From: a virus
IMG/VR virus record: IMGVR_UViG_3300025759_000064
Location: 46,920-110,919 of that record
DNA length: 64,000 nt
Strand: one strand, 5' to 3'
Shown here: piece after piece, positions 1-64,000 of the stretch
Numbering within the stretch: the first letter of the stretch is position 1
Layout: every line of letters starts with the position of its first letter
Notes under the pieces: model-generated
Databases searched by the model: none
What the model saw: only the letters and a program-made list of their open reading frames with translations
Told to the model about the DNA's origin: nothing
Program-made: the position numbers and the translations under genes

Positions 1-2
1 CG

Positions 3-650
3 TCTTGTTGGAATACCTGCTTTTTGTAATCTAATTAGGTCTTCTCTAAAAGGGTCAAATATCTTATGTTCTCCAATTCTACCTTCTCTCCATAATTGAG
101 CGGCCTTGTTATCAAAATATCTATCCGCTTTATTAGCAACTAGAAGAATCATTTTTGGTGCATACTTTTTCCCTTTTCTCCAACTTTTCCAATTTCTATA
201 TCTATAATTTCTTTCTATTATATTATCTACTAAAAATCTAAATCCACCTATTTGGGTTAAAGCATCGTCGCCACCTTTGAAAGCCCTATCATCAAACATA
301 AATATCGCATATTCGCATTGTCTAGCGACCATATCATCTATCCAAAGATTCCAATATCTTTCTTCTCCACCTAAATCAGCAGAGTGAATAACTCTTCTCT
401 CTCCTTCCCAACGCACTCTTTTACGTGTAGGTTTAGGTAAAATATAGCGAGTTATTAATTTGAAATGTTTAGTCCTTTCGTGTTCAGGTATTTCTTCCAT
501 TTCACCGGGCGTAGTCATATATTTGTCTAAAGTAGTTTTACCAACCATAGACGCGCCATATATTCCCACTCTTCTAGATTTCCAATTATTGTAGGCTTGT
601 TTACCGTATAAGGCTACACCCACTAATATACTGCCGCTTGCCGCAACCAT
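3..650 (-). CDS. Arf/Sar/Ras-superfamily small GTPase with hydrophobic N-terminus (3' end runs off the window)
   Basis: Absent from the ORF track because it is truncated. My translation from ATG 650 is MVAASGSILVGVALYGKQAYNNWKSRRVGIYGASMVGKTT...ADLGGEERYWNLW...AIFMFD...ILLVANKAD, which contains G1 (GxxxxGKT), G3 (DxxG) and G4 (NKxD). Confidence 0.85.
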   Translation of the reverse strand, partial: MVAASGSILVGVALYGKQAYNNWKSRRVGIYGASMVGKTTLDKYMTTPGEMEEIPEHERTKHFKLITRYILPKPTRKRVRWEGERRVIHSADLGGEERYWNLWIDDMVARQCEYAIFMFDDRAFKGGDDALTQIGGFRFLVDNIIERNYRYRNWKSWRKGKKYAPKMILLVANKADRYFDNKAAQLWREGRIGEHKIFDPFREDLIRLQKAGIPTR

Positions 651-655
651 ATCAA

Positions 656-943
656 TCAACTAAACTTATTTGTTAACCATGTTCCAAAGTCTGCTACTTT
701 TTGATATACCCATTCAACTGTCATTTCCCATAAGTTCCAATCTGTATTGGCTTCCATTGCAGAAACAGCCATTGCTGCACCGACAGAACATAATATTGTT
801 CTAATCCAACCCAGTCCCCATTCGTAGGTATTATCTACTGTATTTGCTAAATGCATAGCACGCAGTGTTTCTTCAACTGAATCATCACCAACATTGCGAA
901 AAATACGCAATGGAGAAGGAATTAACTGTCCGGGTAGTACCAT
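656..943 (-). CDS. small membrane protein
   Basis: Hydrophobic segment WGLGWIRTILCSVGAAMAVSAM; co-oriented with and directly upstream of the GTPase. Confidence 0.65.
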   Translation of the reverse strand: MVLPGQLIPSPLRIFRNVGDDSVEETLRAMHLANTVDNTYEWGLGWIRTILCSVGAAMAVSAMEANTDWNLWEMTVEWVYQKVADFGTWLTNKFS

Positions 944-954
944 ACTGCTTTACC

Positions 955-1620
955 TCAGGAGGCTTTGTATCTTAAATCCGGCGTACCGTCTTTCTTTAAT
1001 CGCTGATTTGTTGGTTGCCCATCTCTTGGTGGTATAGGTAATGTTCGTGGAGGTAAGTTAGACTGGCTTGTCATTGCATCTACTGCTCTTTGTGTATTCG
1101 ACAAACCTAGATTCATCGGTGCTTCTTTTTGTGCAGAATGAGTAGGTACTCCAAATGGATTAGCGGTGTTATGATAATCACCAGCGACACCATCGGATAT
1201 ATTACTACCATTAAAGAACTGACTATTTTGCATTATTCTACTAGGGTCTTCTTGCATTAAACGTAATTCATGTTCTAATTGTAATTCCATTTGTCTTAAT
1301 TCTAAGTCTGCTCTACGTTGGTCAAAACCCATTTGTTGCTGTCTATACATGTTTTGTCTATTTCTTTGCATTTCAGCAACTTCTACTTTTTCTTTCATAG
1401 ATTGTTCAAAGAACATTTTGAATAAGTAATAGGCTATTGTTTGTACTGCGAGCGCACCCATAGCATACGTCATTCCATTAATAGTGGAATTAGCATTAGC
1501 CCCTGTTGGTAACCATAACCCTGAACTATACACTCCTACTGCTACTCCTACTAACGCAGATTGGGACAAAATTAGCCCTGTCATTTTCATTTCATTTGTA
1601 TCTCCGATGTCTCTACTCAT
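955..1620 (-). CDS. two-TM membrane protein with Q/R-rich coiled coil
   Basis: Two hydrophobic helices (LILSQSALVGVAVGVY; MTYAMGALAVQTIAYYLF), then a coiled coil and C-terminal RLKKDGTPDLRYK. Confidence 0.7.
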   Translation of the reverse strand: MSRDIGDTNEMKMTGLILSQSALVGVAVGVYSSGLWLPTGANANSTINGMTYAMGALAVQTIAYYLFKMFFEQSMKEKVEVAEMQRNRQNMYRQQQMGFDQRRADLELRQMELQLEHELRLMQEDPSRIMQNSQFFNGSNISDGVAGDYHNTANPFGVPTHSAQKEAPMNLGLSNTQRAVDAMTSQSNLPPRTLPIPPRDGQPTNQRLKKDGTPDLRYKAS

Positions 1621-1670
1621 ACTGTGACCTCGCTCTAGCCCACGGTGGGGGTCATCTTAAGCCTTATCTG

Positions 1671-1741
1671 TCCGAATATTCTAATGTCTTGTATATACAT
1701 AAAGAATAATATGTACTATTGTATAGATAGACAATCGGAAT
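1671..1741. repeat. 71-bp imperfect palindromic element, copy A
   Basis: TCCGAATATTC...GTATATAC...TGTATAGATA...ATCGGAAT; aligns without gaps to the reverse complement of 47988-48058. Confidence 0.6.
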
Positions 1742-2217
1742 CATCGGACAGGCCATATACCTTCAGGTGCATATTTTTGCCACATAGATTGAGCCTCAGG
1801 TGATTGGTCATTATCAGGGGTTAATGTTTGGTCATAATTAGATAACACTTCTGCCATAGTATCATAGAGATTTTTAGCATATCCTCTTTGTCGATAAGGT
1901 TGTTCTGTTCTCGCATTCATAACACTGGTAGTGTTTCTATCGCCTAAAGTTCTAGCATTCATTCTATTCCTATCACTAATATTCCCAGCGATATTTAATC
2001 TAGGTCGTGTTCTTTTCAAAGGTTTACCAAAATAAGTTCCACCGTTTTCTCGCCTTCTAACATCTATGTCTGTTTGTAATATTTCATTAGTAACAGGGTC
2101 TTGAAAATCAGCAGCCCACGTATCGTGTTCGCCTGATGGTTCAGATGTTACTCTTCTTAATGAATCGGGAATCATAGGCGCTTTGAGCACAATCCACGCT
2201 TGGTCGAAGGCGGTCAT
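1741..2217 (-). CDS. leader-tagged GNAT-like acetyltransferase
   Basis: N-terminal MTAFDQAWIVLK; acetyl-CoA motif A-like YRQRGYAKNLY; C-terminal QSPEAQSMW. Confidence 0.7.
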   Translation of the reverse strand: MTAFDQAWIVLKAPMIPDSLRRVTSEPSGEHDTWAADFQDPVTNEILQTDIDVRRRENGGTYFGKPLKRTRPRLNIAGNISDRNRMNARTLGDRNTTSVMNARTEQPYRQRGYAKNLYDTMAEVLSNYDQTLTPDNDQSPEAQSMWQKYAPEGIWPVR

Positions 2218-2432
2218 TGATTATCACTCCACCAAGTATCTACTTCAGGGTCATTCATCAAATCTTCATTAAAATAATAGAAATGCTTCTTGTAACAATC
2301 ATCACATAACATTCTTGGAAAATCAACGCCATCATCAAGTGTATGATTCTGACTGTTTAACAAAGCACCACAATGTGAACAAGCGCCCACTTCTAATTTT
2401 AGCAAAGCCCACGCTTGGTCGAAGGGGTTCAT
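2214..2432 (-). CDS. leader-tagged small Zn-finger protein
   Basis: Likely start MNPFDQAWALLK at 2432 (TGATG overlap with the upstream stop); CxxC...CxxC. Confidence 0.65.
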   Translation of the reverse strand: MNPFDQAWALLKLEVGACSHCGALLNSQNHTLDDGVDFPRMLCDDCYKKHFYYFNEDLMNDPEVDTWWSDNQ

Positions 2433-2791
2433 CAGCAGTTCCACCGTTTGAGCGCTGCGCCCTTCGGTGTTAGTTTTCCACCTTTACTGGTCGGTCCTTT
2501 GCTCCCACCCATTCTAGCACAGAATGACTTTCTTCTGTTTGCCGCTTTACTACCGGGTTTTAGTGAACTTGGTTTTTTAGTAACAGGTCTTTTCAAGTTT
2601 GCACCTGTCTCTCGCTTGAACTTTGCACGCCCTTTTGCATTTAGACCACCACTTCTGCTATGCCTGTTTGGATTGTAACCGTGAAATGGTTTTGATTTCT
2701 TTTTTGCTTTTTCAAACACAGAATCTAACAGTGCTACTGATGCTTGTTGCATAGGTGTGCAACAGTCACATGTGTCAAATCCCATAGTCAC
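2432..2791 (-). CDS. basic conserved phage protein (DUF6321-like)
   Basis: GGLNAKGR...NLKRPV...RRKSFCARMGG...ALKRWNC is a recognisable marine-phage family; Cys-rich N-terminus. Confidence 0.6.
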   Translation of the reverse strand: MTMGFDTCDCCTPMQQASVALLDSVFEKAKKKSKPFHGYNPNRHSRSGGLNAKGRAKFKRETGANLKRPVTKKPSSLKPGSKAANRRKSFCARMGGSKGPTSKGGKLTPKGAALKRWNC

Positions 2792-3096
2792 CGTAACACA
2801 CCCACCATCTTAACAATTGTTGGCTTTCCGCCCACACCTTGCTTTTTTGCACGTTTTCTTTTTGTTGCTGCTTGCTTCTGACCTGATGACATAGAACCTG
2901 ATGTTTTTGGCGTTTTGCTTGAAACCTTGATTGATGGTCTGCATTTAGGATAACCTTTACTAGATTTATTTGCTTTACTTCTACCACACGGAGGATGCTT
3001 ACCATCTTTAGTACGCGACACATCTACCCATTTTTCTTTGAACCAGCGATTTAGGTTCTTAACTACAAGAGTATCATGGCAAGTACATCGTGTCAT
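2788..3096 (-). CDS. basic conserved phage protein
   Basis: LNRWFKEKWVD...PCGR...YPKCRP motif seen in marine phages; overlapping start/stop with both neighbours. Confidence 0.65.
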   Translation of the reverse strand: MTRCTCHDTLVVKNLNRWFKEKWVDVSRTKDGKHPPCGRSKANKSSKGYPKCRPSIKVSSKTPKTSGSMSSGQKQAATKRKRAKKQGVGGKPTIVKMVGVLR

Positions 3097-3254
3097 ACTA
3101 CTCCTACCATTTTCTTAATACTCTTTTGTTTATCCATCAATGCGTAACAAGGACATTTAGGAGCGGATGCTGAACATTGATTACCCTCAATCATACAAAC
3201 GCAAGGCGTTTTACTAGTAGCCCCGCAACAACATTTGTCTTTCTTAAGTTTCAT
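3093..3254 (-). CDS. 53-aa Cys-rich, metallothionein-like peptide
   Basis: My translation: MKLKKDKCCCGATSKTPCVCMIEGNQCSASAPKCPCYALMDKQKSIKKMVGVV; ATGA overlaps at both ends. Confidence 0.6.
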   Translation of the reverse strand: MKLKKDKCCCGATSKTPCVCMIEGNQCSASAPKCPCYALMDKQKSIKKMVGVV

Positions 3255-3421
3255 TTTTTCTTTTTCCCCTTAAACTTACCACGACAATATTGAACAGCCC
3301 ACCCGTTTGCATACGCAGATGGGTAAACATCGAACTTTTTCTTTGCGGCTGCTTTTCCAGCAGGGCATAGTTTTTTCCAAACCGCATCCATACCAACACA
3401 ATGACCGCATTCGCAACTCAT
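3251..3421 (-). CDS. 56-aa basic conserved phage protein
   Basis: My translation: MSCECGHCVGMDAVWKKLCPAGKAAAKKKFDVYPSAYANGWAVQYCRGKFKGKKKK; the KFxVYPSAYAN motif is common in phage small proteins; ATGA overlaps. Confidence 0.65.
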   Translation of the reverse strand: MSCECGHCVGMDAVWKKLCPAGKAAAKKKFDVYPSAYANGWAVQYCRGKFKGKKKK

Positions 3422-4983
3422 TTTTTCACCTTAACCCTGCGAAGTGTACCTTTATTTTTGAAATGCCTTGCTCTATTTGAGTGTGCACTCTCTAAAGTTA
3501 ATTTTCCACCTTGCGTGTGGCTGACATCTTTACCACCTTTTCCGTATATGCCCCGCTTCCTACGCTCTGTGTTTAATTGCTCACGATACTTTACACGCTT
3601 AGGTGTCTTTTGATATTGCTTGTCATACTCTAATTTGTGAGCAAATGCTGCTGGCGACTTGCGCTCTTTGAGCAACTGATAGGCTATGTCCATTGGTTCG
3701 CTGGCTAGTTTCCGATTTTTCCACTCAAAACGGGTAGTATATTCAGGATGGTCTTCGGGAAGCAACGACATTGGAGGACGTTCTTTACTTGGCTCAAGCC
3801 GTCTATATTCATTTTCAAAATGTCGTCTGTTCTCCCTTTTTTGTTTTTCATAATACCTATTGAACTCCTTTATTGAATCCCAATAGTCTTGTTCATTATA
3901 ATCTTTTATATTTCCATATCCGTATAATCTTTCAGAGCCTTCATCTCGCTCGTATGGTTGGATATTGCTGAAATAATCATATAACATATTTTCATCCATA
4001 TCTTCGTCTTCCTGAATATTTTTAAGCAACTGGAGGGCTATGTCCATTGGACTACCTTTAGTCAATTCGTAGATTTCATCTTTAGTTTTACCATAAAATA
4101 AATTATGTAACTCATCTGCATCCATATCTTCTATCTTTTTTCGTTTAATCGGCTTACCCCAAGGTAAAGGTTTGTCGCTCCATCTACTAATTCGGCCACT
4201 TGGCCTTCTGTCTGTATTACTAATATTACGACCTAAATTGGGAGTGCCCATCTCTAGTGTTTCGTCTTTATAATGTCGTCGCAATGGTACTTCAACTAAA
4301 CTTTCACGTGGAATATTTTCATCATGCTCAATAAACGCTTCTGCTAAATCTTCTTTTGCTTCGTCACTATCTCTTCTGTGCACTTTTCCGTATTTATCAA
4401 GATTTCCACGTACATAAACTAACTTATCGGGGGCATTATGGGTGTATAAATTATTAATATCTCCCATTGTATTATTTGAAACCCAAGTTCCAGCCTTTGC
4501 ATTTTTTAATCCAGCGAAAAGTTTTCGCGCGCGGGGATGATACTTACCATCTCTATGCGCACCTGCCATATAATACGGTACATTTGATATAGGGTCTTTC
4601 CTCCATCTCGAATTAGGGTCTTCCCAAACAGGGTCATTATCATGGGGTATTTCAGGAATCAGTGGTGGAAGTCTTGGGTCACCTTCTTCATAGTTTATAT
4701 TAGAGCCATCTTGCGGTACAGGTTCTCCCGCAGGTCTATGCGCCCCTTGTACACGAACAGCCCTAACGGGGTCCCATCCTTCCCAACCAGTTGTGTAATC
4801 TAATCTAGGGTCATGCATTGGCAACTTTGTTTGATAATTATTTTCAATTGTGTACTCCGGGTGATTTGGAAACAATTGCGCTCTTCTCGCTTGTTCCATC
4901 ATATCCATATATTCTTTCGATTCTTTAATAGCCTCTTCATCTTCTAACGATTTTAGAAAAGCCCAAGATTTGTTAAACACCAT
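3418..4983 (-). CDS. leader-tagged multi-module protein (ART-like domain, acidic module, C-terminal HNH-like module)
   Basis: Likely start MVFNKSWAFLK at 4983; internal PMDIALQLLK and PMDIAYQLLK separate the modules; GTWVS...EAFIEHDENIP is ART-like; KDVSH...ESAHSNRARH is HNH-like. Confidence 0.65.
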   Translation of the reverse strand: MVFNKSWAFLKSLEDEEAIKESKEYMDMMEQARRAQLFPNHPEYTIENNYQTKLPMHDPRLDYTTGWEGWDPVRAVRVQGAHRPAGEPVPQDGSNINYEEGDPRLPPLIPEIPHDNDPVWEDPNSRWRKDPISNVPYYMAGAHRDGKYHPRARKLFAGLKNAKAGTWVSNNTMGDINNLYTHNAPDKLVYVRGNLDKYGKVHRRDSDEAKEDLAEAFIEHDENIPRESLVEVPLRRHYKDETLEMGTPNLGRNISNTDRRPSGRISRWSDKPLPWGKPIKRKKIEDMDADELHNLFYGKTKDEIYELTKGSPMDIALQLLKNIQEDEDMDENMLYDYFSNIQPYERDEGSERLYGYGNIKDYNEQDYWDSIKEFNRYYEKQKRENRRHFENEYRRLEPSKERPPMSLLPEDHPEYTTRFEWKNRKLASEPMDIAYQLLKERKSPAAFAHKLEYDKQYQKTPKRVKYREQLNTERRKRGIYGKGGKDVSHTQGGKLTLESAHSNRARHFKNKGTLRRVKVKK

Positions 4984-4984
4984 T

Positions 4985-5203
4985 CTAAATCCATCCTGAT
5001 GTCCTCTTTGATTGTTGTGTCTTAGGTTGTGACGTAGGTTGAGGCGGATTGGCTTGCATATTTCTTTTAGCATCTGCGTTTTTAGCCATTATCATGTCTT
5101 GTAGAGACATAAAGCGACCTGAGCCGGGAGGATATTCGTGCATATCAATGGGGTCTGCTTTGAGAAATTGCCAAGCCTCATTGAATGCGGTCAACCCAAT
5201 CAC
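4985..5203 (-). CDS. leader-tagged small protein
   Basis: LTAFNEAWQFLK leader; tightly packed between its neighbours. Confidence 0.6.
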   Translation of the reverse strand: MIGLTAFNEAWQFLKADPIDMHEYPPGSGRFMSLQDMIMAKNADAKRNMQANPPQPTSQPKTQQSKRTSGWI

Positions 5204-6345
5204 CTATTTGCAAAAACATCTTTTGGCATACGAGGTCTTGGTTTGTTAGGGTCTGCAAATCGTGGGTCACCCGGTCTAGGCGCACCACGTGGTTTTCGCA
5301 TTTCAGGCATACCTTCCGCCATTATTGCAGCCCGTTCCGCTTCATTCATTTCCGCTTGGCGTGCATCTTCATCACCAAACTCAGGTTTACCGTATGGCGG
5401 TCCTAAATCTTCCCCATCATATTCAGGAAAACCTTCATCATCGTATCTACTTGGACCGGGCATACTATCTCTAGTGTAATTATTCGCCCCTTTTCTATGT
5501 AAATCTTCGTCTATAAAACGTTGAGGAGACATATCAGGAAGATTTCGTGCTCTGACGTGTTCGGGTAAATTAGATATTCTAAAGTTTTGCTTCAACATTT
5601 CAAATGCTTTTTGCATAGGTTTACCCCTGCCGGGGATTCGATGTAGCATTTTTGAATTGATAAGTTCTTGTAATTTTGCCTCACTTGCTGCTCTTTTACC
5701 AAGTTTAGTGTTTTTTAACGCTTCTTGCAAAAATGGGGCATAATCATCCTTAAAATCCCGCACCTCTTTATTAGTTGGGTGTGTTTGTTGGTATGAGTAA
5801 GATTGTGGTGCTTTGGTTCTTCTTTGGTTATCTTTGTTAGCATAAGCATTCATTTGGTCCATAGGGTCATCTACACTTCCATATGGCATACTATCGGCGT
5901 AGTACTCAGGGTGCATATCTAACGTTGGGGTTTTACCATCACGGTAATCTAATGCACTTTCATTTGCACGAAGATTCAGATTTGGCAAGTCTGCATTTTC
6001 GTCATTATAACTACCTGATGTCAAATGGGGGTTTTCTTTCATGCGCCTCTGCATCATCCCATATATCGCAGGGTGTATAGTACCCGCACCCTCTTGCCTC
6101 TCTCCGACATCAGGGCCTTCTCCTTGGTAAGTGATTTCTGCTAGATTGGCTCTGTCATAAGCAGGTTCAAACATTTGATGCTCAGGTAGCGCTTTCAAGG
6201 TCTGCCACGATTTCTTCATAGGCATAGAGCCGTATTTCTTCATGTTCGGTGTAGCGGCATCGGTGGGCTTAGTTTTCATTTTTGGCCCAATGCTGATAAT
6301 TACAGCAACGCCCTTTTTCTTTTTCTTGTCTTTCATTTTAATCAC
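5200..6345 (-). CDS. low-complexity multi-module protein with two internal leader-like motifs
   Basis: 381-aa ORF containing MPMKKSWQTLK and PMQKAFEMLK; P/D/E-rich. Confidence 0.65.
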   Translation of the reverse strand: MIKMKDKKKKKGVAVIISIGPKMKTKPTDAATPNMKKYGSMPMKKSWQTLKALPEHQMFEPAYDRANLAEITYQGEGPDVGERQEGAGTIHPAIYGMMQRRMKENPHLTSGSYNDENADLPNLNLRANESALDYRDGKTPTLDMHPEYYADSMPYGSVDDPMDQMNAYANKDNQRRTKAPQSYSYQQTHPTNKEVRDFKDDYAPFLQEALKNTKLGKRAASEAKLQELINSKMLHRIPGRGKPMQKAFEMLKQNFRISNLPEHVRARNLPDMSPQRFIDEDLHRKGANNYTRDSMPGPSRYDDEGFPEYDGEDLGPPYGKPEFGDEDARQAEMNEAERAAIMAEGMPEMRKPRGAPRPGDPRFADPNKPRPRMPKDVFANR

Positions 6346-6347
6346 TT

Positions 6348-6695
6348 TTAATTTTGATATTGTGGATTATTTTGCTGGTACGGTGGCCTTTCATGCTCAA
6401 ATGGGTTTCTTTTAGCCTCAAATGGTTTGGGTTGATGAGGTTGGTAAGGGTTGTAAGGTAGGTTGTTATCATTTGGATTACCTTGTCCGTATGGCGCATT
6501 TTGCTTCATTCTCTCCATGTACTCGTCCAAAGTTCGCTGTTTACCTTCTTTTGATGGAGAGGGGGCGTAAGGGTTAGGTTGAGGATTATTTCGGTAAGGT
6601 TGGTTAGATGGATTGGAAGGCATTGCTCGGTGGTATAAATAATTCGGGTTAGGTGCGCTTTTCAAAAACGTCCACGCTGTTTCAAATGCTGTCAT
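6348..6695 (-). CDS. leader-tagged N/P/Q/Y-rich protein with PIP-box-like motif
   Basis: MTAFETAWTFLK leader; KQRTLDEY. Confidence 0.65.
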   Translation of the reverse strand: MTAFETAWTFLKSAPNPNYLYHRAMPSNPSNQPYRNNPQPNPYAPSPSKEGKQRTLDEYMERMKQNAPYGQGNPNDNNLPYNPYQPHQPKPFEAKRNPFEHERPPYQQNNPQYQN

Positions 6696-6964
6696 TCTCC
6701 TTGACCCCCTCTAAATGACTCAAACCATTCGGGATGGTTCTGTCTGTAAAAATCAATTATTTTAGCATCTTCTTCGTGGTCATCTATTTTTTCACGTAAT
6801 TTTGAAGCCTTTTGCTTCTTTTTACGGCTATCAGACCTTGTTTTACCAGTTTGATTCAGTGCCTCTTCCATGTAACTTGGCATATCGTGCTGCATAGCAA
6901 CTTGAGAGGAGGGGGACATTTTTAGCACATTTATTGCTGCATCTATTGGATTCATTTTATTCAC
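6692..6964 (-). CDS. small protein with degenerate leader
   Basis: MNPIDAAINVLK at the N-terminus. Confidence 0.6.
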   Translation of the reverse strand: MNKMNPIDAAINVLKMSPSSQVAMQHDMPSYMEEALNQTGKTRSDSRKKKQKASKLREKIDDHEEDAKIIDFYRQNHPEWFESFRGGQGE

Positions 6965-7136
6965 CTTTTACGCATCGGCGTGGTAACTACGTGCACCGCT
7001 AGTAATGCGATATGTCTAATATGTTACGCTCTATCCTGAGGGCGTGGTGGCTTCCATTCCGCAGGGTCAAGTTGTTGTAAGTTCTTCTTCTTTCCACATT
7101 CATTACCTCAAAAAAAATAAGCAGACTGGTGGGAAT

Positions 7137-7760
7137 ATGGAAGTCACCGCACCTGTTTTGGTTACTAAAGGCGTAGGAGAAACAGCGCTAAACTTGGGCG
7201 CTCTTGCACTTGCACCATTTACTGGTGGTATGTCGGCAGTTGCCTTAGGAGCAGCAAGAGGCGCACAGGCATTGAGAGCGGTAAAAGCAGCAAAAGGTGC
7301 AAAAACTGCCGTAGGAACTACTCAAGCCGCTAAAACTACTGCTGGTAAAGTTGCAGTTAAAGACCCAATGGCTATGGCAAACGCAAGACATGCAGAGCAA
7401 ATAGCAGAGGCTGGTGAAAGCGGAGGTAGATTAGGTCAATTGCGAAGTAGAGCAGTAACACCAACGGCGGCAGAAGAATTAGAGGCTGCAACTTCAAATC
7501 AAGCAAGAATGAAAGATATAGCAAGCACTACTGATGCAGCAGCAGAAGCGGAAAAAAATCTTGCCGAATTACATGAGCAACAAAAAACTGCAACAGATAC
7601 AGCAGGGGCTGCTGCTGTTGTGGGAGTACAAGGCACAAACGCTGCCGCACAACAAAAACAGGCACAACAAAAAGCCGAAATGGAAAGAATAGAAGGATTA
7701 GCGGAAGATGCTAGGTCAAAAGCCAGCACCGGAACTGGTGGGAAGGTAGCGGTGGCATGA
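7137..7760 (+). CDS. Ala-rich helical protein with hydrophobic glycine-zipper-like N-terminus
   Basis: ATG at 7137; LGALALAPFTGGMSAVALGAA followed by an Ala/Gln-rich coiled coil. Confidence 0.65.
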   Translation: MEVTAPVLVTKGVGETALNLGALALAPFTGGMSAVALGAARGAQALRAVKAAKGAKTAVGTTQAAKTTAGKVAVKDPMAMANARHAEQIAEAGESGGRLGQLRSRAVTPTAAEELEAATSNQARMKDIASTTDAAAEAEKNLAELHEQQKTATDTAGAAAVVGVQGTNAAAQQKQAQQKAEMERIEGLAEDARSKASTGTGGKVAVA

Positions 7761-7853
7761 TTGCCATGGCTCTAAAAGGCTACATTAAACTGCAATTAGC
7801 CCAAATGATACAGCATTTGATTGTCGGCTTAGGACTTGTAGTTGTAGTTACTG

Positions 7854-8702
7854 TTATACTTTTATCTTAGTATTTACAAACTTGACTAGCGGTTCTAAGT
7901 CTTTAAGCGTAACACCACAATCAAGATTCTCTCTATCAGCCCAGTGTACTAACTGTTCTGTGGCTAAATTGCCCCCTGAGCCGGGTACAAACGGGCAACC
8001 GCCCATTCCTCCAATGCTAGAATCGAACTGTGTGATGCCGCAATCGAAGCCAGCAGACAGATTATCGTACATTCTGCCCTCTCTTACACCGTGATGTAGG
8101 TGCAATGCGATATTTGCATCTATCTTTCTGTCAGTTAAACGCATTACTTTGCGTATCATCGATGGGTTAGCATTACCTATGGTGTCAGACAAAACTATTG
8201 TATCGCCTAAGGTATTTGCCCATTCCATGGTTTTTAGCATGTCTTTTGGCGGTATTTCGCCCATAATCGGGCATCCAAAAGATGTAGAAAGGTAAACTCT
8301 GACGTTTTTGGTCGGTATTCTGTCTAATGCGCCACTGTATTCAGCAAAAATTGTGTTTAGGTTTTTACCTAAGTTATTGACATTGAAGTAGTTTGACGGT
8401 GAGAAAAAAATATTATATTTTTCTACACCAACAGACTTTGCCCTTTCAACACCCACACGGTTTGGCACTAACATACCCAAGTTGTGCGTAGAGGCTAAAT
8501 CTTGCACTTTGAGGAATACTACTTCGCTATCAGCCATATTTGGAACTCTGTCAGGATTGACCATTGAGCCAATTTCAATATTTTTGATACCCGTATTTGC
8601 AATTTTACGTATCAAAGTCACCTTATCGTGCGTAGATGTGATTGTATCTGCGCTCTGCAACCCATCGCGTGGTCCTACTTCGTAGATTGAAAAGTCGCTC
8701 AT
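7854..8702 (-). CDS. hmgL: hydroxymethylglutaryl-CoA lyase (DRE-TIM metallolyase)
   Basis: IYEVGPRDGLQ, SFGCP, SDTIG, LHLHH (metal-binding HxH) and GGMGGCPF...GNLATE are all present; likely start at 8702. Confidence 0.9.
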   Translation of the reverse strand: MSDFSIYEVGPRDGLQSADTITSTHDKVTLIRKIANTGIKNIEIGSMVNPDRVPNMADSEVVFLKVQDLASTHNLGMLVPNRVGVERAKSVGVEKYNIFFSPSNYFNVNNLGKNLNTIFAEYSGALDRIPTKNVRVYLSTSFGCPIMGEIPPKDMLKTMEWANTLGDTIVLSDTIGNANPSMIRKVMRLTDRKIDANIALHLHHGVREGRMYDNLSAGFDCGITQFDSSIGGMGGCPFVPGSGGNLATEQLVHWADRENLDCGVTLKDLEPLVKFVNTKIKV

Positions 8703-9361
8703 TATTCTGTCTCCCAATCCCACATATCGGGTCTTTCAGTTTCACCAACACCCCCACCGTAAGCCAAATCTTTAATGTCTCTCGGCACATTGCCCCAAGT
8801 AGATTCATCATGCCAATTCATTGGCTGCCCTACGTTTTTACCCTGTCTCATCATAACTAATCGGTGCGGGTCAATCGCCTCATGGATAAGCCCTTCAGGA
8901 AATCCTTCAGGACTTTGTTTTGCGTTCCTCCACTGCGCATCGAGATTTTTCGCGCCCTCAGGTGTCATACGAATCCCAACCATTGAATGTCCCATTCCTT
9001 TTCCACTAGGCGTAGCACCAGCGTATGCGGGTGTAACATTACGAAAATCGGGTTTAGTCACCCAAAATCCTTTACCCCCACCACGTGTAGTATCAAACTT
9101 TTTGTCATTTTTACCAGCCATTACATCTTCCCATTGCGAATTATCTTCTCCATAACCACGGTTTGCGTTTTGCGGCAAAGGCTGCAAACCTCGATTATCA
9201 ATATCTTGCATATATTCGCTCGGTACAACACGCATCATCGACATCGGCCCAGCCCGACTAGGAAAATCTGCATGGTATTGACCCAAGGTAGTTTGGTCAG
9301 GGTGCAATTCAGGATACAAAGGTGACTTTAGAACAGCCCATGCTTGGTCAAAGGGGTTCAT
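8702..9361 (-). CDS. leader-tagged putative ADP-ribosyltransferase-fold protein
   Basis: MNPFDQAWAVLK leader; R...IDNRGLQP, GFWVT, AYAG, VGIR and EGLIHEAIDP follow the Tpt1/ART-like pattern. Confidence 0.5.
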   Translation of the reverse strand: MNPFDQAWAVLKSPLYPELHPDQTTLGQYHADFPSRAGPMSMMRVVPSEYMQDIDNRGLQPLPQNANRGYGEDNSQWEDVMAGKNDKKFDTTRGGGKGFWVTKPDFRNVTPAYAGATPSGKGMGHSMVGIRMTPEGAKNLDAQWRNAKQSPEGFPEGLIHEAIDPHRLVMMRQGKNVGQPMNWHDESTWGNVPRDIKDLAYGGGVGETERPDMWDWETE

Positions 9362-9729
9362 TGTTGACCCTCCCGATTCGCCCAAAAACCCTCAGCATCC
9401 TCGCTCTGCATGTGATTAGTGTTCTGCACAGTAAGTCCAGTAATTTTCTCAGCGTGGTTGTACATGTCCGTGGCTATACCCCCTCTCCGAAAACTCGGAT
9501 GCGTGTAACTAGCCAAAGGAATCAAGTTACCGTCAGCCACTGAAAACTTTGCATAACCATATTTTATGGGCTTTTGGTCGTATTTATCCAAACCCTGTAT
9601 GGCCGCAACCTGTAAATTACCATGTTTATCGTATTCATGCTGCAACGAGAAATCTTCGGGGTCTCCGTAGTAAGGGAAATCCGGTTTAGGCATTTTGAGT
9701 ACAGCCCACGCTCGGTCGAAGGCAGTCAT
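9358..9729 (-). CDS. leader-tagged GNAT-like acetyltransferase
   Basis: MTAFDRAWAVLK; THPSFRRGGIATDMY; QSEDAEGFW. Confidence 0.75.
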   Translation of the reverse strand: MTAFDRAWAVLKMPKPDFPYYGDPEDFSLQHEYDKHGNLQVAAIQGLDKYDQKPIKYGYAKFSVADGNLIPLASYTHPSFRRGGIATDMYNHAEKITGLTVQNTNHMQSEDAEGFWANREGQQ

Positions 9730-10259
9730 TCATGCACCCCATCATACGGCCAACGTAGTCTTATCCCTCTATAATCATCTTGAAACTTAGTGTGAGCAGA
9801 ACGCCTCTCATCTCCCTCATACGGCAATTCCATGTGTTTTGCCCAAAATGGGGCTGAGGATGCGCTTAACTGACTCGGAAATGTCGTTAGCCTAGCATTT
9901 TTCTTCTTCGCCATCTCATTCGCCAAATTATAAACACCCGTCATCAAACCTCTTCTTCTGTAACCCTCTCTAGTTTTTGCATGAGAAGTTTTCCATTCAG
10001 GGCCATAATGCTCGCTAATATGATTAACAGCAAGCGGTTTTCCATCATTATCCATAATTCTTGTATTTAGCCCATACATATCATATTCCGACACCATTGG
10101 ATAGATTTTGTTTGTTTGAGGGTCTTGAAATTGTGCTTCCATCCCACCGTCTTGTACGTCAGCCTCCTTAATGGGGTCCCACCCTTCTATTTCTTTAATT
10201 GAGCCGGGGATTATCGGCATCTTGAGTATAGCCCACGCAATGTCGAATGCGTTTACCAT
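9726..10259 (-). CDS. leader-tagged GNAT-like acetyltransferase
   Basis: MVNAFDIAWAILK; TREGYRRRGLMTGVY; SASSAPFW. Confidence 0.75.
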   Translation of the reverse strand: MVNAFDIAWAILKMPIIPGSIKEIEGWDPIKEADVQDGGMEAQFQDPQTNKIYPMVSEYDMYGLNTRIMDNDGKPLAVNHISEHYGPEWKTSHAKTREGYRRRGLMTGVYNLANEMAKKKNARLTTFPSQLSASSAPFWAKHMELPYEGDERRSAHTKFQDDYRGIRLRWPYDGVHE

Positions 10260-10303
10260 GCGCCTCACACAGCGTTACTCTATATCGAACTACCGCTAAA
10301 TTA

Positions 10304-10754
10304 GCGTAATGTTAAAACCTTGACCCTTAAACATATGAGACCCGAAGGGGTTTTTTTACCAAAAATATTTTTTTTATTCGAGCGCTGTATGCGACTATAA
10401 GAGCGTAATGCTATTGGCGTAATGCTATCTCTCCGGCTAAGGCAGCGTAATGCTTTGGCGTAATGGGGTACTGCAAGCCTGTTTCAGACATTACGCCTTG
10501 GCGTAATGCCCTGTTGTTGTGGCGTAATGCTTTGTAGTGGGCGTTACGCGGTTGCGTAACGCTTGTACATGTGCCTATGTAGCAAAGCACGTAAGTCGCG
10601 GCTTACAAACGCATCACTGCTCTATGCTTTTCGCCTCACACTTAGCGTGATTATAACGCCAGCCCTTGCACCGCTTTGGATTCCCCACCCGTATGGTTGG
10701 TGCATTAACAGTGCATCTTCTTCATACTAGGGCGTATTGCTGTTGAGCGTAATG
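10304..10754. repeat. GCGTAATG octamer cluster in the non-coding strand-switch region (candidate terminus, packaging site or origin)
   Basis: Direct copies at 10304, 10403, 10417, 10445, 10458, 10501, 10522 and 10747; inverted copy at 10489; perfect inverted repeats at 10489-10508 and 10541-10562. Confidence 0.8.
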
Positions 10755-10813
10755 CTTGTGTGCTGCCTGTATTCTTACTCATCTCATCTCTTTCAGTCTA
10801 ACGTTTATCAGTC

Positions 10814-10837
10814 TTGACTATATAAACCGAGATTGAA
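10814..10837 (+). promoter_or_regulatory. 24-bp conserved early-promoter-like element, copy 1
   Basis: TTGACTATATAAACCGAGATTGAA; contains TATATAAA; lies upstream of an ORF. Confidence 0.8.
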
Positions 10838-10844
10838 AGGGTAG

Positions 10845-11615
10845 GTGGAGGAATCTGAAATGGTAAACGATTTGAAAAACGATACCCAAATAACGATGAT
10901 TGAGCGAATTGCTACGCTCTTGCAGTCACTTGTGACTGTAAGCAAAGCAAAAGGTCGAGGTAAGGTCGACATAGGTAGGTGGGATGTATCCAAAGGATAC
11001 CCTGACCCTCTGTATGATGATGAAGCACCTAACACCACATTGACAGCCAAGCAAGCAAGCACTGTACTTGCACGCTTCTGTCAATCTGTGATTGATAGTG
11101 GTTGGAAACCTGCAAGCGAATTGACTGTTAGTCAACATGCACTTGCAGAGACACATACTCTTTCCACAGGAAAGAACAAAGGCAACGAAGTTCCTGTCTT
11201 TGCATACGGCCTGAACAAAGTCCGTGGAAATGCACGTACAGCAATTAGGAAAGCAAAGTTGGCAGCATCACTTGTGACTGCTCAGGAGAATGGTGGTGCA
11301 TGGTTTGCTGTTGGTGTAACCAACAAAGATGGCACAGGTAAGGCGTTCCCAAGTGAGAAGAAAGCGAGAAATGCTTATGCAAACATGACCTATGGTAAGG
11401 ATTGGTACGACCATCCTGACAAAGAGGCTAGGAAAGCGGAGGCATCAATCCACCGTGGCACATACATAGCCTTCGATGAGAATACCATCATCACAAGTGA
11501 CACAGTGTTCACGACTGATGAAGCCTTGATTGCTGCTGCTAAATCATTAGGCAGCAAAGCAAGCACAGCACGCGGTGCTAAGACATTCATGAAGAAGCAC
11601 TTCGCTAAGGCCTGA
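10845..11615 (+). CDS. basic hypothetical protein, first gene of the rightward arm
   Basis: 256-aa ORF (alternative ATG at 10860) between promoter copy 1 and a hairpin/U-tract. Confidence 0.8.
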   Translation: MEESEMVNDLKNDTQITMIERIATLLQSLVTVSKAKGRGKVDIGRWDVSKGYPDPLYDDEAPNTTLTAKQASTVLARFCQSVIDSGWKPASELTVSQHALAETHTLSTGKNKGNEVPVFAYGLNKVRGNARTAIRKAKLAASLVTAQENGGAWFAVGVTNKDGTGKAFPSEKKARNAYANMTYGKDWYDHPDKEARKAEASIHRGTYIAFDENTIITSDTVFTTDEALIAAAKSLGSKASTARGAKTFMKKHFAKA

Positions 11616-11724
11616 GTCTGAGACAGACTAGACGGACATACGCAAGCCCTCTGCGGGGATACTCGCAGGGGGTAGCCCTCATACTCTTGGGGGTGCAGGT
11701 TTTTCATTCATCCCTGTACCCCCA

Positions 11725-11757
11725 CCCCCCCCGCCGCGAGGCAGGGGGTTTTTTTTT
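11725..11757 (+). terminator. GC hairpin followed by T9
   Basis: CCCCCCGCC-GCGA-GGCAGGGGG-TTTTTTTTT downstream of 10845-11615. Confidence 0.65.
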
Positions 11758-12053
11758 GGCCTAGCCTCACGCATTACGCGGGCTTGGATTCTGATTCTCT
11801 TACGCTCGTCTACGCTATGCGTATCCTTCGCAGAATCCTCTCCAACCATACGGGTGGTAGTCACGCCCGTATCTTGAAAAATAATCTCATCTTCTGCGAG
11901 AGCGAGACACACCCTGTTGACGCTATCTTAAACTCGCACCCTCATTTCGGTGTGTCCTCAGCACACCCGTTAATCTGCACAGTTTGTATGGATTCTGCTC
12001 ATGTGCACATACGCACGTGAGGACAGAGCGGATTCACATAGAAAGAGGGTAAT

Positions 12054-12164
12054 ATTCCGACTTGTCTAATGTACTATCTAAACATTATACAGTAATATAT
12101 AGAAGAGAGACTACAAGAATAATACAATTGTCAATCATACAAATGAATAATCGGAAACCTCGGA
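12054..12164. repeat. longer variant of the TCCGA...TCGGA palindromic element, copy B
   Basis: Begins ATTCCGACTTGTCTA (reverse complement of copy A begins ATTCCGATTGTCTA); AT-rich core; ends GAATAATCGGAAACCTCGGA. Confidence 0.4.
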
Positions 12165-12222
12165 CAATTATCTTTAACACACTAGCATATCTATGCTCGA
12201 AGTTGACATCAGTTTAGTAGCC

Positions 12223-12246
12223 TTGACTATATAAACCGAGATTGAA
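12223..12246 (+). promoter_or_regulatory. 24-bp element, copy 2
   Basis: Exact match to consensus; ATG 10 nt downstream. Confidence 0.8.
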
Positions 12247-12255
12247 ACTAATGCC

Positions 12256-12489
12256 ATGAAAGAGTTGATTACCTCTGACTTTGCTTTGACAACGAATGAC
12301 ATCTTGAGTAGTGTGAGTATACACTGCTTGACTTGCTGTGTCCCAATACAAGTGGACATGGATGCTTTTCTTTACAGAGAGTGTGTGGATGGGGAGATGA
12401 CTGAGAACTACAACATACAATGTGACTGTGATGCTGACGAACAACCTTGCCTTGTGCTACGCACTCATGTACTAGAGGTGGAAGAATGA
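12256..12489 (+). CDS. small Cys-containing hypothetical protein
   Basis: ORF directly after the promoter element; CxxC and CxC. Confidence 0.6.
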   Translation: MKELITSDFALTTNDILSSVSIHCLTCCVPIQVDMDAFLYRECVDGEMTENYNIQCDCDADEQPCLVLRTHVLEVEE

Positions 12490-12629
12490 GTTTAACTTAC
12501 TGCCCTAACTGTGGTTTGAATCCAAATCACCATCAGCCCGACGAACAACAAATATGGGAGAGCGACTATGTGAAAGAACATGGTCTGTGCCACTATTGCG
12601 TTAATGTAGGAACAGGTGATGATGAATGA
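12486..12629 (+). CDS. small Zn-finger protein
   Basis: MSLTYCPNCG...CHYC; ATGA overlap. Confidence 0.55.
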   Translation: MSLTYCPNCGLNPNHHQPDEQQIWESDYVKEHGLCHYCVNVGTGDDE

Positions 12630-12765
12630 GTAGTACACACACTAGTAATACTCTTGGCTACATGCGTGGGTACTTTAGATTGAAGAGAGAGAATGCTGAG
12701 TTACTCAAACAGGTTACACAACTACAAGTTTTATGTCGTACACTTGCAGATGAAATAGAAGGTGA

Positions 12766-13347
12766 TTGTTAATGGGTACACGCTGTAACATACGTGTTGT
12801 TCAAGACACAGGTGATGAGTTGTGGTTCTATCGTCACAATGATGGTTACCCACAGGAAGTTATACCTAGCCTCACACCCTTGATGGAGAGATTGATAGAC
12901 GGTACTGTTAGACCTAACGTGAGTCAGTTTTCAGGTTGGTTAATTGTATTAGGACATGAACAACGCACACCTTCATCACACTATGGCGGTGGTAATGCTG
13001 AACTTGATTGGAAGGTAGGACACTACGAGCCTACCACATGTATGCATGGTGATATAGCATACCTATACACCATTGACCTAGATTCAAAGTCAATACGTGT
13101 CACATGTGCGTTTGGTAATATGCCGGATGAGGATATAGATTACATTGAACGCACAAAGACAGAGATATGGCAGAAGTACAGGCAAGCGGGACTAACAGGC
13201 GATGACCTCCTAGATTCTAATTGGATACACTATGACACATATGAATGGTATCTAGGAGAATACGAAGTGGAGAGGTTTTTCTCATTGAAACAAGTAATCA
13301 ACTTTATGCAAGATTGCGACATACCTGAGTTAGGTGATGATGAATGA
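12766..13347 (+). CDS. conserved phage hypothetical protein (YxHxDGYP family)
   Basis: MGTRCNI...YRHNDGYP...YLYTID. Confidence 0.7.
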   Translation: MLMGTRCNIRVVQDTGDELWFYRHNDGYPQEVIPSLTPLMERLIDGTVRPNVSQFSGWLIVLGHEQRTPSSHYGGGNAELDWKVGHYEPTTCMHGDIAYLYTIDLDSKSIRVTCAFGNMPDEDIDYIERTKTEIWQKYRQAGLTGDDLLDSNWIHYDTYEWYLGEYEVERFFSLKQVINFMQDCDIPELGDDE

Positions 13348-13655
13348 GTTACGAGTTTGTGATGATAACTTACGTTGTGCGTGATGGAGACAAGGAACAC
13401 ATAAACCACTACATAATGACGAAGAACAATGCAGAGAAGCACGATGTTGATTTGATACACATGATGTATTACTTGGATGGTTTTGATACAGATGAGGATG
13501 ATGAGGTCAATGCAGAGCACATACTGTTACACATGTTAGAACATGAGGAAACACGTGGTTGGGTGACTACGGACTGGGGCATGGTAAAGGTTGTTAGAAA
13601 AGAACCAATGAGCCGTGAGACTAAGGAACTGTTCAACAGTTACGGGGTGTACTGA
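13344..13655 (+). CDS. acidic hypothetical protein
   Basis: ORF coupled by ATGA overlap. Confidence 0.6.
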   Translation: MSYEFVMITYVVRDGDKEHINHYIMTKNNAEKHDVDLIHMMYYLDGFDTDEDDEVNAEHILLHMLEHEETRGWVTTDWGMVKVVRKEPMSRETKELFNSYGVY

Positions 13656-13719
13656 ATGAGTATACACAACGAGATAATGATGTGGAGAAAACACATAGCA
13701 AAATGCAGAGAGCAAGATG

Positions 13720-13743
13720 CTGACTATATAAACCGAGATTGAT
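13720..13743 (+). promoter_or_regulatory. 24-bp element, copy 3
   Basis: CTGACTATATAAACCGAGATTGAT (two terminal mismatches). Confidence 0.75.
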
Positions 13744-13763
13744 AAGATAAGGGAGAGATTAAG

Positions 13764-14711
13764 ATGGCTATGAATAAAGAACAGAAAAGAGCATACGGTG
13801 AAATGAAACAGAAAGAGAATAGTGAGCGTTGGTTCGATAACCTTAGTGCTGCTATCATTGACAACAAGATACCATGGCGTAAACCATGGAGAGGAGGCAC
13901 TGCAAGTATGCCGCGTAATTTAGTAAGTAAGAAAGCATATCGTGGTGGTAATGTGATACAATTATGGGTAGCAGGTATGACTAATGGTTGGTCTGACTTA
14001 CGATTTGCTACACGCAAACAGTTGTTAGCAAAGGGTTACTCAATAGAAGGATTGACTAATGACAACGCGGTAAACATACAGTTCTTCAAGCGTAGTAAGT
14101 TCACTGTTGAGAACGAAGATACAGGAGAGGAAGAGACACGCAGCAGATGGTTAGTACGTTGGTACTCTGTATTCTGTGTTGAACAGTGTGTAGATTACGT
14201 AGCACCTGAGACTGATGAAGAAGTGGTAGTAGTGCCTGAGTCTGAGATGATGGTTCACTTCCAAGAGTATATTGATTCACAAGATACACTAGACTTACAC
14301 CGTAAAGGTGTACGTGCATACTACAACCTAAGTAAAGATGAGATTGTTATGCCTCCACATGAGTCATTCATATCACCTATTGGTGAAGTGATGACTGCAT
14401 TCCATGAGGCTATTCATAGTACGGGTCATGTCAAGAGAGTTGAACGACCACTCAAGTCTAAGTTTGGTTCACCTGAGTATGCCTTTGAAGAATTGATTGC
14501 TGAAATGGGGCAGTTAATCGTGACACTCACACTAGGTGGTGAGTTCAAACCTGATTCAGTGGTTGAAGATAATGCTAACAGTCAGGCTTACCTTAAGTCA
14601 TGGTTGGCTGCGTGTAAAGATAAAGATAAGGCTCTCAGTCAAGCGTTTAGCAGTGCTCAAAATGCGGCTGACTATATAATAAACAGTATACAAAAGGAGG
14701 AAGAAGAATGA
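13764..14711 (+). CDS. ardC: ArdC-like antirestriction protein (ssDNA-binding domain plus zincin-like domain)
   Basis: PWRKPW, PRNLVSKKAYRGGN, FATRKQ, HEAIHSTGH, FGSPEYAFEELIAE. Confidence 0.85.
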   Translation: MAMNKEQKRAYGEMKQKENSERWFDNLSAAIIDNKIPWRKPWRGGTASMPRNLVSKKAYRGGNVIQLWVAGMTNGWSDLRFATRKQLLAKGYSIEGLTNDNAVNIQFFKRSKFTVENEDTGEEETRSRWLVRWYSVFCVEQCVDYVAPETDEEVVVVPESEMMVHFQEYIDSQDTLDLHRKGVRAYYNLSKDEIVMPPHESFISPIGEVMTAFHEAIHSTGHVKRVERPLKSKFGSPEYAFEELIAEMGQLIVTLTLGGEFKPDSVVEDNANSQAYLKSWLAACKDKDKALSQAFSSAQNAADYIINSIQKEEEE

Positions 14712-15058
14712 ATGATGAAACAATGAATGATGAAACAATGAATGTTGAAATATATGGGATGGGTGATGAACCACCTAGAGTGATTGATAAAGAACCTGAG
14801 TCAAAGATAGAAAACTTGAATGTGCATGATAATCCTATGGAAACAGCACAGCATATCATTAGAGCGATTGCTGATTATGATGAGGACTTGTATGAATTAG
14901 TCATGTGCAAACCCGCATCATATCCTGATGAAGAGGATGACAAGTACCACGATGGTACTGCTGACTACGATAACGATGTGGATTGGGCTGAGTTACACTC
15001 ACTGATTGGGGCGTTACAATATATGTCAGAAAGATATTACAAGGAGGAAGAAGAATGA
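14708..15058 (+). CDS. acidic hypothetical protein
   Basis: D/E-rich; NDETM tandem repeat at the N-terminus; ATGA overlaps. Confidence 0.6.
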   Translation: MNDETMNDETMNVEIYGMGDEPPRVIDKEPESKIENLNVHDNPMETAQHIIRAIADYDEDLYELVMCKPASYPDEEDDKYHDGTADYDNDVDWAELHSLIGALQYMSERYYKEEEE

Positions 15059-17751
15059 TTGATACAACTAGATTTATACCGAGCAACGAAGATATGCACA
15101 AACTAATCAAAGCCTTTGCGTCAGTTCACGTAGAGAATGAGAAAGATGACATCGGGCCTAACAGACCTGACGCACCATTCTTTGAGAGAGTAGCACGCAT
15201 GGATAGTATTGATGAAGAAGATTACATCGAGATGGCTGATAGATTCTATAAATACATTAACACACAACTACCAACTATTCAACACATCGCTGGCTACCCA
15301 CCTGAAACAGATTGGTCTCAAGCACTTATTGTATTGAAAGAGAAAGGTGAGAAGGCTAGGGCTGCTAGACTAGAACGTGAAAAGATACTTGCACAATTTG
15401 AAAGAGATAGAGGAGATATACGCCGTTTGTTTATGGATGCGGTGAAGAAGTTACAATGTGAATCAAGCATTAATGCTTTTAATGTATCTTTTGTTAGAGT
15501 ATTACCTGAAACAAACATGATTAGTTTTGCTACGCAGTTGGAGGAAATAGGTATGACATCAGCCGAGGCTCTAGCCGAAGTTGCTACATGGATGCGTAAG
15601 TATGCACAGATGATAGTCTCCAATAATCAGTCAAAAATAGTCCAAATTGAGGAATATGAAGAGGTTTGGTACAGCAGAAACGACCCTCACCAACGTTATC
15701 CGCGTAAAAGTAAGAGGTTAGCATTGGATTGGGGTACACGTGACTCAGACCTGTATAGGACTCTAAAGAACAAGATACCCTTCCCCTCATTCAAATGGGA
15801 TGGGGAGAAAATGTCAGTAGCACTTGATGTTATGGTGATTAATACTGCTGTTAAAATACTACAAGAAATGGGCTATTTTACCCATGTAATAGAAGTTTTT
15901 GCATCAAAACTTGAAGCAAGTCAACCCACACCTACTAACAGTAGTGGTTATAGTGCCACCTTAAAATCAGATGCTATAATACTCAAAGTTCCATTCGATG
16001 ATACTAATTCAAGGGCTGTAATTAAAAATGTAAATGGTAGGAAATGGTTAGCAGACATCAAAGCATGGTCTGTTCCTCTATCGGAAGCAAATGTGTTGAT
16101 TAAAAAACTAGGTGAGAAAGATGTGTTTGGTGAACAATCAAGTCAGAAACAGAAACTACTCGCTGAGGTAAATAAGATAGAAGAAGTCAAAACATACCTC
16201 ATGGGTAAGGCTGAGAGAATAGCAATCAGTGATGCTACCGCTTTACATGACGATGATTTAGTCAAGGACATGAAAGACAGACTAGCAGCAATGTTTCCCG
16301 CAGGTCGCGAGTTATATCCTTTCCAATACGCTGGTGTTAGGTTTGCTGAGTTAGCAGATGGGAGATGTCTCATTGGTGATGACATGGGTGTAGGTAAGAC
16401 CATCCAAGCAATTGCATACTCAGCCTTACATCAGGAACATTGGCCTGTAATTGTGGTATGCCCTGCTAATCTAAAGTATAATTGGGGCAGAGAAATTAGC
16501 ACTTGGCTACCTAACTCAACTGTTCAAGTGGTAAAGAATGGGAAGGTGGATTTAGAAGGCTGTGACTTTACCGTTATCAACTACGACTTAGCAACTAGAC
16601 AGAAGGATAACTTAGATGCTTTAGGTGCTAATCTAATCATCTTCGATGAATCACATTACTTGAAGAATAGTAAAGCCAAGAGAACTATTGCTTGTGTATC
16701 CGTAGCAGAGAATGCTAACTCAGTTATATGTCTCAGTGGTACACCGATTACTAACAGACCAATTGAACTATTCACTACGCTTGAGATGATTAAACCTGCT
16801 GAATACAAGGGCAACTTCTTCCCTTATGCTAAAAGATATTGTAATGCTCATAACAATGGTTGGGGTTGGGACTTCAACGGTTCATCCAATGTTGAAGAGT
16901 TGCATGAGAAACTAAGAGATATTATGATACGCAGAATGAAGAACGATGTGCTTGAAGAGTTGCCTGATAAGATTAGACAGTTCATTCCAATAGTACCTAG
17001 TACAAAGTATCTAGCAGATTATAGAAGGCTTGCTAGACAATGGCTCAGTGAGTATGACTACTACAAGACAGCAGGTGGTATGCCAGCAGGGTTTGTATTG
17101 AATATGCTTACTGCACTTAGACATGCTGCTGGGCAAATGAAAGTACCTGCTGCTGCTGATTGGATAGCAGAGTACCACGACCAAAACCCTGACAAACCTA
17201 TCATAGTATTCCACCATCACAAAGATGTAGGAGAAGAATTGATTAAACTATTACGCACTGATAAAAGATTCAGTGGTAGGAGATGGAGTACAATCAACGG
17301 TAGTACCCCTGCTGAAAAGAGAGATGCTAGAGTTCAGGCTTTCCAAGCAGGTGAATTAAGTGGGCTTATCTGTTCAACGATTGCTGCTAAAGAAGGATTG
17401 ACTCTTACAGAAGCAGACACAGTAGTGTTCATAGAAAGAGAATGGGTATCAGGTTGGGAAGAACAAGCAGAAGATAGAGTCAATCGTATAGGACAAGATG
17501 CTGATACAGTACACGCAGTATATCTATCAGTTGTTGGTACTATTGATGAGAAGTTTGATAGAATCGTAGAAGATAAGAGAGAGGTTGTAAGTGCAATCTT
17601 AGATGGTACTACACATGAAGAAGGTACTAAGTCAGGGGTAGCAAAAGCATTACTGCAAGCAATGGTTGATGCGGGAGACATACCAGCAGGTATGATGAAA
17701 GACATAGGTGTTGCTAAACCTAAGTCACACACAGGAGAGGAAGAAGAATGA
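15055..17751 (+). CDS. SNF2-family helicase, SMARCAL1/HARP-like
   Basis: LYPFQ, DDMGVGKT, DESH, LSGTP..N and QAEDRVNRIGQ; HARP-like segments upstream (e.g. GRKWLADIKAWSVP). Confidence 0.9.
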   Translation: MIDTTRFIPSNEDMHKLIKAFASVHVENEKDDIGPNRPDAPFFERVARMDSIDEEDYIEMADRFYKYINTQLPTIQHIAGYPPETDWSQALIVLKEKGEKARAARLEREKILAQFERDRGDIRRLFMDAVKKLQCESSINAFNVSFVRVLPETNMISFATQLEEIGMTSAEALAEVATWMRKYAQMIVSNNQSKIVQIEEYEEVWYSRNDPHQRYPRKSKRLALDWGTRDSDLYRTLKNKIPFPSFKWDGEKMSVALDVMVINTAVKILQEMGYFTHVIEVFASKLEASQPTPTNSSGYSATLKSDAIILKVPFDDTNSRAVIKNVNGRKWLADIKAWSVPLSEANVLIKKLGEKDVFGEQSSQKQKLLAEVNKIEEVKTYLMGKAERIAISDATALHDDDLVKDMKDRLAAMFPAGRELYPFQYAGVRFAELADGRCLIGDDMGVGKTIQAIAYSALHQEHWPVIVVCPANLKYNWGREISTWLPNSTVQVVKNGKVDLEGCDFTVINYDLATRQKDNLDALGANLIIFDESHYLKNSKAKRTIACVSVAENANSVICLSGTPITNRPIELFTTLEMIKPAEYKGNFFPYAKRYCNAHNNGWGWDFNGSSNVEELHEKLRDIMIRRMKNDVLEELPDKIRQFIPIVPSTKYLADYRRLARQWLSEYDYYKTAGGMPAGFVLNMLTALRHAAGQMKVPAAADWIAEYHDQNPDKPIIVFHHHKDVGEELIKLLRTDKRFSGRRWSTINGSTPAEKRDARVQAFQAGELSGLICSTIAAKEGLTLTEADTVVFIEREWVSGWEEQAEDRVNRIGQDADTVHAVYLSVVGTIDEKFDRIVEDKREVVSAILDGTTHEEGTKSGVAKALLQAMVDAGDIPAGMMKDIGVAKPKSHTGEEEE

Positions 17752-17754
17752 ACC

Positions 17755-17778
17755 TTGGCTATATAAACCGAGATTGAA
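17755..17778 (+). promoter_or_regulatory. 24-bp element, copy 4
   Basis: TTGGCTATATAAACCGAGATTGAA (one mismatch). Confidence 0.75.
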
Positions 17779-17782
17779 TTAA

Positions 17783-18067
17783 GTGGTGATTAAGATGTTG
17801 TTTGATTGTGAGTTTTGTAATGAAAAAGGAATGGAATTAAGTCTAGGGACATACTTAGCACCCTCAGTATTCTATGGTGGTGAGCCTAAGGAAACAGACA
17901 TTATCGTAATGAAATGTATTGAGTGTGGTGTGCATGAGCCTTGTGATGATGATGATTTAATAGGCTTCATCATGCAGATATTAGGTGAGACTAACTACCA
18001 AAAAGCGATGATAAAAACACTACAAATATTGTGGAAAGAAACATACATGAAGGAGATGATTGAATGA
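17783..18067 (+). CDS. Zn-ribbon protein
   Basis: CEFC...CIEC. Confidence 0.6.
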   Translation: MVIKMLFDCEFCNEKGMELSLGTYLAPSVFYGGEPKETDIIVMKCIECGVHEPCDDDDLIGFIMQILGETNYQKAMIKTLQILWKETYMKEMIE

Positions 18068-18336
18068 AGATAGACTTAAGCGAAACAAAACCTGTGTATG
18101 AAATACACATTTGGTATGAAATATCAGAGTGTAAAACCTGCGACCATATGTCGTTAGGTGAGTTTGATGACTTTGAAAAGTTCGACAATAAAGATGAGGC
18201 GATAGAAGCGTATAACAAATTAGATTGTGCATACAAAATACTCATGGAATATGCTGGTGATGATGGTGATTGGTTAATGCAATGTGCACCCAAAAGGCGG
18301 AACATGCTACAAGATAGTGGAGGTGATGATGAATGA
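18064..18336 (+). CDS. acidic hypothetical protein
   Basis: Coupled ORF. Confidence 0.55.
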   Translation: MKIDLSETKPVYEIHIWYEISECKTCDHMSLGEFDDFEKFDNKDEAIEAYNKLDCAYKILMEYAGDDGDWLMQCAPKRRNMLQDSGGDDE

Positions 18337-18539
18337 TTGACACAGACATGGCTGAACAAATACTGCAAGGTGATGACACACACCCTGACATCCCATGTCA
18401 TAACAGCAGGTTACAGGCGTTGGGACTAGAGATGCTCGCAGAAGTCAAGCGGTTGCGATACCACCTTGACTTGATGATAGAAAAGTTCGGTGAAGCATAC
18501 CTTATTGAAACATTGATTGAAAGAGGTGAAGAAGAATGA
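18333..18539 (+). CDS. MIDTD-family (Ead/Ea22-like) small protein
   Basis: MIDTD...LAEVKRLR. Confidence 0.6.
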   Translation: MIDTDMAEQILQGDDTHPDIPCHNSRLQALGLEMLAEVKRLRYHLDLMIEKFGEAYLIETLIERGEEE

Positions 18540-18835
18540 TTGACACAGACACAATTGAAAAATACATACTTGGTGGTGAATGGGAGAACCAATACCCACA
18601 AGTAATAGAATATCTGCTCGCAGAAGTCAAGAGGTTGAAAAAAGAACTAGCGTTTTACACAGACAACTGCACTGTTGTGTGGATGCTCGATGATGTCTTG
18701 TCCGTTGATAACACATTGTCAGATGAACAAGCATCGTGGGTTCTTGAAAGAATGGAACACAAGCACGACGCTTGCTTAGGTATCAGTTGGGACACGATTG
18801 AGTTTTGGATTAGCGAGGTGAAGAAGAATGATTGA
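18536..18835 (+). CDS. MIDTD-family protein with conserved C-terminal phage domain
   Basis: MIDTD...LLAEVKRLK, then W..DDV...LSDEQA..VL...HDA.LGISW. Confidence 0.65.
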   Translation: MIDTDTIEKYILGGEWENQYPQVIEYLLAEVKRLKKELAFYTDNCTVVWMLDDVLSVDNTLSDEQASWVLERMEHKHDACLGISWDTIEFWISEVKKND

Positions 18836-19277
18836 CACAGACAAATACGAAGGACATACAGTAAATCGTAGGGATAAATTGGGAACTTTTGCTGGTACTG
18901 ATATATATGTATGGACTTACTTTGCTCAAGAACTTCCGAGTTGGACGAGTAAAGCGGATTTCCTATTGGTAGAAGACGCACCACTTCTCCTAGCAGAATA
19001 CAAAAAACTACGTCAGTTTGCTAGGCTTAGTAATTACAGTTTTTCTGAATCATTACCTGAATTGATGCAAGCACTTGTAGATGAGCGAGCAGAAGTCAAG
19101 CGGTTGCGTGAAGAACTTGACGAGGTTTATCAAGAGAGAGATAAATACGAAGGTGCTTTGAACATAGCACTTGAACACTTAGGCTATCAAGGTGCAGACC
19201 ACGAATGGTTTTGCAGAGAGAAGTATCAATGCAATGTGTATGGTGATGAACTACTAACAAAGGAGGAAGAAGAATGA
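18828..19277 (+). CDS. MIDTD-family (Ead/Ea22-like) protein
   Basis: MIDTDKYEGHT...DAPLLLAEYKKLR...AEVKRLR. Confidence 0.65.
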   Translation: MIDTDKYEGHTVNRRDKLGTFAGTDIYVWTYFAQELPSWTSKADFLLVEDAPLLLAEYKKLRQFARLSNYSFSESLPELMQALVDERAEVKRLREELDEVYQERDKYEGALNIALEHLGYQGADHEWFCREKYQCNVYGDELLTKEEEE

Positions 19278-19609
19278 TTGACACAGACAAATACGAAAAA
19301 CATACACCTATGTGGTATTTAGATGGTGACTCAGATGGATGGTGGATTCTATCTGACTTCACTACACATAATGATTGCGTAGTAGCGGAAGTGCGGTCAG
19401 AAAACGAAGCCGATGCACAACTCATGGCAGACGCACCTGACTTACTCATAGAAGTCAAGCGGTTGCGTCGTCTATGTAATACATTATTCACCTATGCACA
19501 TAGCATTGAAACCGGACAATCCACCATCGAGAAATCCAATGGAGAGCCTCTAAGCACAATAGATTTTGAGAAAGATATGACTTGGGTGAATTGGGGTGAA
19601 GAAGAATGA
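19274..19609 (+). CDS. MIDTD-family (Ead/Ea22-like) protein
   Basis: MIDTDKYEKHTP.W...ADAQLMADAPDLLIEVKRLR resembles the Ead/Ea22-type A.A.LIA.AP.LL motif. Confidence 0.65.
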   Translation: MIDTDKYEKHTPMWYLDGDSDGWWILSDFTTHNDCVVAEVRSENEADAQLMADAPDLLIEVKRLRRLCNTLFTYAHSIETGQSTIEKSNGEPLSTIDFEKDMTWVNWGEEE

Positions 19610-19757
19610 ATCTAGTTAATGTAATACCTGCTGTATTAGTATTTGGGATATTTATTACTTTGATAGGTCACCTGTTATTTGAATCATTCATATACTCTCG
19701 CACCCGTATGAATTGATGATAGTCGTTGTTTGCGATTATATGAGAGTGATTAGAACA

Positions 19758-19781
19758 TTGACTATATAAACCGAGATTGAA
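19758..19781 (+). promoter_or_regulatory. 24-bp element, copy 5
   Basis: Exact match to consensus. Confidence 0.8.
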
Positions 19782-19797
19782 TGAAAGAGTGGTAACT

Positions 19798-19986
19798 ATG
19801 ACAAATAAGAATTGGATTAACTTTGCTAGATACAGTTCCCCACCAATAGGTAAGGGTAGGATGTATCAGTGTGAACTGAATGAACAAGAGGGTGAATTGA
19901 TATTGAGTATAGACCTTGATGGGACTAGATTTGAAGGTAAACTATACGATATAAGTATGATATTAACGAAGGAGGAAGAAGAATGA
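19798..19986 (+). CDS. hypothetical protein
   Basis: ATG at 19798 after the promoter element; ends KEEEE. Confidence 0.55.
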   Translation: MTNKNWINFARYSSPPIGKGRMYQCELNEQEGELILSIDLDGTRFEGKLYDISMILTKEEEE

Positions 19987-20261
19987 GTTACGGATATGAA
20001 CCTAGTCCTAAACCTACATGGTGGAAGGGACTAACTGAGAAAGAGCAGATAGAGTGGTATAATGGTTACATTAAAGCACTAAAGGATGTAATTACTTACG
20101 GTAATAGTAACATAAACGGTGACCTTGAAGATGCGAGGCGAGAGTTATTTTTACTAACAGGAAAATACGAAAGAAACACCGATAAAGAACCCACAATGTT
20201 AGATGTGATTATGAAAATGAGTAGTAACATTGTGAGATATGAAAAGGGGGAAGAAGAATGA
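19983..20261 (+). CDS. hypothetical protein
   Basis: Coupled ORF. Confidence 0.6.
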   Translation: MSYGYEPSPKPTWWKGLTEKEQIEWYNGYIKALKDVITYGNSNINGDLEDARRELFLLTGKYERNTDKEPTMLDVIMKMSSNIVRYEKGEEE

Positions 20262-21097
20262 GTATGAAGGGTAAGGCAAAAAGAGGGCGAAATTGGGATA
20301 ATTTACAAGAAGAGTTCGTTTATGAACTAGCAGAAACTAGAATGGCAAACGGTGAATTGATGGGTTTACCTGCCATAACAATGTTCTATAATCAAGAGTT
20401 TAATGGTAAATATGATGATTGGATTGAGCGACCAGTTAGTGCTATCGCTTCTAGGTTAAACAAAATACGTGCTAGAAAGAAAGATGAGATGTTAAGAGAA
20501 AAACGTAGACAAGCGTTAGCAAATCAAAGAGAAAATTATCAGCGTGAAATAAATGAGACGATTGAAGAAATAACTCCTAAAAATAAACACATGACACTAG
20601 ATGCACATAAAAGATTACTAAAATCTGAACGTCATGTAAAGGGTGCAGAAACTAAAAGAGAGTTAGCAAAGACTCATCTAAACTTAGGTAAAACTTGGTC
20701 GATGGATGACAAGATATACTTGTATGAAAATTGGGATATTGATGGTATATTTGGTGCAAGTACTATTTCTGACCATGCACAAGAGGTAGCGGATACTCTC
20801 AGTAGGACTCTTGATTCTTGTCGCACTAAACATTACGTTTTATCGAGAGATAAAAAGTTCTTGAAGAGGTACGAGGAAATGTATGGTATTCGTAAGGATG
20901 GTGTATTTAAGAAATACATGGAAGAGAAAAATGAAGTAAAAACTCTTGAAGATATTGTTGAATACCGAGGCTTCACCTCACTCTTCTTCCGTCTGTATAC
21001 ATGGTCTAAGAATAGGAAAGACCGTAAGAGGATGAAGAAAGAACTAAAGAGACAGGCTCAAGAAAAATACAGAAGATATGTGGAGGACTTAGAATGA
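20258..21097 (+). CDS. putative DNA-binding protein with two Myb/SANT-like HTH repeats
   Basis: RNWDNLQE...ERPVSAIASRL and KTWSMDDK...VADTLSRTLDSCRTK. Confidence 0.55.
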   Translation: MSMKGKAKRGRNWDNLQEEFVYELAETRMANGELMGLPAITMFYNQEFNGKYDDWIERPVSAIASRLNKIRARKKDEMLREKRRQALANQRENYQREINETIEEITPKNKHMTLDAHKRLLKSERHVKGAETKRELAKTHLNLGKTWSMDDKIYLYENWDIDGIFGASTISDHAQEVADTLSRTLDSCRTKHYVLSRDKKFLKRYEEMYGIRKDGVFKKYMEEKNEVKTLEDIVEYRGFTSLFFRLYTWSKNRKDRKRMKKELKRQAQEKYRRYVEDLE

Positions 21098-21321
21098 TTG
21101 ACACAGACACACTCATTCAAGCATTCAAACGCGGTGTAGAAGATGGTCTTATAGAACAAGGATTGGTTCATGCTCATGAATATTCACAGTTTGCTTTAAT
21201 AGCGGATGAATTAGGTGATGGGAGTGAGTATCTTTGGAAAAACTACCAAGATGGCTATGAGTTTGGTGCGTATCTTCACCACGTTATGTCTGTTGCGGAT
21301 GTAGAGGTGATGAGAGAATGA
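21094..21321 (+). CDS. MIDTD-start small protein
   Basis: ATGATTGACACAGACA start shared with the 18.3-19.6 kb genes. Confidence 0.55.
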   Translation: MIDTDTLIQAFKRGVEDGLIEQGLVHAHEYSQFALIADELGDGSEYLWKNYQDGYEFGAYLHHVMSVADVEVMRE

Positions 21322-21378
21322 AGATGCCTGAGATGTATTACAATCAGGGAAGTATATACTATCCCCGCAATAGAACTG

Positions 21379-21402
21379 TTGACTATATAAACCGAGATTG
21401 AA
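21379..21402 (+). promoter_or_regulatory. 24-bp element, copy 6
   Basis: Exact match to consensus. Confidence 0.8.
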
Positions 21403-21420
21403 TAAAGGAGAGAACTGAAA

Positions 21421-23847
21421 ATGACGATGACGAAAGATGATGATACCAAAGGTATGAGTGTAGAAGAACTGTTCGCAGACTTCTTCAATTCAGCCAAAGA
21501 AACAGATGCAAAGAAAGTGAAAACCAGTAGCGTACAGTTTAGTACAGTTAGCAAAGAGAGAAGAATACTATGTAACTCTCAGAAAGCAAGTGATATGGTA
21601 AAGTATGGGATACACTATAATTCAGGTGAGGTTAGATGGAAGCCACCTAAGACAGAACTAATATTACTTACAGATACATACGAGGTAGTTCAGTCTGCTT
21701 TCGATAGACTACTACCTGAGTGTGAGGATGGTAAGACTGCTTTCCTTCGCACATGTCCTCAGGAGGCTAGACATGGTGTCTTAGAATCCTTGAGTGTTAC
21801 ACAAGAGACACTAGAAGATTCTTGGAAAAAGTTAGTTGAAACCATGGATGAGCATGACCCTAATGGTAGCCTAATCCTACAACCATTCATCAATGCCACA
21901 TCTAGTTGTGTGCTTGCACCTCAACAGTTCGCTGCTGTTGCTGAGGGTCACGATGGTATCACGGCAGGTATCAATGAAGAGACTGGAAGAATGTTATACT
22001 TCGCACTGAATCCTGAACAAACATATCTATCAAACGACATACACATGGTCAATCCTAATTGTAAGTTTGATTCATCCACTAAGACAACTAACTATGAGTT
22101 AGAGTTCGTCTATCAAAGAGATGAGGACTTTAAGAGAAAAATGGGTGGTGGTACTGAACCTTTCATTACACAGATACGTGGCTCACCCCCTAATCCACCT
22201 AGAGAATTACCTTTTACCTACATAGATGAAAACGGTGTTGAGCGTGTTGCTAACATAGATGGTAGTGCTGGCTCAACTGGGAGATGCGAAGCCAAAGAAG
22301 TATGGACTGCATCAGGTTTGGAAGAAGTGGCGTGGTTAGAAGCCAACATCACAAGAGACTTATGCCCTGATGGGTTTGTTATATCTCATCCAACTGGCTC
22401 TCTTATGTCACACATTTGTGCTCATGCAAGACAGCATGGTATACCATACATAGTAGGTGAAGTAAACGTGGGTGATAGGTTTACAGAAGGTTCACAAACA
22501 TGGCTTGCACTTGACCCTAATTGGGATATCGTACCTCAACCTTACAACCCATGTGTACCTGAATACATTGAAGCATTCAAGGCTGGACTACTACGTTCAC
22601 AGACACACTGGCAAAGACAACAGGGTTGGTTTGCTCACTTCTTCCACCAATGGGTTGGTCTAAACTACAATGGTATAGAGACTGCTTACTTAGCAGGTGG
22701 CTTCGTTGGTTGGATGGTTAAGGCTATCCTTGCCCTCTCACTAGGTGAGATGAGATATTCTCAAGGTAACAAAAAGAATATTTGTGTAGACCTTTGGCCT
22801 ACCTTAACAGCAATTATGGGTGAAACTGAATGGGAAGAGTTGTCAGGAGAGAAGCACGCTGGTACTACAAGACAGCATTACTATGCTTTACTTGAGCAAC
22901 TAAACTTAGATACAGTTGAAATGGAAATGGCTTTGAGATGGTGTAAGAAACACTTCTCCACTGGTTGGGGCACACACACAAGTTTTGGTGGTGCTAACTG
23001 GGGTGCATGTGCATCAAGAGGGGCTGATGTTTGTAAGAGCGTGAATGCATTCTTAGCAGAGCCAAATCAAGAAACACTTAACGATTTGATAGGTGAAGTG
23101 AATCTAGCAAAGAACCTAGAACACAATGGAGGCTTCTTGTATAATAAGTTCCTAAGTAGAAAAGCCTTTGATTATAGTACAATGCATACAGATAGTGCAG
23201 GTAATCAGAAGGGACTATTCTCTCATTCACCTGAGGCTTTATCATACATGTTTAGAACCTATGAGTTAGCAAGAGAGTTCCTTGATGGTGACGCAAACAA
23301 AGGTAACAAAGCACCCACTAATGATTGGGTAGAAATATTTGGTTTCCTAAACGGTAAAGGTGCATCCTACTTCCGTCAACATTTCATCGCTAGTGACTTA
23401 GATGTACCTGAGTCATTGAGAAATGCAGCAATAGCGTGTGGACCTAAACTACTACACTACAATAACAAATACTCAACTGAGGAAAGTTATGTTCCATGTG
23501 GTATCAGTACATGTGAATTATGTATCAAGAATGATGTGTTGGTTGTCAATCTAAAGTATGGTAATGTAGGCTCTCAGTTATTGTCTACTACTTACCCTGA
23601 GGTGTTCATGGCTGGTGGTAAAGAAGTATCATCAGTCGATAGTTATGCAGTTGCATCTTTACTTAGAGAGAAGAAGTATACGGATGTTACACCAAAGATG
23701 TGGATAGATGGGTGGAATGGTTTGAATAAACTAGATGCCGCTTATGCCCTGTTGTCTGACCTGATGAGTAAGTTCCTGAGTAACCAAATGGCTGACAACA
23801 ACCAGTGGACTGAGGAAGTATTAAAATTATTGAAGGAGGAAAAGTGA
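21421..23847 (+). CDS. PEP-utiliser/dikinase-like protein (ATP-grasp-like N-terminus, phospho-His swivel domain, unknown helical C-terminus)
   Basis: TGSLMSHICAHARQHGIPYIVG matches the PEP-utilising mobile domain (G..tSH.ai.ARe.GIP); FLRTCP, LILQPFI and ELEF...FITQIR resemble PPDK_N-type ATP-grasp motifs. Confidence 0.65.
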   Translation: MTMTKDDDTKGMSVEELFADFFNSAKETDAKKVKTSSVQFSTVSKERRILCNSQKASDMVKYGIHYNSGEVRWKPPKTELILLTDTYEVVQSAFDRLLPECEDGKTAFLRTCPQEARHGVLESLSVTQETLEDSWKKLVETMDEHDPNGSLILQPFINATSSCVLAPQQFAAVAEGHDGITAGINEETGRMLYFALNPEQTYLSNDIHMVNPNCKFDSSTKTTNYELEFVYQRDEDFKRKMGGGTEPFITQIRGSPPNPPRELPFTYIDENGVERVANIDGSAGSTGRCEAKEVWTASGLEEVAWLEANITRDLCPDGFVISHPTGSLMSHICAHARQHGIPYIVGEVNVGDRFTEGSQTWLALDPNWDIVPQPYNPCVPEYIEAFKAGLLRSQTHWQRQQGWFAHFFHQWVGLNYNGIETAYLAGGFVGWMVKAILALSLGEMRYSQGNKKNICVDLWPTLTAIMGETEWEELSGEKHAGTTRQHYYALLEQLNLDTVEMEMALRWCKKHFSTGWGTHTSFGGANWGACASRGADVCKSVNAFLAEPNQETLNDLIGEVNLAKNLEHNGGFLYNKFLSRKAFDYSTMHTDSAGNQKGLFSHSPEALSYMFRTYELAREFLDGDANKGNKAPTNDWVEIFGFLNGKGASYFRQHFIASDLDVPESLRNAAIACGPKLLHYNNKYSTEESYVPCGISTCELCIKNDVLVVNLKYGNVGSQLLSTTYPEVFMAGGKEVSSVDSYAVASLLREKKYTDVTPKMWIDGWNGLNKLDAAYALLSDLMSKFLSNQMADNNQWTEEVLKLLKEEK

Positions 23848-25092
23848 ATGGGTAGTAAAGATGGATGTCATACAGGTAATCCCCTTGTCTTTGAGGCAAA
23901 GGGTGTCAAAGTATATGCTGGTGGAACAAATAGAAATGGTGGCTGGCACAAGATGTCACCTGTACCTGACTTGGCTCTAGGGCCAATCGGTGTAATACAC
24001 AGTGCAAGAACTATTGATGTATTACCGGAAGGTTGGAAGTCATCGTCTACATTAGTGGGTGGTGATACACCTATTGTAATGGAGATTGATTGGCCTGATT
24101 ACAGTATTCCTAGTAACTTAGGCCCATCGTGGTGGAGAGCATTGGTTGAGGATATCGAGACTAAAAACATCAAATCAATATCTACTCAGTGTATGGGTGG
24201 TCATGGTAGAACTGGTGTACAGTTGGCTATTCTTGCACACTTGATGATACCAAAAGCAAAGCATGAATGGAAGAACGCATACGACCTTATAAAGTGGGTT
24301 CGTGGTAACTTTTGTGAACATGCGGTAGAAGCAAAATCACAGCAAACATACATCGCAGATGTGTGTGGTATACCTGAGGGTGACTCTGCAATTGTAGTCA
24401 CGCAGCCACAATGGAGTAACTTCGATTACACTGCTGATAATCTTCTAACAGAAGATGAGTTGAGAGCAGAGCAAGTAAAGATTGAGAGAGAAGAAAAGAA
24501 AGCAAAGGCTGCTGCTAAGAAAGCGAAGGCTGCTAAGAAAGGTAAGAAAGGTAAGGGCAATAATCCTAAGAAACATACCCTTGAAGATTTCCTTGCTGAT
24601 GATGATGAGCGTGTACCTTTTGGTAGTGATAACAAAGTGAGTTCTCCTATTGAAAAGGGTTGGACTATCGTTGAGTGTTGTGATTGCCACCATAACGAAT
24701 GGCGCAAAGCAGATAGAAATACGTTTACTACACCTTGTAGTTCATGTGGTTTTGACGGAGGCTTTGTACAAGTTGATAGAGAGTTCCTCGATGGTAATAA
24801 GACTAGACTTTGCTTAGTTACTGATGAAATGTATCACCAAATAGAAATGTACGATGAACAAGTTTCATACGTAGGAGAAGCAATACGTAGAGGTATGAGT
24901 GTTAGAAGAAATCACGGAGGTATTGCTACTATTAGAATAGGTAACAAATACATACCTATCCACTTATTAAAAAGAGACGGAGATGACATCGTTTCTATGA
25001 AAAAGACCACACAAAAAATAGTCGAATCCCGTAGTGCCATACAAGGTATGGAGTTTATGGGAAGGCAAGAAAGAGAAATACTGGAGGAATAA
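23848..25092 (+). CDS. Cys-based (PTP/dual-specificity) phosphatase with Lys-rich linker and Zn-ribbon
   Basis: WPD loop (IDWPDYSIP), CX5R motif QCMGGHGRTG, Q-loop AVEAKSQQTYI. Confidence 0.85.
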   Translation: MGSKDGCHTGNPLVFEAKGVKVYAGGTNRNGGWHKMSPVPDLALGPIGVIHSARTIDVLPEGWKSSSTLVGGDTPIVMEIDWPDYSIPSNLGPSWWRALVEDIETKNIKSISTQCMGGHGRTGVQLAILAHLMIPKAKHEWKNAYDLIKWVRGNFCEHAVEAKSQQTYIADVCGIPEGDSAIVVTQPQWSNFDYTADNLLTEDELRAEQVKIEREEKKAKAAAKKAKAAKKGKKGKGNNPKKHTLEDFLADDDERVPFGSDNKVSSPIEKGWTIVECCDCHHNEWRKADRNTFTTPCSSCGFDGGFVQVDREFLDGNKTRLCLVTDEMYHQIEMYDEQVSYVGEAIRRGMSVRRNHGGIATIRIGNKYIPIHLLKRDGDDIVSMKKTTQKIVESRSAIQGMEFMGRQEREILEE

Positions 25093-25094
25093 AT

Positions 25095-25490
25095 ATGGAA
25101 GAAAGATTACAGGTAAAATGCAATTATGATAATGGTTTGATACACGTTCAAGGTGTATCGAAAACGGTGAATCAAGGAAGAGAGTATGGTTTTGCGACCA
25201 AGATGCGTACAACAACTGAGGTTAGTATGTGGTTAAAAGAACAACCGCCAGTGCTTAAGTCAGCCGCTTCTAACACTCTTGCTTACACACCGTTTCAAAT
25301 CATCAGATACAGTAACAAAGTACCGCAGTTATTCATACCCGGCACGCCCGCTAATCACCCAAACGGTGCTGTATTAAACTTACACCCGCTATCTAACGGT
25401 GTTAAACAACTGCTTTCTTTTGCGGAAAAAGCAGGTTTTATTGTAGATTCAGATGAGTTACCATTCACAACAGACGAGGTGAAAGAATGA
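25095..25490 (+). CDS. hypothetical protein
   Basis: ORF preceded by a GGAGG RBS. Confidence 0.6.
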   Translation: MEERLQVKCNYDNGLIHVQGVSKTVNQGREYGFATKMRTTTEVSMWLKEQPPVLKSAASNTLAYTPFQIIRYSNKVPQLFIPGTPANHPNGAVLNLHPLSNGVKQLLSFAEKAGFIVDSDELPFTTDEVKE

Positions 25491-25693
25491 GTATCATAGA
25501 ATTATCTGTGCTTACTGGAACAGCATCTATTGACTTGAGAAATGTAACTGCTATTGTTCGTTCAGACGACTTTGAAGAAACATGGAATCTTAATGTACAC
25601 ATGAAAAGTGGTACTATCTTTATGTGTGCTGAATATACTGTTGAGGATTATGAAAACTTAGTTAGACTATGGACTGGGGTTGTGTCATCGTGA
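25487..25693 (+). CDS. small beta-rich hypothetical protein
   Basis: Coupled ORF. Confidence 0.55.
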   Translation: MSIIELSVLTGTASIDLRNVTAIVRSDDFEETWNLNVHMKSGTIFMCAEYTVEDYENLVRLWTGVVSS

Positions 25694-26268
25694 GTAAAAC
25701 ACCATTCCCTAAAGGTCACGTACTGAATGATATTTGGGCATCTCTTAGATTAGTAGCCCAAGAATTGAACATAGAACACCCTAATACTATGTTTGCTATA
25801 CCTGAGCGTACCGCTAAGATGATTGCTGATAGAAGAGAGATACAGGCATCTTTACGCATACAAAATGATGATAGTCTCGCTCACCATGTAGGTTGGGGGT
25901 TACAAACTAATGTCGTAGATTCTATATGTATGGTGTCTCTTTGGAATGAATTAGCAGAAATATACGGAATACCTGCTGGCTTCTTCTCAGCATTAGAGTA
26001 TTCAATTAGAGATGACCCCGCTTTCATGGATGTGAGAATAGTAGGTTTAAGTCCATTTTTAATAGATGCAAACGGTTCACCTACTATTGATTTGGAGAAA
26101 GCGACACATTCTACACCCGCACTTATGCGTTTAGCATGGGATGGTGCATTATCAGGTGATTACTGGGATGTGGAGAGTATAATGCACTTACCTAAGACAG
26201 TGTATCATAATGACGACAGGGCGCTAGAAGCAGCAGAAAGAGTAGGGGTAGAGGTCGAGTTCGCTTAG
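25669..26268 (+). CDS. hypothetical protein
   Basis: ORF; likely GTG start at 25690. Confidence 0.6.
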   Translation: MDWGCVIVSKTPFPKGHVLNDIWASLRLVAQELNIEHPNTMFAIPERTAKMIADRREIQASLRIQNDDSLAHHVGWGLQTNVVDSICMVSLWNELAEIYGIPAGFFSALEYSIRDDPAFMDVRIVGLSPFLIDANGSPTIDLEKATHSTPALMRLAWDGALSGDYWDVESIMHLPKTVYHNDDRALEAAERVGVEVEFA

Positions 26269-26275
26269 AAGAACA

Positions 26276-26299
26276 TTGACTATATAAACCGAGATTGAA
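26276..26299 (+). promoter_or_regulatory. 24-bp element, copy 7
   Basis: Exact match to consensus. Confidence 0.8.
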
Positions 26300-26316
26300 A
26301 AAGGAAGTGAGACAAA

Positions 26317-26913
26317 ATGAAAATGAAAGTATTTGGAAAAGAAAGAGAAGTGGATGGATATGAAAGAAGTCCTATAAATATGAAGAGTAATTACTTTTTA
26401 GGTAGTTCGGGAAGTAATGCCCCATTACTGCTCAGTGATGGTACTAGCCTAAATCGAGATGGTAAATATGGCTTTTTAGCCTTAAAAGACAGAGAATCAG
26501 GAGACATATTCCTCTTAGATATGTATGGGTATGATGGTTATAATCACACTTATGAATTACAATCACAAGTTCAACACGTAGATACGTCAACTAGGAAAAG
26601 AAGTACAAGCGTGGTACTCAAAGCATATGGTATGAATGATGCGTTTAAGTGTCTAAAAGAAGTTTATAGAAAAGACCCTAAAGACTATTCATTGGTTATA
26701 TTAGAGGCAAAAAGTTATGATAGCCAATGGCTGTATTATGGTGGTAAGATAGGAAATACTAGAGCGAATTATGTGGGTAAAGGTCCGTTGGAACGCAACG
26801 ACATGGCAAAGATAAAACATGTTCATGTGCTTATAGATTCGTTAGATAAATCGATAGTATCAGGTAAAGCATCAATGATGAAATTAAAAGAATTAGTAGT
26901 GGAGGAAATATAA
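26317..26913 (+). CDS. hypothetical protein
   Basis: ORF after the promoter element. Confidence 0.7.
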   Translation: MKMKVFGKEREVDGYERSPINMKSNYFLGSSGSNAPLLLSDGTSLNRDGKYGFLALKDRESGDIFLLDMYGYDGYNHTYELQSQVQHVDTSTRKRSTSVVLKAYGMNDAFKCLKEVYRKDPKDYSLVILEAKSYDSQWLYYGGKIGNTRANYVGKGPLERNDMAKIKHVHVLIDSLDKSIVSGKASMMKLKELVVEEI

Positions 26914-28551
26914 ATGGCAAAAGCAGAGAGACAAGGTTGGCAAACATGGGAACGATACAAAGCAGCAGGTATAGTCAGTGATGATATTACATTTACAGAC
27001 GAGAAGATAATAATAGACCACGCTATTGGTAAAACTAAAGAAACAATAGGTAAGTGTTACCCAATAGATGCAGCAGTGGCTTATTCATTAGCATCTGCTG
27101 GGCCTGAGGCTAAACTAACATCTAAACAATTAGTAAATCAATACACTAGAATGGCTACTGCTATGATGACTCAAACAGTTGGATATGGTAGAGTACCTAA
27201 CCCTGATACCGTTTCATGTGGTCACGATGAAATCAACGGATTTAATATTTCATTCCCATACCCATACTTGAAAGGAGAATGTATTGCTAGTAAGTATACT
27301 CATTCTTCCACTCTAGAAAGTTGGTTGAAAACTAATGAATTAGACCATCTTTTACCTTATGCTAAAATACGAACCAATTCTAAAGGTATGAATGCACTCA
27401 CTACTCAAGTAGGATATGTCCGTTTATTGATGAGTAAGAAATACACACCACTTAGATTAGCCATTGAGGAAAAGTTAGGCACTACCATTTGGTTAATTGG
27501 AGATGGTAATAGTAACGTAAAGGTTACTGCCACAAAAGGTGAGTGTAAATGGAAAGATGACCCAAGTAAGAAATGTGGGCATCACGATGGTGATTACATT
27601 ACAGATTGGGTTATGATAAGAGATGGTGGAGGCGGTCTACATGAATTATGGAGTAGAGAAAGAGGTGAAGCAGTGGTATCTAGTGGCTGGAATCACGACC
27701 AAATTGAAAGCACATTTGGATATAACCATCACAAGGCCCTAGCCCCATCAGACATCATCCTATGGTCTAAAAAATCTAGGACACTAGGTAATATCATAGC
27801 AGAGAAAGAAGTCATTAAAGAGATTAACAAGGCACTAAGACGTATGACTGCAAGAAACTTCAACGTTGTACGCAAAGAAGGTTTGAGGAATACTGCAACT
27901 TACACTTGGAAGAACTGGAATTGGTTATACAGTCTGAGAGACTTAGTTAAACAAACAAGTAAGAAAAACAGAAAAGAACACGATTTGGTTAACGGTTGGT
28001 TGTACAAAAAATACGATTCTAGGATGTCTTACGGTCATGAACTTGCTAAGTTCAAGTGGATACCCGGAAAGAAAGCGGAAGAAGGTGCTAGTGTACCTGC
28101 TGTAAAGGATGAAGAATCCATTAAAACCTTTATAGTATACATGAATGCAACTGGTGGTAGTTATTACAACAGTGGTAAAGGTATACTACCGTTTAGATTC
28201 GCTAGTATTCAAGATGCTAAAACTTTCGTTAATATGTCTGCCCAATTAGCACAGAAACTTGGTGCAGTAGATTCAAGCGGTAGGAAATGGGATGCTCAAA
28301 CTATAACAGACTCTACACCTAATGTCGATAAACTAAAGATAATGGCTAAGGTACACAGGTTAGAGATGGACTCAACTGTTGAGCCTGAGGTCACACCTTC
28401 ACCTAGTGAGATGATTAATGCATTCTTTTGGGGGTCACCGCAAGAGTTCGACAAACACATTTCATATCTAAACGAAGAATCACAAGGCCGATTCACTAGA
28501 CCAAAGATTGTAAACAAGCAAGAGGAGATTGTGGAAGTTGCTACCGAATGA
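26914..28551 (+). CDS. large hypothetical protein
   Basis: 545-aa ORF with no motif I recognise. Confidence 0.8.
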   Translation: MAKAERQGWQTWERYKAAGIVSDDITFTDEKIIIDHAIGKTKETIGKCYPIDAAVAYSLASAGPEAKLTSKQLVNQYTRMATAMMTQTVGYGRVPNPDTVSCGHDEINGFNISFPYPYLKGECIASKYTHSSTLESWLKTNELDHLLPYAKIRTNSKGMNALTTQVGYVRLLMSKKYTPLRLAIEEKLGTTIWLIGDGNSNVKVTATKGECKWKDDPSKKCGHHDGDYITDWVMIRDGGGGLHELWSRERGEAVVSSGWNHDQIESTFGYNHHKALAPSDIILWSKKSRTLGNIIAEKEVIKEINKALRRMTARNFNVVRKEGLRNTATYTWKNWNWLYSLRDLVKQTSKKNRKEHDLVNGWLYKKYDSRMSYGHELAKFKWIPGKKAEEGASVPAVKDEESIKTFIVYMNATGGSYYNSGKGILPFRFASIQDAKTFVNMSAQLAQKLGAVDSSGRKWDAQTITDSTPNVDKLKIMAKVHRLEMDSTVEPEVTPSPSEMINAFFWGSPQEFDKHISYLNEESQGRFTRPKIVNKQEEIVEVATE

Positions 28552-28804
28552 AGTCGCATTAAGTCCTAAGTTATTATCAGACATAGCAGATACAAACACA
28601 GCAAAGATAGGTGGTAGAAAGTTTACATTTTCGTGGGGTGATGCAACAGTTTTGATGTGGGCTAAGGGTACAACTATACCTTGTCCCCTATGTAAGAAAG
28701 AGTGTAGTAGTTGTCTTGTATTAAAGACAGATATAGGTGATGTTTACGCTTGTATTCACTGTGAAAAGTACATTATGTATAGCGATAAAATGGAGGAAGA
28801 ATAA
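28529..28804 (+). CDS. Zn-ribbon protein
   Basis: CPLC...CIHC. Confidence 0.6.
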   Translation: MWKLLPNEVALSPKLLSDIADTNTAKIGGRKFTFSWGDATVLMWAKGTTIPCPLCKKECSSCLVLKTDIGDVYACIHCEKYIMYSDKMEEE

Positions 28805-28807
28805 GAA

Positions 28808-28986
28808 TACGATTACAAGTTGGCGAGGCTACATGAATAGGTGGTAGCCCAAAACCGTAACCAGTATGCACAGAACGGGATAAAGAACCGGAGGAGAAGG
28901 GTCGGAGAGAGATTAGATTGCAACGCCCAAACTGTTCTGATAAATGAAATAGAGCATTAAGAAGTCGGATAAGCCAACATATCGTA
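28808..28986 (+). ncRNA. candidate structured non-coding RNA
   Basis: Ends pair (TACGAT/ATCGTA and GTTGGC/GCCAAC); internal GGCTAC/GTAGCC and CAGAACGG/CTGTTCTG stems; fills an unusual gap in a tightly coupled operon. Confidence 0.5.
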
Positions 28987-29021
28987 AACTATTACTGAAT
29001 CAAAACAAGGAGAAAGAAAAA

Positions 29022-29765
29022 ATGAGTAAAGAAAATAATTGGAAACCTGATAGAAAATTGAAAGAGTGGGCGCTGAAACATTTTGCAGAGATGCAAGTTG
29101 GTGGCGTATGGATGCCTGACGGAAGCGGCCTAACGTTTGTAAAAATAGACGAAAACACTTGGAGTCTGAAATCGATAGTAGAATCTATTGAAGCGGAAGA
29201 GAATCTTCAACGTATGAAAGTGTTGATGTTTGACGTAGGGTATACTCTCTTAGAGGGCGACACAGAAGTGATGCCTGAACCCACTAGTGCAGAAGAAGCA
29301 AGGATGTTAGAGATACACATGAAGCGAGATATAGCACAGAACTGGGCTGGTAGTGACGGCACATTACTCAAAGATATGGGACTAGAAAATGTATGGCCTA
29401 GTTACATAGAAGATAGAGAGATACTACTTGACAACGGTGACACGACTACTATACAAGTGTGGGCATATCTAGTAACTAATCCTAACACTGGAGAAGAGAT
29501 ACAGTTAGACCCTGACGATTACCACTTACTTATGGGTGACAAATACTTCATGCGATTTAGAACATCTGAGTTTGAATATTCCGCATTAAGCCGTGAAGAG
29601 ATGATTGAGGATATAGACATGCATAAAGGGCACACAAGTAGTGTTGGAGTAGGTAGTATACACATTGGAGGAAACCAAACTCATAGTGAAAGAGTCGTAA
29701 AAATACCACCTTGGATGTGGGGCACATATTGTCAACAGTTAAGTTGGGATGAAGAAGAGGAATGA
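29022..29765 (+). CDS. acidic hypothetical protein
   Basis: 247-aa ORF with RBS. Confidence 0.75.
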   Translation: MSKENNWKPDRKLKEWALKHFAEMQVGGVWMPDGSGLTFVKIDENTWSLKSIVESIEAEENLQRMKVLMFDVGYTLLEGDTEVMPEPTSAEEARMLEIHMKRDIAQNWAGSDGTLLKDMGLENVWPSYIEDREILLDNGDTTTIQVWAYLVTNPNTGEEIQLDPDDYHLLMGDKYFMRFRTSEFEYSALSREEMIEDIDMHKGHTSSVGVGSIHIGGNQTHSERVVKIPPWMWGTYCQQLSWDEEEE

Positions 29766-30508
29766 TTGAAATGTTGACTAATGAAGAGTGGCGTTTAATA
29801 GACGTTATAGGGCAAAGCCCAAAGATTATCCATGACGGTGGACTCCGTTCTACTCTTCCTCTTTGGACTCTATGGCCTTCTCTTAACGAGAAGGGTAAGA
29901 CCAACGGATACTACAAAAACGCTCTTACAGTTGGAGGAAAAATCAATCTTGGATTGCCATTGTTTAATGAAGTTACTCCAGCAGAAAATGATGTAGTACG
30001 GTTAAATGTAGAAGTTAAATTACCATTCTTTACTAGCCAAGAAGATTGCTTAAAGTATACTCTAATGTTACCTATGCTTGCAGAAAATTGCGGGGGTGTA
30101 GTATTAACTCAACGAGATTTAGATTATACAATAGATACGGCAGTCAATGATTTGGTACTCGAAGATGGAACAATAACTAGCATAAGTGCATTTGATAAAA
30201 GAGGTGAATATTCTGAATTAAAAATGTATGACTATGAGAGACTTTGGGATAGCGAACAGGCTAGATTTACTTTGAAAGGTTTAGAACCAGCCTATACACC
30301 AACAGCGATGCATGTTTTACCCTACATCTTAGATAAATTAGGTGAGGATGACGAAAGAATAGATATTTACGATATGTATAGAAAACTGTCGAAGGAAGCG
30401 TTAGTAATGAAGGCTACACTTGATGCACTTATTGAAATAGGGAAGACTAGACACTTTCACCAACACTACGATAATTTGTTACAGCCGTTTATGGATGAAG
30501 AAGAATGA
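29762..30508 (+). CDS. hypothetical protein
   Basis: 248-aa coupled ORF. Confidence 0.75.
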   Translation: MIEMLTNEEWRLIDVIGQSPKIIHDGGLRSTLPLWTLWPSLNEKGKTNGYYKNALTVGGKINLGLPLFNEVTPAENDVVRLNVEVKLPFFTSQEDCLKYTLMLPMLAENCGGVVLTQRDLDYTIDTAVNDLVLEDGTITSISAFDKRGEYSELKMYDYERLWDSEQARFTLKGLEPAYTPTAMHVLPYILDKLGEDDERIDIYDMYRKLSKEALVMKATLDALIEIGKTRHFHQHYDNLLQPFMDEEE

Positions 30509-30596
30509 AGTGTAAAATATGTCCGAGAGTTTCAGGAGAGAGTTGTTGTAGAGTTTGTGGGCATACATACTACGGTACGAGAAGGGAGGAAGAAGA

Positions 30597-31091
30597 ATGA
30601 ACTTTGAAGAAGCGAAGAGACTAATGGAAACAATAAAAGGTGATACAGACATAATAGGTCGGCCAATAGATTCGCGCGGTAGAAGGGTTGGCAGGTCGAT
30701 AGGAAAATATACTCGTCTTTACTACGGTATGTATGAATACAAATATACTCCATATTATAGTATACGTTATCGTGGTGAAAGTATAATTCAGATATTACCT
30801 GAGCGTATATGGTTTCCATGTAAGCCTAATCATCATACCCATTCGGATGAAGCGTGCGAGAAATTAAACGGCTATCTACCAGTAGGTATGCATGTCTATA
30901 AGGAGGGTACTGACGAGTATGGCGTTTCAAAATGGTACTTACGAGATATGAATGTAACTAATCCCGATAACCCTGATGAAGATGTGGTGTTTCACTTTGA
31001 CATTGTACGACATATTTCCAATGATGGAAAGGTGATGTTGTATAGTACAGAGCCTAAGTATCCTAGAGTTTATGAGGAGGAAGAAGAATGA
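30597..31091 (+). CDS. hypothetical protein
   Basis: Likely ATG at 30597 (GAAGAATGA junction). Confidence 0.65.
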   Translation: MNFEEAKRLMETIKGDTDIIGRPIDSRGRRVGRSIGKYTRLYYGMYEYKYTPYYSIRYRGESIIQILPERIWFPCKPNHHTHSDEACEKLNGYLPVGMHVYKEGTDEYGVSKWYLRDMNVTNPDNPDEDVVFHFDIVRHISNDGKVMLYSTEPKYPRVYEEEEE

Positions 31092-31354
31092 GTGATGAAA
31101 TCAAGTGGCAATCACCTAGCATGGAAGGTAAGTGGAAAGATAACAAAGGTATACTACATCTAAGGATGATAGAATATTATGGTAAAGACTGGGTAGATAT
31201 ACGGATAATGAATATGTCTAATACCCCGCCTAATTTTACTAGACATGGGGTCAGATTAAACGAGCAGCAGTTGGAAGAGTTGTTACCTATACTAAGGGAC
31301 ATGTTAGTGGATATGAAGAACAAGAGGGAAGAAGATGAAAGGAAGAGCAGTTAG
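31088..31354 (+). CDS. PC4/YdbC-like ssDNA-binding protein
   Basis: YYGKDWVDIR...TRHGVRLNEQQLEEL matches the PC4 fold pattern. Confidence 0.7.
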   Translation: MSDEIKWQSPSMEGKWKDNKGILHLRMIEYYGKDWVDIRIMNMSNTPPNFTRHGVRLNEQQLEELLPILRDMLVDMKNKREEDERKSS

Positions 31355-31562
31355 TGTAGTTCATGTAGAGTATGAAGTGTTACAACATCTACTGGAAGAG
31401 ATAGAACTATCAGCCTTGAAAGAAAGGATGATTAACGATGACGTTACAAAGAAGAGATTCGATTCAGGGGCTAACAATGTGGCTGAATTAGTACAGAACA
31501 TGATGGATAGAAGGAAGCATAAGTTACCTAAAGACCATGTAGATTACGAGGTGAAGAAATGA
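31335..31562 (+). CDS. hypothetical protein
   Basis: Coupled ORF. Confidence 0.55.
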   Translation: MKGRAVSVVHVEYEVLQHLLEEIELSALKERMINDDVTKKRFDSGANNVAELVQNMMDRRKHKLPKDHVDYEVKK

Positions 31563-31798
31563 GTAAATGGTATCCCGAAGTTATGCACCATAGTTTTGGT
31601 ACTGATGGGACTGTTTGTGGCGCTAAGAACCACACATGGCCTGAGCATTATATGGATGATAAAGTAGCGAGGAAGATACCTCGTTGTAACGATTGTATGG
31701 AGATTATAAACCAATTAAAGGCGAATAATAAAACGCCAGTAAAGAGAGAGAAAACACAAGTAATGCGAGTCTACTTGAAAGATTACTTGACTATATAA
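31559..31798 (+). CDS. small metal-binding protein
   Basis: H...CG...CNDC. Confidence 0.55.
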   Translation: MSKWYPEVMHHSFGTDGTVCGAKNHTWPEHYMDDKVARKIPRCNDCMEIINQLKANNKTPVKREKTQVMRVYLKDYLTI

Positions 31799-31810
31799 AC
31801 CGAGATTGAA
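31787..31810 (+). promoter_or_regulatory. 24-bp element, copy 8 (overlaps the upstream stop codon)
   Basis: Exact match to consensus. Confidence 0.8.
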
Positions 31811-31826
31811 AGAAGGGGAGAGAAAG

Positions 31827-32120
31827 ATGACAACAAAATATGAGACTGAGATAGAAGAGATAACTGCACAAAGGGCAGCCTTAGCAGCAAGAATGAATGA
31901 ATTAGTAAAGATGAAGGATATGGAAAAGACATTGAAATCGTGTGAGAAAGATGGACACGTGTGGACTTTAACTACCGTAGGTTCTGACCTATGGAACGTT
32001 TGGAACATTGGTCTTGTTTGTACTAGATGCAACGGTGCGGTGAATGTTCAAGTAGACCCTAATAGTCAAATTACTTGGGATTCACATGAGACAGAAACGT
32101 TGAAAGAAATGTTGGAGTGA
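31827..32120 (+). CDS. hypothetical protein (coiled coil plus Zn site)
   Basis: MTTKYE...; C...GHVW...CTRC. Confidence 0.6.
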   Translation: MTTKYETEIEEITAQRAALAARMNELVKMKDMEKTLKSCEKDGHVWTLTTVGSDLWNVWNIGLVCTRCNGAVNVQVDPNSQITWDSHETETLKEMLE

Positions 32121-32635
32121 TTACAATGAATATATTTGTATTAGATAATAACCCTATAAAAGCAGCAGCAGCAATGGACTGCGTGAGAGTGCCTAAAATG
32201 GTCACTGAATCAGCGCAGATGATGGCATCGGCCTTGCGTAGACATGGCGCTACTGATGATATGATGCCTCTCACAAAAGCAGGTAAGCCATACAAAGGGG
32301 GCTATCATCATCACCCATGCACAGTATGGGCGGGAGATACACGTGCCAACTTCAAGTGGTTGGCCCACCATGCCGAGGCGCTGTTGGATGAGTATTACCA
32401 TAGATTCGGTAAAGTTCATGCTTGTCACAACCCAATCTATCAGATGTCAAGTATGAGTAAGATGATACCCGAAGGCGACCTTACACCGTTTGCCTTAGCC
32501 ATGCCTGATGAACACAAAGATGATGATGTAGTCAAAGCATACCGAGCCTACTACCACAGTAAAGCAGATAGTAAAGGTGGTGTGCATTACAGACACACAA
32601 GCCCGCCTGACTGGTGGATGGGGGTGACATCATGA
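32117..32635 (+). CDS. pyrimidine-dimer DNA glycosylase / endonuclease V family protein
   Basis: MNIFVLD, KMVTESAQM, HHHPCTVW, EY..RFGKVH, AMPD, AYRAYY. Confidence 0.85.
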   Translation: MITMNIFVLDNNPIKAAAAMDCVRVPKMVTESAQMMASALRRHGATDDMMPLTKAGKPYKGGYHHHPCTVWAGDTRANFKWLAHHAEALLDEYYHRFGKVHACHNPIYQMSSMSKMIPEGDLTPFALAMPDEHKDDDVVKAYRAYYHSKADSKGGVHYRHTSPPDWWMGVTS

Positions 32636-32832
32636 GTGATGGAAGAGGGCAAGAATATTTAGACGAGAATCTATGCTTGCATGATTGGGTGTCCATAGTC
32701 GATTTTGAGGTAATTAATAGTAGTGAAGATGTGCTTGTAACTCTTAGTTGTAATAGATGTGGTGAAACACAACAACATACTTTGTGTATTGAATCAATAC
32801 TAGATGACTTAAAGTTGGAGTGGAATGAATGA
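32632..32832 (+). CDS. small Zn-binding protein
   Basis: CLHDW...CNRCG. Confidence 0.55.
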   Translation: MSDGRGQEYLDENLCLHDWVSIVDFEVINSSEDVLVTLSCNRCGETQQHTLCIESILDDLKLEWNE

Positions 32833-32935
32833 ACTTGTATGAGTTATTATGCGGCGCTTGCGGAGTAATAACTACATTTATAGCATTCTGTGGACTAGTA
32901 ATACTATTTGAAATGAGAAAATATTTGGTGATATA

Positions 32936-33640
32936 ATGAGTGACGATGCAGCAATAGAATTAGCAAAAATGCTAGGATTGAAAATTGAAGTAAAGAAAGA
33001 AAAAGTTACGCATAAGAAGTCTATTTGTAGAGTGTGTAAAGAAGAGTTTACTTACAAAGTAAAGAAAGGAAAAGCGCCAACTCTCTGCCAATCAGAAGAA
33101 TGTAGAAGGATACATAGGCGTAACATAAGAAAGCCTAAACCTAAAGTCGTTCGTAAGAATGTATGTGTCGTAGAAGGCTGTGAGACAGTCATCATACAAA
33201 CTGGTAAGGGTAGAACGATTACTCATTGTGACAGTTGTAAGACTGAACTAAGAGCAGAACAAAATGCTGCATACAGGGCTAAAACTTTCATACCGTTACA
33301 GAGAGTAGGTGTTTGTATAGACTGCGGTTGTCAACTAGAAACTATGACTGGTAGAGGTAAGATGAAACTACGTTGTGCTGAATGTCAGAAAAAGAATCAC
33401 GCTAAGATTGCTAGAGAATCTGCTAAGAAAAACTACAAGACAGTGGTAAGAACTTACTTTTGTGCTGGTTGCAATAAGAACTTTGAGCAAATAGGTAGAG
33501 GTAAGTTAAGAAAAACTTGTCCTGATTGTAAGACTGTACCCGCTAAAGTAGAGAAGAAAAGTGCGGCAGAAGAACTATTCGATGCACTGAATGAAGAACA
33601 ACAAGAAGCCATTAAACTATGGGAATCTATGAGGAAGTGA
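32936..33640 (+). CDS. multi-Zn-finger protein (four repeats)
   Basis: Repeated CxxC-x(8-12)-G[KR]G[RK]-x(3-4)-CxxC units. Confidence 0.75.
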   Translation: MSDDAAIELAKMLGLKIEVKKEKVTHKKSICRVCKEEFTYKVKKGKAPTLCQSEECRRIHRRNIRKPKPKVVRKNVCVVEGCETVIIQTGKGRTITHCDSCKTELRAEQNAAYRAKTFIPLQRVGVCIDCGCQLETMTGRGKMKLRCAECQKKNHAKIARESAKKNYKTVVRTYFCAGCNKNFEQIGRGKLRKTCPDCKTVPAKVEKKSAAEELFDALNEEQQEAIKLWESMRK

Positions 33641-33644
33641 AAGC

Positions 33645-34238
33645 ATGAGTAATATAGCAGTCTGCCAAAAATGCGGTAAAAACTTTAGAAAGAAGAACAA
33701 TAGAACAGTGCGCAGTTATTGCGATGAGTGTAGTACAAATTATACTAAAACGCTAAACAAAAGAAACGTCTACAATAGAAGTAAATCTTCCATTGAAAAA
33801 GAGACCAAAGAAGAGTACAGGATACGTTTACTAGAAGAAGAAATAAAAGAATTAAAATCTGTTTTTGAAAGTATTAGCGATAGCACAAAAAGACAGATTG
33901 CGAAAGAAGTAGGGGTAGCCATTCAAGAAACAATGAAAATAGCCTCAAAAAACCTAGAAGAAGATTTCAATAATCATAAACTTCTTGTCGAGAGCGTAGT
34001 ATCAGATGAGTTCAAAAAACAAAACACAAAGTTTCAGAATCAATTAGCCATATTGAATACGCGAATGAAAAAGTTAGATGAAAGTTTTACAGATTTAGAT
34101 ACAAAGATGGCGGAACATTTACATTATTACACCACTAAACTAAGTTTACATAAGAACCGTAAAGGCGGTAGAGTACAAAAGAATCGAACTATTACTGGTA
34201 AAAAGAGGGATGAAGTTGAAAAGGGGGATGAGATATGA
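33645..34238 (+). CDS. Zn-finger plus coiled-coil protein
   Basis: CQKCG...YCDEC, then a long coiled coil. Confidence 0.7.
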   Translation: MSNIAVCQKCGKNFRKKNNRTVRSYCDECSTNYTKTLNKRNVYNRSKSSIEKETKEEYRIRLLEEEIKELKSVFESISDSTKRQIAKEVGVAIQETMKIASKNLEEDFNNHKLLVESVVSDEFKKQNTKFQNQLAILNTRMKKLDESFTDLDTKMAEHLHYYTTKLSLHKNRKGGRVQKNRTITGKKRDEVEKGDEI

Positions 34239-34903
34239 CAATACATGACGCATGGGCGTTACTCAAGGAGGAAGTCAGATTGAGAGGCTCTACTGGGGCT
34301 GCATTGCGCATTTTACCTAGTGGTAAAAAAGTGGTAGTAAAAAGAGGCGGTCACGCTGGAGGTAACCCTCAGGCTCACATTAACAACGAGTATGACATGA
34401 ATCGTTATCTGAATGAATTAGGTGTTGGTGTTCCTAATGCTCGAATGGTAGAAGAAAGAAGTAGACCTACTATGCTTACTGATTATGAAGAAGGGGCTAG
34501 ACCTGTGAATTATGGAGACAAGCAAAAATTAAGACAAGACTTCGTTCCACAGGCGCTCATAGCCAATTGGGATGTTCTAGGTATGGATATGGATAATGTT
34601 CTGATGAGGCCCGATGGCAACCTTACCTACGTAGACGTAGGAGGGGCTGGACCGTATAGAGCGCAAGGTGCGCCTAAAGGAAATGCTTGGGGTTCTAGGG
34701 TATCTGAATTACAATCAATGCAATATAAGCCACCACATACAGAAGAAGTATATGGGGGAATAACCCCTCAAGAACTAGGTCAGTCTTACGATAAATATGG
34801 CGGTAGCGATGCGATGGAGGCTGCTCTATCCTCGCTTAGAAACAGTCAGACAAGAAACGTACTACAACAAAGAATAGGCGATATAGCAAGACAAGTTGCA
34901 TAA
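34235..34903 (+). CDS. leader-tagged PI3/4-kinase/HipA-like kinase-fold protein
   Basis: MTIHDAWALLK leader; GSTGA, VVK, NE, GVGVP, ANWDVLG...DN and VDVGG...YRAQG resemble the kinase-like domain of phage head-associated polyvalent proteins. Confidence 0.65.
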   Translation: MTIHDAWALLKEEVRLRGSTGAALRILPSGKKVVVKRGGHAGGNPQAHINNEYDMNRYLNELGVGVPNARMVEERSRPTMLTDYEEGARPVNYGDKQKLRQDFVPQALIANWDVLGMDMDNVLMRPDGNLTYVDVGGAGPYRAQGAPKGNAWGSRVSELQSMQYKPPHTEEVYGGITPQELGQSYDKYGGSDAMEAALSSLRNSQTRNVLQQRIGDIARQVA

Positions 34904-34909
34904 GTAACT

Positions 34910-34933
34910 TTGACTATATAAACCGAGATTGAA
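34910..34933 (+). promoter_or_regulatory. 24-bp element, copy 9
   Basis: Exact match to consensus. Confidence 0.8.
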
Positions 34934-34958
34934 TGAAAAGAATGGAAAGGGATTGAAG

Positions 34959-35273
34959 ATGTGGATAGCATTTAACGACGCATGGTTGAGCATAGTAGAG
35001 AATAGAAATGATGAGGAAACGCTGTTAGTGAGGGCTAGGTCAAAGCAGCACTTACTAAACATATTTCCTAAGTGTGAACTGTTTAAGGATGAGACAGCAG
35101 ACTATCCTTATCGGGCTTACATAGATAGAGAACATGTGGCTAACGTAGTATCCGATAGGTTAATGAAAATTAATTATCCTAATTTCAAAGCATCGGTAAA
35201 AGACGATAAACTAGGCACTGCTTACTCTAATATATGGAGTGAGATTTACTTCTTCTATCACGATGAGAGATAA
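34959..35273 (+). CDS. conserved hypothetical protein
   Basis: MWI...SIV...LLVRAR...DYPYR...INYPNFK family pattern. Confidence 0.65.
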   Translation: MWIAFNDAWLSIVENRNDEETLLVRARSKQHLLNIFPKCELFKDETADYPYRAYIDREHVANVVSDRLMKINYPNFKASVKDDKLGTAYSNIWSEIYFFYHDER

Positions 35274-35275
35274 AC

Positions 35276-35560
35276 ATGAGAGAAAAAGACATCTATGCTT
35301 TAGGTATAGCATTCGGTATGAAGCCGTTACAGATTAACAAAGCGATTCTATCGTATACGAAAATAAGATTAGATTCAAATTGGTCTAATCAAAGAAGTAA
35401 TAAGAATCTAATAATCGACTGTCTTTACTTGTATGCTAAGGAATACAAAAGCGGTATCACTGTAAAGAAAGTGGAAAGTATAACATTGGATATGTTAGGA
35501 ACGGGTACGAAACCAAAGCCAAATAAGTGGCTCGCTACTCACAAGCATCTACTGGTTTAA
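35276..35560 (+). CDS. possible single cyclin-fold (TFB-like) protein
   Basis: Helical pattern LIIDCLYLYAKE...ITVKKV resembles a TFIIB repeat; weak. Confidence 0.35.
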   Translation: MREKDIYALGIAFGMKPLQINKAILSYTKIRLDSNWSNQRSNKNLIIDCLYLYAKEYKSGITVKKVESITLDMLGTGTKPKPNKWLATHKHLLV

Positions 35561-36828
35561 TGTTATTTACAGATTTGGCGAATGCTTGGGAAAGAAGTCG
35601 CTTAGGAGATAGGAGTCTATCTTCTTTAGACTTCAATGAAGAATCGACTGCGCTTTATGCTTACGAGATTCTGTTTTCTAATGAAACCTTGACTGAAAGA
35701 AAAGTCCTTTCTAAAGTGGCTAACGAATTAGAAGTACCGTATGAAATTGTTTTAGAATTACTTGACAAAAGAGTATCGACCTTACTCGCATCAGAGAGCA
35801 GTGCATCGAATCCTTGCGATTGGAGCATAGAAGATATGCTGAAAATAAGAAATGCTGTTATTGAAGGCGAGTATTCGTTTTTAGAATTAAGTAAACAGAT
35901 GAATGAGATAGACGCTAGATTATTTTGGTCGTCCGTAATAGGCGAGCAACAGCCTATTTCCGCTCTCAGATTTTTGAGAAGATTGAACACTGCTGTATCC
36001 CCTGACATCATATCGTCTAGTAGGGATTTTCTTACCGATAAAGAAATAATTCATGCGGTATACAATGATGTAAATTATTTATACGACCCTAAGTTATGGT
36101 ATCAGAAACCCACTGCTGCGCTAAGAAAGCGTAGATGGATTCCGTGGAGCAAGTACAAATCTGTGGATATAGATGTATACCAATCTATACCTAACAATGG
36201 TATAGTGAGCGTTGAATACAACGAGGAAGAAGACGTTATCATAGAGAAAGCAGGTGATGTAATCACCGATGTTGCATACCCCAAGCATCCTAAATTATCA
36301 TTAAAAGAAAGGTTGCTAAAGTATTCTGAATCACACGATGAGGAAATCGCTTGGCCTACTCCTACACCTTCTTGGGATTCAATAATTAAACATGAGAACA
36401 CGGTACGGTTTCCTAACACTGGGGCATTCTCTCCTACTGAATATGGAGGCTATGTCTTAGTGAAGCAATCTCACATTCATAATTTAAGATTAGCAGCATA
36501 CAAACATGGTGATGTAATGGAAATAAAATTACAGGCAATCGATGGGATAGACGAGTTTTTGGATGTAGGATTTTGCGGAGTTTATATAGAGTCAGAAAAA
36601 AGTTCTATCGCATTCGATATTGAAAGAATACTTGGTGCTAATACGGAAGAAGTAAACAGGTGGAAGGTAATACCTGATGATGTTTGCATAGTGATACGTG
36701 TGTCGTCGCCCTTTGTTGATAGAAGGTCAGGCGCTTTGAGTAAACCTTCGTTTGTAGAAATAGATAATGAAATGGGAATATCCGATGTGGCTCAGTACGT
36801 CGATTTAGTGGGTGTAGAAAATGAATAG
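35560..36828 (+). CDS. ATP-dependent DNA ligase-like protein, apparently degenerate
   Basis: N-terminus MLFTDLANAWE and C-terminal OB-like ALSKPSFVEID...SDV resemble archaeal ligase ends; no KxDG motif found. Confidence 0.45.
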   Translation: MLFTDLANAWERSRLGDRSLSSLDFNEESTALYAYEILFSNETLTERKVLSKVANELEVPYEIVLELLDKRVSTLLASESSASNPCDWSIEDMLKIRNAVIEGEYSFLELSKQMNEIDARLFWSSVIGEQQPISALRFLRRLNTAVSPDIISSSRDFLTDKEIIHAVYNDVNYLYDPKLWYQKPTAALRKRRWIPWSKYKSVDIDVYQSIPNNGIVSVEYNEEEDVIIEKAGDVITDVAYPKHPKLSLKERLLKYSESHDEEIAWPTPTPSWDSIIKHENTVRFPNTGAFSPTEYGGYVLVKQSHIHNLRLAAYKHGDVMEIKLQAIDGIDEFLDVGFCGVYIESEKSSIAFDIERILGANTEEVNRWKVIPDDVCIVIRVSSPFVDRRSGALSKPSFVEIDNEMGISDVAQYVDLVGVENE

Positions 36829-37258
36829 TGAAATAGATAGAAGAGAAGAGTGGATGGGTTTAGGTATCATATTAACCGAACTACGTATGAAAACTTGGGT
36901 AGAGAATAGAAGTGATTCCAAATTAGGTATGAGAGTAAAGAAACAAATAAGTTGGCGCTCTCTATTTACTAGTGGTACTTACATTCAGCAGACCTGTGTA
37001 AGCAAGTTCCTAAGTCCCTTCGGTATGGAGTTAAAAGAAAAATACCATAGCAAGGGTGACATTTTCAAGTGGTTGGTCTTATTAGATAAGTTAGAGAACA
37101 TGTATGGAATACGCTCTGCTTTATCCGATAGTGCTGGCTGGCACATGTTATCTTGGGTTGTTGATAATCCTGTCCCAAAGACATGGGATGATTTTCTTGT
37201 TTGGGTAGAAGCACACGATACAGAATTAGATATGCTCTCATACGATGAAATTGGTTGA
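36821..37258 (+). CDS. hypothetical protein (possibly LAGLIDADG-derived fold)
   Basis: WMGLGIILTE...SKLGMRVKKQISW; weak resemblance only. Confidence 0.4.
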   Translation: MNSEIDRREEWMGLGIILTELRMKTWVENRSDSKLGMRVKKQISWRSLFTSGTYIQQTCVSKFLSPFGMELKEKYHSKGDIFKWLVLLDKLENMYGIRSALSDSAGWHMLSWVVDNPVPKTWDDFLVWVEAHDTELDMLSYDEIG

Positions 37259-37278
37259 CTATATAAACCGAGATTGAA
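37255..37278 (+). promoter_or_regulatory. 24-bp element, copy 10
   Basis: Exact match; its TGA is the stop codon of the upstream gene. Confidence 0.8.
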
Positions 37279-37286
37279 TAAACAGG

Positions 37287-38300
37287 GTGATGAAAACTCC
37301 AAGTATTTTCAATTACTCAGTAATCAGTGAAATGGCAGGTTTAGATGCTCTCAAGCAAGATGTACAATCTTGGTACGGGCAAGAGTATGAAACTGGTCAA
37401 TCGGTATTACCACAGGCATTGTTGTTCTACGGTCCTCCGGGCACAGGTAAGACTAGTGCCGCTCACTGTATAGCAAGAAGTTTTCTAGGCGACAACTTCA
37501 ACAGCATGAACTTCATTGAATCTAATGCAAGTGATGATAGAGGTATTGATTTCATTAGAGGCTCATTCAAAACTGCTATGAGAACAAAAGGTATAGGTGT
37601 ACAAAGAAAGATAATCCTACTAGATGAAGCAGACGGGCTTACCCCAGCAGCACAAGATGCTATGCGCCAGTTGATAGAGAAGTATGCTCACAATGCAATG
37701 GTTATACTCACGTGTAATGAGATTGAAAAGATACGACCTGCTATACGTTCAAGGTGTAAAGCATACGCTTTCTCACCAGTAGATGAAACAGTAGGCGCGT
37801 CTTGGATTTATGATAGATGCGTCGCGCACCAATTGATAAATCCAACCGAAGTTTATACGGATATGATGGATGAGTTAAAAAGACTTGTAAAACATATGAA
37901 CGGAGATATGAGAGCGACTATCATGTTTATGAAATCCATGAACACACAAGATGATTTCAATTCTGTAAGAATCGGTATACGTATAGACCAACTTGTATCA
38001 TCCGGCGCAGAAGATTCGGTAGCATACGCAATTAACAATGAATGGTATAACCTAAGGCGAAACCTTCATGCACAAATCAAATCCGGCAGAACACTCCCAG
38101 CCGTACTCAATGGTTTCTACGGAGACATATATTCCCACTTTGAAGATGAGGATACATTGGATATGATATGGGACATAATGGCGGTATATGGTGATACTAT
38201 GACACATAGATACACATGGCCCGGCGACGACTATTCCTTCCTTGACTGGATGGTATCAAAAATGAGAAAACAAGTAAACAGAGGTAACAAAAATGAATAA
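37287..38300 (+). CDS. rfcS: replication factor C small subunit (clamp loader)
   Basis: GPPGTGKT, ESNASDDRGID, LLDEADGLT..AQDAMR, IRSRC, GDMR. Confidence 0.92.
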   Translation: MMKTPSIFNYSVISEMAGLDALKQDVQSWYGQEYETGQSVLPQALLFYGPPGTGKTSAAHCIARSFLGDNFNSMNFIESNASDDRGIDFIRGSFKTAMRTKGIGVQRKIILLDEADGLTPAAQDAMRQLIEKYAHNAMVILTCNEIEKIRPAIRSRCKAYAFSPVDETVGASWIYDRCVAHQLINPTEVYTDMMDELKRLVKHMNGDMRATIMFMKSMNTQDDFNSVRIGIRIDQLVSSGAEDSVAYAINNEWYNLRRNLHAQIKSGRTLPAVLNGFYGDIYSHFEDEDTLDMIWDIMAVYGDTMTHRYTWPGDDYSFLDWMVSKMRKQVNRGNKNE

Positions 38301-39624
38301 TGCAAGTGAGAATAACCCGTTCAAACAACGGGAAGAAAAGAAAGACGAATGGCCCGAAGAGGTGATGCTGCGTTTCAAGATGCAAGCGGAAAGAACTGGT
38401 GAAAGTGTGGAGAAAGTTATCGAAGCATACATCAAACATATCGCTGACACATGGAACTGCACCGATTGGACTGCCGAAGATGCAGACTTATTGGTAGATT
38501 GGGCAGAAGGAATGTACATCGAAGATAGAAGCAGCAACATAAGCGGTGGCGGTGGAGACACAGTTACTTTCGTAGGACACTGGATGGGTGTAGAAGAGAA
38601 ATCAGCAGATAGAAACGGTTGGTCTGTAAGAAATGCTAGACAGAAATGGCAAGAAGACCCTAATGCGGCTATGTCAGACGGTGTTGTAGGACACTACTAT
38701 GAAGAAGATGGTGTGTGGGCTATTAACACCGCTAACGGTGCTCTAGTAACCACAGACCCAGCAAACGTAGACCCTACTATGGGATTCAAACAAGGTGATG
38801 ATTGGATTTGCCTACTTAGCAAAGCGGGTAGACCGTATCCATACGAAAGAATGGGTAGGTATTACAGATTCTTCGGTAATGAGCCAAAGAAGTTCTTAGA
38901 TGGCGACTTACAATTTTGGAGAGTAGACCTAACTAACGAAAACAGAAACATGAAGATAGACGTAGGTTCTCCTGTATCTATCCAAGTTAGACTACCTAAT
39001 ACTAAAAGTGAAGCATTCCAAGACGTTCTAAGCACCAATTACAACTTTAGCGAAACTATGCAATACACCGATGAATGGTGTCCTGAGCATATCAGACATC
39101 ATCTACAACCTTTCAAGATGTGGACTAACGATGACTACATGGGAGATGCATACGTAAACCTAACAGAACTAGAAGATGCATACAACGCTGGTAAAAGACA
39201 CTTTACTGGTAGAGATGGTAACGATGGTACGGTTGGACCTGATGTAATCGTAAGAGGTAGTGTAATGAGAATGTCTACCGAAGGTAAACCTAGTGATTGG
39301 GATGAGACAGGGCGTAACTTTAGCCTATCTGTATCTTCCTTGAATCTACAAAATCAACACGGTAAAGGTAGAATGAGCGAAATCCCTTGTTGGGTTAGTG
39401 GTTCATGCAACGATATTGCAAGCCCATTCCACTTTAGAGACATAGACGATGAACTATGGGGCTTTGGAGAAAAGAGTTCTGTACTAGTCTATGGTAGACT
39501 AAAGATGAAAGTACAAGACGGACAAAGTATGCCACAACTAGCAGTGTTTGGTGTATATACAAATCCATCAAGAGCAATTAGAAGAGTCGGTGGTGGGGAC
39601 ACCGATTCTTCACAATTTGAGTGA
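38293..39624 (+). CDS. putative ssDNA-binding (RPA-like OB-fold) replication protein
   Basis: Located in the replication module; beta-rich with an acidic C-terminal tail (GGGDTDSSQFE). Confidence 0.45.
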   Translation: MNNASENNPFKQREEKKDEWPEEVMLRFKMQAERTGESVEKVIEAYIKHIADTWNCTDWTAEDADLLVDWAEGMYIEDRSSNISGGGGDTVTFVGHWMGVEEKSADRNGWSVRNARQKWQEDPNAAMSDGVVGHYYEEDGVWAINTANGALVTTDPANVDPTMGFKQGDDWICLLSKAGRPYPYERMGRYYRFFGNEPKKFLDGDLQFWRVDLTNENRNMKIDVGSPVSIQVRLPNTKSEAFQDVLSTNYNFSETMQYTDEWCPEHIRHHLQPFKMWTNDDYMGDAYVNLTELEDAYNAGKRHFTGRDGNDGTVGPDVIVRGSVMRMSTEGKPSDWDETGRNFSLSVSSLNLQNQHGKGRMSEIPCWVSGSCNDIASPFHFRDIDDELWGFGEKSSVLVYGRLKMKVQDGQSMPQLAVFGVYTNPSRAIRRVGGGDTDSSQFE

Positions 39625-39633
39625 GGTGAGAAA

Positions 39634-39906
39634 GTGACAGATAAGAAAAGAACGAAAAAAGAATTGGAAGAAGAATTGGAGACAGCCGTATCAAACAATG
39701 CGAGCCTAGTAGAGCAATACAACACGCTTTACACAGATGCTATGCAGGTACAGAAAGTTGCAGGTGACAGACTGGTTAGCATTAGGTTGCTAGAAGCGTT
39801 TGCTAATGAAGTGAATGCAGCGTTAAACAAACTACGTAATGACATAGCAGAAGTTAGCAGGGCTAATCAAGCAGAAGCACAGGCAGCAGAAGAGGAGCAG
39901 AATTAA
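39634..39906 (+). CDS. coiled-coil protein
   Basis: Heptad pattern; GTG start with GGTGA RBS. Confidence 0.6.
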   Translation: MTDKKRTKKELEEELETAVSNNASLVEQYNTLYTDAMQVQKVAGDRLVSIRLLEAFANEVNAALNKLRNDIAEVSRANQAEAQAAEEEQN

Positions 39907-39907
39907 G

Positions 39908-40162
39908 ATGGCGGGTTTTGGAGAGAGTAAGAAAGTGCAACAAAAGGCAAGCGAAGAACCTGCTGACCCTTTTGCAGACTTGAGAACCGAATTAGCAGAT
40001 GTAAATGCTAACAGACCTAAGACACACATTTTCATGGCTTTAGTTGGTCAAGAAAATACAGGTAAAAGTGCTATAATATTTGACTTCTTTCAGAGGTATT
40101 GCGATTCGTTTGATACAGGCAGACAGACTAACTTAGTAGAGTTTACAGAGGTGAATAAATGA
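39908..40162 (+). CDS. N-terminal half of a split RecA/Sak4-like ATPase (Walker A)
   Basis: FMALVGQENTGKS; the ORF ends shortly after. Confidence 0.6.
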   Translation: MAGFGESKKVQQKASEEPADPFADLRTELADVNANRPKTHIFMALVGQENTGKSAIIFDFFQRYCDSFDTGRQTNLVEFTEVNK

Positions 40163-40884
40163 GCGATAAACCTAAGCAATTTTGGGTAATTGACTTTGAC
40201 AACGGTGGCTCTGCTACTAAGTCTGCGTTCTATGCCAACAATGACAACATCAAGTGCTGGGAGCCGTGGGTGATGAACAAGAACGATAGGACAGCCTATG
40301 ACTATCCAGCAACACACGATAGGACAGTTAAGATAATGCAGTTCGCATTAGATTCACATGAGGATTTGTGGGGTGTCTTGGTCACTGGTATAGATTTGTG
40401 GGATTCTGTCGCGACCAACTGTATGAGAATACAGGATTTGGGATTATCCAAAGACGGTATCGAAGCGGCTGATAACAGAGGTCAAGGAGAGAACAAGAGA
40501 GTGCAGTCACAATGGGACTGGTCTATTCGTTCTACAAGATTCCATCAACTTACTGCTTTATCACGTGCACTTGTAAAGAGAGGGGTGAATGTATTTTGGG
40601 AAACACACTTGAAAGATGTCTACAACAAGCAAGGTGAGATTACTGCTAAAGAAGGACAACCTGCATGGGAGAAAACAACAGCAGGTTACATGTACCAAAT
40701 TATACATTGCAGACGTAAAGATTCCTACGATGACGATGGTGAGGTTACACGTTCTGAGTTTACCGCCACCTTTGAGAAATCAAAGACCGATGCGACACTA
40801 CAAGGACAACGTAGTACTATACTGATAACTGAGCAGGGTAAACAACCTTCGTGGTTAGGCTTACCTGAATTACAAAGGCTGTGA
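40159..40884 (+). CDS. C-terminal half of a split RecA/Sak4-like ATPase
   Basis: WVIDFDNG, VLVTGID (Walker-B position), VFWETHLK, KSK. Confidence 0.6.
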   Translation: MSDKPKQFWVIDFDNGGSATKSAFYANNDNIKCWEPWVMNKNDRTAYDYPATHDRTVKIMQFALDSHEDLWGVLVTGIDLWDSVATNCMRIQDLGLSKDGIEAADNRGQGENKRVQSQWDWSIRSTRFHQLTALSRALVKRGVNVFWETHLKDVYNKQGEITAKEGQPAWEKTTAGYMYQIIHCRRKDSYDDDGEVTRSEFTATFEKSKTDATLQGQRSTILITEQGKQPSWLGLPELQRL

Positions 40885-40888
40885 ATCA

Positions 40889-41656
40889 ATGGCTCAGATG
40901 ACACTTGACAAGAAAGAATGGTTAAGCCATTTAGGTCAATTTGATAGCAACATGAATGATTTGAATGTAAACGTCATGGTCAATCCTACTTGTTTAGGAT
41001 ATAGTGCCGCTTATCAAACGCATTTCTTGAAAGTGTACTACCACTACCCCGACGCACCTGCTAATGAAGGCACTCTGAATATATCAGACTTGGGTAAAAC
41101 TTGTGCTTTTATTAGCAAGTGCGCTGGACCTGTTACGATTAAACAAATTAAAGGTGGTAAAACTGTCTACATTACAAGCGGTAAGATGAAAATGAATATA
41201 CCTGTAACCGATATGAAGAGTAGTCAGTTAGTACCTACGTTTGAGAAGTTAGTAGCGAAGGCGGAGAAGGCTGAATGGGCATCCTTCGGTCAGGACACTT
41301 ACACTTTGAAAGGTAAAACTCAGATGACCGACATACTCAAATTAGCGACATTGAAATCGATAGTTAACAAGGATTCTGACTACAAATTGACTGCCGATGC
41401 AGATTCGTCTGAACTTACAATATCTGTGGGTAAAGCCCACGATGTCAAATTATTTGCTACAAGTGAACTGAGAGAGGCAGAAGGACCAAAGCATTCAGTG
41501 TCCTCTAGTTTCGGTCCTTGGCTTCTTCCATGTTTAGGTTTAGTTAATCCTAAGATGGTGTCAAGGATACACTTTGGTGATTCTGTGGGTTTAGTGGTAA
41601 GACAATCTGATAATATGGTAAAGCGCTTATTGATAATTATAGACCAACAGGAATGA
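40889..41656 (+). CDS. putative PCNA-like sliding clamp
   Basis: 255 aa with an alternating helix/strand pattern; lies between RFC and PolB. Confidence 0.5.
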   Translation: MAQMTLDKKEWLSHLGQFDSNMNDLNVNVMVNPTCLGYSAAYQTHFLKVYYHYPDAPANEGTLNISDLGKTCAFISKCAGPVTIKQIKGGKTVYITSGKMKMNIPVTDMKSSQLVPTFEKLVAKAEKAEWASFGQDTYTLKGKTQMTDILKLATLKSIVNKDSDYKLTADADSSELTISVGKAHDVKLFATSELREAEGPKHSVSSSFGPWLLPCLGLVNPKMVSRIHFGDSVGLVVRQSDNMVKRLLIIIDQQE

Positions 41657-41661
41657 GATGA

Positions 41662-44097
41662 ATGATAATTGATTATTACTATCCCGAAGATGAATGGGAA
41701 GGTGTAGGTTACCCTCACGTTTACATGAGGCATAGAGGGGCTAGTGGTGAGTTGGTTGAATTAACCATAGACCCTAACGATACGGATATTGATTTTAGCA
41801 CATATGTGCCGTGTCATTGCTGGATTGCGGCTAACACACATGCTAGGAGAATAAGTAGAGTAGTGGCTAGGTATCCGGGCACTAGAGTCAGGTACGACAT
41901 TACTGCTACTGGTTTAGACGGCGTTCCTCTAATGAGATTCGATGTTCCTAATCCAGCGCATCTATATGATATTAGGAATGAAATACGAACTTATGAAGCC
42001 GATATTAATTACAATGATATGTTAATCAAACATATGTATCCTAAGGCAAAGGATATACCTGACTTTCAACCTAGAATATGGTATTTCGATATGGAATGGC
42101 AACCGGAAGGATGTCCTAATGAGGGTGCTACTACAATGATTGCTATTGATGATACACACGCAGAATATCCGGTTGTATTCGCTTGGAAGAGTGACGGGTC
42201 TGCGTTAGTAGGAGATGCATACGTAAAGTATGTGAGAAACAATCCTAAGATTGAGACACCGACTATTGATTTTATCGATAGAGAAAGCGGTTATATGTTG
42301 TATATGTGTAAAGATGAAGGTGCTATGCATGAAGCATTCTTAGAACATTTAGAAGAGTGTGACCCTGACATGCTTGTGGCTCACTCAATACTATGGGCTG
42401 ATTTACCCCAGTTAGTTAGAAGATTGGGTAATGAATCTGAGAGGCTTAGTCCTGTTAGACAAGTGATAAGACCTCACAAGAAAAATGGATACAGAGAGAA
42501 CAGTCAACCTATACTTGGTAGACTATGTTACGATACCGCACTGTCTTGGGAGAAAGGTAGTGGTCTTGAGGCTATGTGGCAGAAGAGCGGCAACGGTCAA
42601 TTTAGAAATAAGAAGTTGGCTACTATTGCAGAAGATTTAGAATTAGACAAAGAGTTTGGTGAAGAAGGCGCTAAGATGGATGCGGATGTATTCACATGGT
42701 GGATAGATAACTTTGATGAGTTTGTCGATTATTGCGTGCGTGATACTACACTTCTTAGGAAATGCACTGAGAAGGTGAAGGCTATACCATATCATCTTGC
42801 TATGCAAAAACACTGCGGCGTATCTTTCAGAAGCACGTGTAATGTATCCAATTATATCAGAGGATTAATCTCACGTGAAACTGATTTGAAGGCTTTAACG
42901 ACATACAACAGGCAAAGAGAAGAGTATGCTGCTGCTAACGTACCTGACACTGTTGGGGGTAGACATAGAGGAGTTGCTTGTATTGATTTCAAGGCTATGT
43001 ATCCTATACTGATAGTAGACGCAAATCTCTGTGTCACTACTAAGATGAGACATGGTGGGGATGGTATACGTAGTGTTCCTAATGGTACTTACTGGTCTAA
43101 TGAGAAGGGTGTAATACCAACTATTATCGCTAGTATGTTAGAACTGCGTGGAGAATATAAGGCTCTGTTGAAAGCGGCAAAAACTGACGAAGAGCGACTA
43201 CAATACAACATGATGCAGACGGCTGTCAAAGTGGCTACAAATGCCGTGTATGGTTATGTATCTCAGAAGGCCGTTGGTGGCGGGTGGATAGACCCTGACA
43301 TCGGTGCTACGATTACATATTACGGTAGGCAATGTATCAATACTTTACTCTTAGAAAGTGAGAAAGCGGGATATAGAGCGCTTGCTGGGCACACAGACTC
43401 AGGTTACATACAGATACCATTCGATGAAATAGATACTCATGTAAATGATTTGAATAAGATAATACGAGAAAGGTTTGATTTGCCTTCTATGGAAATTGAA
43501 CTAGAAGCGTATTTCGATTACTGGTTAACTGCCGATGTGAAGAATCAGAACTTCGGTATCTTTGTATGGCCTGAGGAAAAGAAGGGTCAGTTGAAAGTTA
43601 CCGGATTCTCATACAAAGCATCTAGCGTATCTCCTATCACCAAACAGATACAAGGGCGAATCTTCAATATGATAGGCACTGGTGCTGAGGAAGATGAGGT
43701 TACAAACTTCATTAGACCAATTGCTCTATCTGTAATTAAGGGCGAGAAAGGTGCGGAAGAACTTGCACCGTATGGTCGTATAGGTAAAGAAAAATATGCG
43801 CGTGTGCCCCCTATGCCAGTAAGAGGCGCTTACTACTATAACGAGCATATCAACCCTAGAGAGCCTTTCAAAGTGGGAGATAGCCTACAATGGGTTTACA
43901 CAAAAGCATCTCCTGATGGTATGGTACATACTAACGTAGTGGGCTTTAGGTCAGTGGATGAGATTGATAATTTTGTTATCGACTACAATACCTGTGTTGA
44001 AAAGTTCATCACAAGGAAAATTAAGAATATTTACAGTGTATTAGATTGGGATTTAGATGCGGCTGTTGGGGCTAAAAGGCCGAAGAAACATTGGTGA
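41662..44097 (+). CDS. polB: family B DNA polymerase
   Basis: ExoI YFDME, ExoIII YCVRD, motif A DFKAMYP, motif B KVATNAVYG, motif C GHTDS. Confidence 0.95.
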   Translation: MIIDYYYPEDEWEGVGYPHVYMRHRGASGELVELTIDPNDTDIDFSTYVPCHCWIAANTHARRISRVVARYPGTRVRYDITATGLDGVPLMRFDVPNPAHLYDIRNEIRTYEADINYNDMLIKHMYPKAKDIPDFQPRIWYFDMEWQPEGCPNEGATTMIAIDDTHAEYPVVFAWKSDGSALVGDAYVKYVRNNPKIETPTIDFIDRESGYMLYMCKDEGAMHEAFLEHLEECDPDMLVAHSILWADLPQLVRRLGNESERLSPVRQVIRPHKKNGYRENSQPILGRLCYDTALSWEKGSGLEAMWQKSGNGQFRNKKLATIAEDLELDKEFGEEGAKMDADVFTWWIDNFDEFVDYCVRDTTLLRKCTEKVKAIPYHLAMQKHCGVSFRSTCNVSNYIRGLISRETDLKALTTYNRQREEYAAANVPDTVGGRHRGVACIDFKAMYPILIVDANLCVTTKMRHGGDGIRSVPNGTYWSNEKGVIPTIIASMLELRGEYKALLKAAKTDEERLQYNMMQTAVKVATNAVYGYVSQKAVGGGWIDPDIGATITYYGRQCINTLLLESEKAGYRALAGHTDSGYIQIPFDEIDTHVNDLNKIIRERFDLPSMEIELEAYFDYWLTADVKNQNFGIFVWPEEKKGQLKVTGFSYKASSVSPITKQIQGRIFNMIGTGAEEDEVTNFIRPIALSVIKGEKGAEELAPYGRIGKEKYARVPPMPVRGAYYYNEHINPREPFKVGDSLQWVYTKASPDGMVHTNVVGFRSVDEIDNFVIDYNTCVEKFITRKIKNIYSVLDWDLDAAVGAKRPKKHW

Positions 44098-44101
44098 TTG
44101 T

Positions 44102-44287
44102 ATGAGTAAGATAGAAGATATAGTAATAGAAAAAATAACTGCAAGAGCAGAATTGGGTCAGCGTAAATATAACACTACGATGGAGAGAAGCGATTTAACT
44201 CGTAAAGCGTGGTTAATTCACGCTCAAGAAGAAGCGCTAGACCTAGCAGTTTATTTGCAGAAATTGATAATGTTGGAGGAAGAGTAG
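44102..44287 (+). CDS. small all-alpha nucleotide pyrophosphatase-like protein
   Basis: G.RKY.TT..R.DL....W..HAQEEALDLAVY. Confidence 0.55.
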   Translation: MSKIEDIVIEKITARAELGQRKYNTTMERSDLTRKAWLIHAQEEALDLAVYLQKLIMLEEE

Positions 44288-44476
44288 ATGCCAAAACGTA
44301 GTGTTCACATACGAAATGAAAATCTAAAGAAGTGGGAGGCTATTTCTGAAAAAAGCGTATGGATTAACAATATTTTATCATCATGGTCTATAAAAGACCT
44401 TGAGAGACTAAAAACGGAAAACCCTTATTCAAAACTTGAAAGAAGAGTGGCTAAGTTAGAGGGGATGATGAAATGA
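44288..44476 (+). CDS. small ribbon-helix-helix-like protein
   Basis: MPKRSVHIR...W...KS.WIN. Confidence 0.45.
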   Translation: MPKRSVHIRNENLKKWEAISEKSVWINNILSSWSIKDLERLKTENPYSKLERRVAKLEGMMK

Positions 44477-44610
44477 CTAGGTTTCAGATAGTAAAATGCT
44501 TTTGTGGATGGCAAGGTGAGAAGGGTATCTATATGGTAAAAGGTGTACCTACTTGCCCTAACTGCCGAAGAGCACTTTCAGCGTTAAAATGTGAGGGGTG
44601 TTCCGAATGA
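44473..44610 (+). CDS. 45-aa Zn-finger peptide
   Basis: My translation: MTRFQIVKCFCGWQG...CPNC...CEGCSE; ATGA overlaps on both sides. Confidence 0.55.
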   Translation: MTRFQIVKCFCGWQGEKGIYMVKGVPTCPNCRRALSALKCEGCSE

Positions 44611-45620
44611 GTGAGTTTATGAAGTTCAATCCTAACAAGGAGAGTCTAGGTGATAGAGGCGCTGAGGCTCATACTCTTGAGTTGTTAGAATCTTACAACA
44701 ACAGTGCGTATGCTTGGCAACCGGGTATGGTTAAACATTTGAGAGTTAGTAAATCATCTCTTAATGCACATGGTTGGTGTGGCTATTCTTACAAGATGAA
44801 ATACATCTATCGTTTATCTGAGGCAGAGACAGAAGACATGGTAAGGGGTACTAACGTACACAATATTGTAGAATACTTTTGGGACTATGCGCCTGACAAG
44901 ATAGATGAAACCTTGAGTCTTATCGACGATGGTAAAGAATTGTTAGCCAAAGACTTGATGTACAGTGTAATTCCTAAACCTCCTAAACCATATTTGTTAG
45001 GAGAAGAAGAAATTATACAGCAATGGTTCGATTGGCAATGGGATAGGTTTCTTGTAACTAGAGGTGTTAACTGGGCAGCCAAAGGTAACGAGGTATCTGC
45101 ACACGCTCTAATTCATGTAGAAGTAGACGGTGAAGAATACCCAGTACATCTACGCGGATTCATTGATACTATCTTCTCTGATGGAGAAGGAGGCTTTGTA
45201 TTGATGGAATTAAAAACTGGTAAATGGAAGCAGAAAAAGACCGCAAAGAAGATGCGAGAAGAAATGCAATTTTACAGGCTGATGCTGGATGAAGGGGAGT
45301 TCTCAGATTGGTTGCCAGTAACGCATTGGGCTTGGGAGTTCCCTAGAGGATGGGCTAACGGTGGAGATAAAGCCAATTGGGAAATAGAAGAGGTTGGCTC
45401 AAAGATAACTAGGTATGCACCTAGAACAGTACAAAACAAACTAAAGAAATTAGTAAAAGCGCACATAACAGACTCATTTGAGCCTGAACCATTTAACTAT
45501 ACAGATTGGAAAGGAAACGTAGTTTCTAGTTGCCAATTTTGTAGTTTCATGGAATTATGCCCTGCGTGGGGCAACAACTTAGACAGTCAAACAGAAATAG
45601 ACATGGAGGACATAGAATGA
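44607..45620 (+). CDS. PD-(D/E)xK (RecB/Cas4-like) exonuclease
   Basis: SKSSL...C, GTNVH, LRGFID, ELKTG, QFY, CQFCSFMELCP. Confidence 0.85.
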   Translation: MSEFMKFNPNKESLGDRGAEAHTLELLESYNNSAYAWQPGMVKHLRVSKSSLNAHGWCGYSYKMKYIYRLSEAETEDMVRGTNVHNIVEYFWDYAPDKIDETLSLIDDGKELLAKDLMYSVIPKPPKPYLLGEEEIIQQWFDWQWDRFLVTRGVNWAAKGNEVSAHALIHVEVDGEEYPVHLRGFIDTIFSDGEGGFVLMELKTGKWKQKKTAKKMREEMQFYRLMLDEGEFSDWLPVTHWAWEFPRGWANGGDKANWEIEEVGSKITRYAPRTVQNKLKKLVKAHITDSFEPEPFNYTDWKGNVVSSCQFCSFMELCPAWGNNLDSQTEIDMEDIE

Positions 45621-45958
45621 AAGTATATAGAGAGACAGATGAGATAACAGCAATAAGAAGAACAATCAAAACAGAATTAACCAAATTGATTGATAGACCT
45701 GAAACGGAACTAACCGTAGTAGACGGTATGATAAAAGATGATTTATACAGAGTTGATATAGGTGAACAGATGACGTTACGAGCATTTACAGAAGAGGATG
45801 GAGTAGCCTCTTTTCCCGTAATAATAGTGACGTTAGATAAGCGAATATACAGGTCTTCATTTTGTCGTGACCAAGAGAATATAGAAATGCTTGCTACTTT
45901 GATATATGGAACGATAAACAATAAAATCAAAAGTCAAGGTCTAAACAAATACTGGTGA
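45617..45958 (+). CDS. hypothetical protein
   Basis: ATG at 45617 overlapping the upstream stop; PIP-like QMTLRAF. Confidence 0.55.
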   Translation: MKVYRETDEITAIRRTIKTELTKLIDRPETELTVVDGMIKDDLYRVDIGEQMTLRAFTEEDGVASFPVIIVTLDKRIYRSSFCRDQENIEMLATLIYGTINNKIKSQGLNKYW

Positions 45959-45962
45959 TTGT

Positions 45963-47060
45963 GTGCCATTCATACCACTTGACTTTCCGAGGGAAGTCTT
46001 GGAATTAAGCGCTCATGGTGGTCATGGCGGGCGTTACCTTGTAAGGAACTGGGAAGAACTAGAAAGATACTGGAAAGGTAAAAATGGAAGCGGAAACGCT
46101 TACTTTACTGCTTACGGGTACAGACGAACTCAAGCGCCTAGACACCATAGAGCGGAATACAACACAGCCATAGTTAGACACTTTGTCATGGACTTCGACT
46201 GTAAAGACTTCAAACAGAAAGGTAAGAGCGTAGAGTTTTCTTTCATGCATGAGCAGGTAAAGAGACTACATCAGCATTTATTAGATAACGACTATCATCA
46301 TTTTATTTATTTCTCAGGCGGAGGATTCCATATTTGGATTCCTTTTGAAGAGGCATTCCTCCCTACTGATGGATTAGAAGTTACTAGATTGAAAAGTGCA
46401 GGTAAGATGCTTATGATGAATTGGCACGATGCGTTAGACCTTTCTTGTAATGACCCGACAGTGGCATTTGATTTAGCGGGTATGATAAGGATACCCAACT
46501 CATACAATATGAAACGTGGATGTTGGTCTACACCTCTTACCTCAGAAGAAGTATTGACTCTTGAACATGAAGATTTGTTAGATTTAGCACAAGAGCCTAG
46601 AGGTGGGTATATACTTCTGGGAGAAAAACCGATTAAACTCGCACTACCTGAGAAAAAGACGGGCGTATTCGCTGTGAATAAAAAGAAAGTGGGTGATTTA
46701 CCCACTATCTCATTAGGTAAGATACAGGTACTACCATGTCTAGCACAAGCGGCTTTAGGTGAGGGTAATCCTATCCATAGGGCTAGGTATCATCTAGCCT
46801 CATATCTAGCCCATAGACTAAGGTGGTTCTTTCCAATAGATAGAGTAGAGGAAAAAGAATTAGATAGCCATGTGGAACAGATAATTGAGATTTGTTCTGA
46901 ACAAGGTTGGGCTGATTACAACGAAGATACTACTAGAATGCAAACAGAGAGTATAGTTTACAAAGGATACCCCCACGCCAAATGTAGCACTTTGATGGAA
47001 GAGGGCTTCTGCACAGGTAAGTGTAGATTCTACGATGGAACAGGAGAAGGATTAACATGA
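45963..47060 (+). CDS. archaeo-eukaryotic primase, catalytic PriS domain fused to PriL C-terminal Fe-S domain
   Basis: MDFD, FSGGGFH, D...IRIPNS; C-terminal LPCL...H..R..LASYL...C..L...GFC...C. Confidence 0.9.
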   Translation: MPFIPLDFPREVLELSAHGGHGGRYLVRNWEELERYWKGKNGSGNAYFTAYGYRRTQAPRHHRAEYNTAIVRHFVMDFDCKDFKQKGKSVEFSFMHEQVKRLHQHLLDNDYHHFIYFSGGGFHIWIPFEEAFLPTDGLEVTRLKSAGKMLMMNWHDALDLSCNDPTVAFDLAGMIRIPNSYNMKRGCWSTPLTSEEVLTLEHEDLLDLAQEPRGGYILLGEKPIKLALPEKKTGVFAVNKKKVGDLPTISLGKIQVLPCLAQAALGEGNPIHRARYHLASYLAHRLRWFFPIDRVEEKELDSHVEQIIEICSEQGWADYNEDTTRMQTESIVYKGYPHAKCSTLMEEGFCTGKCRFYDGTGEGLT

Positions 47061-47284
47061 AACATATATTCAATTGCTTGCAATGTGGTGCTAAGTTAGG
47101 TACTAGAAACTACACTTCAAGAGGAAAAAGCATAACACATTTCTGTCAACGTTGTTTTAGTAAACCTACCGATGAACATAGATGTCACGGTGTAACAGCA
47201 AAGAAAGAAAGATGCAAATGTAGAAAAATAAACGGTAGTGATTATTGTAAAGTTCATAAAAAGAGGGGTATAATAGATGGTTGA
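47057..47284 (+). CDS. Zn-finger protein
   Basis: CLQCG, FCQRC, RC.G.T.K..RC...YCKVH. Confidence 0.65.
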   Translation: MKHIFNCLQCGAKLGTRNYTSRGKSITHFCQRCFSKPTDEHRCHGVTAKKERCKCRKINGSDYCKVHKKRGIIDG

Positions 47285-47954
47285 TTTAATTATAGATAGT
47301 AATGAAAGAGGAAAACTCTGCGAATCTATTATTCGCAAGGCTGAGAAAATAGGCTTGAGGATTGAAAGAAAGCCGTTAATAGTCGGTGATTATTTACTAG
47401 GCGCAGCGTGTGTAGAAGCCAAGTCTGTCAGCGATTTCTTACAATCATGTGATAGCGGCCATCTTTGGAAGCAATTAGACAATATGGATGCTAATTATGA
47501 ACGATTCTTTTTACTAGTACACGGAAGTATATCGCAGTACGTGAAAATGACAAAGACATCGTACAGCAAAACGCAGAATAAGTTCTTAGGTCTATTAGCC
47601 CGCATAATGGCCGATTTCGACTGTCAGGTGATATTCACCCCTAACGTAAGTGAAGCGGCTCTATTTGTCGTTAAACTACACAATAAACTACACAAACCAG
47701 CGTCAGCACATGGCGCTCAAGCAATTCGTAGAGTAAGTACTAATGATGTGCGTAAAGATGTGCTACTCACAATACCCGGTGTGGGTAGTATAATGGCAGA
47801 CAGGTTATTGAAAACTTGCGGCTGTATAGAAGAGATGATGTATGAAGATTCCCTAAAGAAAGTGAAAGGTTTGGGTACAAAAACTGCGAGAAAGATTGCA
47901 GAAGTACTCACTAGCGAACAACCTGTTCATGTGGAAAGGACGGTGTTTCGCTGA
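47277..47954 (+). CDS. ERCC4/XPF (Hef-like) structure-specific nuclease with HhH
   Basis: IDSNE, GDY, VEAKSVSDF, IPGVG, VKGLG. Confidence 0.9.
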   Translation: MVDLIIDSNERGKLCESIIRKAEKIGLRIERKPLIVGDYLLGAACVEAKSVSDFLQSCDSGHLWKQLDNMDANYERFFLLVHGSISQYVKMTKTSYSKTQNKFLGLLARIMADFDCQVIFTPNVSEAALFVVKLHNKLHKPASAHGAQAIRRVSTNDVRKDVLLTIPGVGSIMADRLLKTCGCIEEMMYEDSLKKVKGLGTKTARKIAEVLTSEQPVHVERTVFR

Positions 47955-47978
47955 TTGACTATATAAACCGAGATTGAA
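47955..47978 (+). promoter_or_regulatory. 24-bp element, copy 11
   Basis: Exact match to consensus. Confidence 0.8.
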
Positions 47979-47987
47979 TAGTCAGAT

Positions 47988-48058
47988 ATTCCGATGTATT
48001 ATCTATACATAGTTACAATTATGTACTCTAGTATAGACGGACAATAGGAATATTCGGA
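47988..48058. repeat. 71-bp imperfect palindromic element, copy C
   Basis: Inverted homologue of 1671-1741; directly upstream of the MCM-like gene. Confidence 0.6.
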
Positions 48059-48085
48059 AGGGTATGAAAAGGAGAGAAGAAGAAG

Positions 48086-49492
48086 ATGAAGCAAGCAATT
48101 GAATATGAAGCAGTAAAGAAATACAAGATTTTTGATGGGTATATCAAACATTTTGGTAATGTATCGATAGATAACGACATCCCAGCGATGTTATCGTTTT
48201 TCTTCATACAGGGACAGTTAGCAGTCCCTTATGTGAGATTACCGTGGGGTGCAAGTCACCTAGACCCTAGAGTGCATTCTTTTTGGATACAGTCGAGTAG
48301 AACAGGGAAGAGCATAGCATGGGAGTTTGTAGGAGACATACTAGAGGACATAGGTGTCCCATCTGATATGTACACCTCAGGTACAGATGCTGGTCTACTA
48401 GGCTCTTTTCACGTAGAGAAGGACGATAACGGACAAGAGAACTACATACACAAAGAAGGACTACTATCAGGGCGTAAGGCGCTTAATTTTGACGAAGGCT
48501 CTATCATACTGAATCCAAGTACCCACAGTCAGCAAACCGTATTGTATCTGCAATCGGCGTGTAATCCGGTGGGAAGCAATAACAACAAGTTAGTTCTACA
48601 ACAGAGAGGCGGAAGAGCAGAAATTGAATCGCTTGTTTCTCTATGGATTACAACTTATCCACCTGCTGGCGTGAAAGAGTATGTGTTGACGAAGGGTATC
48701 TTTCAGAGAGTACTTTTGTATTGGTCACACTGGGACATGAATAGAAGGAAGAACGTGAGTTTAGTGCGTTCAGAATCAGCATTGAAAGTGAAGCCTAAAA
48801 TGAAAATTACATACGAGGATATAGTCAATTATTTCAAGGACTTGGAAAAGAGAATGAGAAATAAGGTATTGGAAGTTACTGAGACTTCTTTCGTAGAATG
48901 GGATGCTATGGATAGAGAAGAGCAAGAAACACTATTACAGGATAGCATGACATCTATATTTACAGCAGACGATAATACATTCTATTCAGCCTTTGCTCAA
49001 TCTATTGATGAGTATTACGAACTTATGAACGGGCTAGGGCCGGGTATCAGTGACGTAGTGGCTTCGTTCATACCTGCTATGGAGAATTACACTCTGATAT
49101 TCTCTGCGCATCTTGCTATGCTTGATGAAAAGTGGGTTATTACAGGAGAGCACGTATCTATGGCGACAGAGATATTATTCGATTTATTCCGTAACTTAAT
49201 CTCATGGTTAGAAGGTGAGGTAGAGATTGGACCGAAGATTGCCGAGAGAGTGACACAGAGAAATAGATGGATTGTATCTACTCAGGCTTGTGAGACATTT
49301 GAATTGGGTAACAAGGGCGACAAGTGGATTAAGAAACAAGACCTAATGAAAGTATACACAAAACAGACTGGAGTTACTAGAGGCACTGCTTATGCTCACT
49401 TTGGTAAATGGGCGGCTAAGATGTATGAGAATACGAAAGATGGTACTATTGCGTATCTAAGGCTAAAGGAGGAAGTAAAAGATGCCAAATGA
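48086..49492 (+). CDS. MCM-like AAA+ ATPase / putative replicative helicase
   Basis: SSRTGKS (Walker A), TDAGL.G, FDEG (Walker B), FQR (R-finger-like), ITGEHV..A; winged-helix-like C-terminus. Confidence 0.6.
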   Translation: MKQAIEYEAVKKYKIFDGYIKHFGNVSIDNDIPAMLSFFFIQGQLAVPYVRLPWGASHLDPRVHSFWIQSSRTGKSIAWEFVGDILEDIGVPSDMYTSGTDAGLLGSFHVEKDDNGQENYIHKEGLLSGRKALNFDEGSIILNPSTHSQQTVLYLQSACNPVGSNNNKLVLQQRGGRAEIESLVSLWITTYPPAGVKEYVLTKGIFQRVLLYWSHWDMNRRKNVSLVRSESALKVKPKMKITYEDIVNYFKDLEKRMRNKVLEVTETSFVEWDAMDREEQETLLQDSMTSIFTADDNTFYSAFAQSIDEYYELMNGLGPGISDVVASFIPAMENYTLIFSAHLAMLDEKWVITGEHVSMATEILFDLFRNLISWLEGEVEIGPKIAERVTQRNRWIVSTQACETFELGNKGDKWIKKQDLMKVYTKQTGVTRGTAYAHFGKWAAKMYENTKDGTIAYLRLKEEVKDAK

Positions 49493-49664
49493 AATAAAAG
49501 TATGTAAAGAGTGTAGAGGGGTTGGCTCAGTTTTCTTTCAGAACGCTAGTGGTGAATATGATTGCGAACATTGTATGAGTTGTCTTGAGCAAGAGATAGA
49601 GGATATGCAAAAGGAATACGAATATGATATTGAAGTAAAAGATGAAGGAGTTGATGTATATTGA
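49482..49664 (+). CDS. small Zn-finger protein
   Basis: CKECRGVG...CEHC. Confidence 0.55.
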   Translation: MPNEIKVCKECRGVGSVFFQNASGEYDCEHCMSCLEQEIEDMQKEYEYDIEVKDEGVDVY

Positions 49665-49984
49665 TAAATAAAGAAGAATGGAAATGTGAAAGAGAAGGAA
49701 GCGGGTCATCAGGTATACCGTTGAAACACTCAGGTTTGAGTGAATTACAATTGATGGAACTAATCGCTCATCTAAGGGGCACATTAGAGGGCGCTATCTA
49801 TGTGGAAGATGGTATACCACATTGGAAACTAGAACGAATCAATTGGGAACATGATAAAACCGACAAGGCATGGAATGTATTATTGAAGTTTCACGAAAAA
49901 GAATTGGAATGGCAAGCGATAGATGACGGGCAGATAGATTGTGATGTAGAAGCGGGTACGGTAGGCGTAGAAGGTGAAGAATAA
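49661..49984 (+). CDS. hypothetical protein
   Basis: Coupled ORF. Confidence 0.5.
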   Translation: MINKEEWKCEREGSGSSGIPLKHSGLSELQLMELIAHLRGTLEGAIYVEDGIPHWKLERINWEHDKTDKAWNVLLKFHEKELEWQAIDDGQIDCDVEAGTVGVEGEE

Positions 49985-50103
49985 TGCTGAAATCGAATGT
50001 AAAGATACCATGCCCTTCATGTAAGGGCTATGCATCAGCCAATCTAAATAGAGGCACATGGAAATGTTCATGTGGTGATTTCGGGACGTGTGGTGTGAAA
50101 TGA
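49984..50103 (+). CDS. 39-aa Zn-ribbon peptide
   Basis: My translation: MLKSNVKIPCPSCKG...WKCSCGDFGTCGVK; overlaps both neighbours. Confidence 0.5.
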   Translation: MLKSNVKIPCPSCKGYASANLNRGTWKCSCGDFGTCGVK

Positions 50104-50708
50104 GCGACATAATGGCACTAGATATAGAAACGAGTAATTACTCATGGGAAATAGGCGGTTGGGATAATAAGGCATTGTTCGATGTATCGGTAGTCGCTAC
50201 ATGGGATGGCAAGGATGCACATATATTCACTAAAGAAGATGTGTTGCTAGATGGAGCGACCACACACAAGTTACACCCACGTGAACTTGGAGACCATATT
50301 ACAGCACATGTGCAGAAAGGTGGTAAGATATTAGGTCACAACATAATAGGTTTTGATTTTCCTGTACTAAAGCAATCTTTGGATTGTTACGCAATCGGAG
50401 ATGTAATGAAAAAGGCCGATAATGTAATTGATACTAAACTTCTTTTTCAAAAAGCGTCATTACCTTATGGTAAATTAGAAACAAACTTACAGTCTTTAGT
50501 TTCTCATACGCTAGGTAAGAGTAAGAGCATGAAAAGCGAAGATGCTCCTAAAGGATGGAGAGCAGGTAAATACACAGAAGTGTGTGATTATTGCGTAAAA
50601 GATGCGCAGTTAACGTATGACATATACCAATACGGTAAAAAGAATGGTATGTTAAAGTCGAGGTCTTTTGAGACTGGTGACATAATGGAGGTAGAAGTAG
50701 AATGGTAG
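50100..50708 (+). CDS. DnaQ/RNase H-like 3'-5' exonuclease
   Basis: ALDIET, GHNIIGFD, YCVKD. Confidence 0.85.
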   Translation: MSDIMALDIETSNYSWEIGGWDNKALFDVSVVATWDGKDAHIFTKEDVLLDGATTHKLHPRELGDHITAHVQKGGKILGHNIIGFDFPVLKQSLDCYAIGDVMKKADNVIDTKLLFQKASLPYGKLETNLQSLVSHTLGKSKSMKSEDAPKGWRAGKYTEVCDYCVKDAQLTYDIYQYGKKNGMLKSRSFETGDIMEVEVEW

Positions 50709-50908
50709 AATATGACCCAAGAGAAGGTGAATTGAAAGTGGACGACACGACAGAAGAAGAGATATGGAAATTGAAAAAAGCGTTAGATATACTCTTTGGT
50801 ATGTTGCAAAGAGGTAACAACTTAGCAGATATACAAAGAGTAGCAAATAAATTATCGAAGCAGGTACAATACCCTTTCGTATCTAAGGTGACGGAGGAAG
50901 AAGAATGA
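50702..50908 (+). CDS. hypothetical protein
   Basis: Coupled ORF ending EEEE. Confidence 0.5.
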   Translation: MVEYDPREGELKVDDTTEEEIWKLKKALDILFGMLQRGNNLADIQRVANKLSKQVQYPFVSKVTEEEE

Positions 50909-50996
50909 GAGATGTAGTGAGAGAGTTTGAAAGTGGTATGGCTAGATATAATGAAATGCTACTACGTGAACATCTTAGAGAGAAGGAGGAAGAAGA

Positions 50997-52496
50997 ATGA
51001 GTGAAAGAGATAGTGAGACAACATTGAGAAATAACATAGACGCAGTAAAGACGATAGTAAGAACAGTCAAGACCACACTAGGTCCACTAGGCCGTGATAA
51101 GTTAATGGTTGATGGTGGTGGAAACACCATAGTAACCAATGATGGGGCTACTATACTGAGAGAACTAGACGTCGCTCACCCTGCTGGTAAAATGGTAATC
51201 GAGTGCGCTCAAACACAAGAGAGTCTATGTTACGATGGAACAACAACGTCTGTCGTACTCGCTGGTGAACTATTGTCTAACAGTGAAGGCTTGATGAATA
51301 AAGGGCTGCACCCTAATATAGTCTGTAAAGGTTATACTGAGGCAGCGAATATGGCGATAGACCGCCTAACTTATTTAAGCGCCTCGCAGCCCGATAATGA
51401 TGAGTTCCTTATCCAAGTCGCAAAAACCGCTATGACTGGTAAAACACTAGATGCTGCGATTGATGATGTAGCGTCACTATGTGTACAAGCGGTAAAGAAA
51501 GCGGGTAATGCAGAGAAAGTGCGTGTGTTGAGTCTACCCGGTGGTGGGCTAAGAGATTCATATTTATTCAATGGCGCAATAGTGAATAAAGACTTGACTA
51601 TTGAAAAAGAGATAGATGGTGAACATAATATAATTCTGTTGAATAGCGGCTTAGAGCCACAGAAAACAGATGAGAATATACAAGTGCAGTTAGACATGCA
51701 GGGATACACACAGTTCAAATCGTCAGCAAACGATGATTTACTTGAGCAAGCAAAATTAATTTTAGAGCAAATGCCCGAAGAAGGTGGAATGGTTTTTGTC
51801 AGAGATGGCGCTCTCGACCACGTGTGTACTTATCTACACAAACATAACGTTACCGTAGTTAGAAGATTACCTGAGAGCACTATGAGAGCGCTCTCATCGA
51901 CACTAGGCATACCGATAGCCCAATCACCTTCTGATATTGAGTGTGGTGCTATGGGTAAAGTGAGTAGGCAAAGACATTACGATGTGAACTATTTGTTCGT
52001 AGAGGGAATGATTAATTCAGACCAATCTACGTTAGTTCTTAGAGGCGCTACTACAACTACTTTAGATGAGATAGAAAGAGGATTTGACGATGCGTTAGGC
52101 GTTGTCTCTCTTGTCTTAAATGGAGATGATATAGTGCATGGTGGTGGTAGCGCTTTCGCTAGTATGGCATCGTATTTACGTTCAGAAGCAGCGTCTGCTC
52201 AGGGTAGAAGTCAAATGGCAATCGAAGCGTTTGCAGACTCTTTAGAGATAATACCAGCCACTATTGCAGAAAATGGAGGACATGACCCTCTTGATTGTAT
52301 ACTTGCGTTACGACACAAAAACCAAGACGGCGCGTTTGATTACGGTCCTGATTTAGAAAATGGCGGAATCACCTCTATGTATGAATTAGGAGTATGTGAA
52401 CCTATGAGTTTAGTCAGACAAGCAGTATTGAGTGCAACCGAAGTTACCACTGCAATCCTAAAGATTGACGATATGATAGCAAAGAAGGGCGCTTAA
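50997..52496 (+). CDS. ths: group II chaperonin (thermosome subunit)
   Basis: TTLGPLGRDK, TNDGATIL, HPAGK, DGTTT, GGG, ILKIDD. Confidence 0.95.
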   Translation: MSERDSETTLRNNIDAVKTIVRTVKTTLGPLGRDKLMVDGGGNTIVTNDGATILRELDVAHPAGKMVIECAQTQESLCYDGTTTSVVLAGELLSNSEGLMNKGLHPNIVCKGYTEAANMAIDRLTYLSASQPDNDEFLIQVAKTAMTGKTLDAAIDDVASLCVQAVKKAGNAEKVRVLSLPGGGLRDSYLFNGAIVNKDLTIEKEIDGEHNIILLNSGLEPQKTDENIQVQLDMQGYTQFKSSANDDLLEQAKLILEQMPEEGGMVFVRDGALDHVCTYLHKHNVTVVRRLPESTMRALSSTLGIPIAQSPSDIECGAMGKVSRQRHYDVNYLFVEGMINSDQSTLVLRGATTTTLDEIERGFDDALGVVSLVLNGDDIVHGGGSAFASMASYLRSEAASAQGRSQMAIEAFADSLEIIPATIAENGGHDPLDCILALRHKNQDGAFDYGPDLENGGITSMYELGVCEPMSLVRQAVLSATEVTTAILKIDDMIAKKGA

Positions 52497-52497
52497 G

Positions 52498-52662
52498 ATG
52501 GGTCGGTTGATGGATAGGCTAATTGTAGAGTGTCGTAACTGTAAACACAAGCATATCCCTCACCGCTTATCTGCTCGTTTTCATAACGAAGAGGCTAAGA
52601 GAATCCAACTGTGGAAGTGTAAAGAATGCGGTCATTTTTGGGAAGATTCTGTTTTTAAGTAG
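52498..52662 (+). CDS. 54-aa Zn-ribbon, TFS/RpoM C-terminal-like
   Basis: My translation: MGRLMDRLIVECRNCKHKHIPHRLSARFHNEEAKRIQLWKCKECGHFWEDSVFK. Confidence 0.55.
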   Translation: MGRLMDRLIVECRNCKHKHIPHRLSARFHNEEAKRIQLWKCKECGHFWEDSVFK

Positions 52663-52998
52663 GAACATCAATATAGAAGCGCTTTACTTTTTACACTATG
52701 TTAGAAATGGTGATGCTAGAAAGTATTACCTCACAACCCATTGAAATAAAAACTGCTATTGTTCAAGTTAAGATTTTCTTTGCAATTGTTACTACGCAAT
52801 TTATACATTTATTCTACACTCTAAAAACTGAGGTGAGAATATAAACAGAATAGATAAATGGTTTTGGTCTGTTTCTAATGACTTTTGGTTTTGGGTAGCG
52901 AAAAAAGGGGGGTTACAATGAAAAATAGAAAACACCACAATGGTGCTTGTAAAATGTGGCAAGCATTTATAGCAGAATCATTTGAAGATTGGGATTAA

Positions 52999-53577
52999 TT
53001 ATTGAGGTTGAGGTATAGACTCCCAATTGCCCATTGTAGTAACGTAATCTCCATATTTTTCGTACATTAATTCTTTGTATTGTCTCATGTTCATCGGATT
53101 ATCTACTAACCAAGTATCAAACCAACCATAATCCCAATGACTATCTTCGGGTATTTCCCACGTTTCTATATCTGCTGTAATTAAAGTAAAGGTTTCATCT
53201 TTAGCACAATGTTCCCAAACTAAATCTATTACATCTTGACTGTTTTCTATTATAGTTACAGATGTTACATTAGGATTATCAATTAACTTTTGATGTACCA
53301 TTCCTATACCTAATCCACCTATCAATACATCTCCTGTTGCATTATCCCAAAGTTGTTGATGTTCTCTATATTCAGCATAAGAATCTTGCATTATAGGCCA
53401 AGGACAACTTTCTTTAGTCAATACAGTATATTCTTCTGCTGTTTCATTCTTCATCATCAAATATCTTTCCCAATTATAATCAGTAGTTTGACCGTTAAAA
53501 TGTCTAATTGCAAAGTCTCCCGAAGTTCCTTCCGGTATTATTACACGCTGTCTTATTGCCATTTTAATCATATCCAT
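52999..53577 (-). CDS. class I SAM-dependent methyltransferase (spermidine-synthase-like fold)
   Basis: VLIGGLGIG, VTIIENSQDVIDLV, ITAD, WFDTW. Confidence 0.75.
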   Translation of the reverse strand: MDMIKMAIRQRVIIPEGTSGDFAIRHFNGQTTDYNWERYLMMKNETAEEYTVLTKESCPWPIMQDSYAEYREHQQLWDNATGDVLIGGLGIGMVHQKLIDNPNVTSVTIIENSQDVIDLVWEHCAKDETFTLITADIETWEIPEDSHWDYGWFDTWLVDNPMNMRQYKELMYEKYGDYVTTMGNWESIPQPQ

Positions 53578-54158
53578 TCAAACAGTATACTAAGAGTATT
53601 TGCTACTGTACTACCTGCTGAATTAGTAGCAGTACCCGCTAAATTAACTATTATTTCATCACCCGATTCGGGATAAGTTATACCACCTCTACCCCCGCCA
53701 AAGGATATTACCATCGCTCTACCTAAGTTTGTGCTTGGTGGATTATATATTGCGTTTTGGTTGGTTGTTATTGTTCCCGTTAATGCTACGCTTGAACCTG
53801 TTAAAGATTGAGAACCAATTGATAATTGCCATGCAAATGAAGTAGCACCTGTGGCTCTAAGATACGCGCCAAAATGAGTAGTATATGCTGAATCACATCC
53901 TTCAAAAGCGGCAGGGTAAGCATTATTAGATGTATCAATTTGAACTGTAACTCTATCATTTATACTATCGCTATTAGTATCAGTAGTAAATGCACCACTA
54001 AATGTACCCTCTGCAAAACCGCAATTGTCTACATGAGATGAAAAAGAATTGTTAAAATTACCTGAAGAAGAAGTAGCAATAGAAACATTAGAAGGTACAG
54101 AAACAGGGGCAGCATAATACCCTTGATTAACTACACCAACAGCACCAATAAAACTCAA
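53568..54158 (-). CDS. tail-fibre-associated beta-rich protein (possible adhesin tip)
   Basis: Probable TTG start at 54158; S/T/G-rich; follows the fibre genes. Confidence 0.55.
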   Translation of the reverse strand: MSFIGAVGVVNQGYYAAPVSVPSNVSIATSSSGNFNNSFSSHVDNCGFAEGTFSGAFTTDTNSDSINDRVTVQIDTSNNAYPAAFEGCDSAYTTHFGAYLRATGATSFAWQLSIGSQSLTGSSVALTGTITTNQNAIYNPPSTNLGRAMVISFGGGRGGITYPESGDEIIVNLAGTATNSAGSTVANTLSILFEWI

Positions 54159-54163
54159 TTTAA

Positions 54164-55693
54164 TCACCCGATTTGTATCCAATTATTAGCAGTAACACAA
54201 ACGAATGTAACCGCTTCATGGTCGCCTGTTGCAGTAACACTAGGCCAACCTGAAACAATAGAACAGTTAGAAGCATTTAATTGAACTGTTGCTGAACCAC
54301 CTGTATTGTTAAAGATAGTATATTGAGTTCCTACTGTTCCACTTGCAGGTAGTGTTAATGAACCGTTAGTCCAAAAAACGTATGAACCTGTTTGTGCTAG
54401 TGTTAATGTTGTGCCACTTGATACTGCTACAACATTTGCTCTGCTTGTCATTTGACCGGGAATTGTTACTTCACCACTACTACCTATGGTTAATCTCGCT
54501 GTTCCACCTGTTGAGAATCCTAGTGTATCTGCCCCACCTCGATACATTCCTGTATTTTCATCTACCTCAAAAGTATATGTTGGATATGAAGCACTTCCGT
54601 TAGCCGAAGAAAGCAAAGTATTGTAAGATGTTCCGGCAAAATAAGCACTTCCAAACTTTTTACTTGATGAACCTAAAGTGTAAGTATTATTGGTATCGGG
54701 AATAATATTAGCATCTACTTCATCTCCCCAAGAATCACCACCGCCACCTGCGGCTTCTAAACCAATAGTACCTGCTGAATGGTTGTAAGTCATTACATAG
54801 TTATCTTGACCTGAACCTACGCTTTGGTCTGCATCAAGAGTAAAGTTTCCTAATGCAAGATTACCTGTTCCTTGCGGGGTTATGAACATATCAAAATTAG
54901 CATTACCTGTATCTTTCATCTTTGCCCCAATCACACCTGCAAGAAAACCTGAATAGTTCAATTCTCCTAATCTAAACTCTATTTGAGTTCCAAACCCTGT
55001 CGTTCTTGAACCGCTATTTAATCCATTTATGAATTGTCCTGAAGTTAAAACTTGATTAGTGCCACTGCTTTCTAATGTTGATGAAAATGGGTTAGCATTA
55101 ACACTTTGACTGCTAACCATGAGAGAATTATTATTATTTGTTGTATCATAATTTATTCTTAATGAACCGCTTCCATTTGTGTTTATGTCTATATCTCCAT
55201 CAGCCCCGTCTACCATTTTAATTTCAGAAGAGTTTGTTCCATTATTGGTTCGTAAAATTAAATCTTGAGTTCCTTTAGCATTAACATAACCTGCTGAGTT
55301 TCCATCTCCAACAGTTATTCCATATGGGTCTACTGTTAATTTTAATTGACCCGATGAAGTAATTCCTGTTGAACCATTTCCGATTCTATATATTCCTTGA
55401 TTTGTTTGTGCGCTAAAACTTAATGCAGGTGCAGAAACACTACCGTTTGATAATTTAGCAACTGCACTAAATGTATTAACGCCACTAAATGTTTGTGTTG
55501 CTGAAAGGACAGCATCACCGCTACCTGCATTTGCGTCAACATAAGCCTTAATCGCACCGGATGACATTATATGGTCGTCAGCATCAACATGCTCACTTCC
55601 TATGTCAATATCATTGAAAGTATGCCCTCCGAGGGTTATACCTTCCGCTACTTTCAATCCTTTCTTTACTACAAAGTCTCTTTCTGTTCCCAT
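54164..55693 (-). CDS. tail fibre protein
   Basis: G/S/T-rich; GS.SAP...F...TG.YR repeats; IIPDTNNTYTLGSSSK; N-terminal DFVVKKGL. Confidence 0.8.
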   Translation of the reverse strand: MGTERDFVVKKGLKVAEGITLGGHTFNDIDIGSEHVDADDHIMSSGAIKAYVDANAGSGDAVLSATQTFSGVNTFSAVAKLSNGSVSAPALSFSAQTNQGIYRIGNGSTGITSSGQLKLTVDPYGITVGDGNSAGYVNAKGTQDLILRTNNGTNSSEIKMVDGADGDIDINTNGSGSLRINYDTTNNNNSLMVSSQSVNANPFSSTLESSGTNQVLTSGQFINGLNSGSRTTGFGTQIEFRLGELNYSGFLAGVIGAKMKDTGNANFDMFITPQGTGNLALGNFTLDADQSVGSGQDNYVMTYNHSAGTIGLEAAGGGGDSWGDEVDANIIPDTNNTYTLGSSSKKFGSAYFAGTSYNTLLSSANGSASYPTYTFEVDENTGMYRGGADTLGFSTGGTARLTIGSSGEVTIPGQMTSRANVVAVSSGTTLTLAQTGSYVFWTNGSLTLPASGTVGTQYTIFNNTGGSATVQLNASNCSIVSGWPSVTATGDHEAVTFVCVTANNWIQIG

Positions 55694-55727
55694 TTATTCA
55701 TCACCATAATTTCACTATCCATCATGC

Positions 55728-58700
55728 TCAAGGTTCTACTATCAACTGGGTTGCCACTAAACAATATGAATGTGCCCCGTCTGCGGTAGGTGTAAATCTA
55801 ACTTCTATATTTGCGCTGTTGACAGTACAATCCCATGTACCTACAACTGCGGTTGTGTCTGTGTTTACTTGACCGTAATGTGTAAGGAAAGCGTTAGTAC
55901 CATCGTGTGTAACTAATATCTCTCCAGCATCTGTACGGTTGTTATCGTCTTTCTTTATGTGGTATAGTATTTTAGCGGCCTTGTAAGTCGCTTTTGGTAT
56001 AGAGAACAAGTTAGTCTCTCCTGTTATAGTTGCGCTGTCTCCTGACGCTGTATCTAAGATAGCAACTGCATCAACGCTGAGTTTAGCGCCTTGCAAAGCA
56101 CCTGTTGACGTTACATTGTTTATGTTAGTGAGATTTCTACTAGCGTCTACAACAAGAGCCTCGCTTGCTGTAACTGTTCCTATTGAGGCAGTTAAGTCAA
56201 GATAGTTTAGTTCTGCGGCTGTCGATGTTACATTAGTACCATCAATGTCGAGCGTAGTTACTGAGATTTCACCAGCGACTGTTACTAGACCATTTGCTAA
56301 TGTGATTAGGTCTGTATCGTTTGTATGACCGATTGTACTACCGTCGATTAACACATCGTCTATGTCTAACGACCCACCTGAGATTAATCCGGTAGTAGTA
56401 ATCGTCGATGAACCAGTGTCTATTGTACCGAAGCCTGATGTTATAGAGCCTGAGTTTAGAGCGCCAACGGTTGTAAGGCTTGATGTGACAACTGCACCAC
56501 CAAGTGTAGTAGCGTTTAGTACCTCAGTGCCGTTGATTTTGTATGTGTTACCTGTACCTGATGTATCTATGTCTACGTTAGATTGCCAAGCAGTAGTAGC
56601 GTGATTATATATCCATGCGATGTTAGTTCCAGCACCAGCACCATCTGTGTCTACATCTATTTCTACACCACTAGCATTTGCATTTGCGGTGCTATCATTA
56701 CCCTTAGAAATAGTAATTAAATCATCTTCAACAGTTAATTGCGCTGTTGATATTGTTGTCGTCGAGCCGTTTACTACTAAGTCTCCCACAATTGTAGTCG
56801 TGGATGCAGCACCAGCACCGATTGTAACGTCTACTTGACCATCAGTAGCGTGCTCTCCTTCAAGAATCAAGGCTGCTGTTTGCGCTGTATTAGTGCCGTC
56901 GCTTTCTGCGATAAAGAAAGTTAGTTTACCCGCTTCATCTGTATCTGCTGATTCTGAAACTTCTGCCACTATACTTGCAAACGCTGTTTGATTTTGTCCT
57001 GAATCATCAGCATAGAATGAGATAGTACCTATATCATCTCCATCAGCGCCAGCAGCACCGTCGTCTGACTTAAATCTTAATTCTCCACCAGTAGTACCAT
57101 CGTGTGTGTTTTGAATCGTAAGAGTCGGCTTTGCTGATGTGGCGCTTGAGATAACTACTTCGGGCGTAGTCATAGCAACTGCTGTTGTTGCAGTCATGTT
57201 TACCGCCTGAGCAGTTAAATCAATTATAGCATTTGAACGTAAATTAAGTTGTGATGCATCCCCATATATATTTTGATTTGCATTCCTAAATTGAAGTTGC
57301 ATACCTGCGTTCAATCTAATCCCAGTGTCCGGTATATGTGTGAGAGTTACATCCGTGTCTGCACCAAAACCAAGAATTGCATCGTCTGAAAGTAGCGTCA
57401 TGTCATCGCCAACGGCAACATCGTCTGTGGTCGTCAATGTATCAACAAAAGCGTCTTTCCACCTAATACTTGTTGTACCGAAATCTACATCACTATCTGT
57501 TTCGGGTCTAAACACCCCATCTGCAAGAGTAAGTTGAACAGCGTTTGCTGCCTTGAAATCTATCTCGTCAGGAGTACCGAAGTCGATAGCCGTTTGTGCA
57601 TCTTCTCCGATAATTAAATCAGTAGCGTGAATAGATGTAATTGTAGTTTGAGCAGCCTCTACTGCGATAGTAAAGTCGCCTGTCGAGCCGCCATTAGCAC
57701 CGCTAATACCGCCACCAGTTGTCAGAGTTTGGTTTGCATCTCCGCCCGCAGCACCCGTTACCCAAGAAAGCACACCTGCGCTTGTTGATTGTAGAACTTT
57801 ATCAGCGTTAGGTGCGGCAACTGGTAAAGTGTAGGTAGCACTTGCTGATGCACTTGGACTACCTTTGAAAGCAGTAGTCTTGTCAGTATTACTAGTAAAT
57901 ACCAATTGACCATTGTTTTTGTGTATGGTTACAACACCATTTGGTTGCACATTAAAAATAGAGTTAGCGAGTATCATTGGATTTTCTGGGTGTTGGTCAT
58001 TATTACTAGCATTTGCATATCCTATTTGGTCATAATTATCTGCAAAGTAACCTATCGTAAATATATCAGCAGTTCCTGACATCCTACCAGCAGCAAAAGT
58101 GCTACCAGTATCAGCACCTGTACCAACAGAAAAAACGACTGCTTGGCCGCTTATGGTTACGTCTTCAGCATTTTCTAGTATCACTGAATTACTCATACCG
58201 TAATAACCGTTCCATGAACCAGCAAGGTCATCATTTGCAATGTCGGAATATAATCTTAATTCAGAATACTGATTACCAGTATCGCTATTTGCTGTCCCGG
58301 TTCTCGAACTACCATTAATTTGCACATGACTAGTAGCCTCTTTTGCACTACCGTTGATTTTTGCGTGTCCGGTGGTCTCAAGCGTACTGACTTTGGCAGT
58401 ACCCTGTGCAGTTACCCCTATGTTTGTACCATCTATGTTCCCTCCATTTATATCGGCGGTAGGTATAGTGGCTACACCTGCCCCAGTTAATGTAAGCGCA
58501 GTAGTGAGAGTAGTGGCTGTTGTACCTGAACTTCCTCCACCACCTCCTACTTTGAAAACCATTTCTCCGCCGAGAACGTTACCTGTGGAAGTACCTGCTT
58601 CAAAGATGAGGTCTCTACCAGTTTGGTTAGTCCCTGAGGTTGGCGCTATTGATATTTTATGATTAGAGGTTTTCTCAAATTGTAAATCTTTACCTAATGC

Positions 58701-59309
58701 AATTAATTCTCCATTGTTAGTGGTTGTAAACTTCATGTATGAGTTAGAGCCTTCGGTGATGTTCAACGCATCAGCAAGGTCGTCTCCAAGAGTCAATTTC
58801 GATGTGCCTGTGTCAGCACCACTAAAATCTATATTGAGACCAGTCCCTGCTGCATCGACGCTTATGCTGTCTGCGTTCAAGTCTCCTACGTTGGTGATGT
58901 TGTTGTCACCGAGACTTAATGCCCCAGCGAGTGCTGTAATTGTAATTGAGCCAATTGTGCCACCGTTAATCGCATCGCCGCTAATTTGGTCGGCTGCAAG
59001 AGTCAAAGTTCCACCCGATACGTCGAGTGTTTTACCGCTACCTACTGTAATGTCAGCAGCATCAACTGTACCGCCATTAATGTCAACCTTAGAAATAACT
59101 ACTGAGCCATCACCGTGAGGCGTGATGTTAATATCGTGGTCGCCTGATAAAGTTGAAATTGTAGAGCCGTTAATTTTTAACGGATTACCTGACGCTGGTG
59201 TACTCTGTAAAAATCCAGCCGTTAATAAGATGTCTCCATCGGTTAACGTCAAATCTCCGTCGTCTATATCTAGTCCTGTTTTTACTGTAAAATTACGTGC
59301 TGTGCCCAT
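55728..59309 (-). CDS. long tail fibre protein
   Basis: 1193 aa G/T/D-rich; fibre motifs DINGG, LVVNGSTTTI...VEDDLI, SSLTTVGAL; N-terminal NFTVKTGL. Confidence 0.85.
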   Translation of the reverse strand: MGTARNFTVKTGLDIDDGDLTLTDGDILLTAGFLQSTPASGNPLKINGSTISTLSGDHDINITPHGDGSVVISKVDINGGTVDAADITVGSGKTLDVSGGTLTLAADQISGDAINGGTIGSITITALAGALSLGDNNITNVGDLNADSISVDAAGTGLNIDFSGADTGTSKLTLGDDLADALNITEGSNSYMKFTTTNNGELIALGKDLQFEKTSNHKISIAPTSGTNQTGRDLIFEAGTSTGNVLGGEMVFKVGGGGGSSGTTATTLTTALTLTGAGVATIPTADINGGNIDGTNIGVTAQGTAKVSTLETTGHAKINGSAKEATSHVQINGSSRTGTANSDTGNQYSELRLYSDIANDDLAGSWNGYYGMSNSVILENAEDVTISGQAVVFSVGTGADTGSTFAAGRMSGTADIFTIGYFADNYDQIGYANASNNDQHPENPMILANSIFNVQPNGVVTIHKNNGQLVFTSNTDKTTAFKGSPSASASATYTLPVAAPNADKVLQSTSAGVLSWVTGAAGGDANQTLTTGGGISGANGGSTGDFTIAVEAAQTTITSIHATDLIIGEDAQTAIDFGTPDEIDFKAANAVQLTLADGVFRPETDSDVDFGTTSIRWKDAFVDTLTTTDDVAVGDDMTLLSDDAILGFGADTDVTLTHIPDTGIRLNAGMQLQFRNANQNIYGDASQLNLRSNAIIDLTAQAVNMTATTAVAMTTPEVVISSATSAKPTLTIQNTHDGTTGGELRFKSDDGAAGADGDDIGTISFYADDSGQNQTAFASIVAEVSESADTDEAGKLTFFIAESDGTNTAQTAALILEGEHATDGQVDVTIGAGAASTTTIVGDLVVNGSTTTISTAQLTVEDDLITISKGNDSTANANASGVEIDVDTDGAGAGTNIAWIYNHATTAWQSNVDIDTSGTGNTYKINGTEVLNATTLGGAVVTSSLTTVGALNSGSITSGFGTIDTGSSTITTTGLISGGSLDIDDVLIDGSTIGHTNDTDLITLANGLVTVAGEISVTTLDIDGTNVTSTAAELNYLDLTASIGTVTASEALVVDASRNLTNINNVTSTGALQGAKLSVDAVAILDTASGDSATITGETNLFSIPKATYKAAKILYHIKKDDNNRTDAGEILVTHDGTNAFLTHYGQVNTDTTAVVGTWDCTVNSANIEVRFTPTADGAHSYCLVATQLIVEP

Positions 59310-59324
59310 ACTTTTTCACCTCCA

Positions 59325-61784
59325 TTATATTGTTAATGCTTGCCACGATACGCGCACCGTAACATCTTTGTTGGCTACCGTAGGGGTGACCACCAATTGA
59401 ATGTATTGGCTATCTCCAGCCCCCGTAACGCCTGTTTCATACGCCCCTTGTTGTGTGGCGCTACTCGTTACTATCCCATATACGGATAGATATACGTCAC
59501 CCGTAACAATGTTAGTTCCTGTGTTTGTAGTACCGGAATGCGTAACAACCATCTCAGCCGTTTCAAAGACAGAATCTGTGGTGTTCTCAACTGACACAAG
59601 TAATTTTGCAGCCTTGAACTTAGTTCTCTGATACAGGTTTACCGTAACAGCAGATAAGCCGCTACCTGTACGACTACCTGTGCCATAACCGAAACCTAAC
59701 TCGCTTACTTGGAATGGAGCATCGGGTGTGCCTTGTAGTACTCCTACTCTATTGTTAGTAGAGTCTGTCTTTAGTAGATTTGCAGACGATTTTACAACCA
59801 AATCAGTAGTATCTAAATTATCAGCATACACATTAGCCCATCTGAGAGGAGTAGAAGCATGAGTTGCTCCTAGATTTAGTGCACTGTCACTACTAGGTAA
59901 CCAATGTTGATTGACTTTGAATCCTTCTAAAGTAGCATCTGAGGCGTGATTACTAAAGAGAATACTTTTGTCGCTGTCAGATGACTTGACGATTATACCC
60001 GCACCGTCTACTGAGGCATCATCTCCTTCTGAGCCACTAGGCGAATGTGCTAATTCTATTAGTTTGTCATCGACTTGTAGTGTTGTAGAATTAATTACTG
60101 TGTTAGTACCATTTACAGTTAAATTACCTGTTACAATCAGGTTCTGTCCTACTGTAAGCGCCGCATCACTTGGACCTATTGCAGTTATAGTAGGTTGTGA
60201 AACGTTAATACCAATTACCGCATTAGATGCAGTTAATCCTGTACCTGCAAACAATGTCGCTACATCGTCTATTGATTCTTTTCTTGTTGGGTCTCCGGTT
60301 TCTCCTTCATCAGAGATTGCGATGTAATCGCCCGACGCTATTTGTACTTCTGTAAGCCCGTTAATGTCTATTGTTGATGCACCACCTACCATTTGTACAG
60401 CAGTTGCACCGAACTTGAGTACATCGTTAGTATCGTCATACCACAAGGTTCGTGCATCCGGTCCTGAACCAGCAGGGTTGCTTGTCACACTGGCTTTGAG
60501 TGCTATACCACTAGCATCGGTAAGAAGTCCAGCCATTGTAAGATGTACGGTGTTGAGTGTGTCGCCTCCTGTAAAAGTAAGGTCTGAATCGTTGGAGAAT
60601 GAACTACCGTCACTTATCTGTATAGCACCTGCTGAACCACTTGCACCTACTGCTGATGATGTTGCGAATACTTTCACCCACGCTGAACCATTGTAAACGA
60701 ATATGGCAGAGGATGCCGCATTAACATTACCGTCAGTATCAGAGCCATTACTCAAACCATTAGGGTCAAATACAACTATGTTACTATTTCCTGTTGCAGC
60801 ATTGTTAACTATAATCATATGACTTGGAGGAAATGTACCAGTGGGTGTTAAATTAATAGTACCGCTAGGTGTTGTATTGAAAATATTTGGACCATCAAAT
60901 CTAACATCCTGTGCTGTATTTATTATACTAATTTTGTTTGGACCGATTCTGTGTGTTCTTCTCGTACCACCTTGTTTACCGCTAAAGTACAACACGTGGT
61001 CTCCATCTGTACCGTCTGTACCGTAACTGTATGACATCCACATGCCACCAAAGTTAGATGATGATAGTCCCCCGACTTCATCTCCACCACCATGCATACC
61101 GTCAAGGTCTGCCGTTGAGTCAATTCTACCTGTTTGGTTACCAAGAGAACCAGTAGTCATTGGGCTGAAATAAATAGGGCTAGGTTTTACGAATGTACGT
61201 ACATCGTATACTTCGGTTACTTCCATATCTAAATCTCCAGCACTCGCATTGAAAGTACATTTCACAACTGCAAGGGCTGTGCTTTGTTTAGATGCAAGGT
61301 TCAGGCTACCATTTAGACCACTTGTATCACTTAGGAAAGCCTCAGGTGTTACTGGAAAACCGCTAGATACGGGAGAACCCTGTTCTATGTGGATACCATA
61401 TCTTGGAGATTCCGTGTCACTACAAGCATAAACAACTAACAGACAAGTTTGACCGCTAGTTAACGCAGATGTACTACCTTCGATAGTACTCTGTTGTAGT
61501 GTAATGGTGTGCGTTGCACCTGCGGCTATGTTACCAAAAGGTATGATTAACCCGTCTAATACAGCATATCCGCCTCTTACTACGATAGAGTTAGTACCGT
61601 TATCAGAAACAAATCCGGGGCTTGTAGCCTTAGCGTTTCTATTGCTATCGCCTGTTGCTGTATCTTCATACATCAAGATTCCATTACCGTGTATGCCTTC
61701 AAATAAATTAGTTAAAGATGGAGAGAGAATATAATCTCCATCAGTCAATGTTGTTGTGTGCCCTGAAATGACGTTTTCTACCAT
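59325..61784 (-). CDS. baseplate-proximal tail fibre protein
   Basis: 819 aa; GNLTVNGTNTVINSTTLQVDDKLIEL; C-terminal domain homologous to that of 55728-59309. Confidence 0.8.
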   Translation of the reverse strand: MVENVISGHTTTLTDGDYILSPSLTNLFEGIHGNGILMYEDTATGDSNRNAKATSPGFVSDNGTNSIVVRGGYAVLDGLIIPFGNIAAGATHTITLQQSTIEGSTSALTSGQTCLLVVYACSDTESPRYGIHIEQGSPVSSGFPVTPEAFLSDTSGLNGSLNLASKQSTALAVVKCTFNASAGDLDMEVTEVYDVRTFVKPSPIYFSPMTTGSLGNQTGRIDSTADLDGMHGGGDEVGGLSSSNFGGMWMSYSYGTDGTDGDHVLYFSGKQGGTRRTHRIGPNKISIINTAQDVRFDGPNIFNTTPSGTINLTPTGTFPPSHMIIVNNAATGNSNIVVFDPNGLSNGSDTDGNVNAASSAIFVYNGSAWVKVFATSSAVGASGSAGAIQISDGSSFSNDSDLTFTGGDTLNTVHLTMAGLLTDASGIALKASVTSNPAGSGPDARTLWYDDTNDVLKFGATAVQMVGGASTIDINGLTEVQIASGDYIAISDEGETGDPTRKESIDDVATLFAGTGLTASNAVIGINVSQPTITAIGPSDAALTVGQNLIVTGNLTVNGTNTVINSTTLQVDDKLIELAHSPSGSEGDDASVDGAGIIVKSSDSDKSILFSNHASDATLEGFKVNQHWLPSSDSALNLGATHASTPLRWANVYADNLDTTDLVVKSSANLLKTDSTNNRVGVLQGTPDAPFQVSELGFGYGTGSRTGSGLSAVTVNLYQRTKFKAAKLLVSVENTTDSVFETAEMVVTHSGTTNTGTNIVTGDVYLSVYGIVTSSATQQGAYETGVTGAGDSQYIQLVVTPTVANKDVTVRVSWQALTI

Positions 61785-61788
61785 AATA

Positions 61789-62133
61789 TCACTTTACCTC
61801 TATCATTAATTGGATTACTACTTCGTTTGTCGATGTCTTCTTTATCGGATTGAAAACATGTCTTGTAATAGGGGTGAATCCGCTTGAACCCCTTAATTGC
61901 ACGAACACTTCTTTGAGCGTTTCGTCGAATGCGTTTGCTGTTGTTAAATTACCTTCTACAAGTAATGTTGAATTATCCATAATGCGTACAGTAGGCGTTA
62001 TTGTTATCGCTGGTCTACCAGCACTACCATCGCTACTTGTAGCGGGTGTACTATCAAAACCAATAACCATTTCATTGATGTTATCTGCTATTGTTTCTAT
62101 CACTAATCGTTTCAAATGGTCGTTTGCTGGCAT
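61789..62133 (-). CDS. putative baseplate/tail structural protein
   Basis: Small beta-rich ORF in the tail operon. Confidence 0.55.
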   Translation of the reverse strand: MPANDHLKRLVIETIADNINEMVIGFDSTPATSSDGSAGRPAITITPTVRIMDNSTLLVEGNLTTANAFDETLKEVFVQLRGSSGFTPITRHVFNPIKKTSTNEVVIQLMIEVK

Positions 62134-63548
62134 TATGATTCCCCCTCTATTGTTGTAGATTCTTTTTCGATGAGTCCGATAGTTTCATTGTTCCCACCTA
62201 ATACCCCTCTTTCGCTATTTCGGCCAATTAAGAAGCCAGCGTGCGATAGTTCAGTAACTGTAATTGTCGGTGTTACTATTATTTCTAGGCTATCAAAGAA
62301 TGAAAAGTTCTCGTCTGTAATTTGGTTTGTCTTATCCGGCCTTCTCTTAGATGATGATGACACACTTCCACTTTCTATACCCTGTAAGACTCCTTCTAAT
62401 CCCGATTCAACGCTGAGGAAAGTAAAATCACTCAAAGCGCTACCTGCTCTATGTTGTGCTTCCAGTATAGTCAATCTTTTACCATCATATTCTATTATAT
62501 CGCCCGGTCTCGCATCCCATAAATTAGGATGTCCTCTAGATTGTAGTGAGCCTGTTGTAGACGCATTTGCTTTCAATATCTGCCTTGCAACTGTTTTTGC
62601 ACGCGATATGCTTGTAATAGATTCATCAAATATAGGAGTTACACTTTCTAGTACATCTGTATTGTATTTACTTTGTTGTCTACTTCTATCGTCCATTGTA
62701 AGAATCAAGTCTTCATTTAACGCTATTTGTTTACCTTGCACTGTAACGCGATTTTCTATATTTTCAATAGGGTTAGTTTTCTTCTGACCAAAGCGTATGT
62801 TACCTGCTATTTTTCTACTCACGTCTGCATGATTAAAAGGTACATAATTTAACACACCGTATCTATTCATCATAGTCACACGATTGTCATGTCTAGAAAC
62901 AAAGCGTAAGGCTGTAATTAGATTAATGCCATAGAAATCAGACGCTAAGAATGTATTACTTACCTTACGTCTATTATTGCTACCTCTAGTGGTTGTAATG
63001 TGTGAACCAGTCGTTACCGCAGTAATTGCATCAGGCACATTTTGTGCTAATCTAACCGCTAAATCAGTAGTTCTAAATCCAATATCTATACCTTGTGCAA
63101 GATGTACTCTTTCATCTCTGAAACCTATATCTTTCAAAGTCCGACCTTTCATGTTGCGTAAATCTAATTGTAGACCATTGCTGGTAGAAGTAACTGTACT
63201 CTTCATAATTCGGTCTACTGGGTTATCTTCGCTGTACAATAAATCTGTAACCGTGTTTTTACCATTACTAGACCATACATCGCTTTTCAGCGAATGCCCG
63301 TCAGTTTCAGTATGCGTGATGATAATACTAGATTCAGATTCAACTAAAGAATATGTACGCTCTGTTGCTAAATCGTAATTATCAGCGTTTATCGCTTCAA
63401 TAGTAACTCTAGTCTTACCTGCACTTCTTGGCTCTACTTTTGCGTAATGTACAGCGTTATCTACAAACACTGGTTGTCTAATATCGTTCATTACATTTGT
63501 CAAGGTTTCATCAAACCTACCTTTTGACGATTGAATAAGACCCATCAC
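62133..63548 (-). CDS. putative tail/baseplate hub-like protein
   Basis: NRVTVQG...A...L...G.P.L...RPGD.I pattern typical of hub and minor tail proteins. Confidence 0.55.
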   Translation of the reverse strand: MMGLIQSSKGRFDETLTNVMNDIRQPVFVDNAVHYAKVEPRSAGKTRVTIEAINADNYDLATERTYSLVESESSIIITHTETDGHSLKSDVWSSNGKNTVTDLLYSEDNPVDRIMKSTVTSTSNGLQLDLRNMKGRTLKDIGFRDERVHLAQGIDIGFRTTDLAVRLAQNVPDAITAVTTGSHITTTRGSNNRRKVSNTFLASDFYGINLITALRFVSRHDNRVTMMNRYGVLNYVPFNHADVSRKIAGNIRFGQKKTNPIENIENRVTVQGKQIALNEDLILTMDDRSRQQSKYNTDVLESVTPIFDESITSISRAKTVARQILKANASTTGSLQSRGHPNLWDARPGDIIEYDGKRLTILEAQHRAGSALSDFTFLSVESGLEGVLQGIESGSVSSSSKRRPDKTNQITDENFSFFDSLEIIVTPTITVTELSHAGFLIGRNSERGVLGGNNETIGLIEKESTTIEGES

Positions 63549-64000
63549 GCACCATCTCCGCTATGGTCTGTGACATTAAAGTCCACATCACCTTTGTGCC
63601 CTTTATTGTGTAATGACTGGCTAAATCTAGGTTTTACAGCAAAGTCACTTCTCTTGAGTTCATCGTCTGTATCTTTTTCTTGTCTTCTTCTTGCTGCATC
63701 CGAGCGATGATGTTGTAGTGTGTTTTCACTTATGATAATTCTAGATACGCTAGTTTTCAAACTTGTATTATCAAACCCACTTACGCCCGTACCTAACAAT
63801 TTAGGACCAAAACTAGTAGGCGTGGTGAATGCACCAGCGTGGTCGAATACGAATATAGGGATGTATGGACCATTACCATCAGGTATGCTTCTACCAGTTG
63901 GTAGATTTGCAGTAGGTGCTCTGCCGTTTTCTACTTCGTATGTGAATATACCATATTTACCACCCGATGTTGCGTGTAGATAATTTTGAGTGTATTGAGG
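63545..64000 (-). CDS. C-terminus of a virion structural protein (5' end outside the window)
   Basis: The frame of the 63545-63799 ORF stays open to position 64000. Confidence 0.65.
   Translation of the reverse strand, partial: PQYTQNYLHATSGGKYGIFTYEVENGRAPTANLPTGRSIPDGNGPYIPIFVFDHAGAFTTPTSFGPKLLGTGVSGFDNTSLKTSVSRIIISENTLQHHRSDAARRRQEKDTDDELKRSDFAVKPRFSQSLHNKGHKGDVDFNVTDHSGDGA

Follow-up and report, generated by a model that had tools for sequence, protein, structure and literature searches.

In phage lambda the S-R-Rz lysis cassette lies ahead of Nu1-A at the head of the late operon, and we know of no holin that works together with a GTPase. Among small GTPases with a membrane attachment, SRbeta carries an N-terminal membrane anchor; archaea, to our knowledge, use FtsY without SRbeta. 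How tailed viruses of archaea leave the cell has yet to be characterised, and their holins have been elusive (PMC10791045). The OapABC (ArvA-ArvB-ArvC) operon of the archaeal vesiculating GTPase has been tied to membrane deformation, and vesicle formation in Haloferax is driven by ArvA (PMC10927574). Here we examine a GTPase gene and its neighbors in a 111-kb tailed magrovirus that infects Marine Group II archaea, which are abundant in the ocean. Magroviruses rank among the most abundant viruses of the surface ocean, where their hosts also play a major part; the literature searched contains no mention of the cassette described below or of a magrovirus small GTPase. The window that we analyzed is a stretch of 64,000 nucleotides (positions 46,920 to 110,919 of IMG/VR record IMGVR_UViG_3300025759_000064), and coordinates refer to this window unless they are given as genome positions.

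Three open reading frames on the minus strand form a tight run in the order tm221, tm95, GTPase, with a promoter-like element at its head. The first, tm221 (955-1620), encodes 221 amino acids; two trans-membrane (TM) helices at the N-terminus are followed by a long charged helix, and the tail is rich in Q, N and P. Its charged, helix-prone stretch at residues ~70-125 may form a coiled coil. The second, tm95 (656-943), encodes 95 amino acids: a conserved soluble N-terminal segment (RIF..DDSVEETLRAMH), a single TM helix and a C-terminus rich in Trp. The GTPase frame occupies positions 1-659 with its N-terminal 219 of 241 codons and crosses the left edge of the window; the whole gene (L001:1434-2159(-)) has 241 amino acids when counted from the TTG at 659, while the likely true start is the ATG at 650, three codons further in, which is the start in all relatives and gives a protein of 238 amino acids. 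Its last 22 residues, including G5 (ATR.GWNVE), are encoded to the left of the window at genome positions 46853-46919. The gap between the end of tm221 and tm95 is 11 nt, and the tm95 stop overlaps the GTPase start, with an overlap of 4 nt when the TTG is used. Promoter-like and ribosome-binding elements precede tm221 on the same strand (1625-1661), namely a TATA-like CTTAAGATGA at 1652-1661 and a Shine-Dalgarno-like GAGGTCA at 1625-1631, followed by the ATG at 1618-1620. A YTTAW box lies 35-45 nt ahead of the tm221 start in all 21 of 21 relatives inspected and a GAGGTCA-like box is found in most, and the cassette appears to have its own promoter, if the TATA-like box acts as one. Contigs from four metatranscriptome studies span the tm221/tm95 and tm95/GTPase junctions, with the reservation that RNA libraries can carry over DNA; mapping of these contigs leaves parts of the stretch uncovered, and its depth neither ranks genes nor gives the timing of transcription.

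We examined this arrangement in the loci of related viruses in IMG/VR. With the first query, tm95 was present in 80 of 80 loci and tm221 in 79, the one locus without tm221 being cut at a contig end; with this exception the three genes are adjacent and in the same order throughout, so that the placement of the GTPase behind two membrane proteins, which had been claimed in an earlier note on this DNA, is borne out as a conserved operon-like run. Three further subfamilies keep the gene order at 31-39% GTPase identity. The order of a two-TM protein, a small TM protein, the GTPase and an orphan protein termed d343 is common to all four divergent subfamilies that could be placed, with tm221 HMM matches in P0129-type and P0130-type loci and either recognizable homologs or positional analogs of tm95 in the other three subfamilies. 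The earlier note had named a lack of synteny elsewhere as grounds for giving up its proposal, and the order of two-TM protein, small TM protein and GTPase is in fact kept in all four. Scans of IMG/VR with P0130, P0158, P0159 and P0205 as queries returned no locus.

The full cassette consists of tm221, tm95, the GTPase, an AbrB-type protein (confined to the subfamily of the present virus), d343, a Q-rich orphan and a small 2-TM protein. Its genes overlap or nearly abut, the GTPase is the most conserved of them, and three of the encoded proteins have predicted TM helices. In the present genome the cassette heads the late array, which continues on the same strand to an HTH protein, the large subunit of terminase (Terminase_6N/6C) and Phage_portal. 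In P0146-type viruses it follows directly upon a putative major capsid protein, so designated from the likeness of its first residues to the putative capsid protein of the present genome, and small head genes. Searches of Pfam, PHROG and NCBIfam returned no usable match to tm95, tm221, d343, the Q-rich orphan or the small 2-TM member, a protein of 86 aa. The AF2 model of d343 is poor (pLDDT 59.5, pTM 0.40) and found no match by Foldseek or in the ESM Atlas. The earlier note had seen neither a holin nor an endolysin gene in the window. This holds for endolysin and for matches to known holin families, of which the TM proteins of the cassette have none, and no envelope-degrading enzyme was found adjoining the cassette; however, the 86-aa protein, encoded just outside the window, has two TM segments and a basic C-terminus and is class-II-holin-like, by architecture only.

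The GTPase has 476 clusters of relatives at 66-93% identity and a dN/dS of ~0.04 (dS against relatives is saturated), therefore the open reading frame is real, well beyond chance, and we reject a chance frame or a pseudogene. The hundreds of relatives are all found on magrovirus contigs. A recent capture from the host is likewise rejected, because no cellular relative better than E ~1e-4 was found among 1.8 billion representative proteins. A tblastn search of the GTPase against 50,697 GenBank phage records gave no match. A contig scan of cellular genomes returned just two short MAG contigs, each with the whole viral cassette, and we read these as mis-binned virus and not as cellular homologs.

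The motifs that had first drawn attention to this frame translate exactly. The G1 motif or P-loop, GASMVGKTT (531-557), contains G35, G40 and K41, which are invariant across all subfamilies. The G3 and switch II region DLGGEERYWNLW (342-377, including DLGGEERY at 354-377) has a Gly at the third position and a Trp at D+11 as in Arf, Sar and G-alpha; D95 and G98 are invariant, and G97 and W106 are found in at least 90% of the GTPase family members. The G4 motif ANKAD (NKxD) lies at 123-137, with N176 and K177 invariant. All of these are on the minus strand. Taken over the subfamilies, GASMVGKTT, DLGG, NKAD and ATR/SAK (G1, G3, G4 and G5) show little or no variation, and the protein combines G1, G3, G4 and an SA-type G5 in one G domain, as in the extended Ras-like superfamily (TRAFAC). 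A probable G2 is R62-T63 in 'ERTxH' (468-476, minus strand), assigned from the alignment with the PT.G of Arf; it falls within a switch I insert that is long and highly conserved (residues ~45-81), and R62, T63 and H65 are invariant in the close-family alignment. In comparison to Arf there are two extra inserts, a highly conserved one of ~15-20 residues in switch I and a basic/aromatic one before G4. The catalytic position after DxGG is occupied by Glu in place of Gln in the present virus, and among related loci this residue is variable (Q56/E23/D2/H2 in the first subfamily, Q42/E38 in the second, H4 in the third).

The hydrophobic N-terminal helix reported earlier was located as MVAASGSILVGVALYGKQA (594-650, minus strand), followed by aromatic and basic residues (NNWKSRR). 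Its 19-aa Kyte-Doolittle mean is 1.62, as high as that of the TM segments of both neighbors. The best 18-aa N-terminal window (H 0.50, uH 0.31, z +2) falls within the range for Arf helices taken from PMC11914678. Residues 2-19 are only weakly amphipathic (uH 0.12), and at ~16 residues the hydrophobic stretch falls below the usual length of a true TM helix. Within the close family G9, L12, G14 and G19 of this helix are invariant, and a hydrophobic N-terminal segment with aromatic and basic residues is present in every subfamily member examined, its sequence varying between subfamilies. The AF2 model of the GTPase has low confidence over residues 1-26 and 38-75. A complex prediction of the GTPase (with GTP and Mg) and tm95 gave a score of 0.00, which counts neither for nor against binding.

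The fold is that of a Ras-superfamily GTPase, with all of the best 50 Foldseek matches in the PDB belonging to that superfamily. The best VIA-align matches are SRbeta (Z 9.2, rmsd 3.6, 151 residues aligned), Arl8 (9.1), Gs-alpha (9.0) and Arf6 (8.7), and the lead of SRbeta over Arl8, G-alpha, Rag and Arf is within 1 Z, in effect a tie; MglA is a mid-rank match (Z 7.4). At the sequence level, the only GTPases that a strict family profile matched in the PDB at E<0.01 were an Asgard Arf (8oun), Arl8/Arl10 and Rab33B, with EF-Tu, Era, Der and Obg all missing from the PDB sequence matches at this threshold. Arf was reached only by profiles that include divergent family members; phmmer and a close-family profile found nothing in the PDB. 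The Pfam Arf model (PF00025) has no match in the virus genome, even at E<=10, and the sole Pfam match of the GTPase is Roc at 17.6 bits, below the cut-off. In hhalign comparisons with Asgard profiles the Ras-like profile (84, E 2.6e-12) scored as high as the Arf-like profile (78, E 2.6e-11), the latter alignment covering 171 columns with the N-terminal helix included.

Maximum likelihood recovered the viral family as a monophyletic group (99/94) outside Asgard Arf, Rag and Ras, on the side of the Era/Obg-type (MMR_HSR1) proteins with 97/94 support, a grouping that joins long branches. A tree constrained to unite the viral clade with Arf and Rag was not rejected (p-AU 0.11). The protein belongs to the extended Ras/Arf superfamily of small GTPases as a strongly constrained but very divergent member. 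The earlier name, Arf/Sar-like, holds only in part: the DxGG..W of switch II, the N-terminal helix and the closest matches by sequence and by fold all point to the Arf/SRbeta branch, but the Pfam Arf search, the hhalign comparison and a tree in which the family is not nested in Arf do not. Since Pfam Arf is missed, the Ras-like profile scores as high as the Arf-like one and the tree leaves the placement open, we have filed the GTPase as a new, isolated small-GTPase family.

We infer a role in egress or membrane remodelling from the anatomy of the proteins and the position of the genes alone, and regard the cassette as a plausible candidate for the means by which these viruses affect or breach the membrane of the host. 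The N-terminal helix would hold the GTPase at the cytoplasmic face of the host membrane, beside the co-encoded membrane proteins. There the GTPase would act as a nucleotide-state switch, for which the long conserved insert in switch I could provide an effector surface, and late in infection it would time or drive an alteration of the host membrane under viral direction. Most probably this would be a breach or remodelling through which virions leave a host enclosed by nothing more than a membrane and an S-layer. We tentatively favor this reading, a late breach or remodelling of the membrane for virion release that is driven or timed by the GTPase cassette, while recognizing that it could well be wrong. 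Its most specific form is more doubtful: a new release machine, in which the membrane-anchored GTPase gates or assembles the holin-like viral membrane proteins, and lysis of a wall-less archaeal cell is timed by the nucleotide switch and not solely by the concentration of holin.

The alternative that survives best, although we consider it unlikely, is that the cassette forms a membrane-bound platform for assembly or packaging, anchoring or nucleating the assembly of prohead, portal or terminase, with the GTPase as a checkpoint. An analog is known in phage T4, where the portal protein gp20 starts head assembly at the membrane with the help of gp40. The cassette always lies inside a morphogenetic block (terminase and portal here, the putative capsid and head genes in P0146-type viruses), and its position by packaging and capsid genes suits assembly as well as release; additionally, it is accompanied by two soluble orphans, d343 and the Q-rich protein. 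However, the assembly of tailed viruses generally needs neither a GTPase nor membrane proteins, and no cassette protein resembles a known scaffold, chaperone or portal partner.

It seems rather improbable that the cassette serves a takeover of the host membrane other than release, in the manner of ArvA or Arf/Sar1, whether by formation of vesicles, of a compartment for replication or assembly, or by a block to superinfection. The N-terminal third of the GTPase does align with an ArvA-type profile (hhalign probability 94.7%, E 6e-8), the match being limited to the N-terminal 75 columns up to G3 and comprising the helix, the P-loop and 'EIP.E.R' in switch I; the reference here was an Asgard GTPase adjoining OapB, together with 20 relatives. 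A tree that joins the viral clade with the ArvA-type protein was also not rejected (p-AU 0.20). Yet the G3 is an Arf-type DxGG, as opposed to the DMPG of ArvA-type proteins, the ArvA partners OapB (PF09846) and OapC (PF09845) are absent from the 98%-complete virus genome while both were detected in a Haloferax control, and a late structural block is an unusual place for genes of takeover or exclusion.

We give little credence to an SRbeta-like receptor, that is, a membrane-anchored Arf-type GTPase that would hold a soluble partner in place and assist the targeting or insertion of viral membrane proteins. In its favor, SRbeta is the best fold match, and a borderline relative, P0204, which alone passes Pfam Arf, has a match to Pfam SRPRB and carries the label SR-beta in its source; the Z scores, however, are ties. 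A search for roadblock/longin-type partners found none in the virus genome, which also lacks an MglB-type roadblock/LC7 partner of MglA (PF03259). Finally, hardly any weight attaches to the view that this is a soluble regulatory GTPase, with its hydrophobic N-terminus buried or oligomerizing and its TM neighbors merely co-transcribed, because the tree position on the MMR_HSR1 side and the weak matches of some family members to the MMR_HSR1 and EF-Tu Pfam models are set against the long branches and the unrejected Arf and Rag alternative, a hydrophobic N-terminus with aromatic and basic residues kept across the subfamilies, linkage to TM proteins kept at 31-39% identity, and a single 238-aa G domain without RNA-binding or translation-factor domains, which does not group with the multi-domain translation-factor GTPases in the way that the earlier note had named as a counter-indication.

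If the release machine with the GTPase as its switch were real, it would be, among archaeal tailed viruses, the first egress system to be identified and, among viruses of prokaryotes, the first lysis system under the control of a GTPase. A conserved, virus-specific cassette of a GTPase and membrane proteins at the head of the late genes is a concrete candidate, open to expression and testing. The GTPase also bears on the history of small GTPases, as the viral protein joins an ArvA-like N-terminus and switch I to an Arf-type switch II.

Compared with known systems, the viral GTPase shares with the Arf family (Arf, Arl8, Sar1; Asgard ArfR, PDB 8OUN/8OUM) the G1, NKxD and SA-type G5 motifs, the DxGG and the Trp at D+11, as well as an N-terminal helix just before strand 1, which is membrane-active in Arf and may be so in the virus, and among solved structures it is closest in sequence to 8oun and Arl8/Arl10. 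It differs from Arf in its inserts in switch I and before G4, its Q/E/H catalytic position and its more uniformly hydrophobic helix; in addition, the viral family misses Pfam Arf, is not nested in Asgard Arf and is encoded in a viral cassette of membrane proteins. With SRbeta it has in common an Arf-like G domain after an N-terminal membrane anchor (anchor-like in the viral protein), whereas SRbeta is a eukaryotic protein and Pfam SRPRB matches only the borderline relative. ArvA-ArvB-ArvC (OapABC) likewise comprises a small GTPase of the archaeal world, of uncertain family, with an N-terminal helix and in a conserved operon, and the N-terminus, P-loop and switch I are similar; in contrast, the viral partners are integral membrane proteins and other orphans, and the viral G3 is DxGG rather than DMPG. 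The Rab, Ras and Ran GTPases of Nucleocytoviricota are also virus-encoded and are the nearest viral fold matches, the best 50 matches in BFVD containing no small GTPase of a prokaryotic virus, but they are near copies of eukaryotic host families, while the present protein belongs to an isolated family in an archaeal tailed virus. The magrovirus cassette differs from holin lysis cassettes in that it comes without endolysin, spanin or a sequence match to a holin family; it resembles them in placing small membrane proteins at the start of the late array, just before the terminase genes, and in the class-II-holin-like architecture of its 86-aa 2-TM protein with a basic C-terminus.

In the late block of this virus, a constrained small GTPase with a hydrophobic N-terminus is fixed with three membrane proteins and two orphan proteins. 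The GTPase and the two membrane proteins encoded ahead of it, tm221 (221 amino acids, positions 955-1620) and tm95 (95 amino acids, 656-943), are minus-strand ORFs. The window spans bases 46920-110919 of the 110,919-bp IMG/VR record, whose estimated completeness is 98%. The ORFs and the three GTPase motifs quoted in the earlier note were recovered, the motifs as exact translations of 531-557, 354-377 and 123-137, but the GTPase ORF seen there (3-659 in the ORF listing) is truncated by the left window edge, where it is open. With the left flank (L001) the full gene has 241 codons from a TTG; the start in every relative is an ATG three codons further in (position 650), which gives 238 amino acids. 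The window cuts off the final 22 residues, which include the G5 motif (ATR.GWNVE).

A search of 5.8 billion proteins yielded 476 clusters of relatives with 66-93% identity, many of them on contigs of 60-125 kb and a few carrying the automatic label "GTPase SAR1 family protein". When 1.8 billion representatives were searched exhaustively with a profile, only 84 matched at E<=0.001, so the family has many members but little breadth. In comparisons with relatives 91-93% identical in amino-acid sequence, dN/dS is 0.04 and dS is about 1; dS is saturated against more distant ones. Positions invariant across all subfamilies include G35, G40, K41, D95, G98, N176 and K177, and likewise R113, D123, R125, P168 and H198. 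A GTPase is mentioned in none of the magrovirus papers covered by our text search, tblastn against 50,697 GenBank phage records found no relative, and the closest viral proteins among the best 50 fold matches are Rab and Ras proteins of giant viruses.

The order tm221, tm95, GTPase, a 59-amino-acid AbrB/MazE-type protein (Pfam, 24.5 bits) and d343, an orphan of 322-343 amino acids across loci, is kept in all 80 IMG/VR loci, tm221 being cut off by the contig end in a single one. A Q-rich protein of 214 amino acids and a 2-TM protein of 86 amino acids come after d343 in 82 of 82 loci of the query type. Three further GTPase subfamilies, with 31-39% identity to the query GTPase, retain a core order of a 2-TM protein with a basic helix, a small TM protein, the GTPase and a d343-like protein. 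This order is found in the P0129-type loci, in 140 IMG/VR loci of the P0146 type (with TM proteins that correspond by position, a weak HMM match for d343 and an alignable small-protein motif), and in P0130-type loci, which also keep the Q-rich and small 2-TM proteins and have one additional gene inserted. The GTPase is the best-conserved member of the cassette. A complete magrovirus cassette with 66-68% GTPase identity also occurs on two short contigs (L082 and L083), one from a Maricaulis MAG and the other from a Promethearchaeati (Asgard) MAG; most likely, these are viral contigs mis-binned into cellular MAGs. A fold search with d343, whose predicted model is poor, returned no match. Most d343 members contain a C...GC...CPxH pattern that is lost in the P0130 type, where SYSPDL replaces the otherwise invariant TYCPEH (L170:7794-8540, L175:7792-8532, L179:7802-8533), and thus only part of the family has the putative zinc site.

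The cassette genes overlap or abut, and 120 nt lie ahead of tm221. A YTTAW box is present 35-45 nt upstream of the tm221 start in 21 of 21 relatives inspected (CTTAAGATGA here, 1652-1661, minus strand), and a GAGGTCA-like box about 4-9 nt before the start in most of them (1625-1631, minus strand); we read them as a putative archaeal TATA box and Shine-Dalgarno site, respectively. Four metatranscriptome studies contain contigs with 95-100% identity to the cassette, and single contigs, in which carried-over DNA is possible, bridge tm221/tm95, tm95/GTPase and d343/AbrB.

After the cassette, the minus-strand array passes an HTH protein and several orphans and then reaches terminase large subunit (Terminase_6N/6C), portal (Phage_portal), an 1820-amino-acid protein, a putative capsid protein and tail genes. 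Between the terminase and portal genes lies that of an HNH protein (380 amino acids; PHROG 5046, E 5e-7; minus strand, genome 35964-37106, L169:1968-3107, left of the window); in some phages, proteins of this kind are known to help the terminase. A single minus-strand ORF of 5,068 amino acids (genome 1-15205), unusually large for a tailed-virus gene, closes the structural array. Genes upstream of the cassette share an N-terminal FDxAWxxLK leader. Its longer form of about 12 residues, M-x-(A/P)-F-D-x-A-W-x-x-L-K, opens at least eight otherwise unrelated proteins (for example MTAFDQAWIVLK and MNPFDQAWALLK; 1741-10268, minus strand, and 34235-34903, plus strand) and may be a targeting or capsid-loading tag. 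In the P0146 type, the protein encoded ahead of the cassette begins similarly, and we read it as a putative major capsid protein; the capsid assignment in our virus is based on place in the array and on likeness to the first residues of that protein. Given the terminase, portal and putative capsid neighbors, we consider the cassette a late, morphogenesis-linked module.

Residues 2-19 of the GTPase have a mean Kyte-Doolittle value of 1.62, on a par with the TM segments in tm221 (1.57) and tm95 (1.48), and the N-terminal stretch comprises about 16 uncharged residues, after which comes NNWKSRR. Of the 18-residue windows, the best (H 0.50, uH 0.31, charge +2) falls in the HeliQuest range applied to Arf helices (PMC11914678); residues 2-19 alone have a uH of only 0.12. 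The close family shows no variation at G9, L12, G14 or G19. The TM-like hydrophobicity, shortness and mixed amphipathicity of this stretch suggest one of two modes of binding: a short anchor like that of SRbeta or an in-plane helix like that of Arf/Sar. The GTPase helix (SILVGVAL, 609-632, minus strand) and tm221 TM1 (SALVGVAV, 1537-1560, minus strand) have in common an S-x-L-V-G-V-A small-xxx-small motif, which could be a helix-packing interface or merely TM-like composition.

Tethered to the membrane, the GTPase would act as a nucleotide switch controlling a late membrane change. Breaching the host takes only its membrane and S-layer, and in lambda the lysis genes stand first in the late operon. 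For these reasons, and because archaeal tailed viruses are without known egress machinery (PMC10791045), virion release is the most likely purpose of this change. Two alternatives are live: the cassette, among structural genes, could be an assembly platform, or it could drive vesicle or compartment formation. OapB and OapC, the partners of ArvA in the archaeal vesiculating GTPase operon, are absent from the virus genome, as is a roadblock-type partner.

The sole Pfam match of the GTPase sequence is Roc, below cut-off, and a PDB sequence search returned no match. Foldseek with the AF2 model (pLDDT 65; low at residues 1-26 and 38-75) found only Ras-superfamily small GTPases. The top VIA-align Z scores over 48,161 chains, tied within 1 Z, belong to SRbeta (9.2), Arl8 (9.1), Gs-alpha (9.0), Loki Rag (8.8) and Arf6 (8.7); an SRbeta-like receptor is a third live alternative to a switch for virion release. 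The strict family profile A5, with borderline sequences left out, matches an Asgard Arf (8oun, 7e-6; the Asgard Arf structures are 8OUN and 8OUM), Arl8A, Arl8B, Arl10 and Rab33B at E<0.01. A RecA match at this threshold was set aside as a P-loop repeat artefact. The viral G3 is DxGG with Trp at D+11, the signature of Arf, Sar and G-alpha, and Gly at the third position of G3 has been called Arf-specific (PMC11914678).

The viral profile was aligned by hhalign with references of labelled type, taken from a single Asgard genome (8 Arf-like, 14 Ras-like, 5 Rag-like, 7 MMR_HSR1-type and one ArvA-type adjoining OapB), and the E-values were 2.6e-12 for Ras-like, 2.6e-11 for Arf-like, 2.4e-9 for Rag, 3.9e-8 for MMR_HSR1 and 6.1e-8 for ArvA-type proteins. 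The ArvA-type GTPase (204 amino acids) and the OapB protein encoded directly 3' of it (Pfam, 76.9 bits) form an ArvA-ArvB pair in the Asgard genome G001 (L227:1456-2425); about 1,700 relatives are labelled "Era-like GTP-binding protein". The viral family is one clade (support 99/94; IQ-TREE, LG+C20), adjoined by the borderline proteins P0203-P0205 and lying, via long branches, on the MMR_HSR1/ArvA side of a 97/94 branch. Two alternative groupings of the viral clade, one with Arf+Rag (p 0.11) and one with the ArvA-type protein (p 0.20), were not rejected by the AU test. The Arf-like alignment spans the whole G domain; the ArvA-type alignment is limited to the N-terminal helix, P-loop and switch I ("EIPHETR" vs "EIPE.ERT"). 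We read the viral GTPase as a new, isolated family within the extended Ras/Arf superfamily, with an Arf-type switch II and an N-terminal third resembling ArvA. Its earlier description as Arf/Sar-like agrees with the DxGG..W G3 and the 8oun and Arl matches, but demonstrable Arf membership does not follow: the Pfam Arf model has no match in the virus genome even at E<=10, where it has matches in 14 of 14 control genomes, Ras-like proteins score alike, and the best tree, which the AU test does not significantly prefer to an Arf+Rag grouping, places the clade elsewhere.

The virus studied has Glu next after DxGG; the residue there is Gln in 56, Glu in 23, Asp in 2 and His in 2 first-subfamily loci, Gln in 42 and Glu in 38 P0146-type loci, and His in 4 P0129-type loci. 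Compared with Arf, the viral GTPase has two inserts that are without counterpart there: a conserved one in switch I (residues ~45-81), within which M48, T49, T50, P51, G52, E53, R62, T63 and H65 are invariant in the close family, and a basic, aromatic one ahead of G4.

Follow-up and report, generated by a model that had tools for sequence, protein, structure and literature searches.

A portable helical tag on magrovirus late proteins

The ocean archaeal virus examined here, a group A magrovirus with a genome of about 111 kb (110,919 bp), carries a 12-residue helical tag, M-x-[AP]-F-[DE]-x-A-W-x-h-L-K, which opens about a dozen unrelated late genes and which, on balance, probably acts as a capsid-targeting signal, with LK as the point cut by the prohead protease. 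No publication describing such a tag system was found in the literature. The window is the whole stretch of 64,000 nucleotides that was analyzed, and coordinates refer to it unless otherwise indicated.

The presence of the tag in the genome was established with a position matrix (PSSM, at least 12 bits), which detected 16 copies in the 110,919 bp as against 0.3 in shuffled sequences. Fifteen of them were located on the late strand, between 42.7 and 57.2 kb of the genome, the remaining copy being at 34235 on the plus strand. The strict pattern [FI][DNE].[AS]W..LK gave 8 matches versus 0.02 in shuffles, all 8 at the N-termini of ORFs within 1741–10268. The nine leaders quoted in a preliminary description of this DNA were all confirmed in place on the minus strand, and further copies were found beyond them: a pair inside a 551-amino-acid ORF (3667–3693 and 4021–4047), an extra one in a 381-amino-acid ORF (5590–5616) and two in a 631-amino-acid ORF lying 5' of the window (L123:5762-7657:-). 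Internal and C-terminal copies take the form [GS][ED]P-M-[DE]-[IL]-A-[FW]-x-L-L-K. The helix is amphipathic, with F, A/W and L on its hydrophobic face, and conservation is strongest at F, A and W, 4–8 residues upstream of the presumed scissile bond.

The term leader, originally given to this element, thus holds for the N-terminal copies but does not cover those located internally or 2–8 residues from C-termini. Because of these positions the tag is best described as a position-independent docking helix, and docking fits better than the simple removal of a leader. Short linear binding motifs likewise occur at N-terminal, internal and C-terminal positions, and the spacing F-x-x-x-W-x-x-L is that of a generic groove-binding helix. 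Both traits would also suit a helix that docks not in the prohead but on another conserved viral or host hub, with LK as binding surface instead of cut site, which we regard as a real but clearly less likely possibility. Candidate hubs are the group II chaperonin (thermosome) encoded by the virus, the helix then being a client tag, a late-acting assembly factor, or a host partner to which all the effectors must bind.

Genes of the tagged array

The tagged genes of the array are on the minus strand. W1 (1741..2217; 158 amino acids) encodes a GNAT-like protein with the tag MTAFDQAWIVLK at 2182–2217, and W2 (2214..2432; 72 amino acids) a CxxC...CxxC zinc-ribbon protein tagged with MNPFDQAWALLK at 2397–2432; the zinc finger previously proposed among the tagged proteins is backed by a weak Pfam match to Zn_ribbon/LIM (E about 0.02) and nothing further. 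The adjacent basic DUF6321 protein (2432..2791, minus strand; PF19846, E 1e-16) has a degenerate tag, and its relatives in L035, L052 and L002 carry an intact tag immediately ahead of AKKKSKPFHG (..AWxLLK|AKKKSKPFHG). W3 (3418..4983), a charged low-complexity protein of 521 amino acids within the 551-amino-acid ORF, has the N-terminal tag MVFNKSWAFLK at 4951–4983 and the internal tags PMDIALQLLK (4021–4047) and PMDIAYQLLK (3667–3693); its start, at 4983, is one base after the stop of W4 (4985..5194), a 69-amino-acid peptide with a TTG start and the tag (L)TAFNEAWQFLK at 5159–5194. W5 (5200..6345; 381 amino acids) contains MKKSWQTLK|ALPEHQMF at 6193–6219, which is N-terminal if the start codon is at 6219 and internal otherwise, in addition to the internal PMQKAFEMLK at 5590–5616. 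It belongs to a 'tag-ALPEQQMF' family whose members in relatives follow the capsid gene at a distance of about 1.7 kb. An RNA-library contig spans 5186–6425.

Upstream of W5 on this strand are W6 (6348..6695), a Pro/Asn/Gln-rich protein of 115 amino acids with the tag MTAFETAWTFLK at 6660–6695, and W7 (6692..6955; 87 amino acids), with a weaker tag, MNPIDAAINVLK, at 6920–6955 (16.4 bits), in which I replaces W. The array also includes an untagged HMGL-like gene of the HMG-CoA lyase family (7854..8723, minus strand; PF00682, E 7.8e-27). It continues with W8 (8702..9361; 219 amino acids; tag MNPFDQAWAVLK at 9326–9361), the weakly GNAT-like W9 (9358..9729; 123 amino acids; tag MTAFDRAWAVLK at 9694–9729) and the GNAT-fold protein W10 (9726..10259; 177 amino acids; tag MVNAFDIAWAILK at 10221–10259). 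W11 (34235..34903, plus strand; 222 amino acids; MTIHDAWALLK, 18.1 bits) is the sole tagged gene of this genome off the late strand; it is located in the replication arm and gave no family match in a Pfam-type domain search.

Tagged proteins are mostly unrelated beyond the tag

Divergence of the sequences after LK was borne out by comparing the 11 tagged window proteins with their leaders removed: W1 and W10 were similar (E 6e-4; alignment A2, with the motif RRRGY..YD), W10 and W9 marginally so (E 0.08), and no other pair was. Among IMG/VR viruses, 235 unique N-terminally tagged proteins, extending 26–651 amino acids beyond the tag, fell into 129 BLAST clusters. Pfam domains recognized in them were NUDIX, DUF6321, GP88, Zn ribbons and HTH, and most had no Pfam match. 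Together with the GNAT proteins, these clusters substantiate the portable nature of the tag, found in front of many non-homologous C-terminal parts.

Regarding the functions initially assigned, acetyltransferase folds were upheld. The AF2 model of W10 (pLDDT 83.5) had only GNATs as top Foldseek matches in the PDB (E 6e-4), W1 is its homolog, and W9 has a weak Pfam match to Acetyltransf_7/1 (E about 0.005). Of two ART-like domains claimed, W8 is a lead only: its ESM Atlas neighbors are ADP-ribosyltransferase families, with a score of 0.87, below the 0.9 mark, its AF2 model is poor (pLDDT 48.5), and searches of PDB sequences gave no matches, so that W8 may be ADP-ribosyltransferase-like. A role in phosphorylation was not sustained, no kinase being found.

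In the W10 model the tag forms a separate helix (residues 4–13) followed by a low-confidence linker, which counts toward the capsid-targeting reading. The tag might in principle be the opening helix of a single large family of paralogs with a common fold, or else a nucleic-acid signal (promoter, translation start or recombination site). The helix directly precedes the sheet in GNAT-like proteins, which would suit a common fold. Stretches of DNA common to copies in this genome reach about 15 nt, as might be expected of a nucleic-acid signal. However, pairwise identity of the leaders was 0.65, 0.78 and 0.46 at first, second and third codon positions, respectively. Since third positions vary, selection acts on the peptide, and the partial likeness of leader DNA, earlier taken as conservation at the DNA level, derives from the peptide. 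The same variation at synonymous sites, with common runs no longer than about 15 nt, speaks against the DNA being a recombination handle. In-frame internal and C-terminal copies are at odds with both ideas, as is a second lineage in which a different peptide fills this genomic role, and a common fold is hard to reconcile with 129 unrelated clusters that include NUDIX, Zn ribbons, DUF6321 and low-complexity peptides. The dissimilarity of the window proteins, the clusters, codon variation and the copies away from N-termini largely rule out this pair of readings, which we hold to be very improbable.

The tag accompanies head genes

The tag is specific to viruses with this HK97-type capsid protein and S78 protease-scaffold, the latter being encoded in 19 of 20 tag-bearing contigs larger than 80 kb. 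In 596 Gb of prokaryote genomes, tag matches were single and at chance level, save for one Poseidoniales single-cell contig which itself bears the capsid gene. The motif's absence from Poseidoniales cellular genes argues against a host hub and indicates that the tag is no copy of a host signal. Each genome has 3–12 tagged genes, drawn from at least 129 cargo families across relatives. A 422-bp tagged-gene cassette was present or absent between flanks 94% identical, and the cargo set turns over fast.

The expected proximity to head genes was observed. At capsid-centered loci, 61 of 61 tagged ORFs were downstream of the capsid gene on the same strand, 44 of them at 1–2 kb, and in this genome 15 of the 16 copies are just upstream of the terminase, portal, protease and capsid genes, in the same orientation. 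In 19 large genomes, 126 coding matches to AWxxLK were on the protease (head-gene) strand versus 9 on the opposite one (12 for the reversed-pattern control). Such restriction to the head-gene strand and to the vicinity of the capsid gene weighs against docking on a hub other than the prohead.

A chaperonin is encoded in 18/19 and 5/5 large tag-bearing genomes of two lineages, and W11, in the replication arm, is near the chaperonin module. Both observations would fit a chaperonin client tag, and given the former, co-occurrence cannot single out head proteins as the receptor. However, the magrovirus chaperonin gene belongs to the replicative cluster (PMC5434244), whereas the tags are on the head-gene strand. 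Many tagged proteins are, moreover, tiny, low-complexity or zinc-ribbon proteins that should need no chaperonin. To our knowledge, there is no precedent for a sequence-specific chaperonin tag.

LK as a putative cleavage site

The virus does encode the postulated prohead protease, an HK97-family Peptidase_S78 fused to the scaffold. Cleavage after Lys in HK97-type maturation is documented at K103/S104 of HK97 (PMC10275583), and in phage phi12 the cut follows R128, the P1 residue being K or R (PMC8569155). When L and K were excluded from scoring, P1 was K in 17/17 and P2 was L in 16/17 independently found tags, while P1' showed little constraint (A 20%, M 13%, G 12%, S 12%). Inspection of the capsid protein for LK|[ASM] revealed LK|A, in ..ELLK|ADSP at residue 34. 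An [LIVM]LK element is retained by the capsid protein in two lineages; in the second, whose capsid protein is 36–40% identical, it stands out as a conserved island with flanks variable in length and sequence. The match of the tag's invariant terminal h-L-K to this island is a further argument against docking elsewhere. At the corresponding capsid position halovirus HVTV-1 carries MSK|AD, and its protease junction reads VSK|AD, as against LLK|AD and ILK|ED, respectively, in the virus examined here, so P2 changes together at both sites. A conserved LK close to the N-terminus of the protease, and again where protease and scaffold join, recurs across distant Peptidase_S78 homologs; being family-wide, it is not independent evidence, and these elements may simply belong to the fold. 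Capsid residues 1–34 show strong conservation in this lineage, not what one would expect of a propeptide that is discarded.

The invariant K, the K/R cleavage known for HK97-family proteases and the internal copies that divide the 551-, 381- and 631-amino-acid proteins into modules could also be accounted for if the tag were chiefly a protease recognition element for polyprotein or zymogen maturation, in cytoplasm or prohead, devoid of a targeting role. We consider this improbable: losing a 12-residue helix has no evident activating role in more than 100 unrelated small proteins, C-terminal copies leave just 2–8 residues for removal, and conservation of F, A and W exceeds the apparent needs of the HK97/phi12 S78 sites. 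For capsid targeting, too, a cut at such C-terminal copies would leave the cargo unreleased.

Scaffold tail and second lineage

The second magrovirus lineage lacks AWxxLK and has a different tag, M-[STN]-W-x-x-[IV]-[LI]-K (M-S-W-x-x-I-L-K), with 145 N-terminal matches, all on the protease strand. Its scaffold ends in ..K-M-D-W-[SN]-[DE]-I-[NH].., and this likeness to the tag suggests that, in that lineage, tag and scaffold tail compete for one capsid-protein site. Scaffolding proteins of P22, phi29 and 80alpha have C-terminal coat-binding helices, to which the resemblance of M-S-W-x-[DE]-I-L-K to the tail K-M-D-W-x-[DE]-I-[NH] offers a parallel. In the lineage of this genome, by contrast, tag (A-W-x-h-L-K) and tail (S-W-D-E-V-H) are only loosely alike, and binding is putative.

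Relation to known systems and proposed function

The closest parallel is found in the T4 capsid-targeting sequences, N-terminal propeptides of 10–19 residues (about 12 in the magrovirus) on unrelated internal proteins, IPI-III and the ADP-ribosyltransferase Alt among them, which are removed by a prohead protease carrying its own site near the N-terminus (PMC9026906). In both systems the peptide, borne by enzymes among others, ends in the P1 residue of the prohead-protease consensus (cleavage being presumed in the magrovirus), similar sites occur in protease and major capsid protein, and the cargo set differs between close relatives, as do the polymorphic IP genes of T-even phages (PMC9026906 for T4). 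By contrast, gp21 of T4 cuts after L/I-x-E and the magrovirus Peptidase_S78 presumably after K, the magrovirus host is an archaeon, cargo families are far more numerous, the tag is also internal and C-terminal, and the magrovirus system is known from the sequences of uncultured viruses.

Among the propeptide-bearing ejection and inner-body proteins of jumbo phages SPN3US and phiKZ and the Dar proteins of phage P1, many are reported to enter the head while the prohead assembles and to be cut there by its protease at a short consensus site (PMC5694885, PMC7411985, PMC9024508). Loading and processing of this kind are proposed for the magrovirus. The propeptides of those phages vary in length and sequence and have a small cleavage motif alone in common, whereas the magrovirus conserves a whole helix of 10–12 residues. 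The cargo-loading peptides of encapsulins and the targeting tail at the C-terminus of the HK97 protease dock cargo on the inside of an HK97-fold shell and remain functional when transferred to foreign proteins, the same kind of short portable peptide and shell as proposed here; they are C-terminal, are not removed, and serve one or few cargo types each. We know of no sequence similarity between them and the magrovirus tag.

In the capsid-targeting reading that we favor, the short amphipathic helix would be a portable signal by which, late in infection, tagged proteins dock within the assembling prohead, likely at the site that receives the protease-scaffold protein by its conserved C-terminal tail or, alternatively, elsewhere on the scaffold or on the capsid protein. 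The Peptidase_S78 prohead protease would then cleave after the invariant Lys, ..h-L-K|x, freeing N-terminally tagged cargo from its anchor, splitting multi-tag proteins into modules and, at ..E-L-L-K|A-D, shortening the capsid protein by about 34 residues. Once freed, the cargo proteins would remain in the head and pass with the DNA into the next host cell, a member of the Poseidoniales (Marine Group II).

A short peptide tag on unrelated late proteins

Every leader peptide quoted in the preliminary description of the window was present where reported. A strict pattern of the tag, a 12-residue helix of the form M-x-[AP]-F-[DE]-x-A-W-x-h-L-K, gave 8 matches against 0.02 in shuffled sequences, and a position matrix yielded 16 matches of at least 12 bits genome-wide (the genome being the whole 110,919-bp contig, with the window as its bases 46,920-110,919) against 0.3 in shuffles. 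Fifteen of these 16 lie on the minus strand between 42.7 and 57.2 kb of the genome, the remaining one being at window position 34235 on the plus strand. The 11 tagged window proteins, W1 to W11, diverge past the leader, as had been claimed: they were unrelated by BLASTP except for W1 and W10 (E 6e-4) and, marginally, W10 and W9. One short terminal peptide is carried by several unrelated proteins of one virus.

The leader had also been described as conserved at the DNA level. Shared runs do exist, of at most about 15 nt; identity among the tags is 0.46 at third codon positions versus 0.65 at first and 0.78 at second positions, which points to selection on the peptide and makes the DNA likeness a by-product of it.

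The position matrix gives the consensus [TNS]-[AP]-F-[DE]-x-A-W-x-[LIVF]-L-K. The tag forms a helix (residues 4–13) in an AF2 model of W10, followed by a low-confidence linker; past the tag, small residues are weakly preferred, and a proline often follows at a distance of two or three residues. With a matrix lacking its last two positions and loci that were not pattern-selected, lysine occupied P1, the residue before the putative cut, in 17/17 cases, and leucine occupied P2, the residue before P1, in 16/17. An internal form, [GS][ED]P-M-[DE]-[IL]-A-[FW]-x-L-L-K, was found in larger charged proteins, and copies of the motif also occur 2–8 residues from C-termini, indicating a position-independent module that is more than a leader.

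Distribution among viruses and cells

Degenerate DNA patterns were used for searching, since the 12-residue tag carries by estimate ca. 30 bits, too little among billions of protein sequences. In IMG/VR, the pattern encoding M-x-x-F-[DE]-x-A-W-x-x-L-K was found in at least 120 stretches, many with 2–5 matches. Among the matches listed there were 235 unique complete N-terminally tagged proteins, whose post-tag sequences, 26–651 amino acids long, fell into at least 129 unrelated BLAST clusters, bearing out the expectation of many different C-terminal domains behind the same leader. Strict matches numbered 3–12 per genome, and more when degenerate copies were counted. A homologue of the protease-scaffold protein described below (36–88% identity) was encoded by 19 of the 20 tag-bearing contigs longer than 80 kb, again among the matches listed.

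Over 596 Gb of prokaryote genomes, a slightly stricter pattern gave only 30 single matches. Ten of them correspond to one motif inside a CPPC-containing protein from Chloroflexota, Dehalococcoidia or SAR202, and the others look like chance, except for one Poseidoniales single-cell contig. This near-absence from prokaryote genomes indicates that the tag is viral and not a host signal. The motif of the CPPC protein (CPPCRxEMPAFEAAWQELKD, in stretches L210–L233 from other genomes) matches the tag pattern by chance and has to be allowed for in pattern searches; from its sequence, the protein was read as thioredoxin-like.

The virus and its head-gene module

The genome encodes a family B DNA polymerase (PolB), an SNF2 helicase and a thermosome-type chaperonin (Cpn60_TCP1). 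Thermosome and SNF2 genes together are a signature of group A magroviruses (PMC5434244). With these genes, its length of 110,919 bp and a halovirus-like capsid protein, which shares 32–34% identity with its counterparts in HVTV-1 and HCTV, the genome is that of a group A magrovirus. No close magrovirus was found in the INPHARED phage collection. The Poseidoniales single-cell assembly AG-422-I20 (L225/L239) contains a 106-kb magrovirus-like contig whose capsid gene is 65% identical to the present one and on which a single tagged gene occurs; this provides a direct virus–host link consistent with the proposed host.

A late module of tailed-virus type occupies the minus strand in the first 57 kb of the genome. 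It comprises genes for the terminase large subunit, the portal, a prohead protease, the major capsid protein and the tail. The terminase gene is interrupted by LAGLIDADG endonuclease genes: the N-terminal ATPase ORF is at L123:1195-2676 and the C-terminal nuclease ORF at L122:19195-19968 (L121, L122 and L123 are stretches of the same genome outside the window), with LAGLIDADG-type endonuclease ORFs between and after the terminase pieces at L123:3-1106 and L122:17964-19106, both on the minus strand. The protease, a 459-aa protein, is assigned by sequence to the Peptidase_S78 (HK97-type) prohead proteases fused to a scaffold: its protease domain matched PF04586 (E 2.8e-9) and head maturation protease PHROGs (down to E 5e-14), residues H67 and S125 are invariant, and the tail contains a conserved ..MSWDEVHxLA. 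The major capsid protein, of 389 aa and HK97-fold, matched SU10_MCP and phrog_24667.

Two very large ORFs accompany these genes. One, in the portal–protease interval (L122:9511-14973, minus strand; genome 27,511-32,973), encodes a variable protein of 1,820 aa that may be a large head-internal protein; its conserved C-terminal region weakly matched the adenylation domain of ATP-dependent DNA ligases (E 0.0038). The other (L121:2-15205, minus strand) exceeds 5,068 aa, runs off the contig start and, because it is located beyond the tail genes, may encode a giant tail or fibre protein.

Position of the tagged genes

Proximity to head genes was expected of a packaging tag. In capsid-centred loci, 61 of 61 tagged ORFs shared the strand of the capsid gene and lay downstream of it, 44 of them at a distance of 1–2 kb. 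Sequence coding for A-W-x-x-L-K occurred 126 times on the protease strand of 19 large genomes versus 9 times on the other strand, and a reversed-pattern control gave 12 matches in total in the same genomes. The tagged gene 1–2 kb downstream of the capsid gene is absent from the present genome. In a relative whose capsid protein is 100% identical, a 422-bp insertion encoding a tagged 'ALPEQQLF' protein is found there (L125:12850-13271, L125 being a stretch from another genome), between flanks 94% identical to those around the corresponding site at genome 23,195-23,202. Presence and absence of 422 bp between like flanks indicate cassette-like gain or loss.

Domains of the tagged proteins and neighbouring genes

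Pfam searches with the tagged proteins identified NUDIX hydrolase, DUF6321, GP88, zinc ribbons and HTH, and most of the proteins had no match. Three proteins encoded on the minus strand, W10 (9726-10259), W1 (1741-2217) and W9 (9358-9729), are predicted GNAT acetyltransferases, in agreement with the preliminary description. The AF2 model of W10 reached a pLDDT of 83.5 and its top Foldseek matches were all GNATs (E 6e-4); a RRRGY.T..YD motif is conserved in the GNAT-like proteins. Profile matches to GNATs in the PDB were weak (E 0.07), and TM-scores of 0.35–0.43 indicate a divergent member of the family.

Of the ART-like domains proposed earlier, a lead was retained for W8 alone (8702-9361, minus strand). 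Its Atlas feature neighbours were PARP, Tox-ART-HYD1, exotoxin A and Arr, with scores of 0.85–0.87 that fall below the 0.9 mark. A YHGTT motif occurs in relatives of W8 but not in W8 itself, and the AF2 model (pLDDT 48.5) was too poor for a fold search. Pfam gave no match to W8, and PDB sequence and profile searches were blank, also for a family member with 'MPYHGT'. Homologue searches recovered only two near-identical proteins for W8 and only close relatives for the protease. No kinase was seen among the tagged proteins, so that phosphorylation, also suggested before, was not retained as an activity.

Other genes are found in and around the array. Within it lies an untagged HMGL-like (HMG-CoA lyase family) gene at window 7854-8723 (minus strand; Pfam E 7.8e-27), and beside the DUF6321 gene are three Cys-/Lys-rich ORFs of 102, 53 and 56 aa (2788-3421, minus strand), untagged here. 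A small GTPase of 241 aa, with motifs GASMVGKTT, DLGGE and NKAD, is encoded at window 3-659 (minus strand), continuing to L123:10853-11578; its gene separates the head genes from the tag array and follows two others (window 656-943 and 955-1620), whose products are membrane or Trp-rich proteins. Elsewhere in the window, a 414-aa ORF at 23848-25092 (plus strand) weakly matched protein-tyrosine-phosphatases (E 0.0022). RNA-library contigs from two studies matched stretches of the array with ≥99% identity; such contigs are no proof of transcription, as carry-over DNA is possible, and uncovered parts mean nothing. An ORF of 256 aa immediately beyond the array (window 10845-11615, plus strand) had the highest depth of RNA-library contigs (48.6 and 7.2 in the two studies).

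Putative cleavage after LK

The HK97 capsid protein is cut at K103/S104 (PMC10275583), and that of phage phi12 after R128, with K or R at P1 according to the authors (PMC8569155). A check of head proteins for LK/[ASM] sites (the slash marking the putative cut) had been proposed, and the capsid protein contains one, ..GSELLK/ADSP, at residue 34. Within the lineage the capsid N-terminus is conserved as a whole and is uninformative on the site. In a second magrovirus lineage, with 36–40% capsid identity, [LIVM]LK forms a conserved island of the capsid protein, flanked by a variable Gly/Asn-rich stretch and a segment of varying length. Halovirus HVTV-1 has ..MSK/ADN at the equivalent capsid position and ..VVSK/ADG at the protease/scaffold junction, where the magrovirus has LLK/AD and ILK/ED, respectively. 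Serine versus leucine before the lysine at both sites indicates that P2 changes in parallel.

Two other observations were set aside. Two motifs of the protease-scaffold, an 'ILK' close to its N-terminus and 'F-x-I-L-K' where protease and scaffold join, were dropped as evidence for cleavage sites, because distant Peptidase_S78 homologues keep them and they may be features of the fold. Inside the cargo, h-L-K occurred 28 times versus 24 expected, a comparison made uninterpretable by a redundant, head-gene-dominated control set.

A second tag dialect and the scaffold tail

The second magrovirus lineage (stretches L240–L319, from other genomes) was found from a distant protease-scaffold representative, P0134. 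The tag encoded by its late genes is another one, M-[STN]-W-x-x-[IV]-[LI]-K, with 145 N-terminal matches on at least 116 unique ORFs, all on the protease strand; A-W-x-x-L-K was not found in this lineage. Its scaffold ends in ..A-K-M-D-W-[SN]-[DE]-I-[NH].., close to its tag, and this likeness suggests that the tags mimic the tail of the scaffold and bind where that tail docks on the shell. The scaffold C-terminus of the present lineage is also conserved, as ..P-S-T-E-D-L-A-x-M-S-W-D-E-V-H-x-L-A.., and has only small-W-x-x-h-basic in common with the tag. Co-folding of residues 1–40 of a tagged protein with the capsid protein and the protease-scaffold, using a separate alignment per chain, scored 0.00, which is evidence neither way.

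Co-occurrence was considered as a guide to the receptor. The chaperonin was encoded in 18/19 and 5/5 tag-bearing genomes, and the protease-scaffold in 19/20; both are near-constant companions of the tag, so that co-occurrence cannot single out either.

Discussion

That the peptide is a portable, virus-specific tag of late genes, as first proposed, is established. The second part of that proposal, targeting to the capsid with a cut at LK, is the best explanation of the tag rather than a proven one, and we lean slightly towards it. The nearest analogue is the capsid targeting sequence (CTS) of T4, where N-terminal propeptides of 10–19 residues direct unrelated internal proteins, Alt included, to the prohead core and are then removed by the prohead protease; relatives of T4 carry different CTS-bearing proteins (PMC9026906). 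The magrovirus tag differs from it in protease family, motif and host domain, and its cargo is far more diverse. Homology to T4 gp21 and IP proteins was not found, the magrovirus protease being a Peptidase_S78 enzyme of the HK97 family, and no tagged protein matched the Pfam families of T4 internal proteins; the tag system is therefore an analogue and not a member by descent. The magrovirus papers searched do not mention the motif, and broader literature searches found no such system in archaeal viruses.

A fuller scheme, to which we give less credence and which we put forward tentatively, is that of an 'address label'. A helix of 8–12 residues mimicking the scaffold tail would dock hundreds of unrelated, fast-changing proteins in the HK97-type prohead, among them acetyltransferases, NUDIX hydrolases, possible ADP-ribosyltransferases and DNA-binding peptides. 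The head protease would release them by cutting after h-L-K, and injection would then supply the virus with a ready-made arsenal for taking over the host or countering its defences. The tag dialects, each specific to a lineage, would vary in step with the scaffold.

If true, the scheme would give archaeal viruses their first cargo-addressing code, one more diverse than any other known in a tailed virus, and it would extend the capsid-targeting principle of T4 to archaeal viruses and HK97-type proteases. The tag may also serve as a compact loader of foreign proteins into HK97-fold shells. Magroviruses are among the most abundant archaeal viruses of the surface ocean, and their hosts, the Poseidoniales, are among its most abundant archaea. 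To our knowledge, no magrovirus has been cultured and most magrovirus genes are without known function. Fusions of tag and reporter, combined with recombinant capsid, scaffold-protease and portal proteins, would offer a handle for testing that needs no culture. On this reading, about one tenth of the genes in these genomes would be assigned to a single class, head-loaded and probably delivered to the host, and the tag rule would show where the conflict between these viruses and their hosts evolves fastest.

Follow-up and report, generated by a model that had tools for sequence, protein, structure and literature searches.

A recurrent peptide tag on shuffled accessory proteins of a magrovirus as a candidate docking mark

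A short peptide tag recurs on mutually unrelated accessory modules of a group-A-like magrovirus, and comparison with relatives supports reading the long open reading frames (ORFs) that carry several copies as in-frame fusions of tag-plus-module cassettes. We infer a docking function, a capsid destination and cleavage: the tag would be a position-independent docking mark on these modules, with the procapsid as its likely partner and the LK at its end as a possible protease site, a reading that we hold to be evenly poised between right and wrong.

Results

The tagged genes lie on the late strand of a 111-kb contig, IMG/VR record IMGVR_UViG_3300025759_000064, which encodes PolB, a thermosome, SNF2, an S78 prohead protease and an SU10-like capsid protein. 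Magroviruses are marine archaeal viruses that rank among the most abundant, and the majority of their genes have no assigned function. The window analyzed here is the whole 64,000-nucleotide stretch at positions 46,920 to 110,919 of that record, and coordinates refer to it unless genome positions are given. A megablast search with its first 12 kb found no match among deposited phages. The protease of this virus matched both Peptidase_S78 and S78_2 in a family search. All tagged genes are on the late strand, which they share with TerL, portal, the S78 protease-scaffold and MCP, and they flank the head-morphogenesis genes in the same orientation; a 631-aa ORF with two tags is found two genes upstream of TerL. 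The array treated below occupies 1741..10268 on the minus strand, and equivalent arrays are present in eight related loci (L004-L011). The ORF list and a motif search placed its leaders, also on the minus strand, at 2182-2208, 2397-2423, 5159-5185, 6660-6686, 6920-6946, 9326-9352, 9694-9720 and 10221-10247. The array adjoins a small-GTPase (Arf/Sar-like) gene and two membrane-protein genes. The thermosome of this genome is a single subunit.

The tag spans about ten residues with the consensus (G/S)-E-P-hydrophobic-D-x-A-aromatic-x-x-L-K, its hydrophobics falling at i, i+4 and i+7. A loose version of the pattern matched 15 times in the ORFs of this genome, whereas 300 residue shuffles averaged 0.51 matches and never gave more than 3; all 15 matches were on the minus strand at genome positions 42.7-57.2 kb. 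Nine leaders of this genome align over the tag alone, with L and K as the only invariant columns. The LK end is nearly invariant, following the rest of the motif in 315/316, 33/33 and 24/24 cases. Variants of the tag have F, M, W or Y at the aromatic position, and leaders of the LDRALLLLK type also occur. The first hydrophobic position is Met in 289 of 330 internal tags, that is, nearly always, and Phe in the N-terminal leaders. Tags occupy N-terminal, internal and C-terminal positions and occur up to seven times in one protein (P0122). The C-terminal ones have two residues after LK: L006 and L008 end in ...AWNLLKSE, and L135 in ...FQLLKRG.

Synonymous-codon identity among tag copies (0.43) is at the expected value (0.42), and the repeated DNA is confined to the tag itself. 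Because of these two observations, selection on the tag acts at the peptide level and not at the DNA level, and a DNA-level element (recombination site or RNA signal) is ruled out as a general explanation. A signal peptide or Tat signal was rejected on inspection, as the hydrophobic core is too short, there is no RR and the tag is also internal.

Matches to the exact tag came from 32 stretches of IMG/VR contigs. A search of 185,579 prokaryote species genomes gave only two, one due to chance, since it is out of frame, and the other on a mis-binned magrovirus-like contig. As far as these searches reach, the tag is restricted to viruses, and it is seemingly undescribed so far. A further motif, HPEY, occurs three times (4852-4863, 3739-3750 and 5902-5913), compared with 0.1 expected, always in the 521-aa and 381-aa ORFs described next.

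The 521-aa ORF (3418..4983, minus strand) has a polyprotein-like order of tag, ART-like domain, tag, acidic module, tag and basic module, and its 210 homologues vary in module content. Its start is most likely ATG 4983, because homologues begin MVFNKSW, which places the N-terminal tag MVFNKSWAFLK at 4951..4983 (predicted helix at residues 3-12, low pLDDT). Module 1 (4234..4821, about aa 55-250), whose fold is weakly ART-like, is the only confidently folded part of the AlphaFold model (pLDDT 70-90). The second tag, PMDIALQLLK (4021..4050), is modelled as an isolated helix (residues 312-321, pLDDT ~43) and coincides with the junction of variable cassettes in the homologue alignment. It is followed by the acidic module (3697..4020, net charge -9), which contains the HPEY at 3739-3750, by the third tag, PMDIAYQLLK (3667..3696; helix at residues 431-439, low pLDDT), and by the basic C-terminal module (3421..3666, net charge +18), with a conserved D-x-S-H...N-R-A-R. 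The DNA repeat formed by the two PMDIA(L/Y)QLLK copies covers exactly their 30 nucleotides, of which 26 are identical, and no more; their sharing of 7/8 synonymous codons suggests a recent duplication.

The 381-aa ORF (5200..6345, minus strand; AlphaFold mostly of low confidence) is built of a basic N-module, a tag, module A, a tag and module B. Its start is most likely ATG 6336 (MKDKKKKK...), which is conserved in relatives. With this start, a 38-aa basic N-module precedes the first tag, PMKKSWQTLK (6193..6222; isolated helix, residues 39-49), which is therefore internal (residues 39-48). Module A (5620..6192) contains the HPEY at 5902-5913. The second tag, PMQKAFEMLK (5590..5619; helix at residues 240-252, after a low-confidence break), leads into module B (5203..5589), which in P0371 and P0387 has a gene of its own with MTAFDEAFQMLK at the N-terminus. 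Adjoining it on the minus strand is a 72-aa gene (4985..5203) with the leader TAFNEAWQFLK, which in relatives is fused in frame behind module B.

An earlier note, made from the letters of this DNA, had read the recurring motif as dividing the two long ORFs into fused leader-cargo cassettes. The positions it gave for both PMDIA(L/Y)QLLK, for MPMKKSWQTLK, for PMQKAFEMLK and for the three HPEY sites were all recovered, recomputing the identity of the two PMDIA copies returned its figure, the start it assumed for the 521-aa ORF is the likely one, and the charges of the acidic and basic modules are as it described. The fusion it proposed is borne out by relatives, where modules are exchanged or deleted at tags, the same modules are found as separate genes or fused, and their order and content vary. 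Alignments place these exchanges and losses exactly at the tags. The acidic middle module of the 521-aa ORF is absent from, or exchanged for unrelated sequence in, the homologues P0007, P0008, P0004 and P0018. Module A is missing from the orthologues in L006, L007 and L008 (tblastn) and exists in P0374 and P0377 as a separate gene with a leader, and the basic module likewise stands alone with an N-terminal leader in P0170 and P0130. Residues 147-212 of P0387 are 74% identical to the 72-aa gene and are joined via the internal tag DIFGKAWDFLK. Across L004-L011, both the number of genes in the array and their fused or split state vary, and the tag is retained throughout. It is also retained at every position on unrelated modules in hundreds of clusters. 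Copies within one protein tend to share the aromatic residue (98/185, compared with 64 in shuffles).

Structure predictions are consistent with this modular reading. In the AlphaFold models of the 521- and 381-aa proteins, every tag is an isolated short helix in a low-confidence linker, outside the confidently folded parts, and alignment shows the modules of one polypeptide to be unrelated to each other. Of the two findings that the earlier note named as contradicting its reading, motifs inside folded domains and modules of fixed order that never occur apart, neither was obtained. The top VIA-align matches of module 1 were nearly all of the ADP-ribosyltransferase fold (Z 4-5.8), the best being AvrPphF (Z 5.8, rmsd 4.8, 108 aligned), followed by MbcT, Tpt1, DarT1, ParT and Scabin. 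An Atlas search with module 1 gave no usable match, and a Foldseek search of the PDB with the 521-aa model gave nothing at E <= 0.001. No Pfam match was found for the 521- and 381-aa ORFs or for the 158-, 227- and 180-aa leader genes, and the 123-aa leader gene had a sub-threshold GNAT match only.

The basic module matched phrog_6437 (E 1.9e-19) and is present on 473 representative protein clusters, nearly always at the C-terminus. It has no Pfam match and no PDB relative by phmmer or profile search, and its AlphaFold confidence is low; 40% of the members of its nearest named Atlas cluster (score 0.92) carry HNH_3. Support for the two labels of the earlier note, "ART-like" and "HNH-like", is weak. 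Stand-alone homologues of the basic module in cyanophages (Syn5 gp50, S-CBS2 gp045) are untagged, so the tag is an add-on and not part of the fold of this module; a further scan of other viruses also returned basic modules that were stand-alone and untagged only. No MuF, zincin-like MPTase, assemblin-like or other hub or peptidase domain was detected in the 521-, 381-, 631- and 808-aa ORFs with Pfam and PHROG.

Among the head proteins themselves, two stretches with LK are conserved in the protease-scaffold (genome positions 26086-27465), x-I-x-I-L-K-G close to the N-terminus and F-S-I-L-K-E-D where the protease domain ends, and the MCP (genome positions 24881-26050) carries SELLK/AD. As all the protease and MCP relatives compared are at least 76% identical (at least 79% for those returned by the MCP homologue search), conservation of these LK sites is uninformative for the MCP and only suggestive for the protease. 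No PDB relative of the MCP was found by phmmer or profile search. A complex prediction for MCP, protease-scaffold and a 36-aa leader scored 0.00 with controls absent, and speaks neither for nor against binding. The scaffold and its 115-aa neighbor have a C-terminal MSWDEVH in common, which seems to be the capsid-docking motif of the scaffold and distinct from the tag, so the receptor of the tag need not be the capsid.

Discussion

According to our proposal, one common partner would recognize the tag on a hypervariable set of magrovirus accessory modules, whose cassettes stand as small separate genes or are fused head to tail in frame, every module keeping its own tag. The likeliest partner would be the assembling procapsid, through either the scaffold-protease or the capsid protein on its inner face, and the modules might enter the head and later be delivered along with the DNA, in the way that T4 internal proteins and Alt do via the capsid targeting sequence (CTS). 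On this analogy, loading of the tagged modules into the procapsid is plausible, and the cargo types (an ART-like fold, a weak GNAT match) would resemble packaged effectors elsewhere, namely T4 Alt and the ARTs and GNATs of polyvalent proteins. The LK end could be the P2-P1 site of the S78 prohead protease of the virus, and cleavage after LK by that enzyme is plausible because the S78-type protease of HK97 cuts K103/S104 (PMC10275583). Since tags are also found at C-termini, position-independent docking is the reading that unifies all of them and alone accounts for all three positions, and since only two residues follow LK there, cutting cannot be the sole role. The full version of this model, in which modules, alone or strung together, would dock within the HK97-fold procapsid by a universal cargo tag before the S78 protease cuts after LK, is one we regard as somewhat improbable.

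The tag could instead serve as a recognition site only, the S78 or a host protease cutting after LK and the leaders being propeptides. Such pure polyprotein processing, the mechanism by which the earlier note had the modules released, would fit the near-invariance of LK, the HK97 precedent for a cut after Lys and the LK sites kept at the N-terminus and domain end of the protease-scaffold. It would also fit tags predicted in flexible linkers, one short site at successive module boundaries, and fused and split forms yielding the same products. However, C-terminal tags with two residues past LK would be pointless cleavage sites, and what is conserved is predicted to be an amphipathic helix some ten residues long, whereas protease sites are usually short and bound in extended form; we regard processing alone as possible but somewhat improbable. 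The Met of internal tags raises another explanation, namely that it is an in-frame start from which the downstream module is also made alone, tagged and without proteolysis, in the manner of nested genes such as lambda C/Nu3. The earlier note had favored a protease or docking signal over a mere translation-start feature. The codon comparison upholds the peptide-level signal, but the start role was dismissed too strongly, because most internal tags have their Met after GGN-GAR-CCN, which is SD-like and has the spacing of real starts. In these G-E-P codons, GGTGA or GGAGA falls at -9 to -5, as at genuine starts here, and SD-like 5-mers precede 6 of 23 tag ATGs (sites that are mutually non-independent), their frequency being 3% at other internal ATGs and 38% at called starts. 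Yet some internal tags, PIEIAFQLLK (ATA) and D(V/I)FGKA(F/W)xMLK, lack the start codon, and the G-E-P codon choice follows genome usage (GAA in 18/20 against 75%, p 0.19), so the SD-likeness may stem from the amino acids alone. We find nested starts quite unlikely as the explanation.

Docking could also take place outside the capsid, on the neighboring Arf/Sar-like GTPase and membrane cluster, the viral thermosome or a host factor, with the modules gathered at a membrane site or a folding machine. The predicted amphipathic helix, the GTPase and two membrane-protein genes beside the array, the encoded thermosome subunit and a scaffold that seems to bind the capsid by another motif would all suit this idea, which we still judge unlikely: the tagged genes flank the head-morphogenesis genes in the same direction, their locus is closely akin to that of the T4 internal proteins, and neither GTPase nor chaperonin has a specific tie to the tag. 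That the tag has no common function at all, and is either a helix passed on through duplication or a signal for recombination or translation at the DNA level, would agree with the synonymous codons shared within the 521-aa ORF and with the aromatic residue common to copies of one protein. This is very improbable and already largely refuted by the synonymous-codon and LK-conservation results: no synonymous conservation extends over all copies, and hundreds of clusters with unrelated modules keep the tag while the flanks diverge completely.

If the docking reading is right, one recognizable tag would mark the whole variable accessory set of magroviruses, possibly injected with the DNA and including the ART-like domain, the GNAT-like proteins and the very conserved basic module. 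It would reveal how accessory proteins shuffle, fuse and split at a common joint, and would offer a simple handle on cargo loading into an archaeal HK97-type capsid. Cleavage at LK, if true, would for the first time define the specificity and the substrates of a prohead protease from an archaeal virus. A true cargo tag would give archaeal viruses a counterpart to the T4 CTS and form a bridge to encapsulin targeting peptides, and would point to injected host-takeover effectors, drawn from a large, shuffling repertoire, in some of the most abundant archaeal viruses of the ocean.

The T4 CTS, a 10-residue N-terminal tag that combines targeting and processing residues, is likewise a conserved peptide on unrelated proteins encoded together (IPI-III and Alt, with the protease gp21) (PMC3012670, PMC9026906). 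In both cases the tag is kept while the cargo varies, the genes form a hypervariable cluster in a tailed virus with a prohead protease of its own, and the end of the tag resembles a protease site; the cargo here includes a tentatively ART-like domain, to be compared with Alt. Differences are that this virus is archaeal and its protease of the S78 (HK97) type, not the gp21 type, and that the magrovirus tag ends in LK, not L/I-x-E, has no sequence similarity to the CTS and is also internal and C-terminal. For this uncultured virus, loading and cleavage are proposals by analogy.

Polyvalent proteins of phages and conjugative elements join unrelated conflict-type domains (ART, GNAT, nucleic-acid-binding) in one polypeptide, have their genes close to those for packaging and are predicted to accompany the DNA (Iyer et al. 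2017, PMC5512222); the unrelated modules here, with their weak domain matches, may be similar. Unlike them, the magrovirus proteins have none of the MuF, MPTase, hub or peptidase domains, and a single short helix recurs between their modules, a feature not seen in that class. In the giant phages phiKZ and SPN3US, many head and inner-body proteins share a short motif and undergo internal and propeptide cuts (PMC9026906), but that motif, S/A/G-x-E, is a bare cleavage site, whereas the tag here is longer and helical and the protease belongs to another family. Family 1 encapsulin targeting peptides (GSLxIGSLK) differ in being extended and usually C-terminal, whereas the magrovirus tag is predicted to be helical and is mostly N-terminal or internal, its binding to the MCP being hypothetical. 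They are similarly short, with three hydrophobics and a terminal Lys, they resemble the N-terminus of the protease here (E-T-I-G-I-L-K-G), and they dock inside an HK97-fold shell (PMC10960027).

Gene content of the virus

Genes for a DNA polymerase of family B, a chaperonin of the thermosome type and an SNF2 helicase are present on the contig (110,919 bp, of which the window spans bases 46920-110919). Its minus strand also encodes the terminase large subunit (TerL), the portal, a major capsid protein of the SU10 type and an S78 prohead protease that carries a scaffold-like tail in fusion. The same gene set was reported for magroviruses of group A (PMC5434244), which are tailed and whose assigned hosts are marine group II archaea. 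Relatives of the capsid protein, 77-100% identical, are present on more than 598 IMG/VR stretches. The sole long ORF in the first 15 kb (genome 1-15205, minus strand; L003:2-7000 and L002:1-8205) exceeds 5,000 codons, runs off the contig start and presumably encodes a giant tail or adhesin-type protein. Between portal and TerL, a 380-aa ORF with the LAGLIDADG-like motif GFLDADGYITI (genome 35964-37106, L001:8965-10107, minus strand) is likely a free-standing homing endonuclease.

A virus-specific tag ending in Leu-Lys

As described in the earlier note, the 521-aa ORF (window 3418-4983, minus strand) contains PMDIALQLLK (4021-4050) and PMDIAYQLLK (3667-3696), which share 26 of 30 nt, and the 381-aa ORF (5200-6345, minus strand) contains PMKKSWQTLK and PMQKAFEMLK. 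The DNA repeat of the first pair is limited to those 30 nt. A loose pattern for this tag matched 15 times in the ORFs of the genome, against 0.51 in residue shuffles (maximum 3). All 15 matches are on the late strand, 13 of them within window 2182-10247; the other two are in one 631-aa ORF that lies two genes upstream of TerL.

Across 330 distinct internal tags, the logo reads x-(G/S)-E-P-M-(D/E)-I-A-(F/M/L/W/Y)-(Q/R)-L-L-K. Its end is best conserved: the remainder of the motif is completed by LK in 315/316 proteins and in 57/57 instances in related loci, and no column apart from L and K is invariant across the nine N-terminal leaders of the genome. With their i, i+3/4, i+7 spacing, the hydrophobic positions line one side of a short helix, an arrangement usual for docking motifs. 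Tags of the same protein share their aromatic residue above chance (98/185 versus 64 ± 6), which lineage-specific co-evolution with a receptor would explain no better than recent duplication and shared ancestry.

When back-translated, the exact peptide PMDIAFQLLK matched 32 IMG/VR stretches and only two places among 185,579 prokaryote species genomes. One of these two matches is out of frame and due to chance. The other lies on a contig of 8.8 kb that had been binned with an alphaproteobacterium (NZMJ01000140.1, 'Maricaulis sp.' MAG; L135:1-1000), which carries a magrovirus-type tagged gene and an orthologue of the window's 221-aa membrane protein and is probably a mis-binned viral contig.

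Other genes lie in or beside the tagged array. Three leader-tagged proteins (window 9358-9729, 9726-10268 and 1741-2217, minus strand) hold the GNAT-like motif-A strings RRGGIA, RRRGLMTG and RQRGYA; in Pfam, the 123-aa one alone matched GNAT, and that below threshold. An untagged HMGL-like (DRE-TIM aldolase/lyase) gene sits mid-array (7854-8723, minus strand; Pfam E 7.8e-27). Directly downstream of the array (3-1620, minus strand) come two membrane or coiled-coil proteins and, after them, an ORF resembling small GTPases (weak Roc match, G1 GxxxxGKT).

Modules are exchanged, lost and fused at the tags

We mapped 210 homologues of the 521-aa ORF onto the query, 38 of them aligned. Module 1 always ends in (G/S)(E/S)PM(D/E/K)(I/K)A(F/L)(Q/R)LLK, and the cassette behind it consists of unrelated sequences in different homologues: it is missing from protein clusters P0007 and P0008, and P0002 and P0013 have two cassettes and an extra tag. 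Behind the last tag there is always one and the same highly conserved basic module. Searched alone, this module occurred in 473 representative clusters (114-1040 aa), nearly always C-terminally, and at times as a stand-alone gene with an N-terminal leader (e.g., P0170, starting MNPIDVAWRLLKER). P0122 has seven tags, one of which (AFERAWIVLK) is of the N-terminal type and lies internally. Downstream of the 521-aa gene (window 2788-3421, minus strand) are small ORFs, Cys-rich or basic, two of which end in KKMVGVV and KPTIVKMVGVLR. A related sequence in P0216, KPTIVKMVAVVK, occupies exactly the place where a tag normally precedes the basic module and may be a divergent tag variant.

In three related loci (L006, L007 and L008), orthologues of the 381-aa ORF join residues 6-51 straight to 243-381, so that module A is absent exactly between its two tags. 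Modules B and A also exist separately, the former with N-terminal MTAFDEAFQMLK (P0371 and P0387), the latter with M(R/T)PIDAAFS(L/V)LK (P0374 and P0377). P0387 continues past module B with DIFGKAWDFLK and then a copy, 74% identical, of a 72-aa gene that is separate at window 4985-5203. The same modules thus exist as leader genes in some cases and fused in frame in others, which is the pattern that the earlier note proposed to look for. This goes against the refuting case named there, an invariant order of modules that never occur separately.

The HPEY motif also recurs as claimed, three times against 0.1 expected (window 4852-4863, 3739-3750 and 5902-5913, minus strand), and only in the 521-aa and 381-aa ORFs. 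It sits within modules, away from their borders, and is kept there among homologues. A 90-aa gene (6692-6964) carries the related NHPEWF.

Position of the tag in predicted structures

AlphaFold2 with alignments gave the 521-aa protein a confident fold only at residues about 55-250, its tags being isolated helices (3-12, 312-321 and 431-439) with pLDDT below about 50. The 381-aa protein is nearly all of low confidence, with tags as helices 39-49 and 240-252; a low-confidence break separates the latter from the sole confident segment, 180-232. In these models, the tags lie outside the confident folds, contrary to the earlier note's other refuting case of motifs inside folded domains. The basic module exists without the tag as Syn5 gp50, as S-CBS2 gp045 and as small proteins encoded on other viral contigs, so the tag is not part of that module's fold.

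Docking, release or translation start

Identical residues among the 15 tag copies use the same codon in 43% of cases versus 42% predicted from codon usage, so selection acts on the tag peptide. This part of the preference for a peptide signal over a translation start held; the dismissal of starts did not fully, as most internal tags have Met behind a Shine-Dalgarno (SD)-like sequence. The position filled by Phe in leaders is nearly always Met in internal tags, and the preceding G-E-P reads GGN-GAR-CCN-ATG, SD-like and at real-start spacing. The SD-like codons (G/S-E/S/K-P; GGNGAR, or GGTAG and GGGGTAAA) lie at window 4048-4059, 3694-3705 and 5617-5628, with equivalents in L004-L013, and SD-like 5-mers precede 6/23 tag ATGs versus 3% of other internal ATGs. 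Some modules may therefore be made directly from nested in-frame starts, but some tags have no start codon and codon choice at G-E-P is unremarkable, so this is not the general mechanism. Tags also occur at C-termini: the last array gene ends in VAFSLAWNLLKSE before the stop in L006 and L008, and its equivalent on the 'Maricaulis' contig in EPMDIAFQLLKRG. With only two residues behind it, such a tag cannot serve module release or module start, and docking is the sole role that fits N-terminal, internal and C-terminal tags alike.

Because of its parallels with the T4 capsid targeting sequence, we favor reading the tag as a shared address that would load modules into the procapsid, possibly being cut after LK. 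Against this, the protease-scaffold (L094:1209-2585, minus strand; C-terminus MSWDEVHNLASKAFE) and a 115-aa neighbor (genome 33472-33819, minus strand; MSWDDIHEMADQH at its end) share another C-terminal motif, MSWD(E/D)(V/I)H, a more obvious capsid-docking element than the tag and probably the capsid-binding tail of the scaffold. The array also adjoins the small-GTPase and membrane-protein cluster.

Comparison with known systems

Neither the published magrovirus descriptions examined (including PMC5434244) mention shared leaders or polyprotein-like ORFs, nor did a full-text literature search with the tag strings return anything relevant. Among known systems, the T4 capsid targeting sequence comes closest: it consists of ten N-terminal residues common to otherwise diverse internal proteins, directs these to the scaffolding core and has the gp21 cleavage motif at its end (PMC3012670; PMC9026906). 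Between relatives, the cargo genes of T4 are hypervariable, and the ADP-ribosyltransferase Alt is carried likewise (PMC3012670; PMC9026906; PMC5512222). The magrovirus tag resembles this system in genetic pattern and in the co-orientation of tagged and head genes. The best structural neighbors of module 1 are nearly all ART-fold proteins, though at only Z 4-5.8, a possible parallel to Alt. The protease-scaffold itself carries conserved x-I-x-I-L-K-G and F-S-I-L-K-E-D, which recall the cleavage-motif-like sequence near the N-terminus of gp21 (PMC9026906). The HK97 protease cuts after Lys (K103/S104; PMC10275583); the magrovirus protease is of the same type, and the tag likewise ends in Lys. This kind of system is already known from T4 and giant phages. 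New features are that it occurs in an archaeal virus, that the protease at hand is of the S78 type and that the helical tag ends in LK; the main novelty is that the tag is used, whatever its position, as the joint where modules are fused and split.
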